Part shown: piece after piece, positions 1 through 64,000 of the stretch
Layout of the letters: the number at the start of each line of letters is the position of its first letter
Position numbering within the stretch: position 1 is the first letter of the stretch
Assembly: GCA_020848155.1 (NCBI GenBank)
Contig: JADLAR010000007.1
Location: 32,826 to 96,825, forward strand
Length of the DNA: 64,000 nt
Source: Candidatus Sumerlaeota bacterium
Lineage (GTDB): Bacteria; Sumerlaeota; Sumerlaeia; SLMS01
Reading direction: 5' to 3'
The notes under the pieces: model-generated
What the model was told of the DNA's origin: nothing
Database searches by the model: none
What the model saw: the letters and a program-made list of their open reading frames with translations, nothing else
Program-made: the position numbers and the translations under genes

Positions 1-1546
1 GCGGATCGAGTTCCTGCACGCGCCGCTGCTAGACCTGATTGGCGAAGCGACGGCCATCGTGCGGGAGCAGGGTGAGGAGCATTATTTCCCGGAGCGTGTG
101 GCGTCGGACGACGGGGCGACGTACCGGCTGCTGGCGGCGGGGCTGAGCGCGGGGATTGAGGCGCTGGAGTCGCCCGCGGTCCGGCGGAAGCTGCGGCAGG
201 GGCAGCCAGCCGACCTGCACAGCCTGATCCGGTTGCTGGTTTCAACGGACAGGAAGCGGTCGGAGGACACGCTGGACCTTGGGACGATCCTGCTGTGCCA
301 CGTGGCGGCGGCGATCAAGGCATCGCGGCCACTGCCGTTCTATGCGGCGGCGCTGGGGCAGGCGAGCGGCAATCCGCGGCGCATGGCGCTGTTGCTGGAG
401 GAGGTGCGGCAGCGGGGAATCCAACTGCTGAACGTGGACGTGAATTACAGTGATGCACGGTGGAGCGTGGAGCGGGATGCGCTTCGCGCTGGGTTCGACG
501 CGGTACGGGTGATGACGGCGGCGGCTTCGCGCGACATCATCGCGGCGCGGAAGGAAATGCACTTCAGCAGCCTGACGGATTTTTGCAATCGCACGGATCG
601 CCACCGGCTGAAGCCCCATCAGGTGCGGGCCTTGATGAAGGCGGCGGCGTTTGACGGGCTGGGCACGGTGCGTGGTGAGTTGCAGCAACAATTGGATGAA
701 ATCTTTCCGAGGGCTTCCGCGCGGCGCGCTGCGGACGGGGATGCGGGGTTCTTCGATCGCGAGGCTGGGTGGTGGACGCGTGAAACGGCACCGGACGATG
801 GGGAGAACGTCATCGTGCCGGAAGCGCACGCGGAGGATCTTGCGGCCCAGCAGGTGGAGTCGTGCGGGTTCGCCCTTCATGATGAGGTGACGAGGGAGGA
901 AGAGAGGTTTTTCAAGGGGGCGCGCATCGTCGAGGCGGACCGCATCCACCAGAAGCTGAACTTGCAGGTGACGACGCTGGCGGGAATGATCACGCTGGTG
1001 CAGGATGATCCGGGTGCGCGGGGCAGCGTGCTGCTGGACGTGGATGGTTGCCTCGTCCGCGCGCGCGGGGCGGCGGCGAAGCTGCTCGCGTCGGACGGGT
1101 ATGTGGGAAAGCGCGCGTTGTGCACGGGGATGCTCACGCGCGAGGCGTTCCAGTGGATCATGGATGCGGAGTCGGTGTGCCTGCTGGAGGAGGCGTTGCT
1201 GCTTTCAGAGCGGACGACGTCGTTGTCGCTGGATTTGTCGAACACGCCGGAAAGTGCGCTGAAGCCGCTGGTGGCGCTGCTGAAGGCATTTCCCGGAAAG
1301 TCACAGGTTTCGATGCAGTGGATGCCGGTGCGCCAGGCGCGCGTGCATCACGCCATCGCGGAGCGGGGCGTGCTGCTGTGTCCGTTGTTGCAACAGGGCC
1401 TTGATACGCTGGTGGGTGCAACAGCGTGGCGCGCTGATGACACGCCACGCGAACGGCAGAGCCGCGCGGAGGTGATGATCTCCATGCTCGGCAGGCGTGT
1501 GCCGGTGTTGCAGCGGTTGCTGCCGGGGAAGAAGAGCGCCGCGTAG
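1..1546 (+). CDS. dnaE: DNA polymerase III alpha subunit (DnaE or error-prone DnaE2-type), C-terminal portion; the ORF is open to the window start so the N-terminus is missing
   Basis: The translation shows ...LLEEVRQRGIQLLNVDVNYSDARWSVE...GFDAVRVMT...HFSSLTDFCNRTDRHRLKPHQVRALMKAAAFDGLG. This aligns with the E. coli DnaE region ...GLKILPPDINSGLYHFHV...[36 protein letters not shown] (the HhH/OB-fold neighbourhood). The frame continues upstream of the annotated Met with no stop back to position 2. Confidence 0.8.
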   Translation, partial: RIEFLHAPLLDLIGEATAIVREQGEEHYFPERVASDDGATYRLLAAGLSAGIEALESPAVRRKLRQGQPADLHSLIRLLVSTDRKRSEDTLDLGTILLCHVAAAIKASRPLPFYAAALGQASGNPRRMALLLEEVRQRGIQLLNVDVNYSDARWSVERDALRAGFDAVRVMTAAASRDIIAARKEMHFSSLTDFCNRTDRHRLKPHQVRALMKAAAFDGLGTVRGELQQQLDEIFPRASARRAADGDAGFFDREAGWWTRETAPDDGENVIVPEAHAEDLAAQQVESCGFALHDEVTREEERFFKGARIVEADRIHQKLNLQVTTLAGMITLVQDDPGARGSVLLDVDGCLVRARGAAAKLLASDGYVGKRALCTGMLTREAFQWIMDAESVCLLEEALLLSERTTSLSLDLSNTPESALKPLVALLKAFPGKSQVSMQWMPVRQARVHHAIAERGVLLCPLLQQGLDTLVGATAWRADDTPRERQSRAEVMISMLGRRVPVLQRLLPGKKSAA

Positions 1547-1563
1547 GGATTCGCGGGCGTGTG

Positions 1564-3222
1564 CTACCTTCTCATGCGCGCAAGGATTGATTGGGCGGCG
1601 ATGCGGCCGGTTTCGGCGGCGCCGTTCATGAAGCCTTGGAAGTCCATGCTACAATGTTCGCCAGCGAAGTAGACGTTGCCGACGGTTTGCGCTTCGGTGC
1701 CGCGGATGGTCGTCCACTGGCCGGGGCGGTAGGCGGCGTAGCTTCCCTTCATGGTGGGGTAGGTGGGCCAGTGGAAGCGCTCGACCCTGCCATTGTAGGA
1801 CTGCTGCACGCCGTTGAATGTGAGATCGAGTTCGGACAGGTATTTCTGGGCGAGGACGTTGAGGTCCGTCTTGCCAATGGCGAGGGCGTTTTTTCCACCG
1901 GAGTAGCAGGTGAGGCCGCCGGCGATGCTGCCCTGGCCCCGGCCGTTGTCCCAGGCAAGCTGGTAGCTTTGGCTTGTATAGACACTGCCTGAATAGCCCT
2001 GCTTGCGCCAGGGGCGGTCAATGAAGCCGAGGAAGACCTTGCTGTTCATGCCATAGCCGAGTTCGGCGATTGCGCGCTTCTTGATGGAAGGCATGTCGTC
2101 GATGAGGACTTCGACCTCGCGGAGCTTGGTGAAGGGGAGCGCGAGGATGACGACTTCCGCGGCGACCATTTTCGCGGTGCCGTTTTGTGTGCGGAAGACG
2201 AGTGAGTAGCCGTCGGCCTTGCTGCGGATGGATTCGAGGGTCTGGCTCGTGCTGATCTGGCCGCCAAGGGCACCCGCAAGGGCACTGATGATCTGGTCGT
2301 TGCCCCCCTTGATCTTGTAGCGCTCGTCGCTCTCGCCGAAGATTTCGAAGTCGTCCAGGCTGGAATCGGTGCCGATCATTGTGAGCAGGTTGAGGGCGGA
2401 TTGCTCCGTTGCATCGAGGCCAAATTCCGTGACGTAGGCCGTTTCGAGCAGCTTGCGCAGCCAGCCGGTGACGCCGAGTTTTCCGAGATAGGTGGAGAGG
2501 GACAGGTTGTCGATCCTCTTCGCTTCGCCGGGGTCGGCGGCGCTGATGACTTCGGGAAGGAGGCCGCGATCCAGCTCCAGCAGCGAGGCGATGGGGCGGA
2601 AAGCCTCGACGACTTCCGATGTGGAGTAGGTCAGGCCATCGACTTCGTACATCGTGGCGAAAATCTTCTCGTCGTCGGATTGCATGTCGAGGAGTTGGAG
2701 GTTGAATTCGCCGACGAGTGCGAGCAGGTCCTCGTGGTTGCTATCAATGAATTCACCGCCCATCTCGGTCGTCAGGTCCGGGGAAAGAAGCCCGGTGCGC
2801 GAATAGATGCGGCCTCCTGTGCGCGTGGAGGCATCGAACACCTGGGCGATGATGCCATTCTTCTTGAGCGTGTGGGCGGCGGCAAGGCCTGCGAGGCCGG
2901 CGCCGACGATGGCGATGCGAGGGGCACCGGAGAGTGCGGAGTCGATGGTCGCGATGTTGGATTTTTTTGCGAAGCAGCCGGACAGGGTGCCGGTCCCGGT
3001 GGCAAGAGTTGCGATGGCACCGGCCTTTAACAGGTCACGCCGGGTGGGGCGCCACTGCTGGCGCTGCCCGATGAGCTCGGGGGTGGAGACTCCGCGATGG
3101 TTTGCGAGTTGCGCCATTCGGCAGGCGCGGCGCAGTGCGCGAAAAAGCGGGGTGCGAGACATGGAGTGCCGACTTTCAAACGATGATGCCGCAAGGGTCT
3201 TTGACTGGCGGGAGCGCTGCAA
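1564..3222 (-). CDS. Periplasmic FAD-dependent amine oxidase (flavin-containing monoamine-oxidase family) with a Tat signal peptide
   Basis: There is a twin-arginine motif (RRDLLKAGAIATLATG). A Rossmann dinucleotide-binding motif (IAIVGAGLAGLAAAHTLKKNG) follows it. The C-terminal motif FAGEHCSMDFQGFMNGAAETG is typical of amine oxidases. The true start may be an internal Met (M21 or M36). Confidence 0.75.
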   Translation of the reverse strand: MQRSRQSKTLAASSFESRHSMSRTPLFRALRRACRMAQLANHRGVSTPELIGQRQQWRPTRRDLLKAGAIATLATGTGTLSGCFAKKSNIATIDSALSGAPRIAIVGAGLAGLAAAHTLKKNGIIAQVFDASTRTGGRIYSRTGLLSPDLTTEMGGEFIDSNHEDLLALVGEFNLQLLDMQSDDEKIFATMYEVDGLTYSTSEVVEAFRPIASLLELDRGLLPEVISAADPGEAKRIDNLSLSTYLGKLGVTGWLRKLLETAYVTEFGLDATEQSALNLLTMIGTDSSLDDFEIFGESDERYKIKGGNDQIISALAGALGGQISTSQTLESIRSKADGYSLVFRTQNGTAKMVAAEVVILALPFTKLREVEVLIDDMPSIKKRAIAELGYGMNSKVFLGFIDRPWRKQGYSGSVYTSQSYQLAWDNGRGQGSIAGGLTCYSGGKNALAIGKTDLNVLAQKYLSELDLTFNGVQQSYNGRVERFHWPTYPTMKGSYAAYRPGQWTTIRGTEAQTVGNVYFAGEHCSMDFQGFMNGAAETGRIAAQSILARMRR

Positions 3223-3309
3223 GGGGAAGAGGTCGTGGAAGGACAGGTTCCCGTGATGGGAGATGTGCTTGTCCTGCTGCGTGCCTGCCTGCTGGTGGAA
3301 TGTGGGTGA

Positions 3310-4458
3310 TCAGCCGCGACCGATGGCGAGGGAGGAGGCGCGGACGATGAGTTCGGCGGGCTGAAGGAGTTGGGCTTCCTTGGGGTGGCCGCCGTTGGTG
3401 ACTTCAAGGAAGAGACGGGCGGCGTTGCGGCCAACGGCTTCGCCGTCATGAGTGACGGTGGTGAGAGGGGGATTCATCGCGATGGAGAGGGGGTGATTGC
3501 CGAAGCCGACGACCTCCATGTCGCGGGGCACGGAAAGGCCGACGTCCATGAGGCCGCGCAGGGCGCCGGCGGCGATGTCGTCGCTGCTGCAGAAGAGTGC
3601 GGTGGGGCGATCCGCGCTGGTGCAGGCTGCCATCAGCTTGTGGACGGCGCGGCGGCCGGTTTCAAAGCCGCGCAGGAAGTCGCAGCGGACGATGTGCAGG
3701 GGATTGATCTCCAGGCCGGAGCGATTGAGGGCGTGGGTGTAGCCCTCCTCGCGAAGGTCGGCGTCGCGTTGTCCCTGTTCGCAGACGAGGGCGCCGATGC
3801 GGGTGTGGCCATTCTTGACGATGTGCATTGTGGCAAGCTCTGCACCGAGGAGGTTTTCCGTGCCGCTGGCCATGATGCCGTCCCACTGCTCCCAGGAACG
3901 TTCGGGGTAGGCGTTGACGAGGACGGTGGCCGTGGGACTTTTCTGGATGACCTCGACAAGTTGCTCGGTGATGTAGTTGGTGAGGAACAGGAGGCCCGCG
4001 AGACGGGGGTCGGCGAGGACCTTGCGCATGGTGGCGGGGACGAGGGAGGGCTGGTGGTAGGAGGCGACAAGGAGGCGGATGCCCTGCTGGCCAAGTTCTT
4101 CGTCGATGGACTGGAGGACGTCGAGGTTGCCGTCGGTGCGGAGAACGGAGAGGTTGGGAACCATGAGGGCCGCCATGTCAGGCTTGCCGGTGCGGAGGGC
4201 GCGGGCGGCGGAGTTTGGAACGTAGCCGAGTTCGGAGGCGGCTTTCTGGACCTGTTGGCGCAGTGTGAGCGAGATGCGGGGGTTGTCCGCCAAGGCGCGG
4301 GAAACGGATGCCGGCGAGACTCCAAGTTTCCTGCCGATGTCGTGGAGCGTGGGCTTTTTCAAGTGTGCAAAACCGGGTGAAATAAGGCGCAAGGCCCAAG
4401 GTTTGCGAAGGGGTTGTGCAAAGCGCAAATGCTTTTTGCGCTTTGGTGTGGGGTGCAA
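3310..4458 (-). CDS. LacI-family transcriptional regulator
   Basis: An N-terminal HTH (KKPTLHDIGRKLGVSPASVSRALADNPRISLTLRQQVQKAASELGYVPNSAARALR) is followed by a periplasmic-binding-protein-like domain. The real start is probably the TTG at about 4362 (LKKPTL...), because the ORF-track start adds about 32 unlikely residues. It lies directly upstream of the amine oxidase on the same strand. Confidence 0.75.
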   Translation of the reverse strand: MHPTPKRKKHLRFAQPLRKPWALRLISPGFAHLKKPTLHDIGRKLGVSPASVSRALADNPRISLTLRQQVQKAASELGYVPNSAARALRTGKPDMAALMVPNLSVLRTDGNLDVLQSIDEELGQQGIRLLVASYHQPSLVPATMRKVLADPRLAGLLFLTNYITEQLVEVIQKSPTATVLVNAYPERSWEQWDGIMASGTENLLGAELATMHIVKNGHTRIGALVCEQGQRDADLREEGYTHALNRSGLEINPLHIVRCDFLRGFETGRRAVHKLMAACTSADRPTALFCSSDDIAAGALRGLMDVGLSVPRDMEVVGFGNHPLSIAMNPPLTTVTHDGEAVGRNAARLFLEVTNGGHPKEAQLLQPAELIVRASSLAIGRG

Positions 4459-4460
4459 AA

Positions 4461-5204
4461 TCAGGAAGGCGTTTGCCCAACAACGATGCAGCGCGGGCTG
4501 TGGTGAATGGAAAAGGGGTTTGCGGAGTAATCCCCCCAGCGTTGCACAATGCTCATTCCCTGAGCTACAAGGAGCTGTTCAAGCTCCTGACAGGAGTAGA
4601 GGCGAACGCTTTCATGGTAGGTGGTGCCGGAGGGTTCCTCGACCTGTTTTTCGGCGCGCCTGCCGTCGGGGGTGAGGTGGCGGTGAATCCTTGCGACGGT
4701 TCCGTTGGGGCGAGCTTCGGTCTGCCATTCCGTATTGCATGCAAGTTTCTTCCCGACCAGGTGGGCGTTGAGGAAGTCGAGGAGGAACCAGCCGCCGGGT
4801 TGAAGGATGCGTGCGACCTCGGCAACGACGCGGCTGTTTTCCTCGTCGCTTTCGAAGTAGCCGAAGGCGGTGAAGAAATTCGTGACGAGTTGAAAGGAGG
4901 AGGGGGCAAAGGGGAGTGCGCGCATGTCGAGGCGAACGATGCGTGAGTTTGGAGCGGATGCCTCGCGCAGGAGGGGGAGGGAGAGGTCGCCGCCGATGAT
5001 GTTGAGACCCAGTTGGGCGAGAAAAGGGAGGTGACGGCCTGCACCGCAGCAGAGGTCGAAGGCGGGTGCGCCGGGGGTGAGGGGGAGGTTGCAAAGAAGC
5101 CGGACGCTGCGGGCGGCCTCGGCCTCGTCACGATGGGCGTATCGGTCGAGGTAGGCCGCGTCGAAGGCGTGTTCGTACCATTTTTTCTTTGCGGAGTGGG
5201 GCAA
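4461..5204 (-). CDS. Class I SAM-dependent methyltransferase
   Basis: The C-terminal 245 residues of the 698-aa ORF carry motif I (DLCCGAGRHLPFLAQLGLNIIGGDLS) and the post-I acidic (RLDMRALPF) and LQPGGWFLLDF motifs. The N-terminal 450 aa of that ORF is a P/S/T-rich out-of-frame overlap with the neighbouring gene. The proposed start is the TTG at 5204 (MPHSAKKKWYEHAF...). Confidence 0.7.
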   Translation of the reverse strand: MPHSAKKKWYEHAFDAAYLDRYAHRDEAEAARSVRLLCNLPLTPGAPAFDLCCGAGRHLPFLAQLGLNIIGGDLSLPLLREASAPNSRIVRLDMRALPFAPSSFQLVTNFFTAFGYFESDEENSRVVAEVARILQPGGWFLLDFLNAHLVGKKLACNTEWQTEARPNGTVARIHRHLTPDGRRAEKQVEEPSGTTYHESVRLYSCQELEQLLVAQGMSIVQRWGDYSANPFSIHHSPRCIVVGQTPS

Positions 5205-5226
5205 GGTGTTGGACCGGGCGGCGTGC

Positions 5227-6657
5227 TCAGGAATGGGTGCCTGGAGGGCGGCGTTTCCGGGAATGATGGACGCGTTGCGTGCGCGCAAGCAATCGGCGTT
5301 CGCGCCTTGCAAGATCGTTGAGGGCTGAGGACAGGACCTTCGATGGGTCCAGGCCGCGGAGGGATGCAAGGTCGGCTTCGAGTTCGACCTGCCTGCGGCA
5401 TTGGGAAACGAGGGCGAGGGCGGCGGCGGGGTCCCTGCGGATGTGTTCCTCGTATTTTGCTGTTTCGATCCAGGCGGGAAGGGACTGGGCGATGGGGCGG
5501 GTGCGCAGGTGGTGGAGGATTTCGAGGGCTTGGGGCCAGGCGCGGCGGCGCTTGTGCAGTGCGGCAAGCCTTGCAAGGAGTTCCGGTTCGCGATCGCGGT
5601 CGTTGTTGATTTCGAGCGCGCGTGTGATGGCGAGGGCTGCGCTGTCGAGGTCGTGGGATTTTGCGAAGCGGCGGGCGGCGGAGGCGAATTCTTCCGGATG
5701 ATTGAGGAGTCCGTGGCCGAAGGGGTTGTTCTCAATGAGGGTGAGGTGGCTGAGCAGCGCACCAAGGGTGATGATGTCCTGGGCGTTGTGGTCCAGCACG
5801 GCAGGCATGCGATCCGCGCGGCCTGTGCGGGCGAAGTGAAAGAAGACGCCGGGGATGAGCGCGCTGTCCAGGTCCGGTCCGCGATCAATGCCGAGGATCT
5901 GCTTTTCCACGGTCTTGAGTGACACGGATTCGAGCATCCTGCGCCACCAGCGGCGTGAGGAGTGGAGCAGGTCGATGTGCTTGAGGCGGAAATGCGCGGG
6001 GGGGATGCGGTGGAGAATGCCGCGGGCGCGGAGGAGTGGGAGGTCGAAGGTCTTGCCGTTGTAGGTGCATACTGCGCGGAACCGGGAGAGCCGCGTGACG
6101 AGGCGTTCGAGCATGTCGCCTTCGTGGCAGAAATCCTCGATGAGGTATTGCTCAAGGCGGAAGTGCCAGCCGCCCGTTGCCGTGTCATGCTCCCAGTTTC
6201 CAAGGCCGACGAGGAAGGGGACGGTGCCGGTGCCGCCCATGAGGCCGGTGGTTTCCGTGTCGAGAAAACAGATGTCGGTGGTGGTGAGTGGCTGGACGTC
6301 GGCGGTGATTTCGGTGCTGAGTGCGTGCAGGACGGGAGCGGCGATGGGATGCGTGGTGGCGCCGGTGACGGGGTGGGGGAGGGAATACTTGTGGTCGGTG
6401 GCTTCGCCGCGGGGGATGGTGATGGAGCGGAAAAGTGTCTGGCCGTGCTCACCGCGAATGACGCGCAGGTCGGGGATTTCGTCCAGCAGGTGCTGTTGCC
6501 TGGGTGGTTCGAGTTCCTTCCGGCGAAAGAATTCGGAGCCGTTGACAATGCCGTCATACTTGCCGGAGCGCAGGTCGTCGATGATCCTGTTTCGAGTTGC
6601 CTTGCGCTGATCGAGGGCCTTGAGGCGCTGCTGTAGGGAGGTGGGGGGAAGGCTCAT
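5227..6657 (-). CDS. YprB-like predicted exonuclease of the RNase H fold (COG3359) with a C-terminal helical/TPR-like extension
   Basis: It carries an ICFLDTETTGL motif (the metal-binding Asp/Glu of RNase-H-like 3'-5' exonucleases) and ...VCTYNGKTFDLPLL... The start was chosen at internal Met 28 (MSLPPTSLQQRLKAL) at 6657, because the ORF-track start at 6738 adds a P/S-rich leader. Confidence 0.6.
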   Translation of the reverse strand: MSLPPTSLQQRLKALDQRKATRNRIIDDLRSGKYDGIVNGSEFFRRKELEPPRQQHLLDEIPDLRVIRGEHGQTLFRSITIPRGEATDHKYSLPHPVTGATTHPIAAPVLHALSTEITADVQPLTTTDICFLDTETTGLMGGTGTVPFLVGLGNWEHDTATGGWHFRLEQYLIEDFCHEGDMLERLVTRLSRFRAVCTYNGKTFDLPLLRARGILHRIPPAHFRLKHIDLLHSSRRWWRRMLESVSLKTVEKQILGIDRGPDLDSALIPGVFFHFARTGRADRMPAVLDHNAQDIITLGALLSHLTLIENNPFGHGLLNHPEEFASAARRFAKSHDLDSAALAITRALEINNDRDREPELLARLAALHKRRRAWPQALEILHHLRTRPIAQSLPAWIETAKYEEHIRRDPAAALALVSQCRRQVELEADLASLRGLDPSKVLSSALNDLARRERRLLARTQRVHHSRKRRPPGTHS

Positions 6658-6856
6658 GGAGGGAACGGATGCTGATTGTGGGGAAGGAAATGCGAAACAG
6701 GGATGTCGCGGCAATGGAAATTCCCGGAATGAAATCAAGATGGGGAGCGATTAGGCTTTACCTTGTGGCGCTGTGGCGGCGCGGTTAAGTGCATGAGATG
6801 GAATGAAGCAGCGGCGATGATGCCGCGCCTTCGAACTTTGCGGGAGTGCGTACGCC

Positions 6857-7423
6857 ATGCGGCTGACCTTTAAACTGAGCCTGACCACACTTTTCGCTGC
6901 TCTGGTGTTGTTTGCAGCAGGCTGCGCCAAGGGACCAAAGCCGCAGATCACGGATCAGGATTCGTACCAGGAAGTTTCGATTGGGCCGATCCATTATCAG
7001 GTGCGCGAAGGCACGACGGTTTCAAGGAAGGGGCCGGGATTCGTGGAGCATTCGTCCGATCGGCTGCCGGGCTTGAAGATTCGTGTGGAGTACGATTCGA
7101 ATCCGCCGGTGAGCCTGAAGCGGGACGCGGATGTTGCGGAGCGGCGGTTCCTGCGGCAGATCGCGAAAAATTCGTGGCTGCGCAGCACGCAGTACGACGT
7201 GGTGGACAACAAGGAGGTGCTGAAGTGCTTCGTGGAGGGAGAGACGAAGGACAAGCAGCACGTGTACGGGTCGATGATGATGCTGCGGAACCAGAACAAC
7301 AAGACGGCGCGCATCATCGTGCAGGGGCCGTTCGAAATGCGCAGTAACATCGAGCGGGTGATGAACCGCATTGCGGAGAACATCGTGGTCGGCAACGAGG
7401 CGGTCGTCACCGCGAAGAAGTAA
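6857..7423 (+). CDS. Hypothetical lipoprotein
   Basis: It has a signal peptide with a lipobox (LVLFAAGCAKG). No recognisable domain was found. Confidence 0.55.
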   Translation: MRLTFKLSLTTLFAALVLFAAGCAKGPKPQITDQDSYQEVSIGPIHYQVREGTTVSRKGPGFVEHSSDRLPGLKIRVEYDSNPPVSLKRDADVAERRFLRQIAKNSWLRSTQYDVVDNKEVLKCFVEGETKDKQHVYGSMMMLRNQNNKTARIIVQGPFEMRSNIERVMNRIAENIVVGNEAVVTAKK

Positions 7424-7476
7424 GACCGAACAAGCCAAAAAAAAGAATCGCGGGAAGGCGGGCGAGGATGGGCCGT

Positions 7477-7496
7477 TGTGTCTAGATGTCTAGACA
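7477..7496. promoter_or_regulatory. Inverted repeat GTGTCTAGA-tg-TCTAGACAC between two convergent genes
   Basis: The sequence shows 9-bp perfect inverted arms with a 2-bp spacer in the 98-bp gap between the lipoprotein gene end (7423) and the manA end (7522). No T-run follows on either strand, so it is more likely a protein-binding palindrome than an intrinsic terminator. Confidence 0.4.
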
Positions 7497-7521
7497 CGCG
7501 TGGGTCCTTGTTTTCCCGAGG

Positions 7522-8514
7522 CTACAATTCCCTGCTGATGGTGCGGAGGATGCGCAGGCCCGTGGCGTTTGCCTGAAGGGCCAGGGGGGAGGAAAGGGAT
7601 GCGGGCAGGTAGAAGGTGTCGCCGAGGCCGAGTGGTTCGCTCCAGCGGGCGCCGCGAAGTTTTCCGCAGCCACCGACGACGTTGATGATGGCTCCCGTTT
7701 CGTGTGCGAGGGGAAGGTGTGCGTCCTGGCTGGCGGCGACGTCGTGGCGGGTGATGGAGAAAAATTCGTTCTCAAATGTTGAGGAGGAATTGCCGGAGCC
7801 GATGCCGCCGAATTTTTCAACGGAGGCGCGCACGTCGCGGTCCCAGTCGGTGACGTGCATGGATTCCTCGATGTGCAGGGCGCGCGCGGGCCTGCGGTCC
7901 CAATCGTAGAGGCGGAAGGTCGTGTTGGAGGATTGCTGGATTTCGCAGACAAGGGTGCCTGCCATCATGGCGTGGACGGTGCCGGGTGGGAGGGGGATGA
8001 AGTCGCCGGCTTCGAGGCGCCATTCCTGAAGGATGTCGCGGAGGTTGTTCCGGGCGATGGCGTGGCGCGCGGCTGCTTCCGTGGTGCCGGGTCGATATCC
8101 GGCAATGATGGTGGCCTGCGGATCAGCGTGCATGACGTACCAGGATTCGCTCTTGCCGCGGTCTTCATGATTGTGGGCGCGACACCAATCGTCGCCGGGA
8201 TGAACCTGGATGGAAAGGTCGTCGGCGGCGTCGATGTATTTGACACGGAGGGGGTAGCGGGCTGGGGCGTGCTCGCGGCCGATCATCTCGCGGGGGTGGG
8301 AGCGGAGGACTTCGCCGAAGGTCCTTCCATTGAGGTCGCGATCTGCGGAGATGATGCGCGAGGGGCCGTCGGGATGATCGGACAGCTCCCACGATTCGCC
8401 AAAGGGTTGCGGGGAGGGGGGGAGGTTCTTGTGCAGGACTGTTTGCAGCTTCGTCCCGCCCCAGGGTCGGGGTGACAGGTGGGGCTGGAGGCGGATGGGT
8501 GTTTGAAAATTCAT
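7522..8514 (-). CDS. manA: Mannose-6-phosphate isomerase, class I
   Basis: The type I PMI signature includes ...YPLRVKYIDAADDLSIQVHPGDDWCRAHNHEDRGKSESWYVMHA... (zinc-ligand QVHP/E region) and the cupin C-terminal domain. Confidence 0.8.
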   Translation of the reverse strand: MNFQTPIRLQPHLSPRPWGGTKLQTVLHKNLPPSPQPFGESWELSDHPDGPSRIISADRDLNGRTFGEVLRSHPREMIGREHAPARYPLRVKYIDAADDLSIQVHPGDDWCRAHNHEDRGKSESWYVMHADPQATIIAGYRPGTTEAAARHAIARNNLRDILQEWRLEAGDFIPLPPGTVHAMMAGTLVCEIQQSSNTTFRLYDWDRRPARALHIEESMHVTDWDRDVRASVEKFGGIGSGNSSSTFENEFFSITRHDVAASQDAHLPLAHETGAIINVVGGCGKLRGARWSEPLGLGDTFYLPASLSSPLALQANATGLRILRTISREL

Positions 8515-8688
8515 GGGGTGAAGCGGTTAGTCGGTGATGGGTGAGCGGTGATAGGGAAAAACGGGAGACTTGGGGTGGATTCGTGAATGAGGGCTGACAA
8601 GAGGGAGTGGCGGGGCCTTGCGGCGAAAACCACCCAGGTATTTTAGGCGGTGAGGTGAGGTCTTACCGTGAAGGAATAGGGCCGGCGA

Positions 8689-8715
8689 TGCCATATATGG
8701 CACTTTGATATATCA
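8689..8715. promoter_or_regulatory. Two adjacent perfect 12-bp palindromes, GCCATATATGGC (8689-8700) and TTGATATATCAA (8704-8715), in an AT-rich leader
   Basis: Both are visible directly in the sequence. They sit in the about 500-bp AT-rich intergenic region between divergent manA (start 8514) and actA (start 9027). Confidence 0.45.
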
Positions 8716-8930
8716 AAAAGTGCTATTAGGGCACAATCTTTGGTTTTTTTTCTAGAGGAAGAGCTAATAATGTGCAGCATTTCGAGTATTTGTTTAGCCT
8801 CTCCATCGGTTTGTCTGGTTGTCTCTGGGAACGCTGCGCGAAGGAGTTGAACCAAGGGTCTGGGACAGTTTGTTGTTACTGAGTTTACCGCATTGGAGCG
8901 GTAGGCGCTTAAGAGGTCGGGTTTGCAGAT

Positions 8931-8946
8931 TGTGAAATTTTTCACA
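8931..8946. promoter_or_regulatory. CRP/FNR-family consensus site TGTGA-N6-TCACA
   Basis: The 16-mer TGTGAAATTTTTCACA is an exact match to both half-sites of the E. coli CRP consensus. It lies 81 bp upstream of the actA start codon. Confidence 0.55.
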
Positions 8947-9026
8947 AAGGCTGTTGCCAGATTCGACAGCAATGTTCCAAGGTTCGTTCGCGCTCACATC
9001 ATGGATCGTCTGGCAGCAAGCATCGA

Positions 9027-9797
9027 ATGATTCGTCAGTACTGGAGAGTTTTTGCCCTCACCTTCGCCATTATGGCGGTGGGTGCCTATCAGCTATACGG
9101 CGTGTTTTCGAACAAAGGCTACGAGCCGGTTCAGCCGATCAATTACAGCCACGTGCTGCATGCGGGCGTGATGCAGATGGAGTGCCTGTATTGCCACAGT
9201 CAGGCAGAGAAGGGACCCAGCGCGGGCATTCCCGGCCTTGACGTGTGCATGGGTTGCCACGCGGTGGTTCGCACCGACAGTCCGGAAATCCAGAAGATGG
9301 CAAAGTACTATGCGGAGGGGAAGCCGGTTCCGTGGGTTCGGATCCATAGGATTCCTGATCACGCATTCTTCAACCATCGCTGGCACGTGGAGGCGGGTGT
9401 TGCCTGCCAGACCTGCCACGGTCCCGTACAGAACATGCCGGTGGTTCACCAGTGGACGAAGTTGGAGATGGGCAAGTGCGTGGAGTGTCATCGTCAGGGG
9501 CAGTACGCGGGGCAGATCGATCACCCGCCGACGTTCCATGAGCCGGAAGTGACTGCCGCGGAAGTGGCAAGCGCGCCGGAGGGGTTGACGCTGGCAGGTG
9601 CGGAGGAGAACCCGCAGTGGGCGAGCGCGGCGGCCGAGTTCAAGAAGTATCATGACAGCAGCGCGATGTCACCGGACGACACGAAGGTGATGCTGACGCG
9701 GCTGAAGCAATACCAGGAAGACATTTATCAACACGGCCGGCAGTACCAGACGCGCGGCAAGAATGCCTCTGTTGAATGCAGCACGTGCCACTACTGA
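9027..9797 (+). CDS. actA: Alternative Complex III subunit ActA (membrane-anchored pentaheme cytochrome c)
   Basis: It has an N-terminal TM helix and five CxxCH motifs (CLYCH, CMGCH, CQTCH, CVECH, CSTCH). It sits as the first gene of an actABCDEF array. Confidence 0.8.
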   Translation: MIRQYWRVFALTFAIMAVGAYQLYGVFSNKGYEPVQPINYSHVLHAGVMQMECLYCHSQAEKGPSAGIPGLDVCMGCHAVVRTDSPEIQKMAKYYAEGKPVPWVRIHRIPDHAFFNHRWHVEAGVACQTCHGPVQNMPVVHQWTKLEMGKCVECHRQGQYAGQIDHPPTFHEPEVTAAEVASAPEGLTLAGAEENPQWASAAAEFKKYHDSSAMSPDDTKVMLTRLKQYQEDIYQHGRQYQTRGKNASVECSTCHY

Positions 9798-9813
9798 GAG
9801 ATGATGCAACGCG

Positions 9814-12800
9814 ATGACCGCCCATAACCACAGCCACGACCACCGCCATGACGATGCGCCGCAGGGTGCCGCGATGGCCACGCCGCCGCTGTATTGGTCC
9901 ACACTTTCGCAGTTGGACCAGGATGCGGAGTATGTTGCGCAGGTAGGTGAGGAGTTCTACGCGGATGCGAAGCCGGAGCGCTTCTTCGAGGCCGATGGGG
10001 ACGAGGAAAAATTCATGTCCCCGTTCAGCCGGAGGACGTTCCTGAAGTTCAGCGCGTTCTCGGCGCTGGTGGCGGCGGTGAGTGGCTGCGAGCGCCCGGT
10101 GCAGAAGATCGTCCCCTATGTGGCGAAGCCGGAGGAGATCAACTACGGCGAGGCGAACTACTACGCGTCGACGTGCCAGGAGTGCTCCGCGGCGTGCGGG
10201 TTGATGGTGAAGACGCGCGAGGGGCGCCCGATCAAGCTGGAGGGCAATCCGGACCATCCCGTGAATCGTGGCTCGTTGTGCGCGAAGGGCCAGGCGGGGG
10301 TGTTGAACCTGTACAACCCGGACCGCCTGAAATATCCTGTTCGTCCGCAGCGCAAGGGGAACCAGATCGAGTTGTCCGCGAATGGCTACGCGAAGATGGC
10401 GGAGCTTGACTTGGAAATCGGCAAGGCGATGGCGGGGACGAAGGGGAAGGTTGTGCTGCTGACGCCGACCATCACCGGCCCGGCGAATGAACGGTTGATC
10501 AAGGATTTCCTGAGCACGACGACGAACGCGCAGCATGTGATGTATGACGCGCTGGAGACGGGCGAGGAGCGTGAGCTTTACAATGCGGTGTTCACGAAGC
10601 CCGTGACGCCGCGCTACCGCTTCCAGAATGCGAACGTGGTGGTGAACATCGGCGGCGATCCGCTGGGGCAGAATGTTTCGCAGTCGGAGATCCAGAAGGA
10701 TTGGGCGGCGAAGCGAAACCCGGCGATTGAGTCGGGAATGTCGCGTGTCTATACATTTGAGCCGGTTCCGACGCTGACGGGGATGAATTCCGATTATCGG
10801 CACGTGGTCCGGCCGGCGGACTTGTTCCGTGCCGGGCTGGTGATTGCCGGGCTGGTGTACCGGCAGTTGAATGGTTCGTCGTCGGCGAATGGCGTCGTGA
10901 AGAGCACGGAGACGGCGAAGCTGCTCGGTGCGGTGGACACGGAGGGGCTGGCGAAGGAGACGGGTGTTGCGCTGAAGGAGTATGAGCGGGTTGCGAAGTC
11001 GCTGGTGGAGAACCCGACGCGCAGCATCGTCTATACAAAGGGCGCTGCGGCGGACACGGCGGATGCGAGGAACCTGCACCTGCTAGGCATTCTGCTGAAC
11101 GCGATGCTGGGGAACTACCAGAACACGATCGATGTGCTGGTTTCCACGTCGCGGCAGTCGCTGGGAAGCACGGCGAACATCCAGAAGCTGATCGCGGAGA
11201 TGAAGGCGGGCGCGGTGGAAGTGTTGGTCTTCCACAACGTGAACCCGGCGTACACGCTGCCGGTGGGCGCGGGCTTCGCGGAGGCCGTGAAGAAGGTGAA
11301 GCTGGTTGTCTCGTTGAACCTGATGATGGATGAGACGGCAGCGCTGGCGGACATCGCGATTCCCGCGGTGCATGGCCTGGAGAGCTGGGGCGATGCGGAG
11401 GCGCAGACGGGCGCGCTCAGCATGCAGCAGCCCGTGATCAATCCGATTTTTGGCGAGACGAGCGCGGACACGCGCTTTGCGACGCGCGCGTGGCAGGAGT
11501 CGCTGATTGCCTTCATCGTGGCGTCGGGCAGTCCCGTGTTCCGCCGGGTGCCGTCGAAGGAAGACATTGCGCGGTTGATGGAGGAGCAGGCGACGACGGA
11601 CACGTTGAAGCTGGATCCGAAGTCGCTGCAGCCGTACACGATCACCTGGTACAATTACATCCGCGAGACCTGGCGTGACGGGGTCTACGCGAAGACGCCG
11701 TTCGCGTCGCCGACGTTCGATGCGTTCTGGACGTCGCTGGTGCAGAGCGGTGTGCTGGACACGGTGGGTGCGGCCGCGCGGAACGGGGCGCTTGGGGCGC
11801 CGAACATCAATCCCGCGCTGATGGGAATGATTGGCCAGCCTGCACAGACGGAAGGGCTGACGTTTGTGGCGCAGCCGTCGCAGGTGCACGGTGACGGGAA
11901 GTCTATGGTGAATCCGTTCCTGCTGGAATTGCCGGATTCAGTGAGCAAGGTTTGCTGGGACAACTACGCGAGCATCGCGCCGTCACTGGCGAAGGAACTG
12001 GGCGTGGAGGATGGCGATTATGTGAACGTGACGGTGAATGGCGCGACGGCGAAGGTGCCTGCGTACATCCAGCCGGGCACGCACAGGGACGTGGTGAGTG
12101 TTGGGCTTGGGTGGGGACGAAAGCTTGATGGTGCCGTGGGTGACGGTGTTGGCGTGGATGTGTTCCCCTTGGTGCAGGCGACGGAGACGTCCCTGATCAC
12201 GTCGGGATTGCCGGCGAAGATTGTGAAGGCGGGGGGCAGCACGCGCCTGGCGAACATCCAGGGGCACAACTACCTCTTCTCGCCGTCGTATTTGGGCATG
12301 ATGGTGAACAAGCGGGTTGGGGATGTGCCGGAGGGCGCGACGAAGAACGAGCAGGGCACGGCCGTGTGGGAGCGTCCGGTCATTGGTGAAACGACGTTGC
12401 AGGAGTGGAAGGAGAATCCGGCCAAGGGATATCCGAACCACGACGAGTTGAACCACGAGATTCCCTCGATCTGGCTGCACAAGCACAAGTATGAGGGGCA
12501 TCACTGGGGCATGGTGGTGGACCTGAACGCGTGCAATGGCTGCAATGCGTGCATGGTGGCGTGCTCCGTGGAGAACAACGTGCCCGTGGTTGGGAAGGCG
12601 GAGGTGCTGAAGGGGCGCGAAATGTTCTGGATTCGCATCGACCGCTACTATCGTGGTGATCGCGAGAATCCTGACTTCGTGCAGATGCCGCTGATGTGCC
12701 AGCACTGCGGCAATGCGCCGTGCGAGACGGTGTGCCCGGTGATTGCGACGATGCACAATGATGAGGGGTTGAACGTGATGACGTACAACCGGTGCGTGGG

Positions 12801-13347
12801 CACGCGCTATTGCGCGAACAACTGCCCGTACAAGGTGCGGCGCTTCAACTTCTTCCAGTACAGTGATTTCCGGACGGGGCGGCAGAACAACGTGAAGCGG
12901 GTGTCGCCGCTGGAGTTGGTGCTGAACCCGGATGTGTCAACGCGCACGCGTGGCGTGATGGAGAAGTGCAGCTTCTGCGTTCATCGCATTCGCGCTGCGA
13001 AGGACAGGGCGCGGGAGGCGGCGCTGCCGCTGAAGGATGGGGACATGGTGACGGCCTGCCAGCAGACCTGTCCGGCGAAGGCGATTCACTTCGGCGATAG
13101 GAATGATCCGGATTCGGTTGTGTCGAAGATGTGGAATGATCCGCGAAACTATGGCCTGCTGGCGGATTTGAATACCGATCCATCGGTGCGCTACATGGCG
13201 TTGGTTCGCAATCGCGATGAGGCGTCGCCCTATCGCACGATGTACCAGGCTCATCGCGTGGATCACCACGGGGCGGGCCACGAAGGTGGTGGCGGGCACG
13301 AAAAAACGGAAGGCGAGGCGCCGGCAGCACACGCGCCCGCGCACTGA
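9814..13347 (+). CDS. actB: Alternative Complex III subunit ActB (fused molybdopterin-oxidoreductase-like B1 and 4Fe-4S ferredoxin-like B2), Tat-exported
   Basis: A Tat motif ([20 protein letters not shown]) is present. The CISM-family N-terminal Cys cluster ([14 protein letters not shown]...CAKGQAG) and C-terminal FeS clusters ([44 protein letters not shown]) are also present. At 1177 aa it is typical for a fused ActB. Confidence 0.85.
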
Positions 13348-13370
13348 GCGGGGATGGACCAGGTGAAGCG

Positions 13371-14827
<1,457 letters not shown>

Positions 14828-14828
<1 letters not shown>

Positions 14829-15418
14829 TGGCGCGAATTTCTGTTCCCGCAGTGCTTGGCTTCTACGACGACGCGCATGATCTGTTGGATGTGACGGAGC
14901 GGGCGCGTGTGGATGAGAAGTTTGCGAACCTTGACGCATACACTCCGTATCCGGTTCACGGGTTGGAGGATGCGCTGGGGTTGAAGCGCTCCTGGGTGAG
15001 TACCGCGGCGCGTTTCGCGCTGCTGGGGGGGTGGTTCCTTGGATTCCTGTTCCAGTCGTGGACTTCGGCGATTGACTGGCCGGTGAACATTGGCGGGAAG
15101 CCGTTCATTGCCTGGCCGGCGTGGATTCCGGTGACATTCGAGTTTGGGGTGCTGATGGCGTCTTTTACAAACCTGCTGTGCATGTTCTATGCGTGCGGGC
15201 TTTATCCGCGCCCGAAGACGGTGGTGCTGAGCAAGCGCATCACGAATGATCGCATGGTTCTGGTGATTCCCGTGAAGGGTGATGAAGAGGAGCGGCGTGC
15301 GGTGGAGTTCCTGGGCGCCAACCATGCGTTGAAGATCAAGATCATTGACGGGTTTGATGCCCAGAGGCAGCGGTTGATTTTCCGTGCCACGCCGATGACG
15401 GGGGAGGTGACGCGATGA
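14828..15418 (+). CDS. actD: Alternative Complex III subunit ActD (DUF3341 family)
   Basis: It is a 196-aa protein with two TM helices. Its start overlaps the actC stop (ATGA), and it occupies the conserved position in the act operon. Confidence 0.7.
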
Positions 15419-16161
15419 GTCGCTTCCCGGTGTTCCAGGGGCGGTGTGCGCTGTCCCGTGTTGTGAGGGCATTCACGCTGATGGCGGTCGTGGTTGGCCT
15501 TTCCTCCTGCAAGCCGAACACGGAGCAGCGGGAAATCGAGTGGATGCCGGACATGTATCGCAACCAGGCGGTGAAGCCGCAGGAGGAAAGTGATTTCTTC
15601 AAGACGGGATCGGGAATGCTGATGCCGCCGAAGGACACGGTTCCGGTGGGTTTCACGCGCTATCCCTATCGTATCACGGAGGGTGTGAAGGCGGGGGATG
15701 AGCTTGTGAATCCGCTGCCGCGAACACGTGAGGTGCTGGAGATCGGACGGAAGTATTTCGATATCCATTGCATCGTGTGTCACGGGCCTGTGGGAAGTGG
15801 TGATGGGCTTGCGACACTGGCGAAGCGGGAGAACGGGATGCCGGTGCCGCCGCAGCTTTATTCAGAGAAGATCCGCACGACGTGGAAGGATGGCCAGATT
15901 TACCACACGATCACGATGGGCCAGGGGCAGATGCCGCCCTATGCGTCGCGCATCGAGCCAATTCACCGCTGGGCGATTGTGCATTATGTGCGCGCGCTGG
16001 GTGAGGCGGCGGCGCCGACGGAGGCGGACCTGAAGCTGGCGGAGTCGAAGGGCCTGAAGGCGAAGGACGAGGATGCGAAGTTGAGCACGTTGAAGCCGGA
16101 AGGGCGTCGCGAGTTTGAGTCTGTGTTCACGCTGAAGAAGTTTAACAAGGAAGAGAAGTAA
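15415..16161 (+). CDS. actE: Alternative Complex III subunit ActE (monoheme cytochrome c lipoprotein)
   Basis: It has a single CxxCH (CIVCHGP). The lipobox-like signal is VVGLSSCKP. Its start overlaps the actD stop. Confidence 0.75.
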   Translation: MSRFPVFQGRCALSRVVRAFTLMAVVVGLSSCKPNTEQREIEWMPDMYRNQAVKPQEESDFFKTGSGMLMPPKDTVPVGFTRYPYRITEGVKAGDELVNPLPRTREVLEIGRKYFDIHCIVCHGPVGSGDGLATLAKRENGMPVPPQLYSEKIRTTWKDGQIYHTITMGQGQMPPYASRIEPIHRWAIVHYVRALGEAAAPTEADLKLAESKGLKAKDEDAKLSTLKPEGRREFESVFTLKKFNKEEK

Positions 16162-16167
16162 GCCGTC

Positions 16168-17376
16168 ATGCACGGACATCGTTTCGAACGAATCGAAGAA
16201 AACTCGCCGCTGCGGATGTCGCCGCTGGTTTCGATCCTCATGATCGTGGCGGCTGTGGTGGGGTTGGGCGCATTCGCGTACGGGGCCTTCATGGGTCCTG
16301 CGGAGGATCGGGCGCGGGCCTGGACGGGCATGCTGGTGGCTGGGACGTTTTTCTGGTTCCTGTCGATGGGCGGCGGGTCGTTCCTGGCAATCAATTACAT
16401 CGTTGGAGCGAAGTGGTTCGTGGCAGTGAAGCGGCTGCCGGAGTCGCTGGCGCAGTTCTCCTACCGTGGCGGCTTCCTGTTTGCGCTGCTTCCCCTGCTT
16501 GGGATAGGCTCGTTGTACGCTTGGGCGCATCCCGGGTCCGATTACCCCTACGAGGGGACGTTGAAGCGTGTCTGGCTTTCGCCGGGCGTGCACTATGCGA
16601 AGGTGATCGTCTATGTGGCGATCCTGACGGTGACGACGTTTGTCCTGGTGTCGAAGTCGCGGGCGGCGTCGCGCAGTGCCGATGATCCGGCGTATCGTGG
16701 GCGCTACCGTTTCTCCATCGCGTACATCATTGTGTTTGGCCTGGCTTTTTCCTTCTTCTCCTGGGACGTGCTGATGTCGCTGGAGGCGAAGTGGTTCTCC
16801 ACGATGTTTGGCGTCTACTGCTTCATCGGCGCGTTCAACAGCGCGATGGCGCTGATGATGATGATGATGTTCTACCTGCGTGCGCAGAGCAAGTACGTCC
16901 AGGATCGCCACCTGCATGACATGGGGACGTACGTGATGGCGTTCGCGACGTTCATGATCTACATTGGATTCTCGCAGTTCATGCTGGTCTGGTACGCGAA
17001 CCTTTACGAGGAGACGTTCTACTTCCTGAACCGTTATCGCGGCGGGTGGTATGTGTTGACGATCCTGCTGCCGATCCTGAAGTGGATCGTGCCGTTCCTG
17101 ATCCTGATGCCGCCGTCGTTCCGCACGAACCTGAGCGCGCAGACGGTGGCCTGTGTCTCCATCCTTGTGGGGCAGGCAATGGACATCTATTGGATCGTGC
17201 AGCCGGCGTTGTCGCCAGAGGCGATCCTTCCGTCGGTGATCAATGTGCTGACCTTCGTGGGGGTGGGTGGTGTGTTCGGCTACACGGTGATCAACGACCT
17301 GGCGTCGCATTCGAAGCTGCCGGCGGAGGATCCGGACCTGATGTCGAGCGTGAACGGGGACTACCTCCATGCATAG
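16168..17376 (+). CDS. actF: Alternative Complex III subunit ActF (NrfD-like membrane subunit)
   Basis: It is a second NrfD-family polytopic membrane protein. It is paralogous in architecture to ActC and occupies the conserved position. Confidence 0.75.
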   Translation: MHGHRFERIEENSPLRMSPLVSILMIVAAVVGLGAFAYGAFMGPAEDRARAWTGMLVAGTFFWFLSMGGGSFLAINYIVGAKWFVAVKRLPESLAQFSYRGGFLFALLPLLGIGSLYAWAHPGSDYPYEGTLKRVWLSPGVHYAKVIVYVAILTVTTFVLVSKSRAASRSADDPAYRGRYRFSIAYIIVFGLAFSFFSWDVLMSLEAKWFSTMFGVYCFIGAFNSAMALMMMMMFYLRAQSKYVQDRHLHDMGTYVMAFATFMIYIGFSQFMLVWYANLYEETFYFLNRYRGGWYVLTILLPILKWIVPFLILMPPSFRTNLSAQTVACVSILVGQAMDIYWIVQPALSPEAILPSVINVLTFVGVGGVFGYTVINDLASHSKLPAEDPDLMSSVNGDYLHA

Positions 17377-18337
17377 TCCGGTTCCCATTAAAAAAGAGCG
17401 GGCGAGCCTGGTTGCCTTCGTCGTGCTGGTGTTGCTGGCGGTGTACTTCCTCTATGCGTTGCTGAGCACGATGTACCATCATGGCGTGATGGAAGGTCGG
17501 CTGGAGAATACCTACGCCGTGCCGAAGAAGCCACAAACGGACGAGGCGGAGGTTTTCGACCAGCGCCAATTGATGAAGCCGAGCGATGAACTGATCAAGC
17601 TGGGCAAGACGCTGTTCACGAATAATTGCGTTTCCTGCCATGGCGAGGACGGCATGGGCGATGGACCGTCCGGAAAGAATCTGAACCCGCGGCCACGGAA
17701 TTACCACGCTCCCGACGCGGATTGGAAAATTGGCACGTCGGTGCTCAGCATGTACCACACGCTTGAGAAGGGCGTGAATGGAATGCCGAACTTTCCGGTG
17801 CTGAATCCGAAGCAGAAGTACGCCGTGATCCATTACGTTCATGCGACGTTCATGAAGGAGCGCGGCTATGCGGAGGACACGCAGGCGGCGATCGATGCGC
17901 TGCCGAAGCCGGGTGGCGCGGTGGCGATGAAGATTGATCCGTATGCCGAGACGCGCGTGCCGATCATTCAGGCAATCGAGAGTTATGTGGAGAAGGAGCA
18001 GGGCGGGGTGCCGGTTTCCAAGGCCCTGGATGACCTGCGTCCGGGCATGAAGATCACGGTGGGCCATGCGCTGTACGCAAGGCATTGCCAGAGTTGCCAC
18101 GGGCCAGGGGGCGGGGGGACCGTCCCGGCTCAGGTGAAGTCGCCGCTGCAATTGAATCAGTTGGCGTGGGGCGCATCCCGCTTGAACAAGGAGGGGGTGT
18201 GGGTGAATGATTATGACCGGTTCCGTTCGATCGTGTCGAAAGGGCAGCCAAACGGGGTGATGCCCGGCTTTGCGACCCTGACGGATGAGGAAACGCAGGC
18301 GTTGCACAAGTACATCAAGTCGTTGGTCAAGGAATAA
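17369..18337 (+). CDS. Membrane-anchored diheme cytochrome c, the probable electron carrier between ACIII and the oxidase
   Basis: It has an N-terminal TM helix and two CxxCH motifs (CVSCHGEDG and CQSCHGPGG). It overlaps the actF stop and precedes coxB. Confidence 0.7.
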   Translation: MHSPVPIKKERASLVAFVVLVLLAVYFLYALLSTMYHHGVMEGRLENTYAVPKKPQTDEAEVFDQRQLMKPSDELIKLGKTLFTNNCVSCHGEDGMGDGPSGKNLNPRPRNYHAPDADWKIGTSVLSMYHTLEKGVNGMPNFPVLNPKQKYAVIHYVHATFMKERGYAEDTQAAIDALPKPGGAVAMKIDPYAETRVPIIQAIESYVEKEQGGVPVSKALDDLRPGMKITVGHALYARHCQSCHGPGGGGTVPAQVKSPLQLNQLAWGASRLNKEGVWVNDYDRFRSIVSKGQPNGVMPGFATLTDEETQALHKYIKSLVKE

Positions 18338-18352
18338 GGCGGGCACGACCTC

Positions 18353-19345
18353 ATGGCGAAGAAAGACATCAAGATTATCGTCGGTTTGTGGGTGCTCGCG
18401 CTGATATTGTCGGCGCTGACGACGTGGGCGTACATGATTTCGTACAATCCGGCAACGGCGACCCACGGCCCAGCCAGTATCTCGGAACCGACGACGCATT
18501 GGCTTTTCCAGCCGGCCTCTTCGGTGGCGGAGAGGGTTCGCACAGAATCGGCGTGGATGGTGTTTATCATCATGCCGTTCCTGTATGGCCCATTCCTGAT
18601 GCTGTTCTATATCATTTCGCGGTTTTCCAAGAGCCGCCATCCGGTGGCTGACAAGCCCAATGAGAACCTGACGCTGGAGGTGGCGTGGACGATCGTTCCG
18701 GCGCTTGCGCTGATCGTGATGGCCGTGCCCGCCTATGAGGCGTTGCGCTACATGGAAATACCACCGGCGCGGCCCGATCAGGTGATCAATGTGACAGGGG
18801 CGCAGTTCTACTGGCAGTATGAACTGCCGCGTTATGGCCTGACGACGACGGACAATGGGACGATTACGATCGATGCCAAGACCGGGAGGGCCACGGAGGA
18901 GGATTCCTGGCTGCACCTGCCCATCAACAAGACGGTCCTGATGAATGGCCAGTCCTTCCAGGTGAACCATGCGTGGTGGGTGCCGGCCTTCGGCGTGAAA
19001 TTCGACGTGATCCCCGGCCGGATCAACACGGTGTGGTTTGATACGAAGAAGAAGGGATATTTCAAGGGGCAGTGTGCGGAGCTTTGTGGCACGCTGCACG
19101 CCTACATGCGTATTCAGGTGGTGGTCGAGGAGGAGAAGGACTTCTACGAGTGGGTGCTTCGCAAGGGGGGGACGATCCCCGAGGAGGAAGAGGCCCGTGT
19201 TGTGGAATTGCTTGGGGCGGATTACCGGGAGCGCTTCGCGCCAAAGGACGGCGCAAAGCCGGCTTCACTTCCTGCGGCGACGGAATCAGCGAAATCACCC
19301 GTGCCGGCAACGGCAGGAGCCACTGAAGCGACGGGTTCGAAATAA
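18353..19345 (+). CDS. coxB: Cytochrome c oxidase subunit II (CuA subunit) without a fused cytochrome c domain
   Basis: It has two N-terminal TM helices. The CuA ligand motif is ...HAWWVPAFGVKFDVIPGRINTVWF...GQCAELCGTLHAYM. There is no CxxCH in the C-terminal tail. Confidence 0.85.
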   Translation: MAKKDIKIIVGLWVLALILSALTTWAYMISYNPATATHGPASISEPTTHWLFQPASSVAERVRTESAWMVFIIMPFLYGPFLMLFYIISRFSKSRHPVADKPNENLTLEVAWTIVPALALIVMAVPAYEALRYMEIPPARPDQVINVTGAQFYWQYELPRYGLTTTDNGTITIDAKTGRATEEDSWLHLPINKTVLMNGQSFQVNHAWWVPAFGVKFDVIPGRINTVWFDTKKKGYFKGQCAELCGTLHAYMRIQVVVEEEKDFYEWVLRKGGTIPEEEEARVVELLGADYRERFAPKDGAKPASLPAATESAKSPVPATAGATEATGSK

Positions 19346-19392
19346 TTTGGTTTGAAGGGGGGTGCGGTTCCCCGGCATGATAGACCGCATAG

Positions 19393-21093
19393 ATGGAGCA
19401 GCAAACGATGAGCATCGCAACACCACCAAAAGAGCCGCAGGGCGGCGGAGTCATCGACCTCGACGTTTATACGCCGATCGAGGAGCCGCGGACAAAAACA
19501 ACGCAGCACAAGGGTATCCTTCGCTGGCTGACGACGGTCGATCACAAGATGATCGGCGTGATGTACTTATGGTTCGCCGGCTTCTCGGTGATATTTGGCG
19601 GGGCGCTGGCGGGATTGATCCGCACGCAGTTGGCCTTTCCCAACGGTATTGGTGGCAAGCCGCTGATGACGCCGGAGTACTTCAATCAGTTCATCGGCAT
19701 GCATGCGACGTTCATGATGTTCGGGTTCGTGATCCCGGCCTTTGCAGGGTTTGGCAATTACGTCATCCCGATCATGATAGGGGCGCGGGACATGGCGTTC
19801 CCGAAGATGAATGCCTTCGCGTTCTGGATTCTGGTGCCGTCGGGACTGTTGATGGCATCAAGTTTCTTTTTTGGGTCAATTCCCGGCGGATGGACGAGCT
19901 ACGCGCCGCTTTCGACGAAGACGTACGCGCCGAACTTGGGCGTGGACATGTGGATCTTTGCCATTCACCTGGCGGGCGTGAGTTCCATCCTGGGGGCGAT
20001 CAACTTCATCGTGACCATGAGCAACATGAGGGCTCCGGGGATGAAGTGGTTCCGCATGCCGCTGTTCTGCTGGGCGACGTTGGTGACATCCTGGTTGCAG
20101 TTGATTGGGACGCCGGTTCTGGCGGGCGTCGTGACGATGTTGCTGACGGATCGCATCCTCGACACAGGTTTCTTCAACCCGGCAAAGGGCGGTGATCCGT
20201 TGCTGTACCAGCACTTGTTCTGGTTCTACAGCCATCCCGCAGTCTACATCATGATGATCCCCGGCTTTGGCATGGTCTCGCAGGTCATTCAGACGTTCAG
20301 CGGGCGGCCGACCTTTGGGTACAAGGGAATGGTCTACGCGACGGCCTTCATCGGCGTTGTCGGTTTCCTGGTGTGGGGGCACCACATGTTCTCCGCGGGC
20401 ATGGAGCCCTGGCTACGTGCATATTTCGGTTTCATGACGATGCTGGTCGGGGTGCCGACGGGGGTGAAAATTTTCTCCTGGCTGGCCACGCTGTGGGGCG
20501 GGTCCATTCGCTTCACGACGTCGATGATGTTCGCCCTGGGGTTCCTTGGGCTGTTCACGATCGGTGGAATTTCCGGGGTTTTCCTGGCGAACGTGCCCTT
20601 CGACGTGCAGGTGCATGACACGTACTTCGTGGTCGCGCATATCCACTATGTGATGTTCGGCGGCGCGGTGATGACGATCTTTGCGGCGTTGTACTACTGG
20701 TTCCCGAAGATGTCGGGGCGCTACCTGAGCGAGCGCCTTGGCAAGGTCATCTTCTGGCTGATCTTCACGGGAATGAACGTGACGTTCCTGCCGATGCACT
20801 GGCTGGGAATTGCGGGCATGGCGCGGCGCATCTACACCTACCGGCCGGAGTTCCACTCACTGAACATGATCGTCAGTTCGGGTTACCTGCTAATGCTGAC
20901 AGGTGGGCTGCTTCTGGTGGGAAATGTCTTCTACACGCTTCTGGCGAAGCGTCGCACGGCACCGAATGACGCTTGGGGCGGCAATGAAGTGCAGAACACG
21001 CTGGAGTGGATGACGACGTCTCCTCCGCCCGCGCACAACTTCGACCGCGTGCCGAAGATCGTGCCGATGGCCTACGAATCCCTTCACCACTGA
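19393..21093 (+). CDS. ctaD: Cytochrome c oxidase subunit I (heme-copper oxidase catalytic subunit)
   Basis: It is a 566-aa protein with 12 TM helices. Canonical motifs present are ...GGGDPLLYQHLFWFYSHPAVYIMMIPGFGMVS... and HHMF. Confidence 0.9.
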   Translation: MEQQTMSIATPPKEPQGGGVIDLDVYTPIEEPRTKTTQHKGILRWLTTVDHKMIGVMYLWFAGFSVIFGGALAGLIRTQLAFPNGIGGKPLMTPEYFNQFIGMHATFMMFGFVIPAFAGFGNYVIPIMIGARDMAFPKMNAFAFWILVPSGLLMASSFFFGSIPGGWTSYAPLSTKTYAPNLGVDMWIFAIHLAGVSSILGAINFIVTMSNMRAPGMKWFRMPLFCWATLVTSWLQLIGTPVLAGVVTMLLTDRILDTGFFNPAKGGDPLLYQHLFWFYSHPAVYIMMIPGFGMVSQVIQTFSGRPTFGYKGMVYATAFIGVVGFLVWGHHMFSAGMEPWLRAYFGFMTMLVGVPTGVKIFSWLATLWGGSIRFTTSMMFALGFLGLFTIGGISGVFLANVPFDVQVHDTYFVVAHIHYVMFGGAVMTIFAALYYWFPKMSGRYLSERLGKVIFWLIFTGMNVTFLPMHWLGIAGMARRIYTYRPEFHSLNMIVSSGYLLMLTGGLLLVGNVFYTLLAKRRTAPNDAWGGNEVQNTLEWMTTSPPPAHNFDRVPKIVPMAYESLHH

Positions 21094-21188
21094 CCGCGTT
21101 GAAGCGATTCGCGCATCAATCGTCCTGACGCTGCCGGAAGCAAAGGCTCTCCGGCGCGGCACTTGAAGAAAGCAGACGCACCGTCGGA

Positions 21189-22310
21189 ATGAATCCATCG
21201 CTGAAACTGGTTCGCACCACCCTGATCATCGTGTTTGTGATGTGTCTGGGAATGGTGACGTTGGGCGGGTGGGTCCGCCTGAGCGGATCGGGCTTTTCGA
21301 TCCCGCAGTGGCCCCTGTTCACCGTCAGCGAGACGATCCTGCCGAACGGGGAGCTCGTCGAGGAAAAGTCCGTGTTGCCGCCAAGCAACGTGGAGGGCTG
21401 GGAAAGGCTGCGCGATATTTTCGTTCATCACGAGCCGACGCAGGCCGGGATTCACGTTGATGATTTCAAGAAGTTGTTCTGGGTGGAATGGAGCCATCGC
21501 GGGCTGGCCTCGTTGATCGGCCTGGCCTATTTGGTGCTGATGGTCGTGATATTTCGTTCGCCCGAGGCGCGCAAGTCGATCGGGCTGCTTTGCATTGCCG
21601 GTTTGTTGATGTTGTTTTCGCAGGTGTTGATCGGTGGCGTGGTTATTTTTCTGGGAGTCGCGGCCACAGCGGTGGCGTTCCACCTGATCGCGGCGTTCTT
21701 CTTCATCTCGATCGTGCTGTGGATGTTGCTGAAGGTGATGCATCCGCCACTGCCGGAGGAGAAGCGAACGCCGAATTCGATCGTGAAGTGGGCGGTCGTC
21801 ATCTACGCGCTGATCTGCGTCCAGATATTCTCAGGTGGGTTGATGGCGGCCAGCAAGGCGGGCTACCAGATGACGACGTGGCCGCGCATGGGTGATTACT
21901 GGGTGCCGCCGGGGTTGCAACAACGGGGCTTTTCGATTGTGCGGAATTTCACGGAGAACGTGATCATGATCCAGTTTTGGCACCGTTGGTATGCCATGGC
22001 GGTGGCGCTGGCGATCCTGTTGTTCGTGGCGCGCTGCATGACGGTGCGCGTGTCGAGGACGGGGCGATGGGCACTGCGCGCGTTGTTCGCCACGGTGATC
22101 CTTCAGGTGATCCTGGGGATCATCACGCTGCTGACGGGGGTGCATCCGCACATTGCGCTGACGCACCAGATGGTGGGGTTGTTTGTGATGCTGATTTCGC
22201 TGGTCACGATTTATGAGACGAGGAATCACGAGGTTGTGATGGAGATGGCGCTGGCGGAGGAGCAGGAGCGCATGGCCGCGGGCGGAAAGGTGGCCGAGCG
22301 TGCTGCGTAG
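21189..22310 (+). CDS. ctaA: Heme A synthase (CtaA/COX15)
   Basis: It is a polytopic membrane protein. The characteristic N-terminus is ...GGWVRLSGSGFSIPQWPL..., and His residues lie in the paired four-helix halves. Confidence 0.75.
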   Translation: MNPSLKLVRTTLIIVFVMCLGMVTLGGWVRLSGSGFSIPQWPLFTVSETILPNGELVEEKSVLPPSNVEGWERLRDIFVHHEPTQAGIHVDDFKKLFWVEWSHRGLASLIGLAYLVLMVVIFRSPEARKSIGLLCIAGLLMLFSQVLIGGVVIFLGVAATAVAFHLIAAFFFISIVLWMLLKVMHPPLPEEKRTPNSIVKWAVVIYALICVQIFSGGLMAASKAGYQMTTWPRMGDYWVPPGLQQRGFSIVRNFTENVIMIQFWHRWYAMAVALAILLFVARCMTVRVSRTGRWALRALFATVILQVILGIITLLTGVHPHIALTHQMVGLFVMLISLVTIYETRNHEVVMEMALAEEQERMAAGGKVAERAA

Positions 22311-23178
22311 CTACCTGTCACTGACGAAGCCAACGATTTGCCTGCTGGTGCTGATCACCGGCGCGGCGGCCCTGGTGTGGGAGGGTTCCTTCCTGAGGGA
22401 GCCGCTGCATTTCCTGATGGTGATGGTGGGGTTGTTCTCCACGGCGGGATGCGCAAATGCGCTGAACCAGTATCTGGAGCGTGACCGTGACGCGTTGATG
22501 AAGCGCACGGCGAAGCGGCGGCCGCTGCCGACGGGGCAGATCACGCCGCGCAGTGCGCTGGTGTTCGCGATCACGACGGGGGTGCTGGGCGTGGGAATTT
22601 TCGTGGCCTGGTTCAACCTGTTCAGTGCGCTCCTGGCGCTGGCAACGATCCTGTTCTATGCGTTTTTCTACACGTTGTACCTGAAGCCGCGCACGGCACA
22701 GAACATCGTGATTGGCGGGGCGGCGGGGGCGATGGGGCCAGTGATCGCCTGGGCTGCGGCGACGGACCTTTCCGGGATGACGTGGGTGCCGTGGGTGATG
22801 TTTGCGATCATCTTCTTCTGGACGCCGCCGCATTTCTGGGCGCTGGCGCTGTGCCTCCAGGATGACTACAAGGCGAATCCCCTCCCGATGATGCCGAACG
22901 TGGCGGGGGAGCAGAGCACGCTGCGCCAGATGCTTGTCTATACGATTGTGCTGGTTGGGATCAGCCTGTCGCTGGTGTGGGCGGATGCGGGGTTGGTCTA
23001 CATTGTGAGTGCGGTGATCTGCGGTGGGTTGTTCCTGTGGAAGTCGATCGTTTCCATGCAGGTGCGCGAGACGAAGCAGTATTGGGGGTTGTTCGGCTAT
23101 TCGATCGTCTACCTGTTCGCGCTGTTCGGTGCGATGATGGTGGACGTGATGTTGCATTTTCCGGTGCTGAAGGGATGA
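22300..23178 (+). CDS. ctaB: Protoheme IX farnesyltransferase (heme O synthase)
   Basis: It is a UbiA-family prenyltransferase. Its N-terminus reads YLSLTKPTICLLVLITGAAAL. It overlaps the ctaA stop. Confidence 0.85.
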   Translation: MLRSYLSLTKPTICLLVLITGAAALVWEGSFLREPLHFLMVMVGLFSTAGCANALNQYLERDRDALMKRTAKRRPLPTGQITPRSALVFAITTGVLGVGIFVAWFNLFSALLALATILFYAFFYTLYLKPRTAQNIVIGGAAGAMGPVIAWAAATDLSGMTWVPWVMFAIIFFWTPPHFWALALCLQDDYKANPLPMMPNVAGEQSTLRQMLVYTIVLVGISLSLVWADAGLVYIVSAVICGGLFLWKSIVSMQVRETKQYWGLFGYSIVYLFALFGAMMVDVMLHFPVLKG

Positions 23179-23230
23179 GTGGGGTGATGATGGATTCCTG
23201 CCAACCCAGCGCCACGGACCGGCGGGCACG

Positions 23231-23875
23231 TTGCAAGGAGGTGTCCGCGTGAGCGAGTCCACCAAGCAGCCTCCCGCTGTCGTTTCAGAGCGCATGCCCA
23301 CAAAGACGCGCATGAAGATTCGCAAGCAGGTCATCATCCTGTCGATGATCGGTTTGGGGATGTTTGGATTTGCCTATGCGAACGCGGAGTTCTTCGTGCT
23401 GCTGTGCCAGAAGGCGGGGCTGCTGACCAGCAGCCCGAAGCAGGGCGTGATTTCGGAAACGAAGGGTGGGCGACCGATCGAGGTGTTCTTCACGGCGAAT
23501 GTGAATGACAACCTGCCGGTGGTTTTCACGGTGGAGGAAAGCCGGAAGAAAATGCGGCTGGGCGAGCGAACAATGGTGAACTATCGCTTTACCAACCTTT
23601 CGAACGAGACGATTTACTTCCGGCCAACCCATGATGTCTCCCCGTCGGCGGCACAGAAGGACGGTGTTCTGGTGCTGGAGCGATGCTTCTGCTTTGATGA
23701 GCAGAAGATCGAACCGAAGGCGAGCTACACGCTTCCGGTGCTTTTTACCTTCACGGACCAGCTGGATGCGGGCACCGGCACGGTTTTCATGCGCTATTTC
23801 CTCTGGCGCAGCACGAAGGAGCGGTACGATGCTTTCTACGCCGGAAAGAAAACGGCGCCGCAGGTACCGCAATGA
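23231..23875 (+). CDS. ctaG: Cytochrome c oxidase assembly protein CtaG/Cox11 (CuB insertion)
   Basis: It has a single TM helix followed by a Cox11-type soluble domain (...FFVLLCQKAGLL...VFFTANVNDNLPVVF...CFCFDEQ...). The start is probably an internal Met (MPTKTRMK...). Confidence 0.7.
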   Translation: MQGGVRVSESTKQPPAVVSERMPTKTRMKIRKQVIILSMIGLGMFGFAYANAEFFVLLCQKAGLLTSSPKQGVISETKGGRPIEVFFTANVNDNLPVVFTVEESRKKMRLGERTMVNYRFTNLSNETIYFRPTHDVSPSAAQKDGVLVLERCFCFDEQKIEPKASYTLPVLFTFTDQLDAGTGTVFMRYFLWRSTKERYDAFYAGKKTAPQVPQ

Positions 23876-24075
23876 AACAGGCAGAGGAACTGAGCATCGA
23901 GCAGGTTTCGCCGGAGGACGAGGAGAAGCTTCTGGCGGAGCAGCAGCGGCAGAACAAGATTTTCGCGCTGGTGTTGGTGGGGCTTGTGTTGTTTTTCTTC
24001 GTCATGACGTTCTTCATCGTGACAAAGCTTGGCATTATTCCAATGGAAGACCAGGATATTTTCCGGAGCACATGA
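23872..24075 (+). CDS. Small single-TM membrane protein (67 aa) translationally coupled to ctaG, a possible small oxidase subunit
   Basis: Its ATG overlaps the ctaG TGA (ATGA). It has an acidic N-terminus and one hydrophobic helix (IFALVLVGLVLFFFVMTFFIV). It sits immediately before coxC. Confidence 0.5.
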   Translation: MKQAEELSIEQVSPEDEEKLLAEQQRQNKIFALVLVGLVLFFFVMTFFIVTKLGIIPMEDQDIFRST

Positions 24076-24078
24076 CCG

Positions 24079-24921
24079 ATGTCTGACGTGGCAATCACCA
24101 CTCCCGATGCAGCGCATGCCCACAGCCACGAGCATGCGGAGCACATTCACCTTCCTGATCCGAGCCTGTGGCCATTTTTGGTGGCCATGAGCGCGGGAAT
24201 TATCCCGGTGGGGATTCTGCTGCTGATCGCGGAAAAGTCGATGGGCGGGGCGGTTCTGGGCATCGGGATCGTGTTTGTGATCATTTCGGCGCTTGGCTGG
24301 TGCACGTCGGTGATCCGCGAGAAGCCGACGTTGGACAGCGCGTGGGCAAACCGCACGTTGTCCATGGGGTGGAAGTTGTTCCTTGTTTCGGAAGGGGCGA
24401 TCTTCGGAGCCTTCTTCGGGCATCTCTTCTATATCATGTACCATTGGCACAAGGGGGCGGCGTGGCCGCCGGCAGGAACCCCGCCGATTTCGCTGATCAT
24501 TCCGGCGATTGGAACGGGCCTTCTGGTGACAAGCTCTGTGACTTGCGAAATGGCGCACAAGTTCCTGCTGCTGGGACGACGGGGGGCCTGCAAGAGCATG
24601 ATGGTCCTGACAATGGCCCTTGGCCTGATCTTCCTGACGCTGCAGGCCTTGGAATGGGGTGTCTTGGGTGGTCTTAACTTCGCCCCGCATACGAACATCA
24701 TTGGAACGTTGTTCTACCTAATCACCGGGTTCCACGGTTTTCACGTGCTGACGGGCATGATGTTCCTGTTCCTGGTTTATGCGAGATTGGAGTTCGGCAG
24801 TTTCGATCGTTCGCGTCACTTTTCGATGAATGCGGCCTCGTGGTACTGGCACTTCGTGGACGTGATCTGGCTGCTGGTGTTCTTTACGTTGTACGTCGGC
24901 ATCCAGCCGGCGGCGCACTGA
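24079..24921 (+). CDS. ctaE: Cytochrome c oxidase subunit III
   Basis: It is a seven-TM protein carrying the subunit III signature ...FYLITGFHGFHVLTGMMFL...WYWHFVDVIWLLVF. Confidence 0.85.
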   Translation: MSDVAITTPDAAHAHSHEHAEHIHLPDPSLWPFLVAMSAGIIPVGILLLIAEKSMGGAVLGIGIVFVIISALGWCTSVIREKPTLDSAWANRTLSMGWKLFLVSEGAIFGAFFGHLFYIMYHWHKGAAWPPAGTPPISLIIPAIGTGLLVTSSVTCEMAHKFLLLGRRGACKSMMVLTMALGLIFLTLQALEWGVLGGLNFAPHTNIIGTLFYLITGFHGFHVLTGMMFLFLVYARLEFGSFDRSRHFSMNAASWYWHFVDVIWLLVFFTLYVGIQPAAH

Positions 24922-24959
24922 TTTGAAGTTTTCATTTTTTTCGCAAAGGATGGAGTCCC

Positions 24960-25172
24960 ATGTTTCAACCTGATGTCAAAGTCGGCGCGGTCGTTCGCCA
25001 TAAGAAGTTCGGAGTGGGCAAGGTCAGCGTTCGCTACGGCGAGGATGAACTGAGCAAAGTGATCGTGAAGTTTCAGGAGGAAGGCGAAAAGAAGCTGGCG
25101 CTGAAGCAGGCAAAGCTGGATGTGGACCTGCCGGAGCCGGAGCCGGTGCCAGCCGCGCCTGCGGAAGGCTGA
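24960..25172 (+). CDS. Small hypothetical protein (70 aa) with a KOW-like N-terminus and an acidic, Pro-rich tail
   Basis: The ORF is well spaced and sits immediately upstream of gatC. No confident family assignment was made. Confidence 0.4.
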   Translation: MFQPDVKVGAVVRHKKFGVGKVSVRYGEDELSKVIVKFQEEGEKKLALKQAKLDVDLPEPEPVPAAPAEG

Positions 25173-25175
25173 TCG

Positions 25176-25460
25176 ATGGCGATCACGATTGCAGACGTGG
25201 AGCACGTTGCGCTGCTGTCCCGCTTGGAGCTTTCGGTGGGGGAGAAGGAGCGTTACGCGCAGGAGTTGTCGGACATCTTCGGCCACGTTGAGGAGTTGAA
25301 CAAGGTGGACGTGACTGGCGTTCCGCCAACGGCACATCCGCTTCCCTTGAAGAATGTGTTCCGGGAGGATGTGATACAGCCCAGTCTGCCCAATGCGGAA
25401 GCGCTGGCCAATGCGCCGGCGAAGGAAGGGCCGCTGTTCAAGGTTCCGCAGATCGTTTAA
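25176..25460 (+). CDS. gatC: Asp-tRNA(Asn)/Glu-tRNA(Gln) amidotransferase subunit C
   Basis: It is 94 aa. The typical GatC sequence reads MAITIADVEHVALLSRLELSVGEKERYAQELSDIFGHVEELNKVD... Confidence 0.85.
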   Translation: MAITIADVEHVALLSRLELSVGEKERYAQELSDIFGHVEELNKVDVTGVPPTAHPLPLKNVFREDVIQPSLPNAEALANAPAKEGPLFKVPQIV

Positions 25461-25555
25461 GTGCGGGCGAGGCATTTGGAGGTGGAGGCGGGGGAACAAG
25501 ATCAGGCCCCTGCGAGCCTCCCGACTACCCGCCCGGGGTTTTCAGTTTTTCTCCT

Positions 25556-27067
25556 TTGTTTGATCCCCAACCACTGACCATTTATCCTTCGTCCATCATG
25601 CATCTTCCCACTGCCCACGAACTTTCCGAACAGTTGAACCGCGGCGAAACGACGTCGGTGAAGCTGACGCAGCAGTACCTCGAAAAAATCGAGCGTACGG
25701 AGCCGAGGTTGCATTCGTTCATCACGGTGCTGGGGCATGAGGCGCTGGCGGCGGCGGAGGCGTCTGATCGCCGGCGTGCGTATGAGTTGCCGAAGTCGCC
25801 GTTCGACGGCGTGCCGGTGGCGGTGAAGGACAACATGATCACGAAGGGAACGAAGACGACCTGCGCGAGCAGGATCCTCGACAATTTCGTTCCGCCGTAC
25901 AATGGCACGGTCGTGCAGAAGTTGCAGGACGCGGGGATGATCGTGATTGGGAAGGCGAACCTGGACGAGTTCGCCATGGGAAGCTCGACGGAAAATTCCG
26001 CGTTTGGCCGTTCGAACAATCCGTGGAATACGGACCTTGTTCCCGGCGGCAGCAGCGGCGGTTCGGCAACATGCGTGGCAGGGGGGCAGGTGCCGTGGTC
26101 GCTTGGTTCCGACACGGGTGGATCGATCCGCCAGCCGGCGGCGCTGTGTGGCATCGTGGGAATGAAGCCGACGTATGGCCGCGTGTCGCGCTACGGGCTG
26201 GTGGCGTTCGCAAGTTCGCTGGACCAGATCGGGCCGATGACGCTGGACGTGGAGGACACGGCGCACCTGCTGAAGATGATTTCCGGCTATGACACGAAGG
26301 ATTCAACGAGTGCAAACCTGCCAGTGCCGGACTACGCGGAGGAGATGAGGAAGGGGTCGCTGCGCGGCAAGAAGGTGGCGAGGCCGAAGGAATTCTTCAC
26401 AGGCGAGGGAATGGACGCGGGCGTGGCGAGGGTTGTTGATGCGGCGGTGGAGAAGCTCGCAAGCCTTGGCGCGGAAATTGTCGACGTGTCGATGCCACAC
26501 CTGAAGTATTCGATCTCGTGCTACTACCTTGTGGCGACGGCGGAATGTTCCAGCAACCTGGCGCGTTATGACGGCGCGCAGTACGGCTATCGCACAGAAG
26601 GCGCGAAGAACATCGTGGAAATGTTCAGCAAGTCGCGCGCGGAGGGTTTCGGCGCGGAGGTGAAGCGTCGCATCATGATGGGCACGCATGCGCTGTCGGC
26701 GGGTTACTACGATGCGTATTACTCGAAGGCACTGAAGATTCGCACGCTGCTGAAGCAGGATTATGATGCGGCGTTGAAGCAGGCGGACCTGATCGTTGCG
26801 CCCACCAGCCCCATCCCCGCGTTCCCCGCAGGGGCGAAGGCCGATCCGATGTCGATGTACCTGTGCGATATTTTCACGTTGTCGCTGAACCTTGCGGGCT
26901 ATTGCGGCATCAGCCTCCCGGCGGGCTTCACGGCGAACGAAGGACTTCCTGTCGGCGTTCAGCTTTTCGCGGGTGCATTCGAGGAAGTGAAACTGCTACA
27001 GGCGTCGTACGAGTTTGAGAAGGCTCTGGGCGTCGTTGGCAGCAGGCTACCGGCGGTGGTCGGCTGA
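25556..27067 (+). CDS. gatA: Asp-tRNA(Asn)/Glu-tRNA(Gln) amidotransferase subunit A (amidase signature family)
   Basis: The amidase signature ...GGSSGGSATCVAGGQVPWSLGSDTGGSIRQPAALCG... is present together with GKANLDEFAMGSSTENSAFG. The start is probably the Met at 25598 (MHLPTAHELSEQL). Confidence 0.9.
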   Translation: MFDPQPLTIYPSSIMHLPTAHELSEQLNRGETTSVKLTQQYLEKIERTEPRLHSFITVLGHEALAAAEASDRRRAYELPKSPFDGVPVAVKDNMITKGTKTTCASRILDNFVPPYNGTVVQKLQDAGMIVIGKANLDEFAMGSSTENSAFGRSNNPWNTDLVPGGSSGGSATCVAGGQVPWSLGSDTGGSIRQPAALCGIVGMKPTYGRVSRYGLVAFASSLDQIGPMTLDVEDTAHLLKMISGYDTKDSTSANLPVPDYAEEMRKGSLRGKKVARPKEFFTGEGMDAGVARVVDAAVEKLASLGAEIVDVSMPHLKYSISCYYLVATAECSSNLARYDGAQYGYRTEGAKNIVEMFSKSRAEGFGAEVKRRIMMGTHALSAGYYDAYYSKALKIRTLLKQDYDAALKQADLIVAPTSPIPAFPAGAKADPMSMYLCDIFTLSLNLAGYCGISLPAGFTANEGLPVGVQLFAGAFEEVKLLQASYEFEKALGVVGSRLPAVVG

Positions 27068-29203
27068 GGGGCCGTAGAGTTCGATCCCGTATTTGTGGTC
27101 CATGGTCCTGACAAAGCCGGGAAGACGGGTTTTGTCGGGAAGCTGCCTGTTCCAAAGAGCCGTTTGCAGAAGATATGATGGTGCGTAGATGACAGGCGCT
27201 GATGAGTCCGTCGTGTACCCTGAAATCTTCTGGAATGGCTTGGAATCGAGGGACCCCCAGACCGAAATCGTGGGCGTGTTTTCAGAGAATGATTTCGTAT
27301 TCAATCGCGGCGTCTTTTTTGGTGGGGCGTTGCGTGCCGTCAGCGTGATCGCCGTCGCTGCATCCGCCAGAACCAGGGGCTGATCGAGCAAGAGTTTCTG
27401 CGGGCCCATGAAGGGGCGCGTGAGATTAGCTCCGCGAATTGTTCCCAGTGCGACGGATGCCCCGCCCTCAGCCAGTTGGATGTCCAAGTCCGCAGCCCGT
27501 GGCCAACCGGCCGGGTCTGCATTTACGAAGAGGTGCGTGATTGTTGCGCCGGCGGGGATCGCCAGTGGGATGGTGACGGACTTGTCGATCCGGGTGGCGC
27601 TGGTGGTGGCTGTCGCCAGTTCACTTACAAACAGTCCGAGCGCTGCGCGCGGGGGGAGGAATGAGGGAAAGTTGTCGTCCTGATTCCAGATGAGGAGGCG
27701 CTCGCTTGCTTCCAATCTTGTGAGACCACCGGCTGGATATGGACGCAGTGTGACTGCGGGTGCGATTTCGAGAATGGAAAGAAGCCGGTTGAAATGCTCC
27801 GCCACGAAGTCTGTATAGACGACAATCTTCGCGTTGGGGTTTTCCTTCCTTAGCTTCTCCGCATAAACAGCCGTCTGCCAGATGGTGCGTTCGTAGTTCG
27901 CGTAGCTGCGCAGGTTTTCACGGGTGTAAAGTAATTGCATCGTCCCGTGGAGAAGCAACGTTGCGGCTACAGCGAGGGCTGAAAATAACGACAGGCGATT
28001 CGGGGTTCGCGCGGTCGCTTCAGCAATTGCCGAATACATTGGAATGAATCCAGTGAGCAAAATCAACATGGCAAAGGACAATGTGAACGGAATCGCTGGC
28101 ATGCCCAGGTACATCGGGAGGGTTGCAACAACGAAAAGGAAAGCCATCAGGAGAATGCCAAAACCTTGCAATGCGCTTGTAAACTTGGACCAAGCCACGT
28201 CTGAGAAAAAAACACCCACGAGCGGGCACAGCCACGGCGTGAAGATGATGGCATAGCGCGTGAAGATGAGCGGCCACAGGCATTGGATCGCGAAGCCGCT
28301 GGCAAAGAGCATGAGGGGAAGGATGTATCCACGATGGCCACGGAAGGCGCGGATGCCTGTATAGACAAGCGCGAGGATCCAAAGGGGGCCGAGCGCTTCC
28401 ATGCAGACCGACGCGTACCGGCCTGCGATTTCCAGGACAGCGCCCGGCGTTCGCGGCAGCGGGAGGTTCTCGTAGCCGAAGACGGGATTGCCTTCCCACA
28501 CGCGAAAGAACAGCAACCCCGGAAGCGATTCCATGAAGACGAGAAACGCATCGATCCATTTACGATGGAGCAGGAACCAAAGCATCAGCGATGCGGTGAA
28601 GTGCACGGCGGTGGCCTTCGTGAGCGCGCACCACGCGACGCACAGCGCCAGCAGGACGCGCTGCCTTGACGATGAGCTTGGCGTCATGCGAAGCGCGAGC
28701 ACGGCGGCCCACAGCGCCGCTGGAGTCATGATGGAATCGGTTGTAAGCAGCCGGGCGAAGTTGATGAAATGTGTTTGAAAGTCGGGGTGGAAGCTCGATG
28801 CGCTGAAGAAGGTGAAGGAGAGAATGGCAACGACTTGTGCGGCAGTGGTGCCTTTCAATTCGCGCACAAATTCGCGCATTCCCCAAATTGTGAGGAAAAA
28901 GGTGAGGATCTTCACGAAGTGCCAGGAGGCGGACCACTTGCCGAAGACGATCCACTGGACATGGACGTAGATTCGAACGGCCGGTCCGAGGTTGTTTTCC
29001 TCCCACCGCATCAGCGAGTCGATGGCCTGCATGTAGTCGCCCGTTGCGAAGTGTTGCAGCGTCTCGCGCGCCTGAATCAGGAAATAGGGAGTGTCATCGA
29101 AGAACGACCAGGGCAGCGCGAGCGTCCATCCGTACACGGCAAATGAAAATGCGAGCAGCAGCAGTGGCCAAAGCCACGGCCTTGCCGCGCGCGATTCACT
29201 CAT
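27047..29203 (-). CDS. Polytopic membrane glycosyltransferase-like protein (GT39/ArnT/PMT-type, or YfhO/DUF2723-like) with a C-terminal extracytoplasmic domain
   Basis: About 430 aa of multiple TM helices are followed by a roughly 290-aa soluble domain. It is co-oriented and overlaps (8 nt) with the upstream epimerase gene in a polysaccharide-type operon. The family assignment rests on architecture only. Confidence 0.45.
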   Translation of the reverse strand: MSESRAARPWLWPLLLLAFSFAVYGWTLALPWSFFDDTPYFLIQARETLQHFATGDYMQAIDSLMRWEENNLGPAVRIYVHVQWIVFGKWSASWHFVKILTFFLTIWGMREFVRELKGTTAAQVVAILSFTFFSASSFHPDFQTHFINFARLLTTDSIMTPAALWAAVLALRMTPSSSSRQRVLLALCVAWCALTKATAVHFTASLMLWFLLHRKWIDAFLVFMESLPGLLFFRVWEGNPVFGYENLPLPRTPGAVLEIAGRYASVCMEALGPLWILALVYTGIRAFRGHRGYILPLMLFASGFAIQCLWPLIFTRYAIIFTPWLCPLVGVFFSDVAWSKFTSALQGFGILLMAFLFVVATLPMYLGMPAIPFTLSFAMLILLTGFIPMYSAIAEATARTPNRLSLFSALAVAATLLLHGTMQLLYTRENLRSYANYERTIWQTAVYAEKLRKENPNAKIVVYTDFVAEHFNRLLSILEIAPAVTLRPYPAGGLTRLEASERLLIWNQDDNFPSFLPPRAALGLFVSELATATTSATRIDKSVTIPLAIPAGATITHLFVNADPAGWPRAADLDIQLAEGGASVALGTIRGANLTRPFMGPQKLLLDQPLVLADAATAITLTARNAPPKKTPRLNTKSFSENTPTISVWGSLDSKPFQKISGYTTDSSAPVIYAPSYLLQTALWNRQLPDKTRLPGFVRTMDHKYGIELYGPSADHRR

Positions 29204-30251
29204 TGCTTTGCCGTTTTTGTTCGGCGGCGACCATCTCTTCCAGGATGGAATCGATGCCGCGCTTGATGCTCCAGTTCGGGTAGTCGCGTTGGAATTTCTT
29301 CAGGCAGGAAATGTAGCAGATGTGATCGCCAATGCGATGCTGGACGCGATATTCGTGATGCACCTTGCGGTGAAGGATCTTTTCGAGCTTTGCAATCGCT
29401 TCAAGGATGGAGATGCTGTTCGCGCGTCCGCCGCCGAGGTTGTAGACCTCGCCGGGGCGTGGAGCTTCGCGAAACGCCTCGAAGGCGGCGATGACATCGC
29501 TGCTGTGGATGTTGTCGCGCACCTGCTTTCCACCGTAGCCGAAGATTGTATAGTGGCCGCCGGCAACGGCGACGCGCACGAGGTAGTTGAGAAAGCCGTG
29601 CAACTGCACGCCGGAGTGGGCGGGGCCGGTGAGGCAGCCACCGCGAAACACGCCGACCTTCATGCCGAAGTAGCGGCCGTACTCCTGGGCAACGATGTCC
29701 GCGGAGGTTTTCGAGGCGCCCATCAGTGAGTGGGTGCTGCGGTCGATGCGTAGTGTCTCATCGATGCCGTCGTGGTCCTTCGCGTCGGCGTAGTCCCAGC
29801 GTGTGGGGTGCTCCACCAGCGGCAGTTCGTTCGGCGCGTCGCCGTACACCTTGTTGGTGCTCATGTGGAGGAACACGGCGCCGGGGGAATGGAGGCGGGT
29901 CGCCTCCAGCAGGTGCATGGTGCCGAGCGCGTTGACTTCAAAATCGAGGACGGGGATGTCGCGGGCCTTGTCGTGCGATGGTTGCGCGGCGCAATGGATG
30001 ATCACTTCGGGCTTGTGCCGGGCGAAGAAGGCGAAGACGGCGTCCTTGTCGCGGATGTCGATGCCGTGGTGGTCGAAGTTTCTTGTGCCGGCCTTGAGGC
30101 GTTGCAGGTTCCATGACGTGTCGCCCTTTGGCCCGAAAAATTCGGCGCGCATGTTGTTGTCCATGCCGAAGACTTCGTGGCCGTGTGAGTCGTAGTGAAG
30201 GACGGCTTCGCTGCCGATGAGGCCGCTGCTGCCGGTGACGAGAACCCGCAT
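29196..30251 (-). CDS. NAD-dependent sugar-nucleotide epimerase/dehydratase (extended SDR)
   Basis: The start is at MRVLVTGSSGLIGSEAV (GxxGxxG Rossmann motif). The catalytic YxxxK-type region is MSTNKVYGD...SLMGASKTSAD. It resembles CDP-paratose-2-epimerase/UDP-glucose-4-epimerase-type enzymes. The ORF-track upstream extension (to 30593) is Arg/Pro-rich and is rejected. Confidence 0.75.
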   Translation of the reverse strand: MRVLVTGSSGLIGSEAVLHYDSHGHEVFGMDNNMRAEFFGPKGDTSWNLQRLKAGTRNFDHHGIDIRDKDAVFAFFARHKPEVIIHCAAQPSHDKARDIPVLDFEVNALGTMHLLEATRLHSPGAVFLHMSTNKVYGDAPNELPLVEHPTRWDYADAKDHDGIDETLRIDRSTHSLMGASKTSADIVAQEYGRYFGMKVGVFRGGCLTGPAHSGVQLHGFLNYLVRVAVAGGHYTIFGYGGKQVRDNIHSSDVIAAFEAFREAPRPGEVYNLGGGRANSISILEAIAKLEKILHRKVHHEYRVQHRIGDHICYISCLKKFQRDYPNWSIKRGIDSILEEMVAAEQKRQSNE

Positions 30252-30259
30252 GAAATCTC

Positions 30260-31102
30260 CTACAAGATGTCGACCAGTTTTTGTTCGCGCGCGGCGAAGA
30301 ACCTGATTCCCGCAACGAGCAGCAGGAGCGAAACAACGAATGAGCGCGCGAGCAAGGAGAAGTCCAGCGGTTGGGCGAGCAGGATGGCGCGGTATGACTC
30401 TATGACGCCGGCCATTGGATTCAGGGTCATGAGGAAGTGAAGGGCGGGGTGGATGCCCTTCCAGTTGGCGAGCGGAACGAGCACCGTGACGAACATGCCC
30501 GTTTGCAGGAGGAAGGGCACGGCGTACTTGATGTCGCGGTATTGGGCGTTGAGGGCGGCGAAGAAGAGTCCGAGGCCCCAGCCCGCCATGCACTGGATGA
30601 GGAGGAGGGGGGGCATCACGAGGATCAGGAGGGGCGAGAATTGCCCAGCGATGAATGCGGCAATGAGGAAGACAACAAAGGTGATGGCGAAATCAATGAC
30701 GGAGCCAAAAATGTACGCTCCGGGAATCACCAGGCGGGGGAAGTACACCTTGCTGATGAGGTTCGCGTTCATCTCCATGGAGTTGGAGGCCATCTGCACG
30801 CCGTTCTGGAAGGGCGTCCAGGGCACCAGCGCGGCAAGGTAGAAGACGACGCCCTCCAATCCGTGAAAGCGTCCTGACAACATCCCGAAAACGACGGCGA
30901 AAATGACGCCGGTGAGAAGGGGCTGCATGACGACCCAGGCGACCCCGAAGAAAGTCTGCTTGTAGCGCACCATCAGGTCGCGCTTCACGAAGGCGTAAAA
31001 CAATTCGCGATACTGCACGACGTCGCGAAGCGTCTGCATGAACCGCACGGACGCGCGGGAGGAAATGATGGTTTCGGGCAGGTGCGCGCCGTGGTCAGAC
31101 AT
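30260..31102 (-). CDS. ABC-2 type polysaccharide/O-antigen export permease (Wzm/KpsM/TagG-like); no ATPase partner is adjacent
   Basis: It is a six-TM protein with an ABC-2 signature (...VKRDLMVRYKQTFFGVAWVVMQPLLTGVIFAVVFG...). Confidence 0.75.
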   Translation of the reverse strand: MSDHGAHLPETIISSRASVRFMQTLRDVVQYRELFYAFVKRDLMVRYKQTFFGVAWVVMQPLLTGVIFAVVFGMLSGRFHGLEGVVFYLAALVPWTPFQNGVQMASNSMEMNANLISKVYFPRLVIPGAYIFGSVIDFAITFVVFLIAAFIAGQFSPLLILVMPPLLLIQCMAGWGLGLFFAALNAQYRDIKYAVPFLLQTGMFVTVLVPLANWKGIHPALHFLMTLNPMAGVIESYRAILLAQPLDFSLLARSFVVSLLLLVAGIRFFAAREQKLVDIL

Positions 31103-31135
31103 GCGGAAGATTGATGGGGTGAAAGTAGCCGGGTA

Positions 31136-31663
31136 TCATCCTCGGATTCCGCACGCAGATTTGAATGTGGTCGAGGGAACGAATGCCTGCATTTTCGTGG
31201 AGGGGCCTGCCTTCGATGAAAAAGGCGCGAATGGTGTCGAATGGCGACTGTCCTTCAGATTGCCGAAGGGTATGCATGTTTCAAAAACCGCACAATCCAG
31301 ATGACGAGCCTTAAAGTCCTTGCCGGAATTCTTCGCGACCGGCTGATGGAGCCTTTCGCAGGGTGTGATGTCTTTCCGAGAGTTCTCCTCCACGGGGGAC
31401 AAGGCGTTAGCTTCCATAAGATTCAGGCAGTTTCCCAGATCAATGACGGCTCCGATCACAGCAGGGTTTTGGGTTTGGGATCGGGTTTCGTATTTGGCGC
31501 AATGCGATGCGCGTTCGGCGCTGTGTTCCCAAAAATAAAGATCATGGCCCAGCCAGTCATATTCATTCTTGCTGGCTAGAAGCTTTTTTTTCCCGGTGAC
31601 GACTTGCTGCGCCAGGTGTTTACCGCAGCCGTGATACGCGACAACGTATCTGTTCCAAGGCAT
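31136..31663 (-). CDS. Hypothetical 175-aa protein; a candidate toxin partner of the upstream small ORF
   Basis: Its ATG overlaps the TAA of the preceding 69-aa ORF (TAATG). It has a conserved-looking N-terminus (MPWNRYVVAYHGCGKHLAQQVV...DWLGHDLYFWEHS). Its C-terminal third is S/P/T-rich and may be partly non-coding. It is locally lower in GC. Confidence 0.4.
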   Translation of the reverse strand: MPWNRYVVAYHGCGKHLAQQVVTGKKKLLASKNEYDWLGHDLYFWEHSAERASHCAKYETRSQTQNPAVIGAVIDLGNCLNLMEANALSPVEENSRKDITPCERLHQPVAKNSGKDFKARHLDCAVFETCIPFGNLKDSRHSTPFAPFSSKAGPSTKMQAFVPSTTFKSACGIRG

Positions 31664-31872
31664 TAGTTGGAGTCGCGATAAGACTTCGCGAGTTCTCCCT
31701 TTTCATTGAGAACTCCAGCCTTCTGTAAAAACGCCCGGGCGCTTTTGGGGGACTTCATGGCTTTTGCATAAGCGCGATTCAAAGTGGCCAATTCATCCTT
31801 CAGCCATTCTTGCTGCGAAGCCGGAAGCGTTGCCTTCGATGTTGTCTTTCTTGCCCTTGCACGCGCGGCCAT
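31663..31872 (-). CDS. Small basic/helical protein (69 aa); a candidate antitoxin-like partner
   Basis: Its sequence is MAARARARKTTSKATLPASQQEWLKDELATLNRAYAKAMKSPKSARAFLQKAGVLNEKGELAKSYRDSN. It is Lys/Ala-rich and its stop overlaps the start of the downstream gene. The long upstream extension in the ORF track (to 32304) is rejected. Confidence 0.4.
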   Translation of the reverse strand: MAARARARKTTSKATLPASQQEWLKDELATLNRAYAKAMKSPKSARAFLQKAGVLNEKGELAKSYRDSN

Positions 31873-32037
31873 TGAGCGTTCTCCACTTACGATTTGGGCA
31901 TTCTCCACGATGGTCGGGGCACTGGCAAGGGCAATGGTCCCGGCGGCCCTACTTGGCCTTGCTTGTTGAGGGGGTCTGGTGCAGCGATTGTTGCATACAA
32001 GGGACGCTGACAAGACCGCCAAGGATTTATACTGCCA

Positions 32038-33048
32038 TTGCCGCAAACAACCGCTGAAAAAATCATCACGTTGGAACAGAGTGAGGTGGCTGACTTTTCG
32101 AGCCGCAGTGAGGCCAAGCTGAACGAAGTCGAGAAGCAGTTCAATGCGCGGATCGTGCTGCGCGGCAACGTGCTGAAGATCATCGGGAGCAGCGAGGATG
32201 TGGATCGCGCGGCCGCGATGATCAATGAGATACGCGATGTGCAGCGCAAGGGGGGGGAACTGTCCCAGCAGGAGTTCAAACAGGCGGTTCGCCACGCATC
32301 GCACCGCGCGAAGCCCGGTGAGGGAACGCAGGGCGGTGGGTATGATCGTCCGCTGTCGGAGTTGTTCCTCGATGGGATAGCGGTTCCGCTGAAGCGGCGG
32401 CGCCTGTCACCGATCACGGCGGGGCAGAAGCGCTACATCGAGGAGATTCGCAACAAGGACATCGTGTTTGGCATCGGCCCGGCGGGCACGGGGAAGACGT
32501 ACCTTGCGGTGGCGATGGCGGTGAGCGCGCTGATGGCGGGAAAGGTGAGCCGCATCATCCTGTGCCGCCCCGCGGTGGAGGCGGGGGAGAAGCTTGGCTT
32601 CCTTCCCGGTGACTTGAAGGAGAAGCTCGATCCCTATGTGCGTCCGTTGTACGACGCGCTGTATGAAATGATGGACGCGGAGAAGATCCGGCAGGCGCTG
32701 GACACGGGCGTGATCGAGATTGCGCCGTTGGCGTTCATGCGCGGGCGGACACTGAACAATTCCTTCGTGATCCTGGATGAAGGGCAGAACACGTCGCCTG
32801 AGCAGATGAAGATGTTCCTGACGCGCCTGGGTTTTGAGTCGAAGGCGGTGGTGACGGGCGACGTGACGCAGATTGACCTTCCGCGCGGGACGGTGTCGGG
32901 CCTGGTGCACGTGCAGAAGGTGTTGAGCAGCATCGATGGAATCGGATTCACATTCTTCGATGAGCAGGACGTGGTGCGGCACGACCTGGTGATGAAGATC
33001 GTGCGCGCCTACGAGCAGCACGACAATTCGGGGGAGAAGGCGAGATAA
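32038..33048 (+). CDS. phoH: PhoH-like ATPase with an N-terminal KH domain
   Basis: A P-loop (GIGPAGTGKTYLAVAMAV) and a Walker B/DEGQN motif (FVILDEGQNTSPEQMKMFLTRLG) are present, together with the conserved GDVTQIDLP. Confidence 0.85.
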   Translation: MPQTTAEKIITLEQSEVADFSSRSEAKLNEVEKQFNARIVLRGNVLKIIGSSEDVDRAAAMINEIRDVQRKGGELSQQEFKQAVRHASHRAKPGEGTQGGGYDRPLSELFLDGIAVPLKRRRLSPITAGQKRYIEEIRNKDIVFGIGPAGTGKTYLAVAMAVSALMAGKVSRIILCRPAVEAGEKLGFLPGDLKEKLDPYVRPLYDALYEMMDAEKIRQALDTGVIEIAPLAFMRGRTLNNSFVILDEGQNTSPEQMKMFLTRLGFESKAVVTGDVTQIDLPRGTVSGLVHVQKVLSSIDGIGFTFFDEQDVVRHDLVMKIVRAYEQHDNSGEKAR

Positions 33049-33050
33049 CC

Positions 33051-33338
33051 ATGGCGGCGTTTCGCCCACCGAGGGAGCGGATCGACAGGTTGGCGGTGAT
33101 GGTCGAGGCGGCACTGAAGCAGAGTGCGGCGGTGACACTGAAGAAGCCGGCGGAGGGGCGGGCGATCTTCTCCAACGCGCTGGCGGAGAACCTGCGCATT
33201 GAGCACGACATCGAGCAGGAGACGCTGGCAACGCTGCAGAAGCATGGCCAGGCGATCTACCAGCAGAACGCGGACTTCCAGGCGCTCCTGAACCAGGGCA
33301 AGAAGGTCATCGCGAAGAAGCGCGGGTTCGTTTTGTAG
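33051..33338 (+). CDS. Hypothetical 95-aa protein translationally coupled to phoH
   Basis: Its start is 3 nt after the phoH stop. No family was recognised. Confidence 0.4.
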   Translation: MAAFRPPRERIDRLAVMVEAALKQSAAVTLKKPAEGRAIFSNALAENLRIEHDIEQETLATLQKHGQAIYQQNADFQALLNQGKKVIAKKRGFVL

Positions 33339-33401
33339 GGCGCGTTCAGCTTCTGATTGCGCGAACCGTGATGGCTGGCAAGATTCCCGCAGGATGACCT
33401 T

Positions 33402-35486
33402 ATGATTGGCAGATTTCTTCCCCTGTTTGTGTCACTCGCGCCGGTGGCGGTCCTTGCCGGTGGCGTGGCGATTGACCTCAAGAATCCCCCTGCGGGAACG
33501 ACGGGGATGTATTTCACGGATGCAAATGGCGGCCAGCGGGGCGTGCCGATTCACCCCGGTGATTTTGATGGCGATGGAGACTTGGACACAGCAGTCTCGC
33601 CGTTTTCCGCGAGCACGCTTTCGCGGGATTCAAACGGCGTCGTGCACATCATTTTTGGCGATGGCACGCTTGGGGAAACGATCAACCTGGCGACATACAC
33701 GGGCCGCGTTCTGACGATCCACGGCGCGGAAGATTCCTCGCTGCTGGGCTTGGAGATGGGTGTTGGGGATTTTGACAAGGATGGCTACGATGATCTGGTC
33801 ATGGGGTCATCGCACGGGAAATTCCGCTCTGTCGCGGAGCAGGCGGGCGAGGTGGTGGTCCTTTACGGCCGTGCGGAGTGGGGGACCAGTGCCACAACGC
33901 TGGACATCAAGAATCTTCCGGTGGACCAGCGCGCGAAGTTCATCCTGGGCGAACGCGGCGGGGCCGGTGCGGGCGATCGCCTTGGCAGTTGGATCACGGT
34001 GGATGATTTTGACGGGAACAATGAGCTGGATTTGATGATGGGGATGGATTTGTCGAATGGTCCCGCGAACAACCGTGCGAATTGCGGGGCGGCGGCGATC
34101 CTGTGGGATATTCAGACAAGTTTTCCCGCGGCGCCGTACCTGCGGGTTGGCGATCCCGCCACTGCGAGTGTCTTTACCGTGATTTATGGCCGGGATGCCT
34201 TCGATCAGTTCGGTGCAACGCATGGATCGGGTGACCTGGATGGCGATGGCAGCCGCGATCTGGTGATCTCTGCGGGTGTCACGCGATCGGGGTTGTCGTA
34301 TTCACCGAACAACTACAGTGGAAGCGGGGGGGGCGATGGCCCCGCCAACGATCGGCCCAATGCGGGCGAATCGACGATCTTCTGGAATGCAGGGACTCTT
34401 CGATCCCATGCCACGGTGGATACGAGCGGAACATTGCCGGGTGGCGTGGCGACGACAATCCTCTACGGTGAAACCTCCAGTGATTATTTTGGCGAGGAGG
34501 TCGTCATCGAAAATTTCGTTGGTGATGCAACGCCTGACCTCGCGATTGGCGGGCTGACGGCGAACGGTGTCGGCAGTGCGTACATCTTCCCCGGCGGTGC
34601 GTGGCTGCGCTCGCAGACCTCAATTGATACTGCGACGCCGCCGGCAAACCAGATTCATGTGATAGATGGGTTGCAGTCCGGCGGGATTGCCGCCGACACG
34701 CTTGAGATTTTCGACGTGAACAACGACGGGTATTCGGATTTCTTCAATGCGGCGCCATATGGGAACGTTGGTTCGAGGTCGCGGGCGGGCTACACGATGG
34801 TGATTTTCGGCGGCCAGACCCTGCCGCTGATGCCGGCGAGATTGAAGATGAATGGCCTCTACACGATTCCATCGCTGTATTGCGTGCCGATCAACGGAGC
34901 TGATGCGAACGACTTCTTCGCCTACTCGACCAACAAGGGTGACTATGACGGGGACGGCTACATGGATTACGTCCCGAATGCGATGCAGGGTGACGGGTTT
35001 GCGGAGGGGTATCCGGGAGCGGGGGAGAACTACATCCTCAGCGGGCTGACGATTTCACAGTACGCCTCCGCGCCGACAAACCTGGCGGGGACGAACAACG
35101 TGCCCACGGGTGGCATTGTGGCCTCGTGGACGGCATCGCAGCCGATCCTTGGCACCGTTGTTGGCTACGAACTGACGTACCTGCCCACGGGTTCGGCGAT
35201 TCCCATGGTGCTCACTGTTGCGGGCACTTCCGCCGTGACGGGTGACTTTCCAACCGATGGCACGCTGCTGACGATCCGTGCGAAGATGGAGCGCGGGGCG
35301 GAAACAAACTTTTCACTCGTGGTGCCGTTCACTCCGCCGGTGATCATCCGGCCGGTTGCGTCTCCAACGCCTTCGCCGAGTCCGTCGCCATCGCCAACGC
35401 CGTCACCTTCCGTTTCTCCGACAGCCTCGTTGACGCCGAGTCCGGTGCCGACGGCGGCGCAGCAGGACGGCTGGCTGACCAACTAA
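33402..35486 (+). CDS. Secreted FG-GAP/VCBS repeat protein with a C-terminal fibronectin-III-like region and a Pro/Ser/Thr linker
   Basis: It has a signal peptide. Repeated ...GDFDGDGDLD..., ...GDFDKDGYDD... and ...DVNNDGYSDF... motifs (integrin-alpha FG-GAP calcium loops) are present. The C-terminal segment reads ...SPTPSPSPSPSPTPSPSVSPTASLTPSPVPT. Confidence 0.7.
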   Translation: MIGRFLPLFVSLAPVAVLAGGVAIDLKNPPAGTTGMYFTDANGGQRGVPIHPGDFDGDGDLDTAVSPFSASTLSRDSNGVVHIIFGDGTLGETINLATYTGRVLTIHGAEDSSLLGLEMGVGDFDKDGYDDLVMGSSHGKFRSVAEQAGEVVVLYGRAEWGTSATTLDIKNLPVDQRAKFILGERGGAGAGDRLGSWITVDDFDGNNELDLMMGMDLSNGPANNRANCGAAAILWDIQTSFPAAPYLRVGDPATASVFTVIYGRDAFDQFGATHGSGDLDGDGSRDLVISAGVTRSGLSYSPNNYSGSGGGDGPANDRPNAGESTIFWNAGTLRSHATVDTSGTLPGGVATTILYGETSSDYFGEEVVIENFVGDATPDLAIGGLTANGVGSAYIFPGGAWLRSQTSIDTATPPANQIHVIDGLQSGGIAADTLEIFDVNNDGYSDFFNAAPYGNVGSRSRAGYTMVIFGGQTLPLMPARLKMNGLYTIPSLYCVPINGADANDFFAYSTNKGDYDGDGYMDYVPNAMQGDGFAEGYPGAGENYILSGLTISQYASAPTNLAGTNNVPTGGIVASWTASQPILGTVVGYELTYLPTGSAIPMVLTVAGTSAVTGDFPTDGTLLTIRAKMERGAETNFSLVVPFTPPVIIRPVASPTPSPSPSPSPTPSPSVSPTASLTPSPVPTAAQQDGWLTN

Positions 35487-38400
35487 TGAGCGAGACAAGG
35501 CGCCGGGTGATCATCCTCCCGATGGAGGGTGAAGGGTTTTCGGCATTCCTGTCGCGTGCCGCGGGGAAGGCGAACTGGCCGTCGGGCTCGCTGGTGGAGG
35601 ACATGACGCTGTTGCAGCGCCTGATGGAAGACATCGCGGCGCCCGATGCCGCCATGCAGGGCGCTGCGCTGATGCTGCACGCGATCCGCTTCACTGCGGA
35701 TCCATCGATGGCGCTGCGGAACCTGGATCGGTACCTGCGCAGTTGCGATCCGGGTGCGCGCAAGGAACTGCAACGCTTGCAGGACAACGCGGAGCACCGA
35801 CACTTCCTCTGTTCGCTTTTTGCCTTCAGTGACTACCTGAGCGAGATCGTGATCAGCCATCGCGAGTTCCTCCCCTGGGCCATGACGAAGGGGAAGTTGA
35901 ACCGGGAGAAGAAGCTGGAGCAGTATCGCAGTGATGCGAGGCAGTGGGTCGCGAATGTGGAGGGGCGCGCGCGGCGTCGCGCGGCACTGACGCGGTTCAA
36001 GAAGCGTGAGTTGCTGCGGATCGGCATTCGCGATTTGCTGGAACTTGGTGCCACGGAGCCGCTTTGTCGCGAGTTGTCCAACCTGGCGCAGGCGATCCTT
36101 GAGGTGAGTTACAACGACGTGCGCGGGGACCTGGTGGCGCGCTTCGGGGAGCCGGTGAGCGAGATTGATGGCGCGCCGAGTGAGTATTGCATCTACGCGA
36201 TGGGCAAGTTCGGCGCGGGGGAGTTGAACTTCAGTTCCGACGTGGACCTGATTTTCCTGTATGATGACGAGGGGCTGACGTCCGGGTCGCCGGAGGGGGT
36301 CGCGACGAGCGCTGGCCGCCAGATCACGAACCACGAATTTTTCAATCGCCTGTCGCGCGAGATCATCCAGTACCAGAGCGATCACAATGAGGAGGGGTTC
36401 CTGTTCCGCGTGGATGCGCGGCTGCGCCCGGAGGGGGCAGACGGGCCGCTGGCGCGCGGGAAGTCCGCCTTCGCGGCGTACCTGGGGAGCGGGGCGGCGC
36501 TGTGGGAGAAGATCGCGTACCTGAAGGCGCGCTTCGTCGTCGGCGACGTGAAGCTGGGCGAGTCACTGGATGTGTATATACAGCAGTTCGTGTTCATGGA
36601 CAATGAGCCGTCGGAGCTTTTTCCGGAGGTTGCGCGGCTGAAGAGGCGCATCGATCATGATGCACTGACGCATGAGACGCGTGCGTTGGACATCAAGCGG
36701 GGGACGGGTGGCATCCGCGAGATCGAGTTCATCGTGGCGGGGCTGCAACTCCTTCACGGGCAGACCATGCCGGAGTTTCGCATCCGGCAGACGCTGGACG
36801 CGATGGACCTCCTGGCGCAGAAGGGCCTGATGGAGCGCGCAGTGGCGGTCCGGCTGGAGGAGGCGTATCACCTGTTCCGCCGCATCGAGCACACATTGCA
36901 GATGATGCACGAAAGCCAGACGCATCGCATGCCGGATGATGAGGTGGGGCGGCGGGCCATGGCGCTGCGGTGCGGATTTGCGGATGAGGACCTGTTCGAG
37001 CGGATCCTGGGCGATCACCGGCAGTTTGTGCGTGCGGAATTCGAGAAGCTCTTCCACGAGGGGGTCGGTGCGGAGGAGATGCTGCTCGTTGACTACCTGC
37101 TGACGGACCAGAATCCGCCGGAGGACATCCTGGACCAGCTTTCCTCGGTGGGGCTGGATGGCATGGAGGGAATGAACGCGCTGCGGGAACTGGCGGTGGG
37201 CACGCGCGAATTTGCTCCGAGTGCGCGTGGGCGGCTGGAGTTCATGAAGCTGCTGCCGCTCCTGTTGTTGGAGCTTCCCTATGTGGCCTTCCCGCGGCAG
37301 GCGATCCGCAATTTTGACCTGTTGCTGCGTGCGGCGAAGGGCTTCACATGGGTGTACCAGCTTTGCCTGAGTCATCCACCGATCCTGAAGATGCTGATGC
37401 GGACGTTGGGTTTCGGGTCACTGCTGGCGCGGCAATTGGTGGCGCATCCGGAATGGCTGGATGAGATTTTCGAGAGCGATGGATTGAAGGAGTCTCGCAC
37501 GGAGCGGGTGCTGGCGGGGCTTCGCAATCGCATTGAAGCCAGCGCGCCTGCGGCGGCGCTGGCGGGGTTGCGGTCGGTGAAATCGCTGGAGGGTTTCCTG
37601 ATCGCAACGCAGGAGGCGCTGGCGATTTCGTCGCAGCAGAGCGCGGCCTGGCGCATGACGCTGCTGGCGGAGCGGGTGATCGAGTTGGTGGCGCGCATGG
37701 GGGTGCAGGAGGTTGTCACGAGGAACCAGTTGGAGTCATTCCCGAGGCGCTGGGTGATCCTTGGCCTTGGCGGCCTGGGCGATGGGCAGGTGCATTTCGG
37801 GGGCGACCTGGATGTGGCCTTCGTGGTGGAGTGCGGCGATGATGACAAGGCGTTGAACCTGATGGACAATGCGGCGCAGTTCTTCGTTTCCAGCATGTGC
37901 GCCGTCGCGCCGGAAGGGCAGCTTTGGAAGATTGATGCGCGGCTGCGCCCCGATGGCGCGAGCAGTCCGCTGGCCGCGGCGGAATCGCGGTTCCTGTCGT
38001 ACTACCGCAATGAGGCGGGGCTGTGGGAGTGGCAGGCGCTGACGAAGGCGCGTCCCGTGGCGGGGGACATTGCCTTTGGAGAGGAGTTGCTGGGCGACCT
38101 GTACAAGCTGCGGGCGGAGTTGGGCGAAGTTCCCAACCTTGCCTCCGAGATTCGTTCGATGCGTTCGCGCATGGAGGCGGGGGTGAAACTTCCGCGCTCC
38201 GCGCGTCATGACTTAAAGACGGGTCCGGGTGGAATCGTGGATGCGGAATTTCTGGTGCAGTACCTGACGCTGCGGCGCCCCTCGGAGGCGGCGCGCCTGT
38301 TTCCGCTGACGACATTGGATGCAATCGAGGCGTTCCGGGGGCTTGGTGACCTGAGCGGGGAGGATGCGAATTTCCTGCGCGACCACCTGCTCTTCCTGCG

Positions 38401-38596
38401 CACGGTGCAGCGCCTGGCGCGACTGTTGTTTGAAACGAGCAAGGATCATTTTCCCGCCGACGGGGAGCGGCTTCAGGCGTTGCGGCGGGGGTTGCGCGAC
38501 CAGCTTGGCCATGATGGGATGGCGGGGTTCGACGCGATCGACGATGGATTGCAACGCATGCGCGAATTGTTTATCAGGATTGTGAACAACGAGTAG
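35486..38596 (+). CDS. glnE: Bifunctional glutamine synthetase adenylyltransferase/adenylyl-removing enzyme
   Basis: It is 1036 aa with two nucleotidyltransferase domains (GKFGAGELNFSSDVDLIFLYD and LGGLGDGQVHFGGDLDVAFVVE) plus GlnE-type helical linkers. Confidence 0.85.
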   Translation: MSETRRRVIILPMEGEGFSAFLSRAAGKANWPSGSLVEDMTLLQRLMEDIAAPDAAMQGAALMLHAIRFTADPSMALRNLDRYLRSCDPGARKELQRLQDNAEHRHFLCSLFAFSDYLSEIVISHREFLPWAMTKGKLNREKKLEQYRSDARQWVANVEGRARRRAALTRFKKRELLRIGIRDLLELGATEPLCRELSNLAQAILEVSYNDVRGDLVARFGEPVSEIDGAPSEYCIYAMGKFGAGELNFSSDVDLIFLYDDEGLTSGSPEGVATSAGRQITNHEFFNRLSREIIQYQSDHNEEGFLFRVDARLRPEGADGPLARGKSAFAAYLGSGAALWEKIAYLKARFVVGDVKLGESLDVYIQQFVFMDNEPSELFPEVARLKRRIDHDALTHETRALDIKRGTGGIREIEFIVAGLQLLHGQTMPEFRIRQTLDAMDLLAQKGLMERAVAVRLEEAYHLFRRIEHTLQMMHESQTHRMPDDEVGRRAMALRCGFADEDLFERILGDHRQFVRAEFEKLFHEGVGAEEMLLVDYLLTDQNPPEDILDQLSSVGLDGMEGMNALRELAVGTREFAPSARGRLEFMKLLPLLLLELPYVAFPRQAIRNFDLLLRAAKGFTWVYQLCLSHPPILKMLMRTLGFGSLLARQLVAHPEWLDEIFESDGLKESRTERVLAGLRNRIEASAPAAALAGLRSVKSLEGFLIATQEALAISSQQSAAWRMTLLAERVIELVARMGVQEVVTRNQLESFPRRWVILGLGGLGDGQVHFGGDLDVAFVVECGDDDKALNLMDNAAQFFVSSMCAVAPEGQLWKIDARLRPDGASSPLAAAESRFLSYYRNEAGLWEWQALTKARPVAGDIAFGEELLGDLYKLRAELGEVPNLASEIRSMRSRMEAGVKLPRSARHDLKTGPGGIVDAEFLVQYLTLRRPSEAARLFPLTTLDAIEAFRGLGDLSGEDANFLRDHLLFLRTVQRLARLLFETSKDHFPADGERLQALRRGLRDQLGHDGMAGFDAIDDGLQRMRELFIRIVNNE

Positions 38597-38617
38597 TCAC
38601 GTGGAGGATTAAGGCAT

Positions 38618-40333
38618 TTGGGCCGATTGATCTCTTTCGCGACGCGCCTGCGGGATAATCCCATTGTGAGGTATTACCATCCCTTTTCGCTGCGACGAAG
38701 ACGATGGGTGGGCACGGCCATCTTCCTCCTTGTTCCTGTGTCGGCCCTCCTCTTTGGGATGAACCTACTTCTGAAGGCGTCGCGTTTTGGCTATGGGCCA
38801 GGGTTTCTGGCAGGATTGATACTGATCCCGCCGATCTGCTTTTCCGTGTACGCACCAAGGCACCGCGACACGGAACAATTGGAGGAGCTGTCGCTGACGC
38901 GCATGAGCAGGCGTGAAATCACGGTGGGATTTCTTGTTCCGCCGATGCTCATGGTGGTGCTCCTGGAGGTGCTCATCATTGTGCCCGTGTATCTGGCGCT
39001 CGGTCCATTAATTGGCAATTCAGCCGCCTTTTTTGGTGGCTTTGACCCACGGTTCCTCGTGATCGCCGCGCTTGTTTGTGCGGCTGTTGTTGGCCTGACG
39101 ACGACGATTCAGGTTTGGACGGCGCATCCAACCTCCCCGGCGCGGATGTGGATCGAGGTTCTGCTGATTGGCTTCGCGCGGGCCTTCTGCATCGTGTCGG
39201 TTGCCATGTTGGTGGAGAAAGGCAGTTCGTATCTTGTGGCTCCCATCAGCCTCCCGCTGGGACTTGGGGCCGCGTTGTTGATGTTGTATTTTCCCGTGCG
39301 GGCGGCGGCGCAGTTTTGCGTGCTGCGATTCTTCAGGAGCGTGGATCCACATGCCTACAGGGAGGTAAGCTGGCTTGCAAATGAACTGAAGCCGGCGCGG
39401 AAGAACCGGGATTTCCGCGAATTCTTCCGCAAGACGGTCCGCTTGATCCTGCATGACTATCGTTACGTCGTGCGCGCGTTGGTGCCGACGATGGGCCTCA
39501 TCCTGCTTGCAACCGTGGTGGCATATTTCGACCCGGAGGGGGTCTTGTTGAACCGACGGGCCTTGTCGTTCTATGGGCAACCAAGGGATTTGGTGCGGCG
39601 CGATGCGGCAATGATGGCGTGTGTTTCGCCGCCGGTTGTTTTCGCGGCTCCCATGATCTTCACATTATTTTACCTCTATTTCGGGGCGCGCAAGAACGCC
39701 GACAGGGCGCTGACGATCATGGCGGGGGGAATCGTTCCCACGGTGGTCGTGACGATGATCCCCACGACAATCTTCCACGCCTTGTTGCTGGCATTGATGA
39801 CAGGCGCCATCGTCGCTTTTGATGGAGTGTGGCCCCCGGGGGAAACGGTCTCTCTCATTTCACTCTCGTACCTGTTTTCGATCATCATGGTGATGATGTT
39901 GCTGCCGCGCCCGCGGAGGTGGTTCCCAATGGTTGTGATGGGATGCATCGCACTGCTCGCCGCCGTGGTTTCTTTGCAGGAGTGGTCAGGGGCCCGCCTC
40001 CTGGCACCAGACTCCTCATTCTGGAGTGGGCTTGGAACGGACGTTTTTCTCCCACTGCTTTGCTGCGCGATCCTGGGCGACGTGATCCTGCGCAGGAAGT
40101 TTCTCCTCGTGAGGCTCCTTGCGCTGGCGTGGGTGTCGATGGTCCTGACAGCCATGCCGCTAAAACACGCGCGTGTTCTCCACGCCAACACCATCCTCTT
40201 TGCGTTGGGATGTTGGTCATGGTTTGTGCTGTTCGGCTTCAGTCTGTTTGCGCAGCGCGTTCATCGCCTGGAACTGGCGCATCTTGAGCCCATGACGACG
40301 AACCTTGAGCAGATTCGGCGGGCCGAACGATGA
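38618..40333 (+). CDS. Large polytopic membrane protein (about 12 TM) with an ABC-2/NosY-like permease signature, paralog 1
   Basis: The motif EELSLTRMSRREITVGFLVPP resembles the ABC-2 permease motif E-L-L-L-T-P-[LV]-S-R-x-E-[IVL]-x-x-G. Its N-terminus (RLRDNPIVRYYHPFSLRRRRW) and C-terminus (AQRVHRLELAHLEPMT) are shared with the downstream paralog. Confidence 0.5.
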   Translation: MGRLISFATRLRDNPIVRYYHPFSLRRRRWVGTAIFLLVPVSALLFGMNLLLKASRFGYGPGFLAGLILIPPICFSVYAPRHRDTEQLEELSLTRMSRREITVGFLVPPMLMVVLLEVLIIVPVYLALGPLIGNSAAFFGGFDPRFLVIAALVCAAVVGLTTTIQVWTAHPTSPARMWIEVLLIGFARAFCIVSVAMLVEKGSSYLVAPISLPLGLGAALLMLYFPVRAAAQFCVLRFFRSVDPHAYREVSWLANELKPARKNRDFREFFRKTVRLILHDYRYVVRALVPTMGLILLATVVAYFDPEGVLLNRRALSFYGQPRDLVRRDAAMMACVSPPVVFAAPMIFTLFYLYFGARKNADRALTIMAGGIVPTVVVTMIPTTIFHALLLALMTGAIVAFDGVWPPGETVSLISLSYLFSIIMVMMLLPRPRRWFPMVVMGCIALLAAVVSLQEWSGARLLAPDSSFWSGLGTDVFLPLLCCAILGDVILRRKFLLVRLLALAWVSMVLTAMPLKHARVLHANTILFALGCWSWFVLFGFSLFAQRVHRLELAHLEPMTTNLEQIRRAER

Positions 40334-42090
40334 TTTCGTTGCTGCGTGACAATCCGATCGTGACGTATTACTCGCCACTGTCGGCGCGCGGACGCCGGCG
40401 ATGGCTGTGCCTTTCGTTGGCGATGGCCTATGTGGCCCACTCCATTGTGGGATGGGGAATAGCCGCCGATATGTGGGGAGGGTTTCATGACGGAGGGCTC
40501 TTCTTCTTTTCCATGCTGCAAATGCTGTCGTACGTGGCGTTGCCGTCGTTGTGCTTCCTGTTCTTCGCGCCGCGCCATCGTTCGCGCGATGTGCTGGAGG
40601 AGTTGACGCTTACCCGGCTCAGCCGCCGGGAGGTCGTGGCGGGCTATTGGCTTCCTCCGCTTGCGGTTTTCGGTGTCCTGTTCGTCGTGAATCTCGCTTC
40701 GTTTCTGGTCGGCACGTTCATGACGATCACCCGGCAAAGTTCGGGAGTCATGGAGCCACTGATTCTCGCGACGGTGGCACATTTCTCCATGGGCGTCATC
40801 GCGGCTTCAGCCGCGACAAGGAATTGGACGGCCTATCCGAACTCGGTTTTTCGGGCGCTCTTCCAGGTGCCCATCATCATTGTGGCGCAGGCGATTGCGG
40901 TGGTGGTCATCGCTGTTTCCGCTGCCCTGGCGTTTTCCAGCATCGGCCCCCGCGAATGGAGTGATGAGGTGGGAACAGCCATCGGGTCCATGGCAATGCT
41001 GGTGTGCGCGGGATTCGGGTTGCGCAAGGCGGTGCGATTTGCGCCTGCGCGATTCTTCCGGGTGGTCGATCCGGCGTGCTATCAACGGGCTTATTGGGCG
41101 GCGAATGAACTTGCGCCGTCGCGAAGAAGCCCGGGAGCCGGCGCCGCTTTTGGTCGCCTACTTCGACGTGTTCCGGGCGACTTCCGCCAATCGCTGCGTG
41201 CGCTGATGGTGGTGCTGGTGATCGCACTTGGTACCGCCTTGTATGCGTATCACAATCCACGACTCTTCCGCAGTGATGACCTTGCGATTGATGGCGCCCA
41301 CATCACGCAGCAGGACAAGAAGCTTGTGGCGTTGCGGGTAGTCACCGATTGGCATGCGGTGGGTGCGATCCCGCTGGTGTTCACGCTGCTGCACATCTTC
41401 TTTTGCGCACGGAAGCGCCCTGACCGCGCGATCACGTTGATGGCGGGAGGCATTGTCCCGTCCATCGTGTGCTTCATGATCCCAACATTCACGTTGCAGG
41501 TTGTGTGTGTGTTGCTTCACCTCGAGGCGCGTCAGTTTTTTTTCTATGGGAGCAGATTTGGCGACAACGACGAAGCCATCATGACGTCGATAGGAATGTT
41601 TGGAATCTGTGTTTTGCTGGCGCTGGTGTTTCTGCCGCGCCCGCGGCGCACCGTGCTCTTCACGATGGCGTCTCTCATTTTGCTTCTTCTCGTGTATATA
41701 CTGCTGGGACACATAATGCAATACAGCCCCAACGTTTCCAGTATTGTTGGCGCGCTTTGCGCCGTTGGCATGTTGACGGGGATGGTTTTGTCCCGCGTGA
41801 TGAAAGAACACCGGCACCGCGCTGTCATTGGGATGGGCGGTGGGCTTGCGATCACAGGCTTCCTTGGTGTGCTTGCGGTAGCGACGCTGCGTCAGACACC
41901 CAACTACTACGGAATGTCCCTGATTAACCGCCCCCTGCAGATCGTGATGTTTTTCGTCACGGCAATAGTGGTTTGGCTGGTTTTACATGGATTCGATTTT
42001 TTGGCGCAGCGCATGCACCGGATGGAATTGGCGCATTTGGAGCCGTTGACGCTAAACGTTGAGGATGGCGCTCCGCGTGTTGGTGGATGA
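40330..42090 (+). CDS. Large polytopic membrane protein with an ABC-2/NosY-like permease signature, paralog 2
   Basis: Its start overlaps the stop of paralog 1 (ATGA). The same N- and C-terminal motifs are present (LLRDNPIVTYYSPLSARGRRRW; EELTLTRLSRREVVAGYWLPP; AQRMHRMELAHLEPLT). Confidence 0.5.
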   Translation: MISLLRDNPIVTYYSPLSARGRRRWLCLSLAMAYVAHSIVGWGIAADMWGGFHDGGLFFFSMLQMLSYVALPSLCFLFFAPRHRSRDVLEELTLTRLSRREVVAGYWLPPLAVFGVLFVVNLASFLVGTFMTITRQSSGVMEPLILATVAHFSMGVIAASAATRNWTAYPNSVFRALFQVPIIIVAQAIAVVVIAVSAALAFSSIGPREWSDEVGTAIGSMAMLVCAGFGLRKAVRFAPARFFRVVDPACYQRAYWAANELAPSRRSPGAGAAFGRLLRRVPGDFRQSLRALMVVLVIALGTALYAYHNPRLFRSDDLAIDGAHITQQDKKLVALRVVTDWHAVGAIPLVFTLLHIFFCARKRPDRAITLMAGGIVPSIVCFMIPTFTLQVVCVLLHLEARQFFFYGSRFGDNDEAIMTSIGMFGICVLLALVFLPRPRRTVLFTMASLILLLLVYILLGHIMQYSPNVSSIVGALCAVGMLTGMVLSRVMKEHRHRAVIGMGGGLAITGFLGVLAVATLRQTPNYYGMSLINRPLQIVMFFVTAIVVWLVLHGFDFLAQRMHRMELAHLEPLTLNVEDGAPRVGG

Positions 42091-43141
42091 TTTTTTTTAC
42101 GAGTTGCCGGAGGAGTTGATCGCAGCCTGGCCTGCGGAGCGGCGGGATGAATCGCGGTTGTTGGTGATGGAGGGCGATCAGCCGCTGCGGCACCGCGAGT
42201 TTCGCGACCTGCCGGAGTTCCTTCGCGCGGGCGACCTGCTGGTGATGAACGACACGCGCGTGATTCCCGCGCGATTGCATGCGGCGCGAAAGTCGGGAGG
42301 GCGGGTGGAGGTCCTGCTGCTGAAGGAGGAGGCGGATTCGGCCCCGGGCAATCCGCGCTGGCGTGCGCTGATGAAGCCGGCAAAGAAGGTTGCGGTGGGC
42401 GAATCGTTGCAACTTGGCGGGGGTGATTCCGTGCGTGTTGTCGCCGTGCACGAAAGCGGAGAGCGCACTGTGGAATTCACGACGAAGGATTTTCGCGCGT
42501 TGCTGGCGGCGCACGGCGCGATGCCAATTCCACCCTACATCGTGAAGCGCCGCGCCAGCGAATCGAATGAATCGGGTGCGGATGACCGGCAGCGCTATCA
42601 AACGATCTATGCCAGGAGCGATGGAAGCGTGGCTGCGCCGACGGCGGGGTTGCACTTCACGGAAGGTTTGCTTGCCCGGCTTCGCGGGACGGGAATCGGC
42701 ATCGCGTTCGTGACGCTTCATGTGGGTGCGGGAACGTTCCAGACGATGGAGCCGGGAACGGATGTGAGCGCGCATGTCATGCATGAAGAGGTCTATGATG
42801 TTCCATCAGAGACGGCGGATGCGGTGGCGCGAACGCGCGCGGCGGGGGGGCGGGTGGTCGGCATTGGGACGACGAGTGTGCGCACGCTGGAGTCAGCCTG
42901 GGACGCCGGGCGGGGTGCGGTGCGTGTTGGACCGGGGGAGACGCGGCTGATGATCGTGCCCGGCGCAAAGCTCAATGTTGTGAATGGTCTGGTGACGAAT
43001 TTTCACCTGCCGCGGTCCACGCTGCTGCTGTTGGTGAGTGCCGTTGCGGGGCGGGAGCGCATCCTTGCGGCCTATGGGGAGGCCATTCGCCTTCGCTATC
43101 GTTTCTACTCCTACGGCGATGCGATGTTGATCCTGCCGTAG
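42059..43141 (+). CDS. queA: S-adenosylmethionine:tRNA ribosyltransferase-isomerase
   Basis: Canonical QueA motifs FFYELPEELIAAWPAERRDESRLLV, TAGLHFTEGLLARL and VTNFHLPRSTLLLLVSA are present. Confidence 0.85.
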   Translation: MRMALRVLVDDFFYELPEELIAAWPAERRDESRLLVMEGDQPLRHREFRDLPEFLRAGDLLVMNDTRVIPARLHAARKSGGRVEVLLLKEEADSAPGNPRWRALMKPAKKVAVGESLQLGGGDSVRVVAVHESGERTVEFTTKDFRALLAAHGAMPIPPYIVKRRASESNESGADDRQRYQTIYARSDGSVAAPTAGLHFTEGLLARLRGTGIGIAFVTLHVGAGTFQTMEPGTDVSAHVMHEEVYDVPSETADAVARTRAAGGRVVGIGTTSVRTLESAWDAGRGAVRVGPGETRLMIVPGAKLNVVNGLVTNFHLPRSTLLLLVSAVAGRERILAAYGEAIRLRYRFYSYGDAMLILP

Positions 43142-43241
43142 GTGCGCTGGCCCAATCCTTGCCCACGCATCCAACGTCTGATGGTGTGGAATCACTAAAC
43201 AACGGGAACATTCCGACGGCTTACCTGAAAGGCCCCCACTC

Positions 43242-45065
43242 ATGTTGAAGTTCAAGGCTACCCTGTTCGTGGTATTTGTCAGCGTTTGCGGTTTTGCTGC
43301 GGCGGCGCCAACGCCAGTGGCGAAACCGAAGGCGGTCATCCCGGTGTTGGAGGTTGGCGGCGACATCGTGGAGCGAAAAGGCCCGCTGGGATTCCTGGAC
43401 ACGGAGAAATCCACGCTGCGCGACATGACGGAGTCGGTGAGGCAGGCGGCGCGGGATTCGGAGGTGGTGGCGCTGATCGTTCACTTCGACCAGCCTGGCT
43501 GGGGGTCGGCGCAGGCGATGGATTTCCACGATGCACTGAAGGATTTTCGCAAGAGTGAGAAGCCGTTGTATGTGTACGCGGACAGCATGTCGTTCGGCAC
43601 CTACACGGTGGCGACGGCGGCATCCGAAATCATCCAGCCGCCGGTCGGTGGGTTGGATGTCTACGGGCTGAACTTGTCGCTGTATTTCATGAAGGACCTT
43701 CTGGGCAAGTTGGGCGTGGAGGGCGATGTGGTGAACACGGGGCCTTTCAAGGATGCGATGGAGCCTTTTGTCTCCAACGAGATGGGGGAGGGGACGCGCA
43801 CGCAGTACACGGCGATCCTGAATGATGTCTTCAAGACGGCATCGGAAACGGTTGCGGCGAATCGTGGCATGCCGTTGGAGGACGCGCAGAAGTTGCTGAC
43901 GGGGGGGCCCTACACCAGCAAGGACGCGCTGGCGAAAAAGGCCATCGATCGCGTGGAGTACCTGGATGATTTCACGGACAGCCTGTATGGCGAATACAAG
44001 GACAAGGACCTGGAACTGGTCTACGACTATTCGGCTGGTTCAAGGAAGAAGCCGGAAGCTCCGAGCCTGATGTCGCTGATCATGGGCGCCGCCAAGCAGA
44101 GTGCAAGAAGTGCGGATGCAAAACCGAAGATCGCCGTTGTCTATGCGCTTGGCAACATCGTCGAGGGACGCGTGGACCAATCAAATCCCTTCTCGCGCGA
44201 GAACGTGATCGCGGCGCTGGATTTCATCGACGTGCTGGATGAGGTGGCGGAGGACAAGGGCGTGAAGGCGATCGTGCTGCGGGTGAGTTCGCCGGGCGGA
44301 AGCGCCATCGCGAGCGACATGATCTGGAAGCGCCTTCAGGACATCCGCAAGGACGACATTCCGATCGTGGTGTCGATGGGTGACGTGGCGGCCAGTGGGG
44401 GCTACTACATAAGCATGGGCGCGAACAAGATCGTTGCGGAGCCGACGACGATCACCGGAAGCATCGGCGTGATCGGCGGGAAGTTTTCGCTGGCGGGAAC
44501 CTATGACAAGGTTGGCCTGCACAAGCAGTCGCTGAGCATCGGCGAGAACGTTGAAATCTACAGTGAGACGAAGAAGTGGGACGAACGGGAGCGCGGGATC
44601 CTGAGCCGGTTGCTCGATGACGTTTACAATGAGTTCACCAGCAAGGCGGCTCTGGGACGTGGCAAGACCCAGGATGAGATCAAGGCCGTGGCGGGGGGAC
44701 GCGTGTGGAGTGGGATGGCGGCGAAGGAGCAGGGCTTGGTGGATGAGCTTGGCAGCCTGGACACAGCGATTGCGGAGGCGCGCGAACTGGCCAACGCGCC
44801 GGAAGCGCCCGTTGTCGAGTACCCGAAGGAACTGACATTCCTGGAGTTTCTGGAAAAAACGCTGTCGGGCGAGAAAACCGCCACCCTTGGGGTCCACTCG
44901 TCGAGCGGCGGAACGATGACGGCGCTGCAACACAACCCGTTGGTCCAGGCGGCCGGCGCGATGCTCCCGCCGAAGCAGCTTCAGCAGGCGTTGTTCATCG
45001 TGGACAGCCTAAGCGCCAAGCCGGGGGTCATGCTGGCCATGCCCCAGGCGTTTGAAATCAAATGA
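43242..45065 (+). CDS. sppA: Signal peptide peptidase SppA (protease IV), 67K type
   Basis: It has a signal peptide and two ClpP/crotonase-like S49 domains. The active-site region is ...VSSPGGSAIASDMIWKRL...MGDVAASGGYYISM. Confidence 0.8.
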   Translation: MLKFKATLFVVFVSVCGFAAAAPTPVAKPKAVIPVLEVGGDIVERKGPLGFLDTEKSTLRDMTESVRQAARDSEVVALIVHFDQPGWGSAQAMDFHDALKDFRKSEKPLYVYADSMSFGTYTVATAASEIIQPPVGGLDVYGLNLSLYFMKDLLGKLGVEGDVVNTGPFKDAMEPFVSNEMGEGTRTQYTAILNDVFKTASETVAANRGMPLEDAQKLLTGGPYTSKDALAKKAIDRVEYLDDFTDSLYGEYKDKDLELVYDYSAGSRKKPEAPSLMSLIMGAAKQSARSADAKPKIAVVYALGNIVEGRVDQSNPFSRENVIAALDFIDVLDEVAEDKGVKAIVLRVSSPGGSAIASDMIWKRLQDIRKDDIPIVVSMGDVAASGGYYISMGANKIVAEPTTITGSIGVIGGKFSLAGTYDKVGLHKQSLSIGENVEIYSETKKWDERERGILSRLLDDVYNEFTSKAALGRGKTQDEIKAVAGGRVWSGMAAKEQGLVDELGSLDTAIAEARELANAPEAPVVEYPKELTFLEFLEKTLSGEKTATLGVHSSSGGTMTALQHNPLVQAAGAMLPPKQLQQALFIVDSLSAKPGVMLAMPQAFEIK

Positions 45066-45418
45066 GCGGGGGGCAGGCCGCATTCCGGTGTGGAATCCCC
45101 CTCGGGATCACGGGAAGGCGACGCTTGTCAGGTTTTCCCGTTCGTTAAACGAGATTTTTGCTAAAATGTTGATGATGCGGTCCAATCCGCAAGAGGTGCG
45201 GCTCAAAATCCTCTTGTACCCCATAGGCTGCCTGTCGTCCTTCATCCGAATGCCGGACGCGTTGGTTACTCGCGCAGATGGCCCATGCTGGTGAACTTGC
45301 AGCATGGCATGGTCTGGACGGACCATTCGATGGAAGTAACTCGAAATTGTGGCAGCGGTCTTTCCGCGCCCCAGAAATAGAGCTCCTCGCTGTGAAAGGA
45401 TTTCCCTCTACGCTTATG

Positions 45419-46465
45419 AAATTAACATCACTACGTGCGTCTCACCTCATTGCTGCGTTGATGATTGTTTCCGCACCTGCAGCCATTCTGGCGCAGGAGG
45501 AAGGCGGCGAACACACGCCGACGCATTCGCCGACCCCTTCACACACGCCGACGCATTCGCCGACGCCGACGCATTCCCACACGCCGAGCCCGAGCCCTTC
45601 GCATTCGCCGACGCCGACGCATTCGCACACGCCGAGCCCGAGCCCTTCGCACTCGCCAAGCCCGAGCCCTTCGCATTCGCCTTCTCACACCCCCTCCCTG
45701 ACAGCGTCGCCTTCACATTCGCCGTCACCCAGCCCGTCTCATTCACCGTCCCACACGCCTTCGCTGACAGCGTCGCCGTCGCCTTCGCACAGCCCGTCTC
45801 ATTCGCCGAGCCCGTCGCCTTCGATCTCGCCGTCGCACAGCCCGTCACCAAGCCCGTCACCGTCTCATTCGCCGAGCCCGAGCCTTACGCCAAGCCCGAC
45901 GCATTCACTGACGCCAAGCCCGTCACCATCGCATTCGCCGTCGCCGTCGTTGACGCCTTCGCTGACAGCGTCGCCGTCGCCTTCGCACAGCCCGTCTCAT
46001 TCGCCGAGCCCGTCGCCTTCGATCTCGCCGTCGCATAGCCCGTCACCGAGCGCATCACCTTCGCACTCGCCGACGCCGACACCGAGCCCGTCGCCTTCGC
46101 ACTCACCGTCGCTGACACCTTCCCCGAGCCACACTCCGAGCCTGACGGCATCGCCGTCGCCGTCGCACAGCCCATCCCATACGCCAAGCCCGTCGCCGAG
46201 CGCGTCACCTTCGCACTCGCCGTCACACACACCCACGCCGCATCCGACGCATACGCCGACGCATACACCGCATCCGACGGCGACGCCGCATCCGACGCAT
46301 ACACCACACCCGACGGCGACACCGCATCCAACGCATGAGCCGACGCACTCACCATTGCCGACTCACACGCCACACCCGACGGCGACACCTCACCCGACGC
46401 ATACGCCGCTTCCGACGCATGTGGCGACCCACACACCGGATCCGCATCACGCCACACGCGATTGA
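45419..46465 (+). CDS. Secreted His/Pro/Ser/Thr-rich tandem-repeat protein
   Basis: It has a signal peptide (MKLTSLRASHLIAALMIVSAPAAILAQEEGGEH). This is followed by more than 300 aa of (S-P-S-P-S-H-S-P-[TS]) and (T-H-T-P-H-P-T-A-T-P-H-P) repeats. The start was chosen at the Met at 45419 rather than the ORF-track start at 45278. Confidence 0.6.
   Translation, partial: KLTSLRASHLIAALMIVSAPAAILAQEEGGEHTPTHSPTPSHTPTHSPTPTHSHTPSPSPSHSPTPTHSHTPSPSPSHSPSPSPSHSPSHTPSLTASPSHSPSPSPSHSPSHTPSLTASPSPSHSPSHSPSPSPSISPSHSPSPSPSPSHSPSPSLTPSPTHSLTPSPSPSHSPSPSLTPSLTASPSPSHSPSHSPSPSPSISPSHSPSPSASPSHSPTPTPSPSPSHSPSLTPSPSHTPSLTASPSPSHSPSHTPSPSPSASPSHSPSHTPTPHPTHTPTHTPHPTATPHPTHTPHPTATPHPTHEPTHSPLPTHTPHPTATPHPTHTPLPTHVATHTPDPHHATRD
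45530..46440. repeat. About 0.9 kb of imperfect tandem DNA repeats (18-27-bp units such as cgcattcgccgacgccgac / ccgagcccttcgcattcgcc) encoding the low-complexity protein
   Basis: Multiple near-identical blocks are directly visible (for example, ACGCATTCGCACACGCCGAGCCCGAGCCCTTCGCA occurs at least twice and GCGTCGCCGTCGCCTTCGCACAGCCCGTCTCATTCGCCGAGCCCGTCGCCTTCGATCTCGCCGTCGCA occurs twice). Confidence 0.8.
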
Positions 46466-46490
46466 TCGCGTCACGCTTGGGCAATCAGGA

Positions 46491-46522
46491 ACCGCTCCTC
46501 TCGCGAGGGGCGGTTTCTTTTT
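46491..46522 (+). terminator. Rho-independent terminator downstream of the repeat-protein gene
   Basis: The stem is ACCGCTCCTC-tcgc-GAGGGGCGGT (one G-U pair). It is followed by TTCTTTTT. Confidence 0.55.
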
Positions 46523-46555
46523 CCTGGGGGATTGCCCCGCACCGCCTGATGGTAC

Positions 46556-47176
46556 ATGGTGATCCATGCGCGCATTTTTCGACTGCCAATAGCCCTCCCA
46601 ATGTCCCTTCACGTTGCGCTCGTCCACTTTCCCATCATTGACAAGAACGGTCGCGCCGTTTGCACATCGGTAACGAACCTGGACCTGCATGACATCAGCC
46701 GCGCCGGCACCACCTATGGCGCAGCGGGGGTTTGGATCGTCCATCCCTACGAGGCGCAGCAGCGCTTCATCCGCCGCGTGATGCGTCACTGGACGGATGG
46801 CTGGGGGGCGGGATATAATCCGTCGCGGCGCGAGTCACTGGCGGCGACCCACCTTGTGGCTGACCTTGGGGAGGTTTCCCGCCGCATCGAAGCCGCCGAA
46901 GGGATGCGTCCGCTCTTCGTCGGCACGCACGCCGCGCCGACGGACAATCAGGTGAGCTACCGGGCGATGCGCGAGCGCCTGGGCAGCGAACCGAAGACCC
47001 CGTTTTGCATCGTGTTCGGCACTGGCTGGGGGCTGCATCCGGAAGCGATGGAGGCGATGGATCTGATGTTGGAACCTGTGTACGGCGCGGGGGAGTGGAA
47101 TCACCTGTCAGTGCGTGCGGCCATCGGCATCATCCTCGACCGGCTGGCGGGGCGCGATCACCCGTTGATGGAATAG
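46556..47176 (+). CDS. Putative SPOUT-class (TrmL/TrmH-like) RNA methyltransferase-like protein
   Basis: LHVALVHFPIIDKNGRAVCTSVTNLDLHDISRAGTTYGAAGVWIVHP resembles the TrmL N-terminal ...[31 protein letters not shown] knot region. The likely start is the Met at 46601. The assignment is tentative. Confidence 0.35.
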   Translation: MVIHARIFRLPIALPMSLHVALVHFPIIDKNGRAVCTSVTNLDLHDISRAGTTYGAAGVWIVHPYEAQQRFIRRVMRHWTDGWGAGYNPSRRESLAATHLVADLGEVSRRIEAAEGMRPLFVGTHAAPTDNQVSYRAMRERLGSEPKTPFCIVFGTGWGLHPEAMEAMDLMLEPVYGAGEWNHLSVRAAIGIILDRLAGRDHPLME

Positions 47177-47278
47177 CTTCCTTTTGCATTCACTGCCTAT
47201 TCTGCGGGGGCTTGTGGGATCCGTCAGCCCTTCAGATTTCATGCTGTTTTTTCTTGCCAGTGTCATCACTCGGCGGGC

Positions 47279-48445
47279 TTGCTAGCGGGAGCCTCTACCG
47301 AAAGGCGCTGTATGCAGAGCAATTCTCCCTTCCCGCGAAAAGTCGCACTGTTGTGCGGCGGGCAATCGGCGGAACACGTCGTCTCCCTAACGTCTGCGCG
47401 TTGCGTGGCCCACGCGCTGGACCGTCATCGCTATCGCGTTCGCGTGTTCGCGGTGATGGAGGATGGGTCGTGGGTGTGCCCGGATGATGAGTGGGATGGC
47501 AGCACGGTTCCGTCCCGCATTGAGAAGCTTTTCGACCTGCTGGATAATCCGGAGTACTGCCCCAGTGGTTACTTCAAGGTGCGCCCGGCGGTGGATGGCA
47601 TCCGGCGCCTTTGCGAGTGGGGGCCGGCGATCGTGCTACCGATCATGCACGGGACCTTTGGCGAGGATGGCAGACTTCAGGGGATGCTGGATTTCTTGGG
47701 GGTGCCGTATGTTGGAAGCGGCGTGATGGCGAGCGCGCTGGCGATGGACAAGCGCCGCGCGTCGAACTTCCTTGGCGCACAGGGCGTCCGCGTTCCGCGC
47801 CACGTGATCCTGCGTTCCGCAGCGCCGCGCGCCCACCGGGAGGACCAACTTCAGGGGGCGGGTACGCTGCTGGGCTGGCCGATCATCGTGAAGCCCTCGC
47901 GCGGCGGAAGCAGCGTGGCGACGGCGCTGGCGCATGACACGGATTCGCTTCATCGCGCCGTGGCGCGCGCGTTTGAGATCGATACGGAAGTCTTGATGGA
48001 GGAGTACGTGCGCGGCACGGAGGTGACCTGTGGCGTGCTGGACTTGGCGGAAGGCTATGGCGGCCGCATCGTGTGTCCGCCCACGGAAATTCGCACGCGC
48101 AATGGGGAACTGTTCAACTTCGACAGCAAGTATCGCCCCGGCGCGACGGAGGAGATCACCCCGGCGCAATTGCCGGAGCCGGTGATCCATCGCATCCAGA
48201 CGATCGCGGAGAAGGCGCACGAACAGATTGGCTGCACGGGGATGTCCCGCACGGACATGATCGTGCCGGAGGACGGCCAACCGGTGTTCCTGGAAACGAA
48301 CACGCTGCCGGGCATGACGTCCACGTCATTGTTGCCGCAGGGCGCTGCGGAGCTAGGCATCAGCATGACGGCGATGCTGACGGGCCTGGTCGAGGGTGTT
48401 TTCGAGACAATGATTGAAAAGAAGGCCCGGGACGACCGCTTCTGA
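47279..48445 (+). CDS. ddl: D-alanine--D-alanine ligase
   Basis: It has the ATP-grasp fold. Diagnostic motifs are ...PIIVKPSRGGSSVATALAHD...EEYVRGTEVTCGVL... and the C-terminal ...VFLETNTLPGMTSTSLLPQGAAELGISMTAMLTGLV. Confidence 0.85.
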   Translation: MLAGASTERRCMQSNSPFPRKVALLCGGQSAEHVVSLTSARCVAHALDRHRYRVRVFAVMEDGSWVCPDDEWDGSTVPSRIEKLFDLLDNPEYCPSGYFKVRPAVDGIRRLCEWGPAIVLPIMHGTFGEDGRLQGMLDFLGVPYVGSGVMASALAMDKRRASNFLGAQGVRVPRHVILRSAAPRAHREDQLQGAGTLLGWPIIVKPSRGGSSVATALAHDTDSLHRAVARAFEIDTEVLMEEYVRGTEVTCGVLDLAEGYGGRIVCPPTEIRTRNGELFNFDSKYRPGATEEITPAQLPEPVIHRIQTIAEKAHEQIGCTGMSRTDMIVPEDGQPVFLETNTLPGMTSTSLLPQGAAELGISMTAMLTGLVEGVFETMIEKKARDDRF

Positions 48446-48531
48446 CACGGCTTTGACTGAAGTGTCGCGGGATGGAAAACCACCGTGCCCGTTGAACCAC
48501 GAGGGACAGATCTTAATCGGCCGGCGAGCCA

Positions 48532-48567
48532 CCCCCGCGCGAGGAATCGCGCGGGGGGATTATTTTA
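48532..48567 (+). terminator. Rho-independent terminator after ddl
   Basis: The stem is CCCCCGCGCGA-ggaat-CGCGCGGGGGG. It is followed by ATTATTTT. Confidence 0.65.
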
Positions 48568-48590
48568 TGTGATGTTCTTGCCGGATTCAG

Positions 48591-49223
48591 TTGAGATTGA
48601 GCGAAAAATCCACCATAGAATACCAGCAACAGGGCAAAGAGATGATGGATGCGCACGAAAAATCAGAACGGCTCATCGAGGCGGCCACTGCGATTCTGGC
48701 CGCGGCACCCAATCATCGCCTCAACACCGTTGTACTTAACAAAGCCCTATTCTATCTTGATCTTGCTTCCCTCCGTGATGACGGAAAAACGATGACGGGT
48801 AATTCTTATATCGCCCTTCAGCAAGGACCGGTTGTGGCGAAATATCAGGAGCGGTTGATCGGCCAGTTGCAAGCACGTGTCATTGCAGAACAGTTGGACG
48901 AATGGGATGGATCGAAGCCGATTGTCCTAAAGAATGGTACCCTGCGTTCCCATCATCTCGATGCATCCGCAATGAGCAGGGCTGCTGGCATTACCGCCTT
49001 CTTTGCGAAACAGACGTCCCAGCAGGCGTCCGAGTATTCTCATGAAAATCCCGGTTGGCTGCTCGCTTGGGCGGAGTATCGCAGGTCGGGAAAGCCGTGC
49101 GCGATCGACATGCGAGTGGCGATGCAGCAGATCCTTCAAGACGATCCGTGGATGGATGAGCCGTTGATTGGCGATGAGGACATTCTGGCCGCAGACGACG
49201 CGGAATCCGGAACGGATTGGTGA
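48591..49223 (+). CDS. Panacea-domain (DUF4065) protein, a putative antitoxin (PanA-like)
   Basis: ...RLNTVVLNKALFYLDLASLRDDGKTMTGNSYIALQQGPVVAKYQERL... matches the DUF4065 core (hK-L-x-K-L-L-Y-[FY]-[AS]...W-x-x-GPV). The start is probably at MMDAHEKSERLIEAA. Its stop overlaps the next gene by 7 nt. Confidence 0.55.
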   Translation: MRLSEKSTIEYQQQGKEMMDAHEKSERLIEAATAILAAAPNHRLNTVVLNKALFYLDLASLRDDGKTMTGNSYIALQQGPVVAKYQERLIGQLQARVIAEQLDEWDGSKPIVLKNGTLRSHHLDASAMSRAAGITAFFAKQTSQQASEYSHENPGWLLAWAEYRRSGKPCAIDMRVAMQQILQDDPWMDEPLIGDEDILAADDAESGTDW

Positions 49224-49597
49224 CGCGTTACTCGCCTGAAGATGGAAAATGGCAAATCGGCGCAAAGGCAACATTGCTGATCGCTTTGCGCGAGCGAATG
49301 CTTCCAGAAGAATACGAAGCGAACAAACAAGCATTGAAAAGGTTTCTGTGCGGTTACTTTTCCTCAGGGGAATGCCAATCGCCGCAAGGTAGTTCCATCT
49401 GTCCCGTGAAGGCGACGCGAAAGGGCGGAAAGGTTCTCAAGGTTCGCTGGGCATATCCGGGGTGCGGCAAGAGCGGCAGCCTGCGATTGGTCGTTGTGGC
49501 GTACTGCAAACAACGACGGGTATTTATTGCAAAGGCATTTGATCGCAGAGAAGGTCCCTCAAGTGAGGATATTGTAAATGCCGTTGAGGATCTTTGA
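49217..49597 (+). CDS. RelE/HigB (Gp49-like) family type II toxin
   Basis: The C-terminal ...GCGKSGSLRLVVVAYCKQRRVFIAKAFDRREGPSSED... resembles HigB/RelE (...GGNELRVVAMVFFESQKCYIREVMTHKEYD...; GKSGGYRVIYY...iyLLtiYaKne). It is 126 aa and overlaps the upstream Panacea-domain gene. Confidence 0.5.
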   Translation: MVTRYSPEDGKWQIGAKATLLIALRERMLPEEYEANKQALKRFLCGYFSSGECQSPQGSSICPVKATRKGGKVLKVRWAYPGCGKSGSLRLVVVAYCKQRRVFIAKAFDRREGPSSEDIVNAVEDL

Positions 49598-49863
49598 TAA
49601 TAGAAAAATGAGGATAATGCGTAAGGGAGTTGATAACTATCTCAGCACCCAGCCTATATTCCGATAACGTAGGAATTTTTTCGCACTTTTGGGAACCTCT
49701 GACCTGACTTCATCTGTGCCTTCCTGCTGAGCGACAACCGTTTTCATCTCAGGGCGCGTTTGGCCGTCGTGCGGCGCGTTCGGGAGCACCCGATTCGCGG
49801 CTCAGTGGCGATTTTGTCCCGCTTGTCGCGCGCTGTTCCTGCATCAGGCATGCTTCTCCCTCA

Positions 49864-49888
49864 GGTAGTGTCCAGAGTTTTTCGCACA
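49864..49888 (+). repeat. 25-bp repeat GGTAGTGTCCAGAGTTTTTCGCACA, copy 1 (at the truncation point of the transposase remnant)
   Basis: It is identical to 50987-51011. A related fragment, TTTTTCGCAC-N4-GGAACC, is also at 49677-49697. Confidence 0.7.
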
Positions 49889-50090
49889 TTTGTTTGGGGC
49901 AGACCAGTACAACAATCGCCGGCCGCACTCGGCGCTCGGCTACTTGACTCCGGCGGCGTTTGCTGCCACACAACACGTGCCCAACACGAGCGGAGGGGAG
50001 GCCGGCCCGGCCACCCGCAAGGCCCCTCCTTTTCGTTCAAATGTTGGGGTGGATTCGAACCGGGAAACTCTCATAGCGAGTGGTACATAA
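49869..50090 (+). pseudogene. IS3-family transposase (rve integrase core) C-terminal remnant
   Basis: The translation ...HLFGADQYNNRRPHSALGYLTPAAFAATQH... is the conserved end of the DDE integrase domain (-YN-x-x-RPHS-x-LGY-x-TP). The frame is closed by a stop at 49866, so only about 73 codons remain. Confidence 0.65.
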
Positions 50091-50175
50091 AATGGGGGCA
50101 GGCCACCACGGATCCTGACTGTAATGCGAGCAAAGTTACAAGAGATTCCCTGCAATTTTTGAAGAGCGGAAACAT

Positions 50176-50973
50176 ATGAGACTACCAACCCTCCTTTTTC
50201 TGTCGGCCCTTAGCATCGCTTTCTGTCCCAATCTCGTCTTTGCCGACGATGGTTCAGTGAAAGCTCCTTTGTCCCAGGTAGACTCTCTGACGTCATTCAC
50301 ATCTGTGCGGGAGTTTGTGTATGGTCTTCGCATGAATCCAGAATTCGCACAGTATGCCTCCGTCTCCGGGTCCAGCGAGCAACGCCTGTTCGTTTATGAA
50401 GGCCGGGAGCAGGCATTTGAAAGAGCGAAGGTGACTCCGAGGACTGAACCAATGCGAGGCTTCGACAACACAGTAGAACTTGGTCCACTGGTCAGAAAAA
50501 AACACCAGAAGCAAATCCACTTTAATCAAGCGTTAGGGCTCACCGAGCAGAATTTGAACACGGCATTGTCCATGGCAGCCACCCATGCCACGGTGAATAA
50601 GGAAAAACACTGGATATCCGTATCGGATGCGGATTTGCAAACAGACACATGGCCTCTTAACTGGGAGCTGGATGTGTATGCGGCAAGGCCGTTGACGGCG
50701 GCAGAGATCAATCAGCTTCTTCGCAAAAAATATTTGTGGGATGATGGAACAACCAACACGGCTGCGCGCTATCAATTTGTGAAGAACGAAAACAACCAGA
50801 TATGGGATGGAAATATAAAAGACAAAACGGTTCGCGACCTTGTCTATACCCTGCTCGATGAGAGCCTTAAGGAACGAACAAAGGGCCGGAACATACATGG
50901 TTTTGCATTTCAGATTCTTCCCGTGGACGTTGATTCTTCCGGCGTTATGTCGTGGAATGTTTTGCTGCTGTAG
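50176..50973 (+). CDS. Secreted hypothetical protein (265 aa) in a lower-GC segment
   Basis: It has a signal peptide (MRLPTLLFLSALSIAFCPNLVFADDG). No recognisable domain was found. It is flanked by the 25-bp repeat copies. Confidence 0.5.
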   Translation: MRLPTLLFLSALSIAFCPNLVFADDGSVKAPLSQVDSLTSFTSVREFVYGLRMNPEFAQYASVSGSSEQRLFVYEGREQAFERAKVTPRTEPMRGFDNTVELGPLVRKKHQKQIHFNQALGLTEQNLNTALSMAATHATVNKEKHWISVSDADLQTDTWPLNWELDVYAARPLTAAEINQLLRKKYLWDDGTTNTAARYQFVKNENNQIWDGNIKDKTVRDLVYTLLDESLKERTKGRNIHGFAFQILPVDVDSSGVMSWNVLLL

Positions 50974-50986
50974 TCTTCTGTATGAG

Positions 50987-51011
50987 GGTAGTGTCCAGAG
51001 TTTTTCGCACA
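50987..51011 (+). repeat. 25-bp repeat GGTAGTGTCCAGAGTTTTTCGCACA, copy 2
   Basis: It is an exact direct copy of 49864-49888 and lies 14 bp after the stop of the secreted-protein gene. Its continuation (..CGCACAAAGGAACC) matches the third fragment at 49677-49697. Confidence 0.7.
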
Positions 51012-51207
51012 AAGGAACCTTGAGGTGGTCGACCCCCTTTGGAAAAAACCGGCTCTCGATAAGTTAGTAGTACCCGTCTCACGAGCCCCATGTTGACCAA
51101 CCCCTCTGTGGCTGCGTAGGCTGGCCTTTCACTTCCACTTTGGAGGGCAGATCAATGGCGTCGGATAATGACGTTGGCGACTCATTCAGGGCATGGCGAA
51201 GTGTAGC

Positions 51208-51447
51208 TCACTCCTTCACCCGCTCCCGATTTTTTTCTTCTCCTTCATCCTCTTCCCTGCCGAATTGGTCGTCGAATTCGACGCGGCTGGCGGCGTCGTC
51301 TGCGTCGGTGTCGATGAGGCGTGCGGGACCGAGGGTTTCCTCGAAATACTTCATGAGGTCCTTCACGCGGCGTGGCGGAAGGCCGTCGACTTCGATGAGG
51401 ATTTCGCCCTTCTTTGTGATGCGGACGGTGAATTCTTCCTTCGCCAT
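51208..51447 (-). CDS. Small acidic protein (79 aa), DUF2997-like
   Basis: MAKEEFTVRITKKGEILIEVDGLPPRRVKDLMKYFEETLGPARL follows the DUF2997 pattern (M..ie..I..dG.v.ve..G..G..C.d....le..lG) but lacks the Cys. An acidic tail follows. There is an AAGGGA Shine-Dalgarno-like sequence about 10 nt upstream. Confidence 0.4.
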   Translation of the reverse strand: MAKEEFTVRITKKGEILIEVDGLPPRRVKDLMKYFEETLGPARLIDTDADDAASRVEFDDQFGREEDEGEEKNRERVKE

Positions 51448-51559
51448 GGGGCCGTTTTCCCTTTACCAACGGGCGTGTATCTTTTCTCTTTCACGGCGCT
51501 CTGCAACGCCTTTCGCGCGGGGGCAGGGAGCCAATTCATTCACGGGTGGTACCAAGGCC

Positions 51560-51844
51560 ATGACAAGAGCGGAACTGATTGATATCGTTGCTGAGAAGAA
51601 TCCGGGTTTGACGAAGGCGCAGGTGGCAGAGGTTTACGATGCGATCTTTGATACGATCACGCGGGCGTTGAAGGATGATGAGAAGCATCGTTTCCTGGTG
51701 AATGGTTTCGGGACGTTTGAGTTGAAGCATCGCGCGGCGCGCAAGGGGATCAATCCCGCCACGCGCGAGGTGATCGACATCGCGGCGTCGACGACGGTGG
51801 GCTTCAAGCCGGCGCCGGCATTGAAGGATGCGCTTGGCAAGTGA
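51560..51844 (+). CDS. HU/IHF-family nucleoid-associated DNA-binding protein
   Basis: Its sequence is MTRAELIDIVAEKNPGLTKAQVAEVYDAIFDTITRALKDDEKHRFLVNGFGTFELKHRAARKGINPATREVIDIAASTTVGFKPAPALKDALGK (94 aa). The conserved GFGTF...R.ARKGRNP.T motif is present. The ORF-track 5' extension (from 51140) is rejected. Confidence 0.85.
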   Translation: MTRAELIDIVAEKNPGLTKAQVAEVYDAIFDTITRALKDDEKHRFLVNGFGTFELKHRAARKGINPATREVIDIAASTTVGFKPAPALKDALGK

Positions 51845-51876
51845 GGGGTTGCAGGCAGGTGTGAGAAAAAGGGAAA

Positions 51877-51903
51877 GGCCCCCGGTTCATCGGGGGCCTT
51901 TTG
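51877..51903. terminator. Rho-independent terminator (probably bidirectional) between the HU gene and the convergent downstream gene
   Basis: The stem is GGCCCCCG-gttcat-CGGGGGCC. It is followed by TTTT on the plus strand, and an A-run precedes it (giving a T-run on the minus strand). Confidence 0.65.
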
Positions 51904-51968
51904 AGTTTCCTGTTTTCTTCAGGGCCGGGTGATTTTCCGGCGCCGGGGCCTTCGGCCACAGCTGCTCC

Positions 51969-52550
51969 TTAGTAGGAGCGTGATGTGGGGCCGGAGACGC
52001 TCTTGGATTGGTAGGTGCTGGGGTTGCCGACGGCGGGGTTGCTTGCGCCGTAGTCGACGGCGTTTTCGATGGAGCCTGCGGTGCCCTTGAATTCATCGCG
52101 GTAGAGCGGGAGGCGGTCTCCCCACACGGTGGGAAGGACGAATTCGGGTTCCATGATGACTTGGTAGTCGCTGGGGACGGGGAAGGGGAAGCTGATGATT
52201 TCGTAGGCGCCGACGAAGGTGCGGGCGACGGCGATGACGACGCCCTTGAAGACGCCGAGGACGGTGCCGGTGATGGGGTCGGTGCGGGTCCATTCCTTGG
52301 CGATTTGCTTGGGGATTTCGACCCATCCGGTGAGGACGTTCACGACGCCGCGGCCAAGTTTATGGAACATCTTGTAGATGTCGCTGCTTTCGCGCTCCAA
52401 TTCGGTGGATGCGACGGGCTGGGCCGTGGCGACATTGGTGGCAATGGGGGTGGCGATGACCATGAGTGCCATGATGAGTGCGACCATTGCTTTTGCAAAC
52501 TTGGGAAGGCGAACCATTTCCGTCAAATCCTCCTGGGGAGATTCCGTCAC
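51969..52550 (-). CDS. Small secreted protein, paralog A (resembles the exosortase-system-associated TIGR04073 family; tentative)
   Basis: It has a signal peptide (MVRLPKFAKAMVALIMALMVIATPIATNVATA). The conserved core is KLGRGVVNVLTGWVEIPKQI...DPITGTVLGVFKG...FPFP. The start is probably at the internal Met at 52517. Confidence 0.45.
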   Translation of the reverse strand: MTESPQEDLTEMVRLPKFAKAMVALIMALMVIATPIATNVATAQPVASTELERESSDIYKMFHKLGRGVVNVLTGWVEIPKQIAKEWTRTDPITGTVLGVFKGVVIAVARTFVGAYEIISFPFPVPSDYQVIMEPEFVLPTVWGDRLPLYRDEFKGTAGSIENAVDYGASNPAVGNPSTYQSKSVSGPTSRSY

Positions 52551-52568
52551 AGTGCGGCGCGTGGCCGG

Positions 52569-52961
52569 TTATTGCACTTCGTCGATGAAGGGGAACTCTG
52601 TCCGCTGAATCGACTGATAGTTGTTTCCGTAGATATCAATGGGGAAGGTGACGACGTCAACAACGCCGAGCACGAGCCGCTGGCCGGTGAAGTAGAGGCC
52701 GCGGAAGAACCCCGTAAAGGTGCCGGACGTTGGGTCCGTGTTTTGGATGCCGTGGTTGATTTCGTAGGGAAATTCGACCCAGCAGAATGCGATATTGCCG
52801 ACGCCGCGGCCAAGTTTCGCGAAGATCTTGCTGAAGTAGGTGCTGCCGTACAGGGGGCCCGTGGCGCGGGCGGAGTCTTGGGCGGAGAACATCAGTGCCG
52901 CCACAAGGACCGCGAGGGAAACGGGTCTGCCAAGCTTTTTGAGCAAAGCCTTCATCGTCAT
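52569..52961 (-). CDS. Small secreted protein, paralog B (same family as 51969-52550)
   Basis: It has a signal peptide. The same core is present: KLGRGVGNIAFCWVEFPYEI...DPTSGTFTGFFRG...FPI. Confidence 0.45.
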   Translation of the reverse strand: MTMKALLKKLGRPVSLAVLVAALMFSAQDSARATGPLYGSTYFSKIFAKLGRGVGNIAFCWVEFPYEINHGIQNTDPTSGTFTGFFRGLYFTGQRLVLGVVDVVTFPIDIYGNNYQSIQRTEFPFIDEVQ

Positions 52962-53194
52962 AAACTCCTGAATCGGTCAGGGTTGGACACCGGGACCGGC
53001 TTTCGGGGACGCCTTACGCTTCCCGGCGTCCAGTGGCTGGCGCAACGAAAAAAGGATGGCGCGGTAACGGTCTGGTGCCGGGGCGGAGGGGTATGGGTTT
53101 CTGGGGGGTGATCGTGGAAGAGGAGCATGTGTTGTGGGGAAAGCGCCGGGAATCCTTGGAATTCAGGGGAGGAGGCCCTCTTCCCTGCCTTCGT

Positions 53195-54118
53195 TTACCC
53201 TGCCTTTGCCGTCAGGATCGAGGCTCGTTCGACGGCTTCCTGAAGGCGGGCTTTGTTGGTGTGGGTGTAAATCTGGGTGGTGGCGATGGAGGAGTGGCCC
53301 AGCAATGTCTGGATTTCGACAAGGTCCACGTCGTTGGCGTGGAGCATGGTTGCAAAGGTGTGGCGGAGTTTGTGGGGGGAGAGGGAGGCCTTGGCGATGC
53401 CGGCGATCTCGACGTACTTGTCGACGATTTTTTCGACCATGCGGCCGCTGAGGCGGTGGCCGAAGCGGTTGACGAAGACGGCGCGTTCGCCGTCGGCGGG
53501 AACGCGGTGGGCGAGCCATTCGCGCAGCGCTGATTCGACGTCGGGGTTCATGGGGATCAGGCGTTCCTTGCTGCCTTTGCCGAGGACCTTGATGGATTGG
53601 CTTTCAAAGTCTGCGTCGGCGAGGTTGAGGCCGACGAGTTCCTGGAGGCGCATGCCGCAGAAGGCCATCAGGACGAGCATGGCGCGGTCGCGAACGCCAA
53701 GGGGGCTGGCGAGGTCTGGTGCCTCGAAGAGGCGTTTTAGCTCATTATGGACGAGGTAGACGGGTAGTTTCTTGGGCTGGCGGGGGTTCTGGATGCCGGC
53801 GCAGGGGGTGGCGCCAAGCTGTTGCTGTTCGACGCAGAAGTCGAAGAAGACGCGGATGGAGGAAAGCGTGCGTGCCAGTGTGGTGGCCCGGTATTCCAGT
53901 TCCTCCCGCAGGTAGCGGATGTACTCGCGGATTTCGTCGGTGGTGATGGTATCCGCGCAGAGTTGTTCCACGGTGGTGGCGTGAAGGCGCTTGGCGGCAA
54001 ACTCCGCGAACCTGTTCAGGTCATAGGCGTAGGCGGCGCGGGTCTTGGGGCTAAGGTTCTTTTCAACGCGAAGCCAGGTTTCAAAACGCTTCAGCGAATC
54101 AAGGAACAGGTGCGGCAT
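53195..54118 (-). CDS. XerC/XerD-family tyrosine site-specific recombinase
   Basis: The N-terminal SAM-like domain is FLDSLKRFETWLRVEKNLSPKTRAAYAYDL. The C-terminal catalytic residues are ...R...HKLRHTFAT...LLGHSSIATTQIYTH. Confidence 0.8.
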   Translation of the reverse strand: MPHLFLDSLKRFETWLRVEKNLSPKTRAAYAYDLNRFAEFAAKRLHATTVEQLCADTITTDEIREYIRYLREELEYRATTLARTLSSIRVFFDFCVEQQQLGATPCAGIQNPRQPKKLPVYLVHNELKRLFEAPDLASPLGVRDRAMLVLMAFCGMRLQELVGLNLADADFESQSIKVLGKGSKERLIPMNPDVESALREWLAHRVPADGERAVFVNRFGHRLSGRMVEKIVDKYVEIAGIAKASLSPHKLRHTFATMLHANDVDLVEIQTLLGHSSIATTQIYTHTNKARLQEAVERASILTAKAG

Positions 54119-54312
54119 TGGTGGATCCTCTGCGGGAACGTGTGGAGGGGGGCTGTCGGAACCACGAAAACGCTGGCCGCAGGGTTTTCACACCGGCAAG
54201 AAAAAAGTGAAGGGCTGTGAAGGATGATGGGCAAGGCGGGTGCGTATAGATATCTATACGATTTGCCGCCCGCCAGCGGGTGACGGGCGTCGCTGGCCCT
54301 GAAAACCCGCCG

Positions 54313-55083
54313 TTACAGCGCCCTCCTCAGCCGGCGGGCGGCGATGTCGACGAGGAAAACGCCCAGGGCGATCGTGAAGACCCTGTTGATGAGGGACGCG
54401 CCGGTGCCGGGTGTCTGGCCCGGGGGGGCGATGAAAGGGTTGTGAAAGGGAAAGAACGGCGATGGGGTGCCGTGAAGGGAGACGTAGATTGCGGCTAGGA
54501 GGGCCGCGCCCACGAATCCGCCGGCCCAGGATTGCGGAAGGAAGGTGCTGACGAGTGTCATCACGCCCAGAATCAAGTAGGTGTTGGTGATGAGAAAGAG
54601 GGTTGTTTGGGCGATGGGGAGCGGGGCGGTGGCGAGCTTCGACGCGATGAAGACCGTGGGAACCTGCAACGCGGCGAGGGCGATCATCATGCCCACAATC
54701 TTGAGGCGGAGGAGGACGCGCTCCGACCCGGTGGCGAGCCAGAGGAGTTCGAAGGTGCCGGCCTCGCGTTCCGCACTGTAAAGCGAGGCCCCGCCACCGA
54801 TGGCGGCGATGCCAAAGATGACCTGTAGGATTTCGAAGCTGCCGGCTGTCGTGCCGCCGAAGGCGAAGACAAGGTAGGCTGCGGCGCCGGCGAGGATCAC
54901 GAGCGTGAGGAGGAACTTCCATCCGGCCAGTGCGCGCAGGTTGGTGATGAAGAGCGTGATCAGGTCCCGGCGGTAATGATCCTGCCGCAGCAGCGCGATG
55001 AGGGCGCGTTTCTGTCGAAGCCATTCGGCGATGGTGTTGTGGGGCTGGGAGATCATCAATTGAGGCAGTGCACGGACCAGCAA
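54313..55083 (-). CDS. ABC-2 family (NosY/GldF-like) permease-like membrane protein without an adjacent ATPase
   Basis: It has six predicted TM helices. The motif ...YSAEREAGTFELLWLATGS... matches the ABC-2 permease E-R-E-x-G-T-[LF]-E-L-L signature. Confidence 0.5.
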   Translation of the reverse strand: MLVRALPQLMISQPHNTIAEWLRQKRALIALLRQDHYRRDLITLFITNLRALAGWKFLLTLVILAGAAAYLVFAFGGTTAGSFEILQVIFGIAAIGGGASLYSAEREAGTFELLWLATGSERVLLRLKIVGMMIALAALQVPTVFIASKLATAPLPIAQTTLFLITNTYLILGVMTLVSTFLPQSWAGGFVGAALLAAIYVSLHGTPSPFFPFHNPFIAPPGQTPGTGASLINRVFTIALGVFLVDIAARRLRRAL

Positions 55084-55382
55084 TTCATGCGTCCCAAGGG
55101 GAGGCGCAACCTATGGTCGGTGGTGTCGCCGTGCCCGCCACCGGCTACAAGAGGAAAAGCCTCCGTTCCTGTTCCCATTGGCAGGGCCTCAAGGGTGGCC
55201 GTCATTGAAATGCCGGGCTTCCTGTTTTCCTTCTTCTGTGGCGACCTGTTTTGCTTGCTATTCTTTTCGGAACGAGGCTTGCTGGTAGGTGACTGAAGCA
55301 AAACCGGACGGGCTTGCTTCAGCGATGTGCCCAAAAGCTTCGTCGGGATCGACGGGGCCGAATACAGCAAGGAGTTGTTCTC

Positions 55383-55751
55383 ATGCCGGTGCGAATCACC
55401 TGCCGAAACATGGAGTTATCTCCCGAAATGCATGACAAGGTGGAAAAGAAGGCGCATAAGCTGAAAAAATTCTTCGATAAAGTGGACAAGATAGACATCA
55501 TCTTCAACGCTGAGAAGCATCGTCACATCTGTGAAATCAACGTTCATGCGGGACATTTCAACACGACCGCCATTTGCGAGAATGGGTCGGACATTGCGGC
55601 CTATGAGAAGGCCCTGAAGACGGCGATTCGGCAGATCAAGGAGTCGAAGGATCGCATGATCACCCTGAAGCAGGCGAGTGTGAATCCCGACAAGGGGGGC
55701 AATCGTTCGGGAGGGCGCATGGCGCGGCCGCCGGTTGAGGCGCCGGCCTGA
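55383..55751 (+). CDS. hpf: Ribosome hibernation promoting factor (RaiA/HPF, sigma-54 modulation protein family)
   Basis: Its sequence begins MPVRITCRNMELSPEMHDKVEKKAHKLKKFFDKVDKIDIIFNAEKHRHICEINVHAGHFN... The start was chosen at the Met at 55383. Confidence 0.8.
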   Translation: MPVRITCRNMELSPEMHDKVEKKAHKLKKFFDKVDKIDIIFNAEKHRHICEINVHAGHFNTTAICENGSDIAAYEKALKTAIRQIKESKDRMITLKQASVNPDKGGNRSGGRMARPPVEAPA

Positions 55752-55792
55752 CGGTGGTGGCGGTTTTGCGCAGTCTCTTGCTGGAAAACTCT

Positions 55793-55815
55793 GGCCTCCT
55801 TTCACGGGAGGCCAG
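55793..55815 (+). terminator. Possible terminator hairpin after hpf
   Basis: The stem is GGCCTCC-tttcac-GGGAGGCC. The trailing U-tract is weak (AGAATTGTTG). Confidence 0.35.
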
Positions 55816-55938
55816 AATTGTTGTCATGGGTATTTGCTGCGGCTGGCGTGAAAAGGCAGAATGCTTGGGACGTTTTGCCATTGCCGGGAACAATGAGGTG
55901 CGCAAGATCGTCACAAATGCTGGAGGCTGCGCCGAGAG

Positions 55939-57846
55939 ATGGATGAACTGAAGAGGAAAATCGCGGCGATTCGGTTTCGGCTGAAGCTGTTTCGCGCCAT
56001 TGACTGGGCGCTGTGGGCATTGATCGGGGCGCTGACGGCCCTTTGCCTGACGTTTCTGATTCTCAATTTGTTCTCCAACAGTGTTGACCGCGTCATTGTG
56101 GCATCGTCGTTGGTTGGCGGTGCGCTGGTGGTCGCGATCATCGCGGGATTGTCGCGGCGGCTGACGCTGTTCGAGGCGGCGTTGCAGGCCGATTCGCGGC
56201 TGAAGTTGAGGGAGCGGATTTCGTCCGCGGTGTTGTTACGGGAGGTCCACCAGGACGACACGGAAGCCTATCGTGCGCTGGAGGAGGATGCGAAGCGTTA
56301 CGCGGCTGCGATCAGGATCAGCAAGGATTTCCCCTACAAATTTCCGCGGCACGGATGGCATACGGCCTGGCCGGCGATTGGCCTTATCGCGTTGTACTTC
56401 ATGCCGCAGTTTGACTTGCTGGGGATGGCCAACAGCCCCGCTGCGAAGAAGACCGAGCAGCCGACGTTGACGGCGGAGGAGCGGAAGAAAAAGGCGGAGC
56501 CGTTGCAGGAGCTTGCAAAGAAGGCGCGCGCGCAGGAGGCGGAGGAAATCGCCGCCGCCAAGGATGACCTGAAGCTGGCGGACAAGCTGGAGCGGTTGGC
56601 GGAGGATGTTTCCAAGGGTGCGAAGAACGAGAAGGAAGCGCTGGCGGAAATGTCGCGCATGAATGACGACGCGAAGCTGAAGCAGCGCGAGATGAACGCG
56701 CAGATGCAGCCCTTCAAGCAGATCAAGGGGTTGCAGGATGCGAACCAAACGCGTGAAATGCAGAAGGACTTGAAGGATCAGGATTTCAAGGCTGCCGCGG
56801 AGAAGATGCAGCAGTTGGCGCAGCAGATGATGAACCCGGAGCAGATGTCCGCGGAGGACAAGAAGGAGCTGGCGCAGGAAATGGAGAACCTGGCGCAGCA
56901 GTTGAAGGACAATCCGCAGATGGCCGATGCGATGCAGAAGGCGGCGGAGGCGATCAAGCAGGCGGCCGATCAGCAGTCGCAGGCGCAGGGTCAGCAGAAG
57001 GAGGATTCTTCGGGCGCCACTCCGCAGAATCAACAGGGGGGGCAAAAGGAACAAAAGCAGACTGCGGATGGCGGCCAGCAGCAGAGCCAGCAACAGCAAC
57101 AGGCGAATCAACAGAACGGCGGGCAGTCATCGAAGAGCGACGCGGCTTCGCAGCAGAAGGCGCAGCAGGCGGCACAGGCAGCGCAGGCGGCACTGCAACA
57201 AGCAGCACAGCAGATGCAAAACATGCAGGACATGCAGCAGCAGATGCAGCAGTTGTCTGAGATGCAGAAGCAGATGGCGCAGACAATGGCGTCATCGATG
57301 GCTGGTTCCAGCCAGTCCCAATCGGGCAGCCAGGGCGCGAATCCACAAAGCGGGCAGCAGGGATCGCAACCGGGTCAGCAGCCAGGCGGTCAACAACCGG
57401 GACAAGGGCAGGGGCAGAGTTCTTCGGGACAGGGGCAGGGAAACATGAATGGTCCCGGTAATTTTCAGAAGGGCATGAGCGATCAGCAGGGCCAAAACGG
57501 ACCCGGTGGATTGGGACGCGGTTCCGGATTCCGTCCCGACAGTGGTGCGGCGGCCCAGGGGTTTGTTGATACGTTCATCCCCGGCCAGAAAAATGAAGGG
57601 CAGATCATCGCCGTCTTCGACGTGGATGCGCCGGCGCCAAAGGGGGAATCGAACCTGCGCTATACCAGCGTTCCCGCCGCATACCAGCAGCGCGCCGCCG
57701 ATGCGTTGACGGACACAGAAATCCCGGTTGGCATGCGCAATTCCGTGAAGGATTACTTTGAGCGGATCAATTTTGGAAAGCAGGGTGATGGCGCACCGCC
57801 GCAGCAGTCTGCACCCGCGCCGCCGCAGCCCGCCAAGACACAATAA
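55939..57846 (+). CDS. Membrane-anchored coiled-coil protein with a long Gln-rich low-complexity region
   Basis: It has two N-terminal TM helices. The central region is a K/E/A-rich coiled coil. The C-terminal half is (Q)n/QQ[MA]Q-rich (...QQQMQQLSEMQKQMAQ...GQQPGQGQGQSS...). It is the first gene of the NHL/vWA/MoxR cluster. Confidence 0.5.
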   Translation: MDELKRKIAAIRFRLKLFRAIDWALWALIGALTALCLTFLILNLFSNSVDRVIVASSLVGGALVVAIIAGLSRRLTLFEAALQADSRLKLRERISSAVLLREVHQDDTEAYRALEEDAKRYAAAIRISKDFPYKFPRHGWHTAWPAIGLIALYFMPQFDLLGMANSPAAKKTEQPTLTAEERKKKAEPLQELAKKARAQEAEEIAAAKDDLKLADKLERLAEDVSKGAKNEKEALAEMSRMNDDAKLKQREMNAQMQPFKQIKGLQDANQTREMQKDLKDQDFKAAAEKMQQLAQQMMNPEQMSAEDKKELAQEMENLAQQLKDNPQMADAMQKAAEAIKQAADQQSQAQGQQKEDSSGATPQNQQGGQKEQKQTADGGQQQSQQQQQANQQNGGQSSKSDAASQQKAQQAAQAAQAALQQAAQQMQNMQDMQQQMQQLSEMQKQMAQTMASSMAGSSQSQSGSQGANPQSGQQGSQPGQQPGGQQPGQGQGQSSSGQGQGNMNGPGNFQKGMSDQQGQNGPGGLGRGSGFRPDSGAAAQGFVDTFIPGQKNEGQIIAVFDVDAPAPKGESNLRYTSVPAAYQQRAADALTDTEIPVGMRNSVKDYFERINFGKQGDGAPPQQSAPAPPQPAKTQ

Positions 57847-57971
57847 TTCATTTCCATTGTGCTGACAAACGCGTGGAAAAGCCAGTGCGCGGGCTTCCGG
57901 TTCGTGTGGTGGAGGAGACTCGTGGGGTCACTGGTGGGAGATGGAGCACAAGACAAACCCGGGAAGACCGA

Positions 57972-59000
57972 ATGAGCAGGGGTGCCGTAAATCGTTGTTT
58001 CCGCAGGGCGTGGTTTTTGTCTCTCGTCCTGATTTGCCTTCTGGCCGGTTGTGGCCCCAGCGGCTCGGAGACGGGGAACTTCCGGGGGGCGATGGCGTTC
58101 GGCGAATCAGGCCGGCAGCCTGCCCAGTTTTCCCGCCCACGCGCCGTGACGTTCACAAAGTCCGGCCTGATTGCGGTGATCGATCGCACGGGGCGGTTGC
58201 AATTGTTCCGGAAGGAAAATTGGGAATTTGTGCGGCAGTGGCGCTTCCCGCAATATGGCAACGGCACGCCCACCGGCATCACCACGGATCCCACGGATGA
58301 TACGCTGTGGGTGGCGGATACGCATTACTCACGCATCATTCACTATGACCAGGAAGGCCGCATCATCAAGATGTTTGGCAAGGCGGGGGAGAATCCGGGC
58401 CAAATGATTTTTCCAACGGATGCGGTTGCTGATCCCGATGGGAAGACGTTGTGGGTCTGCGAATATGGCCGCCGCAATCGTATCATCAAGATGGATCGCG
58501 AGGGTGTGTTCGAAAAGGAATGGGGGTCGGAGGTTTTCGATTCCGGCGATTTGGGACGGCCGATGGCGATTTGCCTGTCGGATGATGCGCAGCGGCTTTA
58601 CGTGATCGACGCGGGAAACAATCGCGTGGTGGTTTATGATCGGGACGGGAAGGAACTGAAGCGGTTTGGCAGGGATGGTAACGGGCCGGGGGAAATGATC
58701 TATCCTTTGGACATGGCAATGGCGCCCGATGGTTCGCTCTACGTCATGGAATATGGCAATTGCCGCGTCAGCCGCTTCACCCAGGATGGCAAGTTCCTTG
58801 GCGCGTGGGGGGAGCCGGGCTATTCCTTGGGGCAGTTGTATTCCCCATGGGGCTGTGCGGTGTCGCAGGAGGGTGACCTGTTGATGGCGGACACGAACAA
58901 CAACCGGCTACAGTTGTTGAAGGATCCCACGAAGTATTTTCACAGGGACATCGCGCCGGGCACCTATCGCGCGCCGGTTCTGGAGAATCCGCTGAAATGA
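57972..59000 (+). CDS. NHL-repeat (six-bladed beta-propeller) lipoprotein
   Basis: The lipobox is LICLLAGCG. Repeated NHL units are ...LWVADTHYSRIIHYD..., ...LWVCEYGRRNRIIKMD..., ...LYVIDAGNNRVVVYD..., ...LYVMEYGNCRVSRF..., ...LLMADTNNNRLQLL. The start was chosen at the Met at 57972. Confidence 0.7.
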   Translation: MSRGAVNRCFRRAWFLSLVLICLLAGCGPSGSETGNFRGAMAFGESGRQPAQFSRPRAVTFTKSGLIAVIDRTGRLQLFRKENWEFVRQWRFPQYGNGTPTGITTDPTDDTLWVADTHYSRIIHYDQEGRIIKMFGKAGENPGQMIFPTDAVADPDGKTLWVCEYGRRNRIIKMDREGVFEKEWGSEVFDSGDLGRPMAICLSDDAQRLYVIDAGNNRVVVYDRDGKELKRFGRDGNGPGEMIYPLDMAMAPDGSLYVMEYGNCRVSRFTQDGKFLGAWGEPGYSLGQLYSPWGCAVSQEGDLLMADTNNNRLQLLKDPTKYFHRDIAPGTYRAPVLENPLK

Positions 59001-62000
59001 TCCGTTTCGCGGAGCCGGTCTTCCTGTGGTTGCTGCTGATCATTCCCTTGGTGTGGGTTGCGTCACGCAGGCTGCGGCTGATCGAGCGCGGACGCCGCTT
59101 CACGATCATTGCCCTGCGCACGTTGCTGTTGCTGCTGGTGATCCTTGCGCTGGCAAAGCTGGAACTCCGCAAGTCGTCGCGCGACCTGAGCGTCTTCTAC
59201 CTGCTGGATGTTTCGGAGTCCGTTCCTCCGGACCAGCAGAAGAAGGAAACGGAATACCTTGCGGATTTGTCGAAGAAGAGGACCAGCGCCGACCAGACAG
59301 GCGTGATTGTGTTCGGGGAACGGCCGTCGATTGAAACATCGACGGTGAAAAACTATGAGTTCGAGGGGAAGTTGCTCTCCACGGTGGGAGGGGATCGCAC
59401 GGACATCGCGTCGTCGCTGCGGCTTGCAATGGCTGCGTTCCCAGTGGACAGCATGCGCCGCATCGTCCTGATGAGCGACGGGAATGAGAACTTCGGTTCG
59501 GCGCTGGAGGTTGCCCGCATTGCGAAGAACAATGGCATCCCCATCGACACGATCGCGCTGACCTACGAGTCGCGCAATGACGTGCAGTTGGAAAAAATCG
59601 TGGTCCCGGAACGCACGACGAAGGATGCACCGTTCGACATCAAGGTTTTTGTCAACGCGGAGCAGAACACGGAAGCGACGATTCGCATCTTCGAGGACGG
59701 GAACCTGATCCTGGAGGAGAAGCGCGGCGTCGCGGCGGGACGAAATCCCCCCTTCGTGATGCAGCACCGACTGAAGGAGGGTGGCTTTCACAACTACACG
59801 GCGACAGTGGAGGCGGCGGGGGACCAGCGCCCCCAGAACAATCAGGCGAATGGCTTCACGTACCTGAAGGCGGAGCCGCGAATCCTTTTCGCGGAAGGCG
59901 GTGACCTGCAATCGACGGCCTACATGCGCAGTGCGTTGCAGTCGGAGAACATCATCGTGGATGTGATTCCTCCGGGCCAGATTCCCACGGCCATTGAAAC
60001 GTTGCAGCGATACGACAGCATGATCCTGTCGAACGTGCCGGCGAATGAAATGAGCCAGGCGCAGATGCAAATGATCGAGCGCGCGGTGCATGACCTTGGC
60101 ATCGGGTTGATCATGATCGGCGGTGAGAATGCCTTCGGCGCGGGTGGATACATGGACACCCCGATTGAGACGGCGTTGCCGGTGTCGATGGACATCAAGC
60201 AGAAGAAGGTGCTGCCAAACGGCGCCCTGGTGATCGTGCTGCATACCTGCGAGATTGCCGATGGCAATGCGTGGGCGCGGGAGATATCCTCGGCTTCGTT
60301 GAATGTGTTGTCGGCACAGGATTACTTTGGCATCGTGTACTTCGGGCCGACGACTTCGACGAGCACGAAGGGGGGCACCAACACGACGGGGTGGGGTGGC
60401 GCAGGATGGGGGGATAATTTCCTGTGGGATCCCGGCCTGCAATTGGTCGGTGACAAGAAGGCCATGCGCACCGCGATCAAGGGGGTCCAGCCGTCGGACA
60501 TGCCGACGTTCGATCCGACGATGAAGATGGCGGCGGAGGCCCTGATTGCCGTGAAGGCGGAAACGAAGCACATGGTGATCATCAGCGATGGCGATCCGCA
60601 GCCGCCGCAGAAGAGCGTGGTGAATGCCATCCGCAACAATGGCATCACTGTTTCCACGGTTGGAATCTTTCCGCACGATCCGTCAACAGTTGCGACGCTG
60701 GAGGAGATGGCGCTGTGGGGCGGTGGAAACTACTATTATCCGAAAACGAGCAAGGAGTTGCCGCGCATCTTCACGAAGGAGGCGACGGTCGTGCGCAAGT
60801 CACTCATCCGCGAGCAAACCTTCGTGCCACACACGACGGCGCCAAGCGAGGTGTTGATGGGCATCAGTGGCTTCCCGCAACTGGATGGATACGTTGTCAC
60901 GTCGATCAAGGACCTTGCGATCGAGGCACTGACGACGGAGTGGGACGATCCGCTGCTGGCGCACTGGCGTTACGGCTTGGGCAAGACAGTGGCGTTCACG
61001 TCCGACGCGAAGGACAAGTGGGCGTCGAAGTGGGTGCAGTGGGGGAGCTTTGCGAAGTTCTGGTCGCAAACGGTGCGCTGGTCGCTGAGGGAAACGAACA
61101 ACTCGAATTTTCAGGTGCACACGGAGGTGCAGGGCGGCGTTGGCAAGGTGACAATCGACGCGGTGGATGAAGCGGGAAACTTCCAGAACATGATCAACTT
61201 CGATGCGAATGTGATTTCGCCGGAGTTTGGCGCGGAGAAGTTGCATGTGCAGCAGGTGGCGCCGGGCCGCTATGAGGGGACATTCCCGGCGTCGAAGGTG
61301 GGCACGTACATGCTTTCCATGAGCACGGGGCAGAAGGATGATAAGGGGAATCCGCAGTTCCTGACGAGTGGCGTGTCGCTTTCCTATTCGCCCGAATATG
61401 AAACGAGCACCAGTTCCGAAACCTTCCTGGAGAAGATTTCGCAGGCCTCCGGCGGCGTGGTGGTCAAGGACCTGGCGAGCTACAACCCGTACCTGCGGAA
61501 CCTGGCGCCGGTGCGCAGGCCGAATGTGTTGTGGCCGTGGCTGCTGTTGGCGGCGACACTGTTGCTGCCCGTCGATATTTTCCTGCGGCGTGTGTACCTG
61601 AACTGGATGGAGATCGGCGGCTGGATCAAAGAGAAGTTGTTCGGGCTTATCCCATCGCGGGAAAAGAAGGAAGCCTATGCATCGCGCATGGAGGGACTTC
61701 GCGCGGCCAAGGCGCGCGCGACCGCGGACAAGGATGCGGAGAAGGAGGAGCGCGTGGCGCGTGAGGCGTTCCGCGAGCGCCTGACACAGAAGGAGACGCA
61801 GGGTGCGACGGGTGATTCCGTGTTCACGAAGGAGGACGAAGGGAAGAAGCCCGTGGTTCGGCGCGAGAAGCAAACCTACACGACGGATACCGGCGCCGTG
61901 CCTCCACCGAAACCGGGCGGCATGGGCTCGCTCATGGAGGCGAAGAAACGCGCCCAGCAAAAAACAAAGAAGCAGGGCGAGCAGGGCAATGAGGAGGAGA

Positions 62001-62008
62001 AGAAGTGA
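58997..62008 (+). CDS. BatA-like membrane-anchored von Willebrand factor A domain protein (1003 aa)
   Basis: The N-terminal BatA-type TM pair is IPLVWVASRRLRLIERGRRFTIIALRTLLLLLVILAL. vWA MIDAS-like segments follow (YLLDVSESV...; MSDGNEN). A further C-terminal TM helix and a K/E-rich tail are present. Confidence 0.65.
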   Translation: MIRFAEPVFLWLLLIIPLVWVASRRLRLIERGRRFTIIALRTLLLLLVILALAKLELRKSSRDLSVFYLLDVSESVPPDQQKKETEYLADLSKKRTSADQTGVIVFGERPSIETSTVKNYEFEGKLLSTVGGDRTDIASSLRLAMAAFPVDSMRRIVLMSDGNENFGSALEVARIAKNNGIPIDTIALTYESRNDVQLEKIVVPERTTKDAPFDIKVFVNAEQNTEATIRIFEDGNLILEEKRGVAAGRNPPFVMQHRLKEGGFHNYTATVEAAGDQRPQNNQANGFTYLKAEPRILFAEGGDLQSTAYMRSALQSENIIVDVIPPGQIPTAIETLQRYDSMILSNVPANEMSQAQMQMIERAVHDLGIGLIMIGGENAFGAGGYMDTPIETALPVSMDIKQKKVLPNGALVIVLHTCEIADGNAWAREISSASLNVLSAQDYFGIVYFGPTTSTSTKGGTNTTGWGGAGWGDNFLWDPGLQLVGDKKAMRTAIKGVQPSDMPTFDPTMKMAAEALIAVKAETKHMVIISDGDPQPPQKSVVNAIRNNGITVSTVGIFPHDPSTVATLEEMALWGGGNYYYPKTSKELPRIFTKEATVVRKSLIREQTFVPHTTAPSEVLMGISGFPQLDGYVVTSIKDLAIEALTTEWDDPLLAHWRYGLGKTVAFTSDAKDKWASKWVQWGSFAKFWSQTVRWSLRETNNSNFQVHTEVQGGVGKVTIDAVDEAGNFQNMINFDANVISPEFGAEKLHVQQVAPGRYEGTFPASKVGTYMLSMSTGQKDDKGNPQFLTSGVSLSYSPEYETSTSSETFLEKISQASGGVVVKDLASYNPYLRNLAPVRRPNVLWPWLLLAATLLLPVDIFLRRVYLNWMEIGGWIKEKLFGLIPSREKKEAYASRMEGLRAAKARATADKDAEKEERVAREAFRERLTQKETQGATGDSVFTKEDEGKKPVVRREKQTYTTDTGAVPPPKPGGMGSLMEAKKRAQQKTKKQGEQGNEEEKK

Positions 62009-62014
62009 TGACGC

Positions 62015-62341
62015 TCACATTCGATCATGCTCTTCATCATCGCCCGGGTGGAACATCGCCTCAACATCACGAGCGCCGTGAAGGACGCGGACGATCTCAA
62101 TATAAGAGTCTTTTTGAGAGTAGAAAATTACGTAGTTCCCTTTTGGTAAGGAACGTAATTGTCCGGAAAGTTCCTGGCGATATCTTCCAATGCCAGAATT
62201 ATTTCCAATGGCTCGGATTTGAGCACGCAGGTTTTGGTCGATCTTCAATGCTGCTGCAGGATTTACAGCCGCGATATAATCATAAATATTTTCAAGATCA
62301 TCCAGCGCTTCAGGAGAAAACCTTACCCGCGCTGGTTTCAT
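62015..62341 (-). CDS. parE: ParE/RelE-family type II toxin
   Basis: The ParE-type C-terminus is ...LPKGNYVIFYSQKDSYIEIVRVLHGARDVEAMFHP. It is 108 aa and overlaps the upstream antitoxin gene by 4 nt. Confidence 0.75.
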   Translation of the reverse strand: MKPARVRFSPEALDDLENIYDYIAAVNPAAALKIDQNLRAQIRAIGNNSGIGRYRQELSGQLRSLPKGNYVIFYSQKDSYIEIVRVLHGARDVEAMFHPGDDEEHDRM

Positions 62342-62622
62342 TTCTTGATCTTGGCCGTGGTACGTTTGAGGGCAATGCGTCGATCAAGTTCCGCGAACGC
62401 TTCCTCCATCGGAATCCCTTCACCGCGTGCAAGGGAATCCAACCCTTTCTGAATTTCCTTCCGAAGCTCATTCAGCTTCAGTTCGCGGTTCTCCTTCTGT
62501 TGTTGAAGAAGGCGAAGGCCGTCGCGGATGACTTCGCTCGCCGTGGCGTAATGGCCGTCGGCGACTTCGCGCACGATGAACTCTTCCTGGTCATCGGCGA
62601 TGGTGATGGAACGTTTTTGCAT
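62338..62622 (-). CDS. parD: ParD/CopG-type (ribbon-helix-helix) antitoxin
   Basis: MQKRSITIADDQEEFIVREVADGHYATASEVIRDGLRLLQQQKENRELKLNELRKEIQKG... matches COG3609-type ParD. The start was chosen at the Met at 62622. Confidence 0.7.
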   Translation of the reverse strand: MQKRSITIADDQEEFIVREVADGHYATASEVIRDGLRLLQQQKENRELKLNELRKEIQKGLDSLARGEGIPMEEAFAELDRRIALKRTTAKIKK

Positions 62623-62727
62623 GGTCTGAACCCCCGTCGTTTCCGTGGTAGGATTAAATCCTACCGTTGTCAAGCAGCCTCAAATCAGCCTATTTCCTCA
62701 TTTCAACCCGCATAGGAGCATTGTCCC

Positions 62728-63738
62728 ATGGCAGACATCCAACAACAGGCGGCGGAGTTTCGCCGCGTCTTCGAAGGCCTTCTGGCGGAAACGCAGAAGG
62801 TGATCGTCGGCAACAATGACATCATTGAGGGGGTGCTGATCTCGCTCTTCGCGGGGGGGCATGTGCTGCTGGAGGGCGTGCCGGGCCTCGGCAAGACGAT
62901 GCTGGTGAAGACGCTCGGCCAGGTGCTGGACCTGCCGTTCAACCGCATTCAGTTCACGCCGGACCTGATGCCGTCCGACATCGTGGGAACGAACGTCGTG
63001 CAGGAGGACTCGGAAACGGGGCGTCGTTCGCTGGTGTTCGAATCGGGGCCGATCTTCACGAACCTTGCGCTGGCGGACGAAATCAACCGCGCCACGCCGA
63101 AGACGCAGTCGGCGATGCTGGAGTGCATGCAGGAAAAGCAAATCACGGTCGCGGGAAAGCAGTATCGGCTGAATCCGCCGTTCTTCGTGCTTGCCACGCA
63201 GAACCCGCTGGAGATGGAGGGCACGTACCCGCTGCCGGAGGCGCAGCTGGACCGCTTCCTGTTCAAGCTGCTGGTGCCGTTTCCGAAGCGCCAGGAATTG
63301 TCTGTCATCCTTGACCGCACGACGACGGCGGCGACGCCGCAGCCATCGAAGATCCTGGACGGGGCGGCGATCCTGCAATGGATGGAGTTCGTGCGGCAGA
63401 TCGTCGTCGCGCCGCACGTGCAGGATTACGCGGTGCGCCTTGTGCTGGCAACGCATCCCGAGAGTGAGTTCGCGACGGACATGGTGAAGCGCTACGTGCG
63501 CTTCGGCAGTTCGCCGCGTGGGGCGCAGTCGCTGATCCTGGCAGCGAAGATCAAGGCCTTGCGCGCGGAGCGATACAATATCGCGTTCGCTGACATCGCG
63601 TCCGTGGTGCTGCCGGCGCTGCGGCATCGCATCATCCTGAATTTCGAGGCGGAAGCGGAAGGCTTGAATGCGGATGCGATCCTGAATGACATGCTGAACA
63701 AGCTTCCACGCGAAGTCGCCGACTTCGCAGCGCGGTAA
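62728..63738 (+). CDS. MoxR-family AAA+ ATPase
   Basis: Walker A (LLEGVPGLGKTMLVKTLG) and Walker B (...LADEINRATPKTQSAMLECMQEKQITVAG...) motifs are present. The typical MoxR C-terminus is ...YVRFGSSPRGAQSLILAAK. Confidence 0.85.
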   Translation: MADIQQQAAEFRRVFEGLLAETQKVIVGNNDIIEGVLISLFAGGHVLLEGVPGLGKTMLVKTLGQVLDLPFNRIQFTPDLMPSDIVGTNVVQEDSETGRRSLVFESGPIFTNLALADEINRATPKTQSAMLECMQEKQITVAGKQYRLNPPFFVLATQNPLEMEGTYPLPEAQLDRFLFKLLVPFPKRQELSVILDRTTTAATPQPSKILDGAAILQWMEFVRQIVVAPHVQDYAVRLVLATHPESEFATDMVKRYVRFGSSPRGAQSLILAAKIKALRAERYNIAFADIASVVLPALRHRIILNFEAEAEGLNADAILNDMLNKLPREVADFAAR

Positions 63739-63782
63739 AGAAATGAATCGAACAAAGAGTTAAAGAGAGAAAGAGAATGAGA

Positions 63783-64000
63783 TGGCGGTATTGAACCAAC
63801 AGCAATTGGACAGAACATCGGACGCAATCATCGGTGCCGCCATCGAAGTGCATCGGGAATTGGGTCCCGGATTGCTGGAGAGCGTTTATGAAGTTACCCT
63901 GGCAGAAGAGTCAAGACAAAGAGGATTTGATGTGAAGTGCCAAACTCCGGTCGCGGTGCGGTACAAGAGTTTGCTGATTGAGGCTGGATTTCGGATCGAT
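63783..64000 (+). CDS. GxxExxY-family protein (TIGR04256-like), 5' part; it runs off the window end
   Basis: MAVLNQQQLDRTSDAIIGAAIEVHRELGPGLLESVYEVTLAEESRQRGFDVKCQTPVAVRYKSLLIEAGFRID carries the family-defining G-x-x-E-x-x-Y core (HRELGPGLLESVYE). It lies in a lower-GC stretch. No stop codon occurs before 64000. Confidence 0.6.

Follow-up and report, generated by a model that had tools for sequence, protein, structure and literature searches.

A predicted Rex-type operator upstream of the alternative complex III-oxidase operon in Sumerlaeota

What controls the genes for alternative complex III (ACIII) and the oxidase encoded with it in Sumerlaeota, a phylum in which, to our knowledge, nothing is known experimentally about gene regulation? 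The question is raised by an intergenic region (8515-9026) in a 64,000-nucleotide stretch of DNA from a Candidatus Sumerlaeota bacterium, the whole of which was analysed and is called the window here. By Pfam, the region separates a type I phosphomannose isomerase gene (7522-8514, minus strand) from actA (9027-9797, plus strand). The latter opens a presumed regulated unit (9027-24921, plus strand) comprising actABCDEF, a dihaem cytochrome c gene, coxII, coxI, ctaA, ctaB, ctaG, and coxIII, which lie on one strand throughout with short intergenic gaps. A preliminary description of the region had proposed that a redox- or cAMP-responsive activator of the Crp/Fnr family acts in front of this unit at a CRP-type palindrome, which it took to be the regulatory palindrome of the ACIII-oxidase operon. 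We find that the palindrome stands and that a redox-responsive regulator is the best reading; the assignment to the Crp/Fnr family and to class II activation is not supported, given a complete match to the consensus of Rex, a repressor.

The palindrome upstream of actA and its conservation

The 16-mer TGTGAAATTTTTCACA at 8931-8946 is an exact TGTGA-N6-TCACA sequence, the last base of which lies 81 bp before the actA ATG (9027); re-reading confirmed both the sequence and the position that had been reported for it. The core is contained in an 18-mer, TTGTGAA ATTT TTCACAA (8930-8947), which we annotate as a predicted Rex-type operator (ROP) and which ends 79 nt before the ATG of actA, the start of the ACIII-cox operon. 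When compared with the Rex consensus TTGTGAANNNNTTCACAA of Streptomyces avermitilis (PMC5355995), which is also quoted as the generalised Rex consensus (PMC5317091), the 18-mer agrees at 14/14 specified positions with no mismatch, and its centre is all A/T. It is likewise an exact match, W4 centre included, to the Staphylococcus aureus Rex consensus TTGTGAAW4TTCACAA (PMC2883068). An exact TGTGA-N6-TCACA sequence is expected 0.07 times by chance per 64 kb and is observed once. At up to two mismatches the pattern occurs 20 times in the window against 21.9 expected, i.e., with no enrichment, and the other CRP- or Rex-pattern matches (1-3 mismatches) across the window are all intragenic and at chance frequency.

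To follow the palindrome beyond the window, we compared ten distinct actA loci, the window included, with ActA proteins that are 53-100% identical (90% to 53% in the relatives). A scan of the genome collection contributed one locus only (L001), exact-protein look-ups contributed L002-L010, and a scan of metagenomes with ActA peptides found no relatives. The window, L001, L005, and L009 are named Sumerlaeota or Sumerlaeia, and all ten are treated as Sumerlaeota-type by ActA similarity. A Rex-type site precedes actA in nine of the ten loci, with no mismatch to the Rex consensus in the window, L001, L002, and L009, one in L003, L006, L008, and L010, and two in L005. The exact TGTGA-N6-TCACA core is likewise present in nine of the ten, centred 88-231 nt upstream of the actA ATG; L007, also Sumerlaeota-type, has no site before actA. 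No 6-mers other than TGTGAA and TCACAA occur in all nine of the 500-bp upstream regions, and a six-way alignment of upstream sequences gives ∼45% identity overall, yet tTGTGAA-N5-TCACAA is invariant. The divergent pairing of phosphomannose isomerase and actA is kept in six of the ten loci (the window, L001, L002, L003, L007, and L010), with spacers of ∼460-650 bp, and the site is retained with actA where other genes replace the isomerase neighbour (L005, L008, and L009). Because it is conserved in a diverged background and stays with actA, we consider the palindrome to be functional and to be part of the act-cox operon, as had been proposed. In L008 a DCC1-like gene call (2268-2843, minus strand) includes the operator (2761-2778) in its 5′ portion; its start has probably been placed too far upstream.

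Rex and the Crp/Fnr family as candidate regulators

The TGTGA-N6-TCACA core is used by many Crp-family regulators, and for this reason sequence alone does not fully separate the two families. The E. coli CRP site has core pentamers and spacing identical to those of the window site, but differs from it in the flanks and the centre. In E. coli the CRP flank consensus is AAA-TGTGA ... TCACA-TTT, whereas the flanks in all nine loci read (G/A)TT-TGTGA and TCACA-A(A/G)C and do not follow it. What is conserved beyond the CRP core is the T before TGTGA, the A after TGTGA, the A after TCACA, and an A/T centre; these extra positions agree with the Rex consensus and run contrary to the flanks of E. coli CRP sites. 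Counting against Rex, operator position 12 carries A in place of T in five of the nine sites.

The genes that accompany the same sequence elsewhere point in the same direction. Metagenome contigs were scanned for the exact 18-mer TTGTGAAAAAAATCACAA, which is present in five Sumerlaeota loci, and at least 120 loci were recovered. An ORF was counted as adjacent if it starts within 350 bp of the motif, which gave 146 such ORFs among the matches listed. These comprise at least 39-40 NuoB, at least 6 NuoA, at least 5 NqrA, and at least 5 ActA-like cytochromes, together with at least 2 each of NuoJ, class V aminotransferases, and Rex (PF06971 plus PF02629). A tblastn search adds a third rex gene adjoining an 18-mer site, for at least three in total, and the protein that adjoins the 18-mer in L126 is annotated by NCBI as Rex from Fibrobacter sp. 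In the same metagenome loci, tblastn with E. coli CRP and FNR as queries returned no crp/fnr homologue among the matches listed. In these contigs the 18-mer lies directly before nuoB, nuoA, nqrA, actA, and rex genes. Some of the contigs that carry it are labelled as phyla other than Sumerlaeota, and the source names of the adjacent proteins include Fibrobacter (rex), Rhodopirellula or Rubripirellula (nqrA), and Pedosphaera (actA). We note that in L020, L022, L066, L068, and L110 the 18-mer stands before nqrA, with which the genes for the Na+-translocating NADH:quinone reductase begin, and that the nqrA protein cluster of those loci carries Rhodopirellula and Rubripirellula names (Planctomycetota).

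Rex is known mainly from Gram-positive bacteria. In S. avermitilis, it represses nuoA1-N1, cydA1B1CD, atpI-C, rex-hemAC1DB, and ndh2, and its binding to DNA is lowered by NADH (PMC5355995). As Rex targets, the nuo, cyd, atp, and rex-hem operons have been verified by experiment (PMC5355995). The operators of nuoA-N, cydABCD, atpI, and rex-hemACD in S. coelicolor and S. avermitilis contain the same 18-bp inverted repeat as the window site and serve respiratory operons, with a logic of NADH-relieved repression that is predicted to hold here as well (PMC5355995). Unlike in Streptomyces, the predicted target belongs to an uncultured phylum of Gram-negative type and is an operon for ACIII, a caa3 oxidase, and haem A synthesis, and the centre of the site is A/T-rich rather than GC-rich. 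The S. aureus regulon mainly covers fermentation and anaerobic respiration genes, whereas the predicted target in the window is an aerobic chain. A closer precedent in kind is the rex-hydrogenase site of Caldithrix abyssi (Calditrichaeota), likewise a comparative-genomics prediction made with the same generalised consensus in a little-studied phylum; that site departs from the consensus at two positions and stands before rex itself, whereas the window site is exact and precedes ACIII (PMC5317091).

A regulator of this kind is on record for the phylum. In a comparative study of 16 Sumerlaeota MAGs, the accessible part of the supplement gives two COG2344 clusters named "redox-sensing transcriptional repressor REX", with counts of 9 and 4, both marked as present in the common ancestor (P = 0.9996 and 0.64, respectively; PMC8092238). 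Among the Sumerlaeota table entries listed in that part, COG0664 has a single entry, a phosphatase, and the terms "Crp", "FNR", and "cAMP" are absent (PMC8092238). The same study describes nuo, act/pet, and cox/cyd genes in Sumerlaeota, and habitats with fluctuating oxygen (PMC8092238). Within the 64-kb window, phmmer with approximate sequences of B. subtilis and T. aquaticus Rex and Pfam assignments for 40 ORFs found no rex gene, which counts against Rex, and no rex was found in L001-L010; the corresponding search of the window with approximate E. coli CRP and FNR sequences, again with Pfam on 40 ORFs, found no Crp/Fnr protein.

Taken together, these observations make it unlikely that a Crp/Fnr-family activator, responding to cAMP, oxygen, or redox state, recruits RNA polymerase to a class I or class II promoter of the operon. 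Such a regulator would suit the exact TGTGA-N6-TCACA core, and it would suit the metagenome promoters considered below, in which the site sits upstream of the -35 element, a common position for an activator. Against it stand the conserved flanks, the three or more rex genes that adjoin the 18-mer where crp/fnr matches are missing from those listed, the window without a Crp/Fnr protein, the Sumerlaeota table entries listed (PMC8092238), and the identity of the targets, namely NADH dehydrogenases and the respiratory chain, which form the classic Rex regulon (PMC5355995). Because the conserved flanks and centre, the targets, and the adjacent rex genes all fit Rex, we prefer Rex over CRP. The palindrome carries the sequence features by which a Rex operator can be recognised and is predicted to work like one. 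We put the probability at about three in four that 8930-8947, within or beside the core promoter of the actA-coxIII unit, is a Rex operator at which Rex would repress when NADH/NAD+ is low and from which NADH would release it. With NADH scarce relative to NAD+, a Rex dimer would occupy TTGTGAA-N4-TTCACAA and hinder RNA polymerase. As NADH accumulates, Rex would bind it and leave the DNA, upon which the operon, with its genes for alternative complex III, the caa3-type oxidase, and haem A synthesis, would be transcribed, and its expression would provide more capacity for NADH reoxidation via the respiratory chain.

Promoter geometry and the remainder of the leader

In eight of the nine loci a TTG stands 7-8 nt upstream of TGTGA, in the variants TTGCAG, TTGACT, TTGAGT, and TTGCCG, and the TTGCAG at 8923-8928 (plus strand) is a candidate -35 element. 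The sequence after TCACA in eight of the nine loci is AAGGCT, AACACT, AAGCCT, or AAACTT, always with A as the second base and T as the sixth, and AAGGCT at 8947-8952 (plus strand) is the candidate -10 element at a spacer of 18 nt. The proposed -10 lacks the first T. A scan of 8300-9300 for the sigma-70 consensus found no promoter, and for this reason the TTGCAG-18 nt-AAGGCT assignment is a weak one. If it is correct, the -35/-10 spacer would be occupied by the operator, as at the Streptomyces nuoA1, atpI, and rex promoters, and the operator would also overlap the -10. Of the four operators footprinted in S. avermitilis, those of rex, nuoA1, and atpI are located between the -35 and -10 elements, and that of cydA1 is found downstream of the transcription start (PMC5355995). 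From the sequence we infer that Rex binds here, that it represses, and that its operator fills the -35/-10 spacer, a probable position that the window site would then share with the Streptomyces sites.

A different geometry is seen in the metagenome contigs. There, CTTGCC or CTTGCA comes 4-7 nt after the 18-mer in at least 48 of its occurrences (e.g., L031 3421-3438, L094, L103, L017, L035, L078, and L092); ∼15-17 nt past this hexamer stands a -10-like element such as TAGGCT, TAGGAT, or TAGCTT, and then comes nuoB or actA. These occurrences are mostly in soil and peat contigs with a GC content of 0.53-0.63. The operator centre in such nuoB/actA promoters would be near -51, upstream of the -35, which is an unusual placement for a simple repressor. 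In L119 (∼4475-6040), nuoB and actA are divergent and ∼560 bp apart, and the cassette of operator plus promoter faces nuoB. The window itself has an alternative -35-like element, TTGCCA (8954-8959, plus strand), 6 nt downstream of the operator, in a geometry like that of the operator-N4-7-CTTGCC promoters in the metagenomes. The at least 48 occurrences with the site centre near -51, this TTGCCA, and the A/T tract at the centre of the site would all be accommodated if another, undescribed dimeric regulator were at work or if Rex acted in a non-canonical manner, by activation or by occluding an UP-element-like A-tract, upstream of a promoter that uses the downstream TTGCCA. We regard this as improbable. 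Beyond TTGCCA, neither the window nor L001 shows a -10 that is convincing or conserved, and none is conserved in Sumerlaeota; across Sumerlaeota the upstream TTG keeps its position and the downstream one does not; and the published action of Rex is repression (PMC5355995). Repression by Rex from within or next to the core promoter is the reading that we retain for the Sumerlaeota operon.

The leader contains two further palindromes, which had been taken to suggest a second regulator or xenogeneic silencing. The presence of two adjacent perfect 12-bp palindromes, GCCATATATGGC (8690-8701) and TTGATATATCAA (8705-8716), was confirmed, and the second extends to a 14-bp palindrome, TTTGATATATCAAA, at 8704-8717. 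To find two such perfect 12-bp palindromes within 512 bp is unusual, with P ∼0.005 when sequences of the same composition as the region are simulated; both are built on a self-complementary ATATAT core. The first is lost in L001, since the sequence there reads ACTATATATGGC. The second is identical in L001 in its 14-bp form, and L002 reads TTTGGCATACTAAA, which is not palindromic. The symmetry is thus not kept in relatives, a second regulator or silencing is not supported, and a chance origin for the symmetry of GCCATATATGGC and TTGATATATCAA is reasonable. Extended to every palindrome of the leader, so that all are functionless chance features of an AT-rich spacer, this explanation becomes very improbable: it is in keeping with the missing enrichment of the CRP-type pattern at up to two mismatches and with the lost symmetry of both ATATAT-core palindromes, but for 8930-8947 it is excluded by conservation in nine of ten loci against a diverged background, with the exact core expected only 0.07 times.

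Both AT-core palindromes are contained in a conserved 49-bp block (8693-8741) that is far above the surrounding spacer in identity, with 48/50 positions identical in L001 (96%) and 37/50 in L002 (74%); it is unrecognisable in the more distant loci. Its role may be that of a promoter, either distal or divergent. Several more specific assignments were tried and rejected. A sigma-54 promoter (TGGCAC-N5-TTGC), a Bacteroidetes-type promoter (TTTG...TAnnTTTG), and an IHF site each had the wrong spacing or were not conserved in L001 and L002. A small ORF of 26 codons starting at 8770 is not conserved in L001 and L002. An FNR site at TTGATATATCAA would have the spacing TTGAT-N2-ATCAA, in contrast to the E. 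coli FNR consensus TTGAT-N4-ATCAA, and is lost in L002. Two "terminators" called by a scan of 8300-9300 were traced to an AT-core palindrome and to a non-conserved hairpin of 4 bp. We also looked for an RNA element, as an sRNA had been considered possible. Rfam gave no match in the window, nor in 8400-9150 at a relaxed threshold, and the window contains no tRNAs. Folding was no better than that of shuffled sequences for 8740-9040 (z = -0.38) and for 8955-9040 (z = +1.33). With no sign of one from these results, an sRNA, a riboswitch, and a structured leader were all dropped.

The composition of the leader had been described as strikingly AT-rich. Its GC content is indeed lower than that of the whole window (0.50 for 8515-9026 versus 0.60) and falls to 0.42 at 8680-8830; "strikingly" is an overstatement, in that GC is equally low near 50.4-50.7 kb and 61.95 kb of the window. 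Because these two stretches match it, the AT-richness of the leader is real yet ordinary for a promoter region. At its downstream end, a nine-codon upstream ORF (MDRLAASIE, 9001-9030, plus strand) has a stop that overlaps the actA start codon (ATGA). L001 is the sole relative with an equivalent, MKRLAAMTE, before actA. In the window and L001, actA has no Shine-Dalgarno sequence; the distant loci carry a GAGGA-type ribosome-binding site before actA.

Two other parts of the window stand out in composition. A low-GC patch at ∼48500-55100 (0.47-0.56) contains a gene for a SocA/Panacea-domain antitoxin-like protein (48591-49223), a gene for a 234-aa protein with a C-terminal HU-type DNA-binding domain (51140-51844), and a tyrosine recombinase gene (53195-54118, minus strand), and it may be an integrated mobile element. 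At 45500-46500 the GC skew flips sharply (-0.36 versus ∼+0.15 elsewhere) at a GC content of 0.67; this stretch overlaps a plus-strand ORF of 395 aa (45278-46465) with no Pfam match.

Implications for respiratory control

Our literature search found no work linking Rex to alternative complex III beyond unrelated co-mentions, no reports on the control of alternative complex III operons, and no discussion of Rex for Sumerlaeota; a second paper on Sumerlaeota mentions neither Rex nor Crp. The finding extends a well-described regulator and is not a new mechanism. What it proposes is a concrete link between the cellular NADH/NAD+ balance and expression of the ACIII-caa3 branch, and reading the palindrome as a Rex box corrects a tempting mis-annotation as a CRP/FNR site.

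The most interesting lead is that contigs assigned by their labels to other phyla carry the site again before nuoB, nuoA, nqrA, and actA, in many cases immediately upstream of the -35. Contig labels and the window together point to Sumerlaeota, Verrucomicrobiota, Planctomycetota, and soil and peat bacteria. Only tentatively, and with considerable doubt, do we raise the broader idea that Rex is a master regulator of the whole aerobic chain (complex I, Nqr, and ACIII with caa3) across poorly studied Gram-negative lineages, acting in many promoters from an operator at ∼-51. If the operator does lie there, its action would be non-canonical, e.g., activation or the blocking of UP-element/alpha-CTD contacts. 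The pattern suggests that complex I, Nqr, and ACIII are under one and the same switch in several environmental lineages and, if this is true, such a shared switch would aid the reading of metatranscriptomes from habitats in which oxygen fluctuates.

Follow-up and report, generated by a model that had tools for sequence, protein, structure and literature searches.

A putative toxin-antitoxin-like module with a frameshifted CmdT-related ADP-ribosyltransferase gene ahead of polysaccharide genes in a Candidatus Sumerlaeota genome

Background

ADP-ribosyltransferase (ART) toxins with cognate antitoxins are well established and include DarTG, ParST, MbcTA and CmdTAC, the last being a three-gene, chaperone-dependent anti-phage toxin-antitoxin-chaperone system. 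The toxin of CmdTAC (PD-T4-9), CmdT, ADP-ribosylates the N6 position of adenine in GA dinucleotides of single-stranded RNA and mRNA and blocks translation (PMC9519451, PMC11618068, 10.1101/2024.02.24.581848). CmdT is poorly toxic without CmdA (PMC11445053), so plain toxin/antitoxin logic may not carry over to the family described here. With CmdT, it is evident that mRNA ADP-ribosylation can stop translation as an anti-phage mechanism, one that has so far been tied to a three-gene, chaperone-dependent system.

Here, we analyze a two-gene pair in a 64-kb stretch of a Candidatus Sumerlaeota genome (hereafter the window). We consider it probable that horizontal transfer introduced this copy of an unnamed and widespread toxin-antitoxin-like module of two genes, which as assembled consists of an intact putative antitoxin gene and a dead toxin gene and has no role in the adjoining wzm, epimerase and glycosyltransferase genes. 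The family resembles CmdTAC in the length of the enzyme (~ 190 aa, compared with 192 aa for CmdT), in the H-Y-[E/D/Q] diphtheria-toxin-type triad present in both and in the encoding of each enzyme, along with a small helical protein, in a short mobile operon. It differs from CmdTAC in that the partner gene comes first, whereas the gene of CmdA follows that of the toxin; the partner shows no relationship to CmdA and is devoid of the long disordered ChAD tail, and there is neither a SecB-like CmdC nor any conserved third gene in 84 loci, the neighbors in the window being wzm and phoH. The toxins of ParT/ParS, RES-Xre, MbcT/MbcA and NatT/NatR, unlike the present family, carry the RES motif and match Pfam RES, and their antitoxins are of the Xre/DUF2384 type with a helix-turn-helix (HTH), whereas the partner described here is a two-helix protein of 50–70 aa with no HTH and no match to a known fold. 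DarTG offers an analogy in its ART toxin (putative in our case) and its toxin-antitoxin organization, with DarT acting on nucleic acid and having a role in phage defense; neither a DarT/DUF4433 toxin nor a macrodomain antitoxin was found here. Diphtheria toxin, exotoxin A and PARP have catalytic domains of the same fold and of the same H-Y-E triad class, but the present family is a stand-alone minimal domain free of translocation, receptor or regulatory domains, is intracellular and is paired with an immunity-like small protein.

Results and discussion

Organization of the locus

On the minus strand of the window, two co-oriented ORFs (31663..31872, 69 aa, and 31136..31663, 175 aa) have one base in common in a stop/start overlap (...AAC TAATG CCT...). 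The pair lies directly upstream of a wzm gene on the same strand, which is followed by epimerase and glycosyltransferase genes, and a phoH-like gene is located upstream of the pair in divergent orientation. This layout agrees with the initial annotation and was confirmed at the level of ORFs and of profile matches (Table 1), the permease giving no Pfam match at E ≤ 1. The absence of an ATPase near the permease had also been pointed out, and a crude regex search (Walker-A plus ABC signature) indeed revealed no ABC ATPase across the 64-kb window, where the Wzm-like permease appears to be orphaned. No second copy of either gene of the pair was found in the window.

Several further features surround the pair. 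The inverted repeat in the phoH/small-gene intergenic region may be a putative operator or a chance match. A 95-aa ORF (33051–33338, plus strand) follows the phoH-like gene after a 3-nt gap and has no NCBIfam match. Minus-strand ORFs at 22–26 kb were considered as downstream members of the operon and rejected, as they have no Pfam matches and are probably not genes.

Table 1 Features at the locus (positions are those of the window)
Feature	Position	Strand	Basis and remarks
Intact 69-aa partner, putative antitoxin	31663..31872	-	motif SPKSARAFLQKAGVLNEKGELAKSYR near C-terminus; E 6e-26 against HMM of partners from homologous loci
Whole CmdT-like ADP-ribosyltransferase gene with 1-nt deletion	31095..31663	-	~ 189 aa if repaired (relatives 187–206 aa); HMM on two adjacent frames
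In-frame N-terminal part, residues 1–129	31277..31663	-	His11 at 31631–31633 (YHGC), Tyr43 at 31535–31537 (GHDLYFWE)
Frameshift site	31275..31279	-	one base missing between 31277 and 31276 (ACA/TG CAT); both-frame translations compared with family E-x-L-H
Conserved C-terminal part, shifted frame	31095..31274	-	HTLRQSEGQSPFDTIRAFFIEG...GYFHPINLPHV-stop; predicted catalytic Glu at 31212–31214
Out-of-frame read-through tail of the 175-aa ORF	31136..31276	-	CIPFGNLKDSRHSTPFAPFSSKAGPSTKMQAFVPSTTFKSACGIRG; not conserved, no counterpart in 33 aligned homologs
Wzm-like ABC-2 permease gene	30260..31102	-	weak match to NCBIfam NF050109 (Wzm/RfbD), E 7e-11, collinear
NAD-dependent epimerase gene	downstream of pair	-	PF01370, E 9e-36
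PMT_2-like membrane glycosyltransferase gene	downstream of pair	-	profile match
Sigma-70-like promoter match (TTGCCA-17-GAGAAT)	31900..31928	-	upstream of small gene; weak, consensus only
10-nt inverted repeat GCAAGGGCAA/TTGGCCTTGC, 18-nt spacer	31925..31962	.	phoH/small-gene intergenic region; overlaps -35 of promoter-like site

A frameshift in the larger gene

The 175-aa ORF follows the alignment of its protein family only up to approximately residue 129 (LDCAVFET), and the conserved C-terminal third of the family (FDT[IV]RAFFxEG...LDHIQICVRxP...GYFxP) is encoded in the other frame, in a 60-aa ORF (31095..31277). Positions 1–135 of the family HMM match 31139..31702 (E 2e-48), and positions 133–188 match 31098..31280 in the adjacent frame (E 9e-23). 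At the lesion, the DNA reads GAA ACA TGC ATA, and the addition of one base (GAA ACA [N]TG CAT ACC) gives E-T-L-H-T-L-R-Q; since this insertion restores E-T-L-H-T in agreement with the family E-x-L-H, the real gene is the one spanning both frames (Table 1). Judging from the reading frames, the annotated 175-aa ORF is thus a frameshift artifact and not the true gene product: the ORF reported in the initial annotation does exist, but the product predicted from it holds only for its first ~ 129 residues. The S/P/T-rich C-terminal third that had seemed suspicious there is out-of-frame read-through, and the inactivation of the putative toxin gene, of which this tail is a consequence, had been missed. 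A Candidatus Sumerlaeota metagenome-assembled genome (MAG) contains the exact 175-aa sequence with the annotation "hypothetical protein". When the gene is repaired, its stop overlaps the wzm ATG (31102) by 8 nt (ATGTCTGA).

Through the loss of 1 nt after codon 129, the last three core β-strands and the catalytic Glu are out of frame. The product as assembled is devoid of the strands at 147–184 of the structural model and of this Glu, so no active ART is possible from the assembled gene; the partner gene is intact.

An important question is whether the lesion exists in the organism or could be an error of sequencing or assembly in the MAG, in which case the genome would contain a functional ART toxin-antitoxin pair with translational coupling to wzm. 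We regard such an intact module as unlikely, though it deserves serious weight. The shifted part runs for 59 codons without a stop and keeps nine of the ten highly conserved residues, including the catalytic Glu; with a C-terminus so little decayed, the lesion must be either very recent or an assembly error. Moreover, the frameshift is known from a single MAG contig, the only one that carries this sequence. Against an error stand the lesion site itself (ACATGCAT), which contains no homopolymer, and the long, unbroken neighboring genes (718, 694 and 1036 aa), which show that indels are not widespread in the assembly. The repaired window protein would still depart from the family at three of 48 highly conserved columns (D14G, G41D and Y156H), compared with a family median of 0, and G41, located two residues before the catalytic Tyr43, is invariant (100%) in 113 relatives. 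In addition, ART-only nonsense mutations with retention of the partner ORF occur in two related loci (L016 and L086), whose ART pseudogenes arose independently. Given the lack of a homopolymer at the site and the intact state of the long neighboring genes, we infer that the frameshift is biological, a real lesion being rather more credible than an assembly error.

Programmed ribosomal frameshifting, by which both frames would be fused into a full-length enzyme, could be imagined from the two intact halves and the single -1 step that would suffice to join them. A TGA just upstream in the target frame (...CGF-stop-NMHTL) leaves only ~ 6 nt usable, however, and this interval contains no X XXY YYZ slippery heptamer. 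The relatives examined each have one uninterrupted ART ORF, save L016 and L086, where the interruptions are in-frame stops with no frameshift. Such recoding is therefore extremely improbable. With regard to the possibility, raised in the initial annotation, of a fragmented or non-conserved ORF in relatives, the window copy is broken and its tail is not conserved, but fragmentation does not extend to the relatives examined apart from these two.

The larger protein as a predicted ADP-ribosyltransferase

A homology search revealed ~ 495 relatives of 187–206 aa, and the motifs YHGC...DWLGH.LYFWE, in which a loose resemblance to PARP/DarT-like ART motifs had first been seen, proved to be the best-conserved part of a large family. 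No model in Pfam or NCBIfam matched the window ART protein, and a PDB sequence search with this protein and both family profiles returned only chance matches. The PADLOC model of CmdT (PD-T4-9_A) was the only defense model matched by the window protein (E 0.005), and all 48 of the 48 family members tested matched it (best E 5e-10). Among the same 48 members, Pfam PARP was matched by six and Exotox-A_cataly by two, at E ~ 1e-5 for a few members of either group, with none matching Pfam RES or Pfam DarT; P0011 bears PF09009.

For direct comparison, a genuine cmdTAC locus was taken from an E. coli P2-like prophage by means of a primer sequence in the supplement of the CmdTAC paper, and PADLOC identified its CmdT (4e-97), CmdA (3e-38) and CmdC (7e-61). 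The hhalign alignment of the family profile with this CmdT had a probability of 94.4% (E 8e-8, 23% identity over 121 aligned columns), pairing GYHGC with GFHNC and DWLGHGxYFWE with QWLTQGYYFWT. Tyr43 of the family falls on the E. coli CmdT tyrosine that is Y41 in ECOR22 numbering, whose mutation abolishes defense (PMC11618068). The relationship is nevertheless a distant one: the PADLOC CmdT-model scores are 14–40 bits for the family versus 321 bits for genuine CmdT, and the hhalign alignment ends before the C-terminal third. The best 150 of 3,726 representatives from an exhaustive profile search included close members only and no bridge to CmdT.

The AlphaFold model of an intact homolog (P0004; pLDDT 89.7) contains an ART fold with a split β-sheet NAD+-binding core. 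Foldseek with this model returned PARP4, PARP1, exotoxin A, diphtheria toxin, AcrIF11 and the RES toxins ParT and MbcT, that is, ART-fold proteins in place of the glycan-modifying enzyme family that a role in the neighboring pathway might have led one to expect. His11, Tyr43 and Glu154 (P0004 numbering) lie on predicted strands and are conserved at ≥ 98% (H and Y) and 96% (E); the H-Y-E triad is also present in the repaired window gene, with its Glu out of frame in the annotated 175-aa ORF. On sequence and model, the members of the family are predicted ARTs in the H-Y-E (PARP/diphtheria-toxin-like) class; in relation to CmdT, the family is a remote sister and not an ortholog. The ART motifs noticed initially were thus real, but an assignment to DarT or RES was rejected, there being no Pfam matches to either and CmdT being the nearest sequence relative. 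For RES in particular, H-Y-E is kept instead of the R-E-S motif, and the likeness to RES toxins is structural only.

These comparisons also bear on the idea that the ~ 190-aa protein degrades NAD+, like RES, MbcT and NatT, or is a regulatory ART devoid of toxicity, and that the small protein regulates it or serves as its substrate. The sequence matches to CmdT, PARP and exotoxin A and not to RES, and the conservation of H-Y-E, not R-E-S, make this improbable, and mobility, plasmid carriage and recurrent toxin-only inactivation suit a toxic effector better.

The small partner protein

When the 69-aa protein was used by itself as the query in a word-indexed homology search, no other protein was returned, and the partner family was recovered through synteny and an iterated HMM, followed by a profile search. 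Four unrelated contigs with ART homologs each carry a 50–65-aa ORF located 2–10 nt upstream that can be aligned to the window partner, and with the iterated HMM, a partner homolog was identified in 85 of 89 loci, almost always immediately upstream of the ART gene. The partners, which are 50–70 aa long across the family, have in common an amphipathic helix at the N-terminus and, after it, at or near the C-terminus, the motif S/K..A..FL..AGI..K.G.L...Y[RK].

The AF2 model of the 69-aa partner (pLDDT 82) is a two-helix hairpin (helices 18–38 and 42–52) with a C-terminal turn, for which Foldseek found nothing below E = 2.8. The RHH or Xre fold suggested in the initial annotation was accordingly abandoned, as the model has neither an RHH strand nor an Xre-type helix bundle. 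No match to the 69-aa partner was found in Pfam, NCBIfam, PADLOC or PDB; when 45 partners were compared with Pfam and PADLOC, only isolated single-member matches at E 0.007–0.1 were obtained, none of them to PD-T4-9_B, and hhalign of the partner with CmdA gave a probability of 0.3%. Neither a DNA-binding fold nor that of a known antitoxin could be detected in the partner, and it is its position that points to an antitoxin role.

Distribution and genomic context of the pair

The 3,726 representatives mentioned above were defined at 50% identity, and at least 580 loci are present in GTDB species genomes of Verrucomicrobiota, Planctomycetota, Bacteroidota, Bacillota, Leptospira, Pseudomonadota and others. 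The two genes are separated by no more than 13 nt in 73 of 80 loci, and in 21 of the 80, stop and start codons are spaced by -1 (TAATG or TGATG), the arrangement also seen in the window. The ART gene was also found on 70 plasmids, half of which are conjugative. Two of the plasmids were inspected, an 8.5-kb plasmid of Acinetobacter pittii and one of the P. syringae group, in which the pair lies near MazEF and a replication gene; in both, a 57-aa ORF is located directly upstream of the ART gene, and both genes are annotated as "hypothetical". One Verrucomicrobiales contig carries two copies of the module (L069 and L079).

Is the pair, then, part of the pathway that it precedes in the window? That both proteins are dedicated, unrecognized components of the downstream surface-glycan pathway could be argued from their tight packing on the strand shared with wzm, the epimerase and the glycosyltransferase, from the overlap of the repaired ART stop with the wzm start and from the lack of an ATPase partner for wzm in the window. 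However, no flanking family is common to more than five of 84 non-redundant related loci, and wzm, the epimerase and GT39-like genes are not among the recurring ones, so the constant company of such genes that a pathway role would imply is not seen. The pair was also found next to replication and MazEF genes on small plasmids, the fold is that of an ART and not of a glycan-modifying enzyme, and the gene is broken here. Furthermore, the GC content of the window copy (0.505–0.52) is ~ 10 points below that of its flanks (~ 0.60). We therefore give a glycan-pathway role almost no credence. The pair in the window is a low-GC insert whose position ahead of the polysaccharide genes is coincidental, and its description as leading a polysaccharide operon does not hold.

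The other reading put forward initially, that of an addiction-type module, fared better, since the pair behaves autonomously, recurring beside unrelated cargo (contexts differ among the 84 loci) and on plasmids. Two generic features of type II toxin-antitoxin systems are present, namely small, co-oriented genes that overlap or nearly overlap, and variable context with mobile carriage. Variable context, plasmid carriage, conservation of the pair and wide spread together fit an autonomous, mobile toxin-antitoxin-like module and rule out a dedicated role in the glycan pathway.

Proposed mode of action and significance

In the proposed mechanism, the downstream gene would encode a ~ 190-aa NAD+-using ADP-ribosyltransferase, a remote homolog of CmdT, which, if it acts like CmdT and other ART toxins, may modify a cellular target with NAD+ and cause growth arrest. 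The analogy with CmdT suggests RNA as the target, with protein, DNA or the breakdown of NAD+ as alternatives. The upstream, translationally coupled helical protein of 50–70 aa (A..FL..AGI..K.G.L...YR) would bind the enzyme and neutralize it directly, in the style of type II systems, in which case neither a SecB-like chaperone nor a ChAD-tailed CmdA would take part. The toxin would then be freed when the partner disappears, whether by loss of a plasmid or by phage-induced shut-off. It is in this sense that we infer toxicity, target and neutralization by the small protein. More tentatively still, and with somewhat less than even confidence, we suggest a chaperone-independent toxin-antitoxin or defense module in which the enzyme ADP-ribosylates RNA or a new target, and the partner represents a new antitoxin fold that neutralizes the enzyme with its conserved C-terminal tail (G-x-L-x-x-x-Y-R) inserted in the NAD+ pocket.

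What is new here is a large sister family of CmdT with a novel minimal partner, a reversed gene order and no model in Pfam or NCBIfam; PGAP annotates the family as "hypothetical". A literature search revealed no description of the two-gene family, which a computational survey might nonetheless list. With at least 3,700 clusters at 50% identity, at least 580 species genomes and 70 plasmids, a tiny unclassified partner and no chaperone, this family is much larger than CmdT's own, and if the proposed mechanism is true, toxicity or defense through mRNA ADP-ribosylation would be far commoner across phyla and plasmids than the distribution of CmdTAC suggests. The characterization of one intact member could show how general nucleic-acid ADP-ribosylation toxins are, establish a new antitoxin family and improve the annotation of thousands of genes. 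For the Sumerlaeota genome, the consequences are that the annotated 175-aa protein is to be read as a frameshift artifact and that the pair stands outside the glycan operon. The window's own copy is a disabled remnant; it is the family that is worth characterizing.

Variation among related loci

Several peculiarities were observed in individual loci. In L016 (704–1264), the ART gene contains a single in-frame stop at codon ~ 19, and in L086 (4983–5543), an in-frame stop is accompanied by the loss of the catalytic His and further conserved residues. Some representatives of the ART family are far longer than 190 aa or show two profile stretches (P0297, 692 aa; P0179, P0195, P0201 and P0207, ~ 290–315 aa) and may be fusions or internal ART duplications.

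The partner also varies. Tandem duplications of the partner precede a single ART gene in L013 (404–1245; two to three copies, one of them fused) and in L048 (4633–4970; two copies). In a partner subclass present in L069, L079, L034 and L074 (ORFs at ~ 4730–4990), the N-terminal helix is kept and the AGI..G.L..YR tail is replaced by DPE[FY]ARE[VI]L...LTPxQRxER; at the sequence level, such alternative tails suggest a modular exchange of the putative neutralizing segment. Finally, in Bacteroidota-type loci (L043, L060, L062, L066, L067, L076, L082, L083 and L087), the partner is extended at its C-terminus by Y[KT]NLCIPxxQ, and 25 nt of its gene overlap the ART start.

Follow-up and report, generated by a model that had tools for sequence, protein, structure and literature searches.

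A Panacea-domain gene and a HigB2/RelE-fold gene form a conserved, putative toxin-antitoxin cassette downstream of ddl in a Candidatus Sumerlaeota bacterium

Shortly downstream of the D-Ala-D-Ala ligase gene ddl, a contig of a Candidatus Sumerlaeota bacterium carries two short, overlapping open reading frames. The whole stretch of DNA analysed, 64,000 nucleotides, is called the window below. An earlier note, made from the letters and their translations, had read the two frames as a Panacea-domain (DUF4065) protein coupled to a RelE/HigB-like toxin. The locus raises the questions of whether the two genes form a toxin-antitoxin module, where such a module begins and ends, and which part of the Panacea protein would neutralise the toxin.

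ORF1 (48591-49223, forward strand) encodes 210 amino acids and ORF2 (49217-49597, forward strand) 126 amino acids, with an overlap of 7 nt. Both frames are present with the lengths and the overlap given in the earlier note, but the start codons had to be corrected from the lengths of the homologues. Among 181 homologues of ORF1 nearly all are 192 aa long and have an N-terminus of the form M-D/E-x-x-E-K, and the homologues of ORF2 measure 124-125 aa. Because the homologues have these lengths, the actual starts are placed at ATG 48645 (or 48642) for the first gene, here called panA, and at GTG 49220 for the second, panT. The overlap between the corrected genes is 4 nt, GTGA, in which the GTG of panT lies over the stop codon of panA, and this junction is the counterpart of the ATGA found in related loci. 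The TTG at 48591, where the earlier note let ORF1 begin, is, judging from its sequence, the -35 hexamer of a promoter-like element. The features of the region are as follows.

48532..48557, forward strand: intrinsic terminator of ddl (11-bp stem with 10 G-C pairs, 4-nt loop, then GATTATTTTA)
48591..48621, forward strand: promoter-like element of the cassette (consensus match)
48645..49223 (alternative ATG 48642), forward strand: panA, predicted Panacea-domain antitoxin, 192 aa (PF13274, homologues, AF2)
49140..49220, forward strand: region of panA encoding the acidic C-terminal tail, residues 166-192, DDPWMDEPLIGDEDILAADDAESGTDW, candidate toxin-neutralising element
49220..49597, forward strand: panT, predicted HigB2/RelE-fold toxin, 125 aa (family profile, conserved residues)
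49864..51011, forward strand: adjoining foreign DNA outside the conserved cassette (direct repeats, rve_3, 265-aa ORF)

The ddl gene lies upstream of the cassette at 47279-48445 (Pfam Dala_Dala_lig_C, E 2.4e-46). Its terminator, which has a T-rich tail, marks the left edge of a low-GC patch and is context, outside the cassette. Over approximately 48.5-51.2 kb the GC content drops from 0.62-0.67 to 0.47-0.58; the cassette has a value of 0.534 compared to 0.600 for the whole window, and GC3 is 0.59 in panA and 0.51 in panT compared to 0.79 in ddl. Downstream of panT two perfect 25-nt direct repeats are found (49864-49888 and 50987-51011), where none would be expected by chance. They flank both a C-terminal transposase fragment (rve_3, 49890-50090, Pfam E 4.5e-6) and an ORF for a predicted secreted protein of 265 aa with a signal peptide (50176-50973), for which no family match was obtained in Pfam, NCBIfam or PADLOC. 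From an HU-like gene at 51560 onwards the genes are again of the housekeeping kind. In the earlier note the pair was located just behind the ddl terminator, in DNA of lower GC content with remnants of IS elements, and the terminator, the GC values and the rve_3 fragment all agree with that description.

When it comes to the borders of the module, nucleotide similarity between the window and related loci is confined to 48644-49601, which corresponds to the two genes, and the IS debris and the 265-aa ORF are therefore not counted as part of it. No part of the DNA at 49864-51011 is common to any related PanAT locus. A conserved third gene was considered and rejected, since the DNA similarity ends at the two ORFs. 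The base composition, together with the differing contexts in which the cassette is found elsewhere, may point to an insertion of the pair relative to ddl. A metagenome search with ddl returned no close relative that could be used for synteny, the best identity being at most 38%.

The promoter-like element consists of a -35 hexamer TTGAGA (48591-48596), a spacer of 19 nt and a -10 hexamer TAGAAT (48616-48621), the end of which is separated from the panA ATG by 23 nt. A TTGNNN-N16-19-TANNNT pair ending 16-53 nt 5' of the Panacea ATG is found in 16 of 29 loci, compared to 1.1 +/- 1.0 loci (maximum 5) in shuffled sequences. The string GGATTC(G)AGTTGAGATT is moreover common to the three Sumerlaeota loci in this promoter-like region. 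The element may accordingly be named a candidate promoter of the cassette.

The product of ORF1 matches PF13274 (SocA_Panacea, DUF4065) with 39.9 bits (E 9.2e-10), where the gathering cut-off is 25.7 bits, and the match covers positions 1-112 of the 113 in the model. The Panacea assignment made earlier is borne out by this match, above the cut-off and over nearly the full model length, and the domain is present in all of the 120 PanA homologues listed. In the AF2 model of PanA (pLDDT 86) residues 1-165 are confidently predicted and globular. The protein has a pI of 4.9 and gave no Pfam match to an HTH domain. The earlier claim that PanT is paired with something other than a canonical HigA or RelB antitoxin is supported. 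Neither the model nor the profile of PanA found a significant relative in the PDB. A DarTG chain was the best structural match, but with an E-value of 0.067 it was rejected as insignificant, and 'StSS', a sequence match with E 0.03, was set aside as probably due to chance. Scans of PanA and PanT against NCBIfam and PADLOC gave no matches.

PanT is less easily assigned. It matches PF06296 (RelE, HigB-2-like toxins) with 24.2 bits, which is below the gathering cut-off of 27 bits, and the match is limited to positions 39-75 of the 120 in the model. An exhaustive profile search (E<=1e-3) collected a small family of 152 clusters at 50% identity, and among 64 diverse members of the family 24 match PF06296 with E<0.01, the best having an E-value of 1.1e-7. 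Several close homologues of PanT also have a precomputed PF06296 match. Going by these profile scores the family is at the edge of PF06296. When a profile of the 64 diverse members was run against 177,635 PDB sequences, the sole match was HigB-2 of V. cholerae (VcHigB2; E 0.0018), in an alignment that spans KxR..PGxGKSGGxR; a profile of the close PanT homologues found nothing significant in the PDB. The structure comparison using Foldseek gave modest scores (E approximately 0.01, TM 0.4-0.65), but the top 33 matches all belong to the same superfamily, RelE/ParE. PanT displays the antiparallel beta-sheet packed against N-terminal helices that defines this superfamily, as well as similarity to its solved members. 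In the structural ranking VcHigB2 comes first (8.1), followed by S. pneumoniae HigB (8.0), P. horikoshii RelE (7.5), PrpT (7.2) and M. tuberculosis HigB1 (7.1), while ParE, YafQ and YoeB rank below these five. The RelE/HigB-fold call for ORF2 is thus supported by both the PDB profile match to HigB-2 and the superfamily matches, although the identity between PanT and VcHigB2 is only 11-15%.

In VcHigB2 the alanine mutants of R51, R64, Y82 and K84 lose 170- to 3000-fold activity, the loss of Tyr82 costing 1200-fold, and the Gly/Lys-rich beta2-beta3 loop also matters for activity (Hadzi et al., PMC5416850). The corresponding positions in the PanT family are the following (HMMER alignment of the 64 diverse members).

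VcHigB2 R51 corresponds to PanT R76, found in 63 of 64 members
VcHigB2 R64 corresponds to PanT R89, found in 62 of 64 members
VcHigB2 K84 corresponds to PanT R109, found in 60 of 64 members, with Lys in 3 more
VcHigB2 Y82 corresponds to PanT F107, not conserved (W in 20, F in 12 and Y in 4 of 64)

K74 is invariant (64 of 64), and the beta2-beta3 loop is conserved as PGxGKSG. The family further has three conserved cysteines, C44, C52 and C96, and we know of no role for conserved cysteines in RelE-type toxins. PanT has a pI of 9.5, and its core (residues 60-112) carries a charge of +11.7.

These residues also bear on the kind of toxin PanT might be. The same cassette could encode a ParE-like poison of DNA gyrase instead of an enzyme cleaving mRNA on the ribosome. 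This is regarded as improbable, as the best structural matches and the only sequence-level matches in the PDB are HigB2, HigB and RelE proteins, and the Pfam signal is to PF06296 and not to ParE_toxin. Moreover, the Gly/Lys loop and the Arg/Arg/Lys(Arg) constellation are near-invariant in the PanT family, while ParE proteins have neither.

The conservation of the cassette gives a second line of evidence. In 40 of the 41 loci fetched via toxin homologues the gene immediately 5' of the toxin homologue is a Panacea gene, nearly always with the same overlapping junction. The lone exception is a toxin copy in Lacipirellula (L039) in which the N-terminus is replaced and one cysteine is lost; it looks like a decayed orphan left after loss of the Panacea gene. 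Three distant toxins, with identities of 40, 34 and 25%, all have a Panacea gene upstream as well. The flanks are unrelated between lineages and include a peptide-binding protein with copper-resistance genes, housekeeping genes, and IS-rich DNA. In Pirellulimonas nuda the cassette is found inside a type I restriction-modification operon, between hsdR and hsdS/hsdM. The cassette was found in 31 species genomes, of which one is labelled Sumerlaeota, two Chitinophaga and one 'uncultured bacterium', the rest carrying Planctomycetota names. Searches of plasmid and phage collections with the toxin protein gave no match. As regards defence or mobile elements, the restriction-modification-embedded locus of P. 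nuda is the single pointer, next to no matches from PADLOC, NCBIfam, plasmids or phages.

Across the PanAT loci dS is saturated while dN is 0.10-0.39. The dN/dS ratio is 0.05-0.16 for PanA where computable and approximately 0.07-0.12 for PanT. Because the synonymous sites are saturated and dN is low, panA, including the part encoding its tail, and panT are, as judged from these codon comparisons, under strong long-term purifying selection. Recent horizontal transfer was considered as the source of the high protein identity and was rejected, as it does not fit with saturated synonymous sites.

Kurata et al. (2022) describe as PanAT those conserved, toxin-antitoxin-like loci of two genes of which one is a Panacea gene, and the locus found here is of this kind. 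The pair also displays the traits of type II systems: small, co-directional and overlapping genes, an acidic first and a basic second product, patchy distribution, and a foreign GC3. It could still be asked whether the RelE fold has lost its catalysis, so that both proteins serve in another role, for instance in a regulatory or phage-related complex. Because the tyrosine is missing, a repurposed, non-toxic RelE fold keeps a small probability. The unexplained cysteines point in the same direction, as do a purifying selection tighter than is usual in toxin-antitoxin pairs and the name 'uncharacterized phage-associated protein' that some sources give to Panacea homologues. The RelE-type PanAT clusters are, in the part of Dataset S1 consulted, marked 'notest' (PMC8832971). 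Against such a role speak the layout of the two overlapping genes with their acidic and basic products, their patchy occurrence in unrelated contexts, the conserved basic active-site residues, and the fact that the toxin copy of L039 is orphaned and decayed where the Panacea gene is lost. A non-toxic role is therefore judged to be quite improbable, a little more so than a gyrase poison.

Roles could in principle also be reversed, with a toxic Panacea protein that is counteracted by the RelE-fold protein. Validated Panacea proteins are all antitoxins (PMC8832971; PMC10440598), the RelE fold, here with its basic residues conserved, is that of a toxin, and an acidic upstream and a basic downstream product is the standard antitoxin-toxin layout, leaving this arrangement with hardly any credibility.

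If PanA is the antitoxin, the next question is which part of it would act on PanT. Residues 166-192 form a tail with a net charge of -11 (11 acidic residues and no basic ones). Three positions never vary, D167, W169 and the C-terminal W192, while P168, M170, P173, L181, A184, D185 and G189 are near-invariant. The tail is among the best-conserved parts of PanA in spite of a low AF2 confidence, which falls from 74 to 38 along it; a short helix is predicted at 178-186. PanA of C. doosanense consists of a Panacea domain (1-154) followed by Phd-C (155-188), and the extension of approximately 34 residues neutralises on its own, while the Panacea domain has been hypothesised to be a scaffold or a trigger sensor (Ernits et al., 2023; PMC10440598). 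Because of the charge complementarity to the toxin, the conservation combined with predicted disorder, and the parallel to C. doosanense PanA, the tail is proposed to be the toxin-neutralising element, which probably binds the basic core of PanT.

The globular Panacea domain might instead neutralise PanT directly, as PanA of B. choladocola does, the RNase activity being the same and the tail serving for instance as a degron or regulator. A standalone Panacea domain can indeed neutralise directly (NetFlax, PMC10440598). In addition, the whole of PanA is highly conserved and not the tail alone, and the dN/dS of the tail (0.09-0.38) is somewhat above that of the core. However, a tail of -11 faces a toxin core of +11.7, its Trp and Asp positions are invariant despite the predicted disorder, and the closest architectural analogue, Panacea plus Phd-C, works through its tail (PMC10440598). 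Direct neutralisation by the globular domain is thus rather unlikely, but is to be taken more seriously than the other alternatives described above.

Taken as a whole, the locus is quite likely to be an intact, horizontally acquired type II PanAT cassette that encodes a HigB2/RelE-type mRNase, is neutralised through the antitoxin tail, and is expressed from its own promoter as a coupled bicistron. According to the proposed mechanism panA and panT would be translationally coupled and transcribed from the promoter-like element. PanT, a divergent HigB2/RelE toxin, would enter the ribosomal A site and cleave mRNA under translation, using K74, R76, R89 and R109 and the Gly/Lys-rich beta2-beta3 loop in the manner of V. 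cholerae HigB2. The tail of PanA, disordered when alone, would probably fold against the basic face with which PanT binds RNA, so that the toxin is kept away from the ribosome. The part of the Panacea domain (1-165) would be that of a scaffold or a trigger sensor, in analogy to what has been proposed for other PanA proteins with an appended neutralising element. The domain and fold assignments, the conserved pairing and residues, the charge complementarity, the purifying selection and the foreign composition are shown by the analysis; toxicity, RNase activity, neutralisation by the tail, and any biological role such as phage defence or selfish maintenance are inferred. The sub-threshold PF06296 match, the weak Foldseek scores, the missing equivalent of Tyr82 and the cysteines that lack an explanation were counted against the mechanism.

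A more far-reaching version can be formulated, in which the acidic, Trp-terminated tail of 27 residues is a hitherto undescribed Panacea-associated neutraliser dedicated to HigB2-type toxins and the family is a Planctomycetota-wide phage-defence module, where the Panacea domain, on sensing an infection, sets free a cysteine-bearing RelE-type RNase that is possibly modulated by redox state or metals. As a whole this version is speculative and appears doubtful. It concerns the entire toxin family, which comprises approximately 150 clusters (50% identity), is essentially always coupled to Panacea and is unusually constrained.

To our knowledge there is almost no characterised toxin-antitoxin biology from Planctomycetota and Sumerlaeota. 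The cassette adds to the Panacea network a well-delimited family that is Planctomycetota-wide and also present in Sumerlaeota. It further offers a test case for the question posed by NetFlax, namely whether the globular Panacea domain is the neutraliser or a sensor to which a neutralising peptide has been appended, as the acidic tail, with its 27 residues, is conserved and short and lends itself to truncation or transplantation. The understanding of Panacea systems is otherwise unchanged.

The canonical order of type II systems has the antitoxin gene upstream. The earlier note had considered a Panacea gene placed ahead of a RelE/HigB-type partner as unusual; this view does not hold, since the order is the canonical one and such pairs are already listed in the consulted part of Dataset S1 of Kurata et al. 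(2022; PMC8832971). Among Panacea pairs the toxin-upstream order is the less common, and ParE, PemK and MqsR-like toxins are named as partners (Kurata et al., 2022; PMC8832971). In that part of the dataset cluster T14 has the Panacea gene first (A|T) and a toxin matched at 99.7% to 'Toxin HigB-2' in HHpred, while clusters T28 and T59 are also Panacea-first with RelE/ParE/YoeB-like toxins; all three are marked 'notest' (PMC8832971). They resemble the present locus, as far as their entries there go, in that a PF13274 gene is followed by a small gene of the RelE/HigB-2/ParE fold, the junctions are short or overlapping, and the two-gene loci occur patchily. The T14 members listed belong to Methanobacteria, Saccharibacteria, Cryosericota and Bacteroidetes, and many of their PanA proteins have an HTH N-terminal domain, whereas the family described here is found in Planctomycetota and Sumerlaeota, lacks the HTH, and has an acidic, Trp-terminated tail; this comparison is by description of the entries. 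The accessions of homologues from cultured strains, WP_145280323 and WP_145280325 (Pirellulimonas nuda) and WP_145117308 (Rosistilla oblonga), are not present in the searched parts of the supplements of Kurata et al. (2022) and NetFlax. The names automatically assigned by UniProt and NCBI to homologues in cultured Planctomycetota are 'Toxin HigB-2' and 'type II toxin-antitoxin system antitoxin SocA domain-containing protein'.

VcHigB2 (PDB 5JA8, 5JA9, 5MJE and 8A0X; Pfam PF06296) is the toxin of the HigBA2 module, which is one of the closest known systems. There the toxin gene comes first, and an HTH antitoxin neutralises by means of an N-terminal helix and strand. In contrast, the present cassette has the antitoxin first, a Panacea protein without HTH, no conserved equivalent of Tyr82, and three conserved cysteines in the toxin. 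It likewise departs from canonical HigBA, where the toxin is followed by a HigA of the Xre-type HTH class. SocAB of Caulobacter crescentus is the source of the Pfam name SocA_Panacea; SocA serves as an adaptor in the proteolysis of the toxin SocB, and SocB itself acts by blocking the replication clamp. The antitoxins of SocAB and PanAT have a Panacea-type domain in common, but SocAB differs both in its toxin and in its mode of neutralisation, and no hint of either was found here. Closest in architecture is PanA-Doc of C. doosanense, which also combines a globular Panacea part (approximately 155-165 aa) with a C-terminal extension of about 30 residues, but its toxin is Fic/Doc and not of the RelE fold, and the PanA tail described here is unrelated in sequence and far more acidic (PMC10440598). 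The parts of the literature consulted already document RelE-type partners of Panacea as well as the order with the antitoxin first, and what may be new is modest, namely the tightly conserved, Planctomycetota-centred family, the acidic Trp-terminated tail and the conserved toxin cysteines.

Downstream of the cassette, which consists of the Panacea-domain antitoxin gene panA and the HigB2/RelE-fold toxin gene panT, a perfect 25-nt direct repeat, GGTAGTGTCCAGAGTTTTTCGCACA, is found at 49864-49888 and again at 50987-51011 (0 expected by chance). The two copies enclose a 1.1-kb unit, containing:

49890-50090, C-terminal fragment of an rve_3 transposase
50176-50973, ORF of 265 aa with a signal peptide, GC 0.47-0.50

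The 265-aa ORF had no match in Pfam, NCBIfam or PADLOC. The repeat-bracketed unit may be the leftover of an insertion or recombination event.

Further downstream, around the HU-like gene at 51560, a 79-aa ORF (51208-51447, minus strand; MAKEEFTVRITKKGEILIEVDGLPP...) with an acidic C-terminus is antisense to a long spurious ORF located upstream of the HU-like gene. It matches nothing in Pfam or NCBIfam, and looks like a genuine small protein. Beyond the HU-like gene, the exosortase-system-associated family TIGR04073 is represented by two paralogues in tandem:

51969-52550, minus strand, first paralogue (E 5e-26)
52569-52961, minus strand, second paralogue (E 8e-19)

A 395-aa ORF is found on the plus strand at 45278-46465, where the GC skew is strongly negative. 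After a hydrophobic, signal-peptide-like N-terminal segment, low-complexity repeats of the (H/T)SPSPS type run for about 300 residues; the ORF has no Pfam match.

Among the related loci, that of Pirellulimonas nuda (CP036291.1; L003, 5423-6375) has the same Panacea-toxin cassette inserted into a type I restriction-modification operon, where it separates hsdR from hsdS/hsdM, lies on the opposite strand and has a resolvase gene close by; this is the sole defence-island-like setting observed for the cassette. In Lacipirellula limnantheis (NZ_CP036339.1; L039, 5941-6345) a toxin homologue of 56% identity is an orphan, with no Panacea gene on its upstream side. Its N-terminus is replaced and the conserved Cys96 is a serine, and this copy looks like a relic in decay.

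The closest solved structure to the AF2 model of the Panacea protein (48645-49220) is chain D of 7yk3, the DarTG toxin-antitoxin complex of M. tuberculosis (Foldseek probability 0.92, E 0.067, TM 0.43), followed by numerous weak winged-helix matches. These matches may be a clue to where the Panacea fold came from.

In the toxin (49220-49597), C44 is kept in 43, C52 in 57 and C96 in 59 of 64 diverse family members. No counterpart to these three cysteines has been described for RelE/HigB2 toxins; they could form a disulfide, bind a metal or act as a redox switch.
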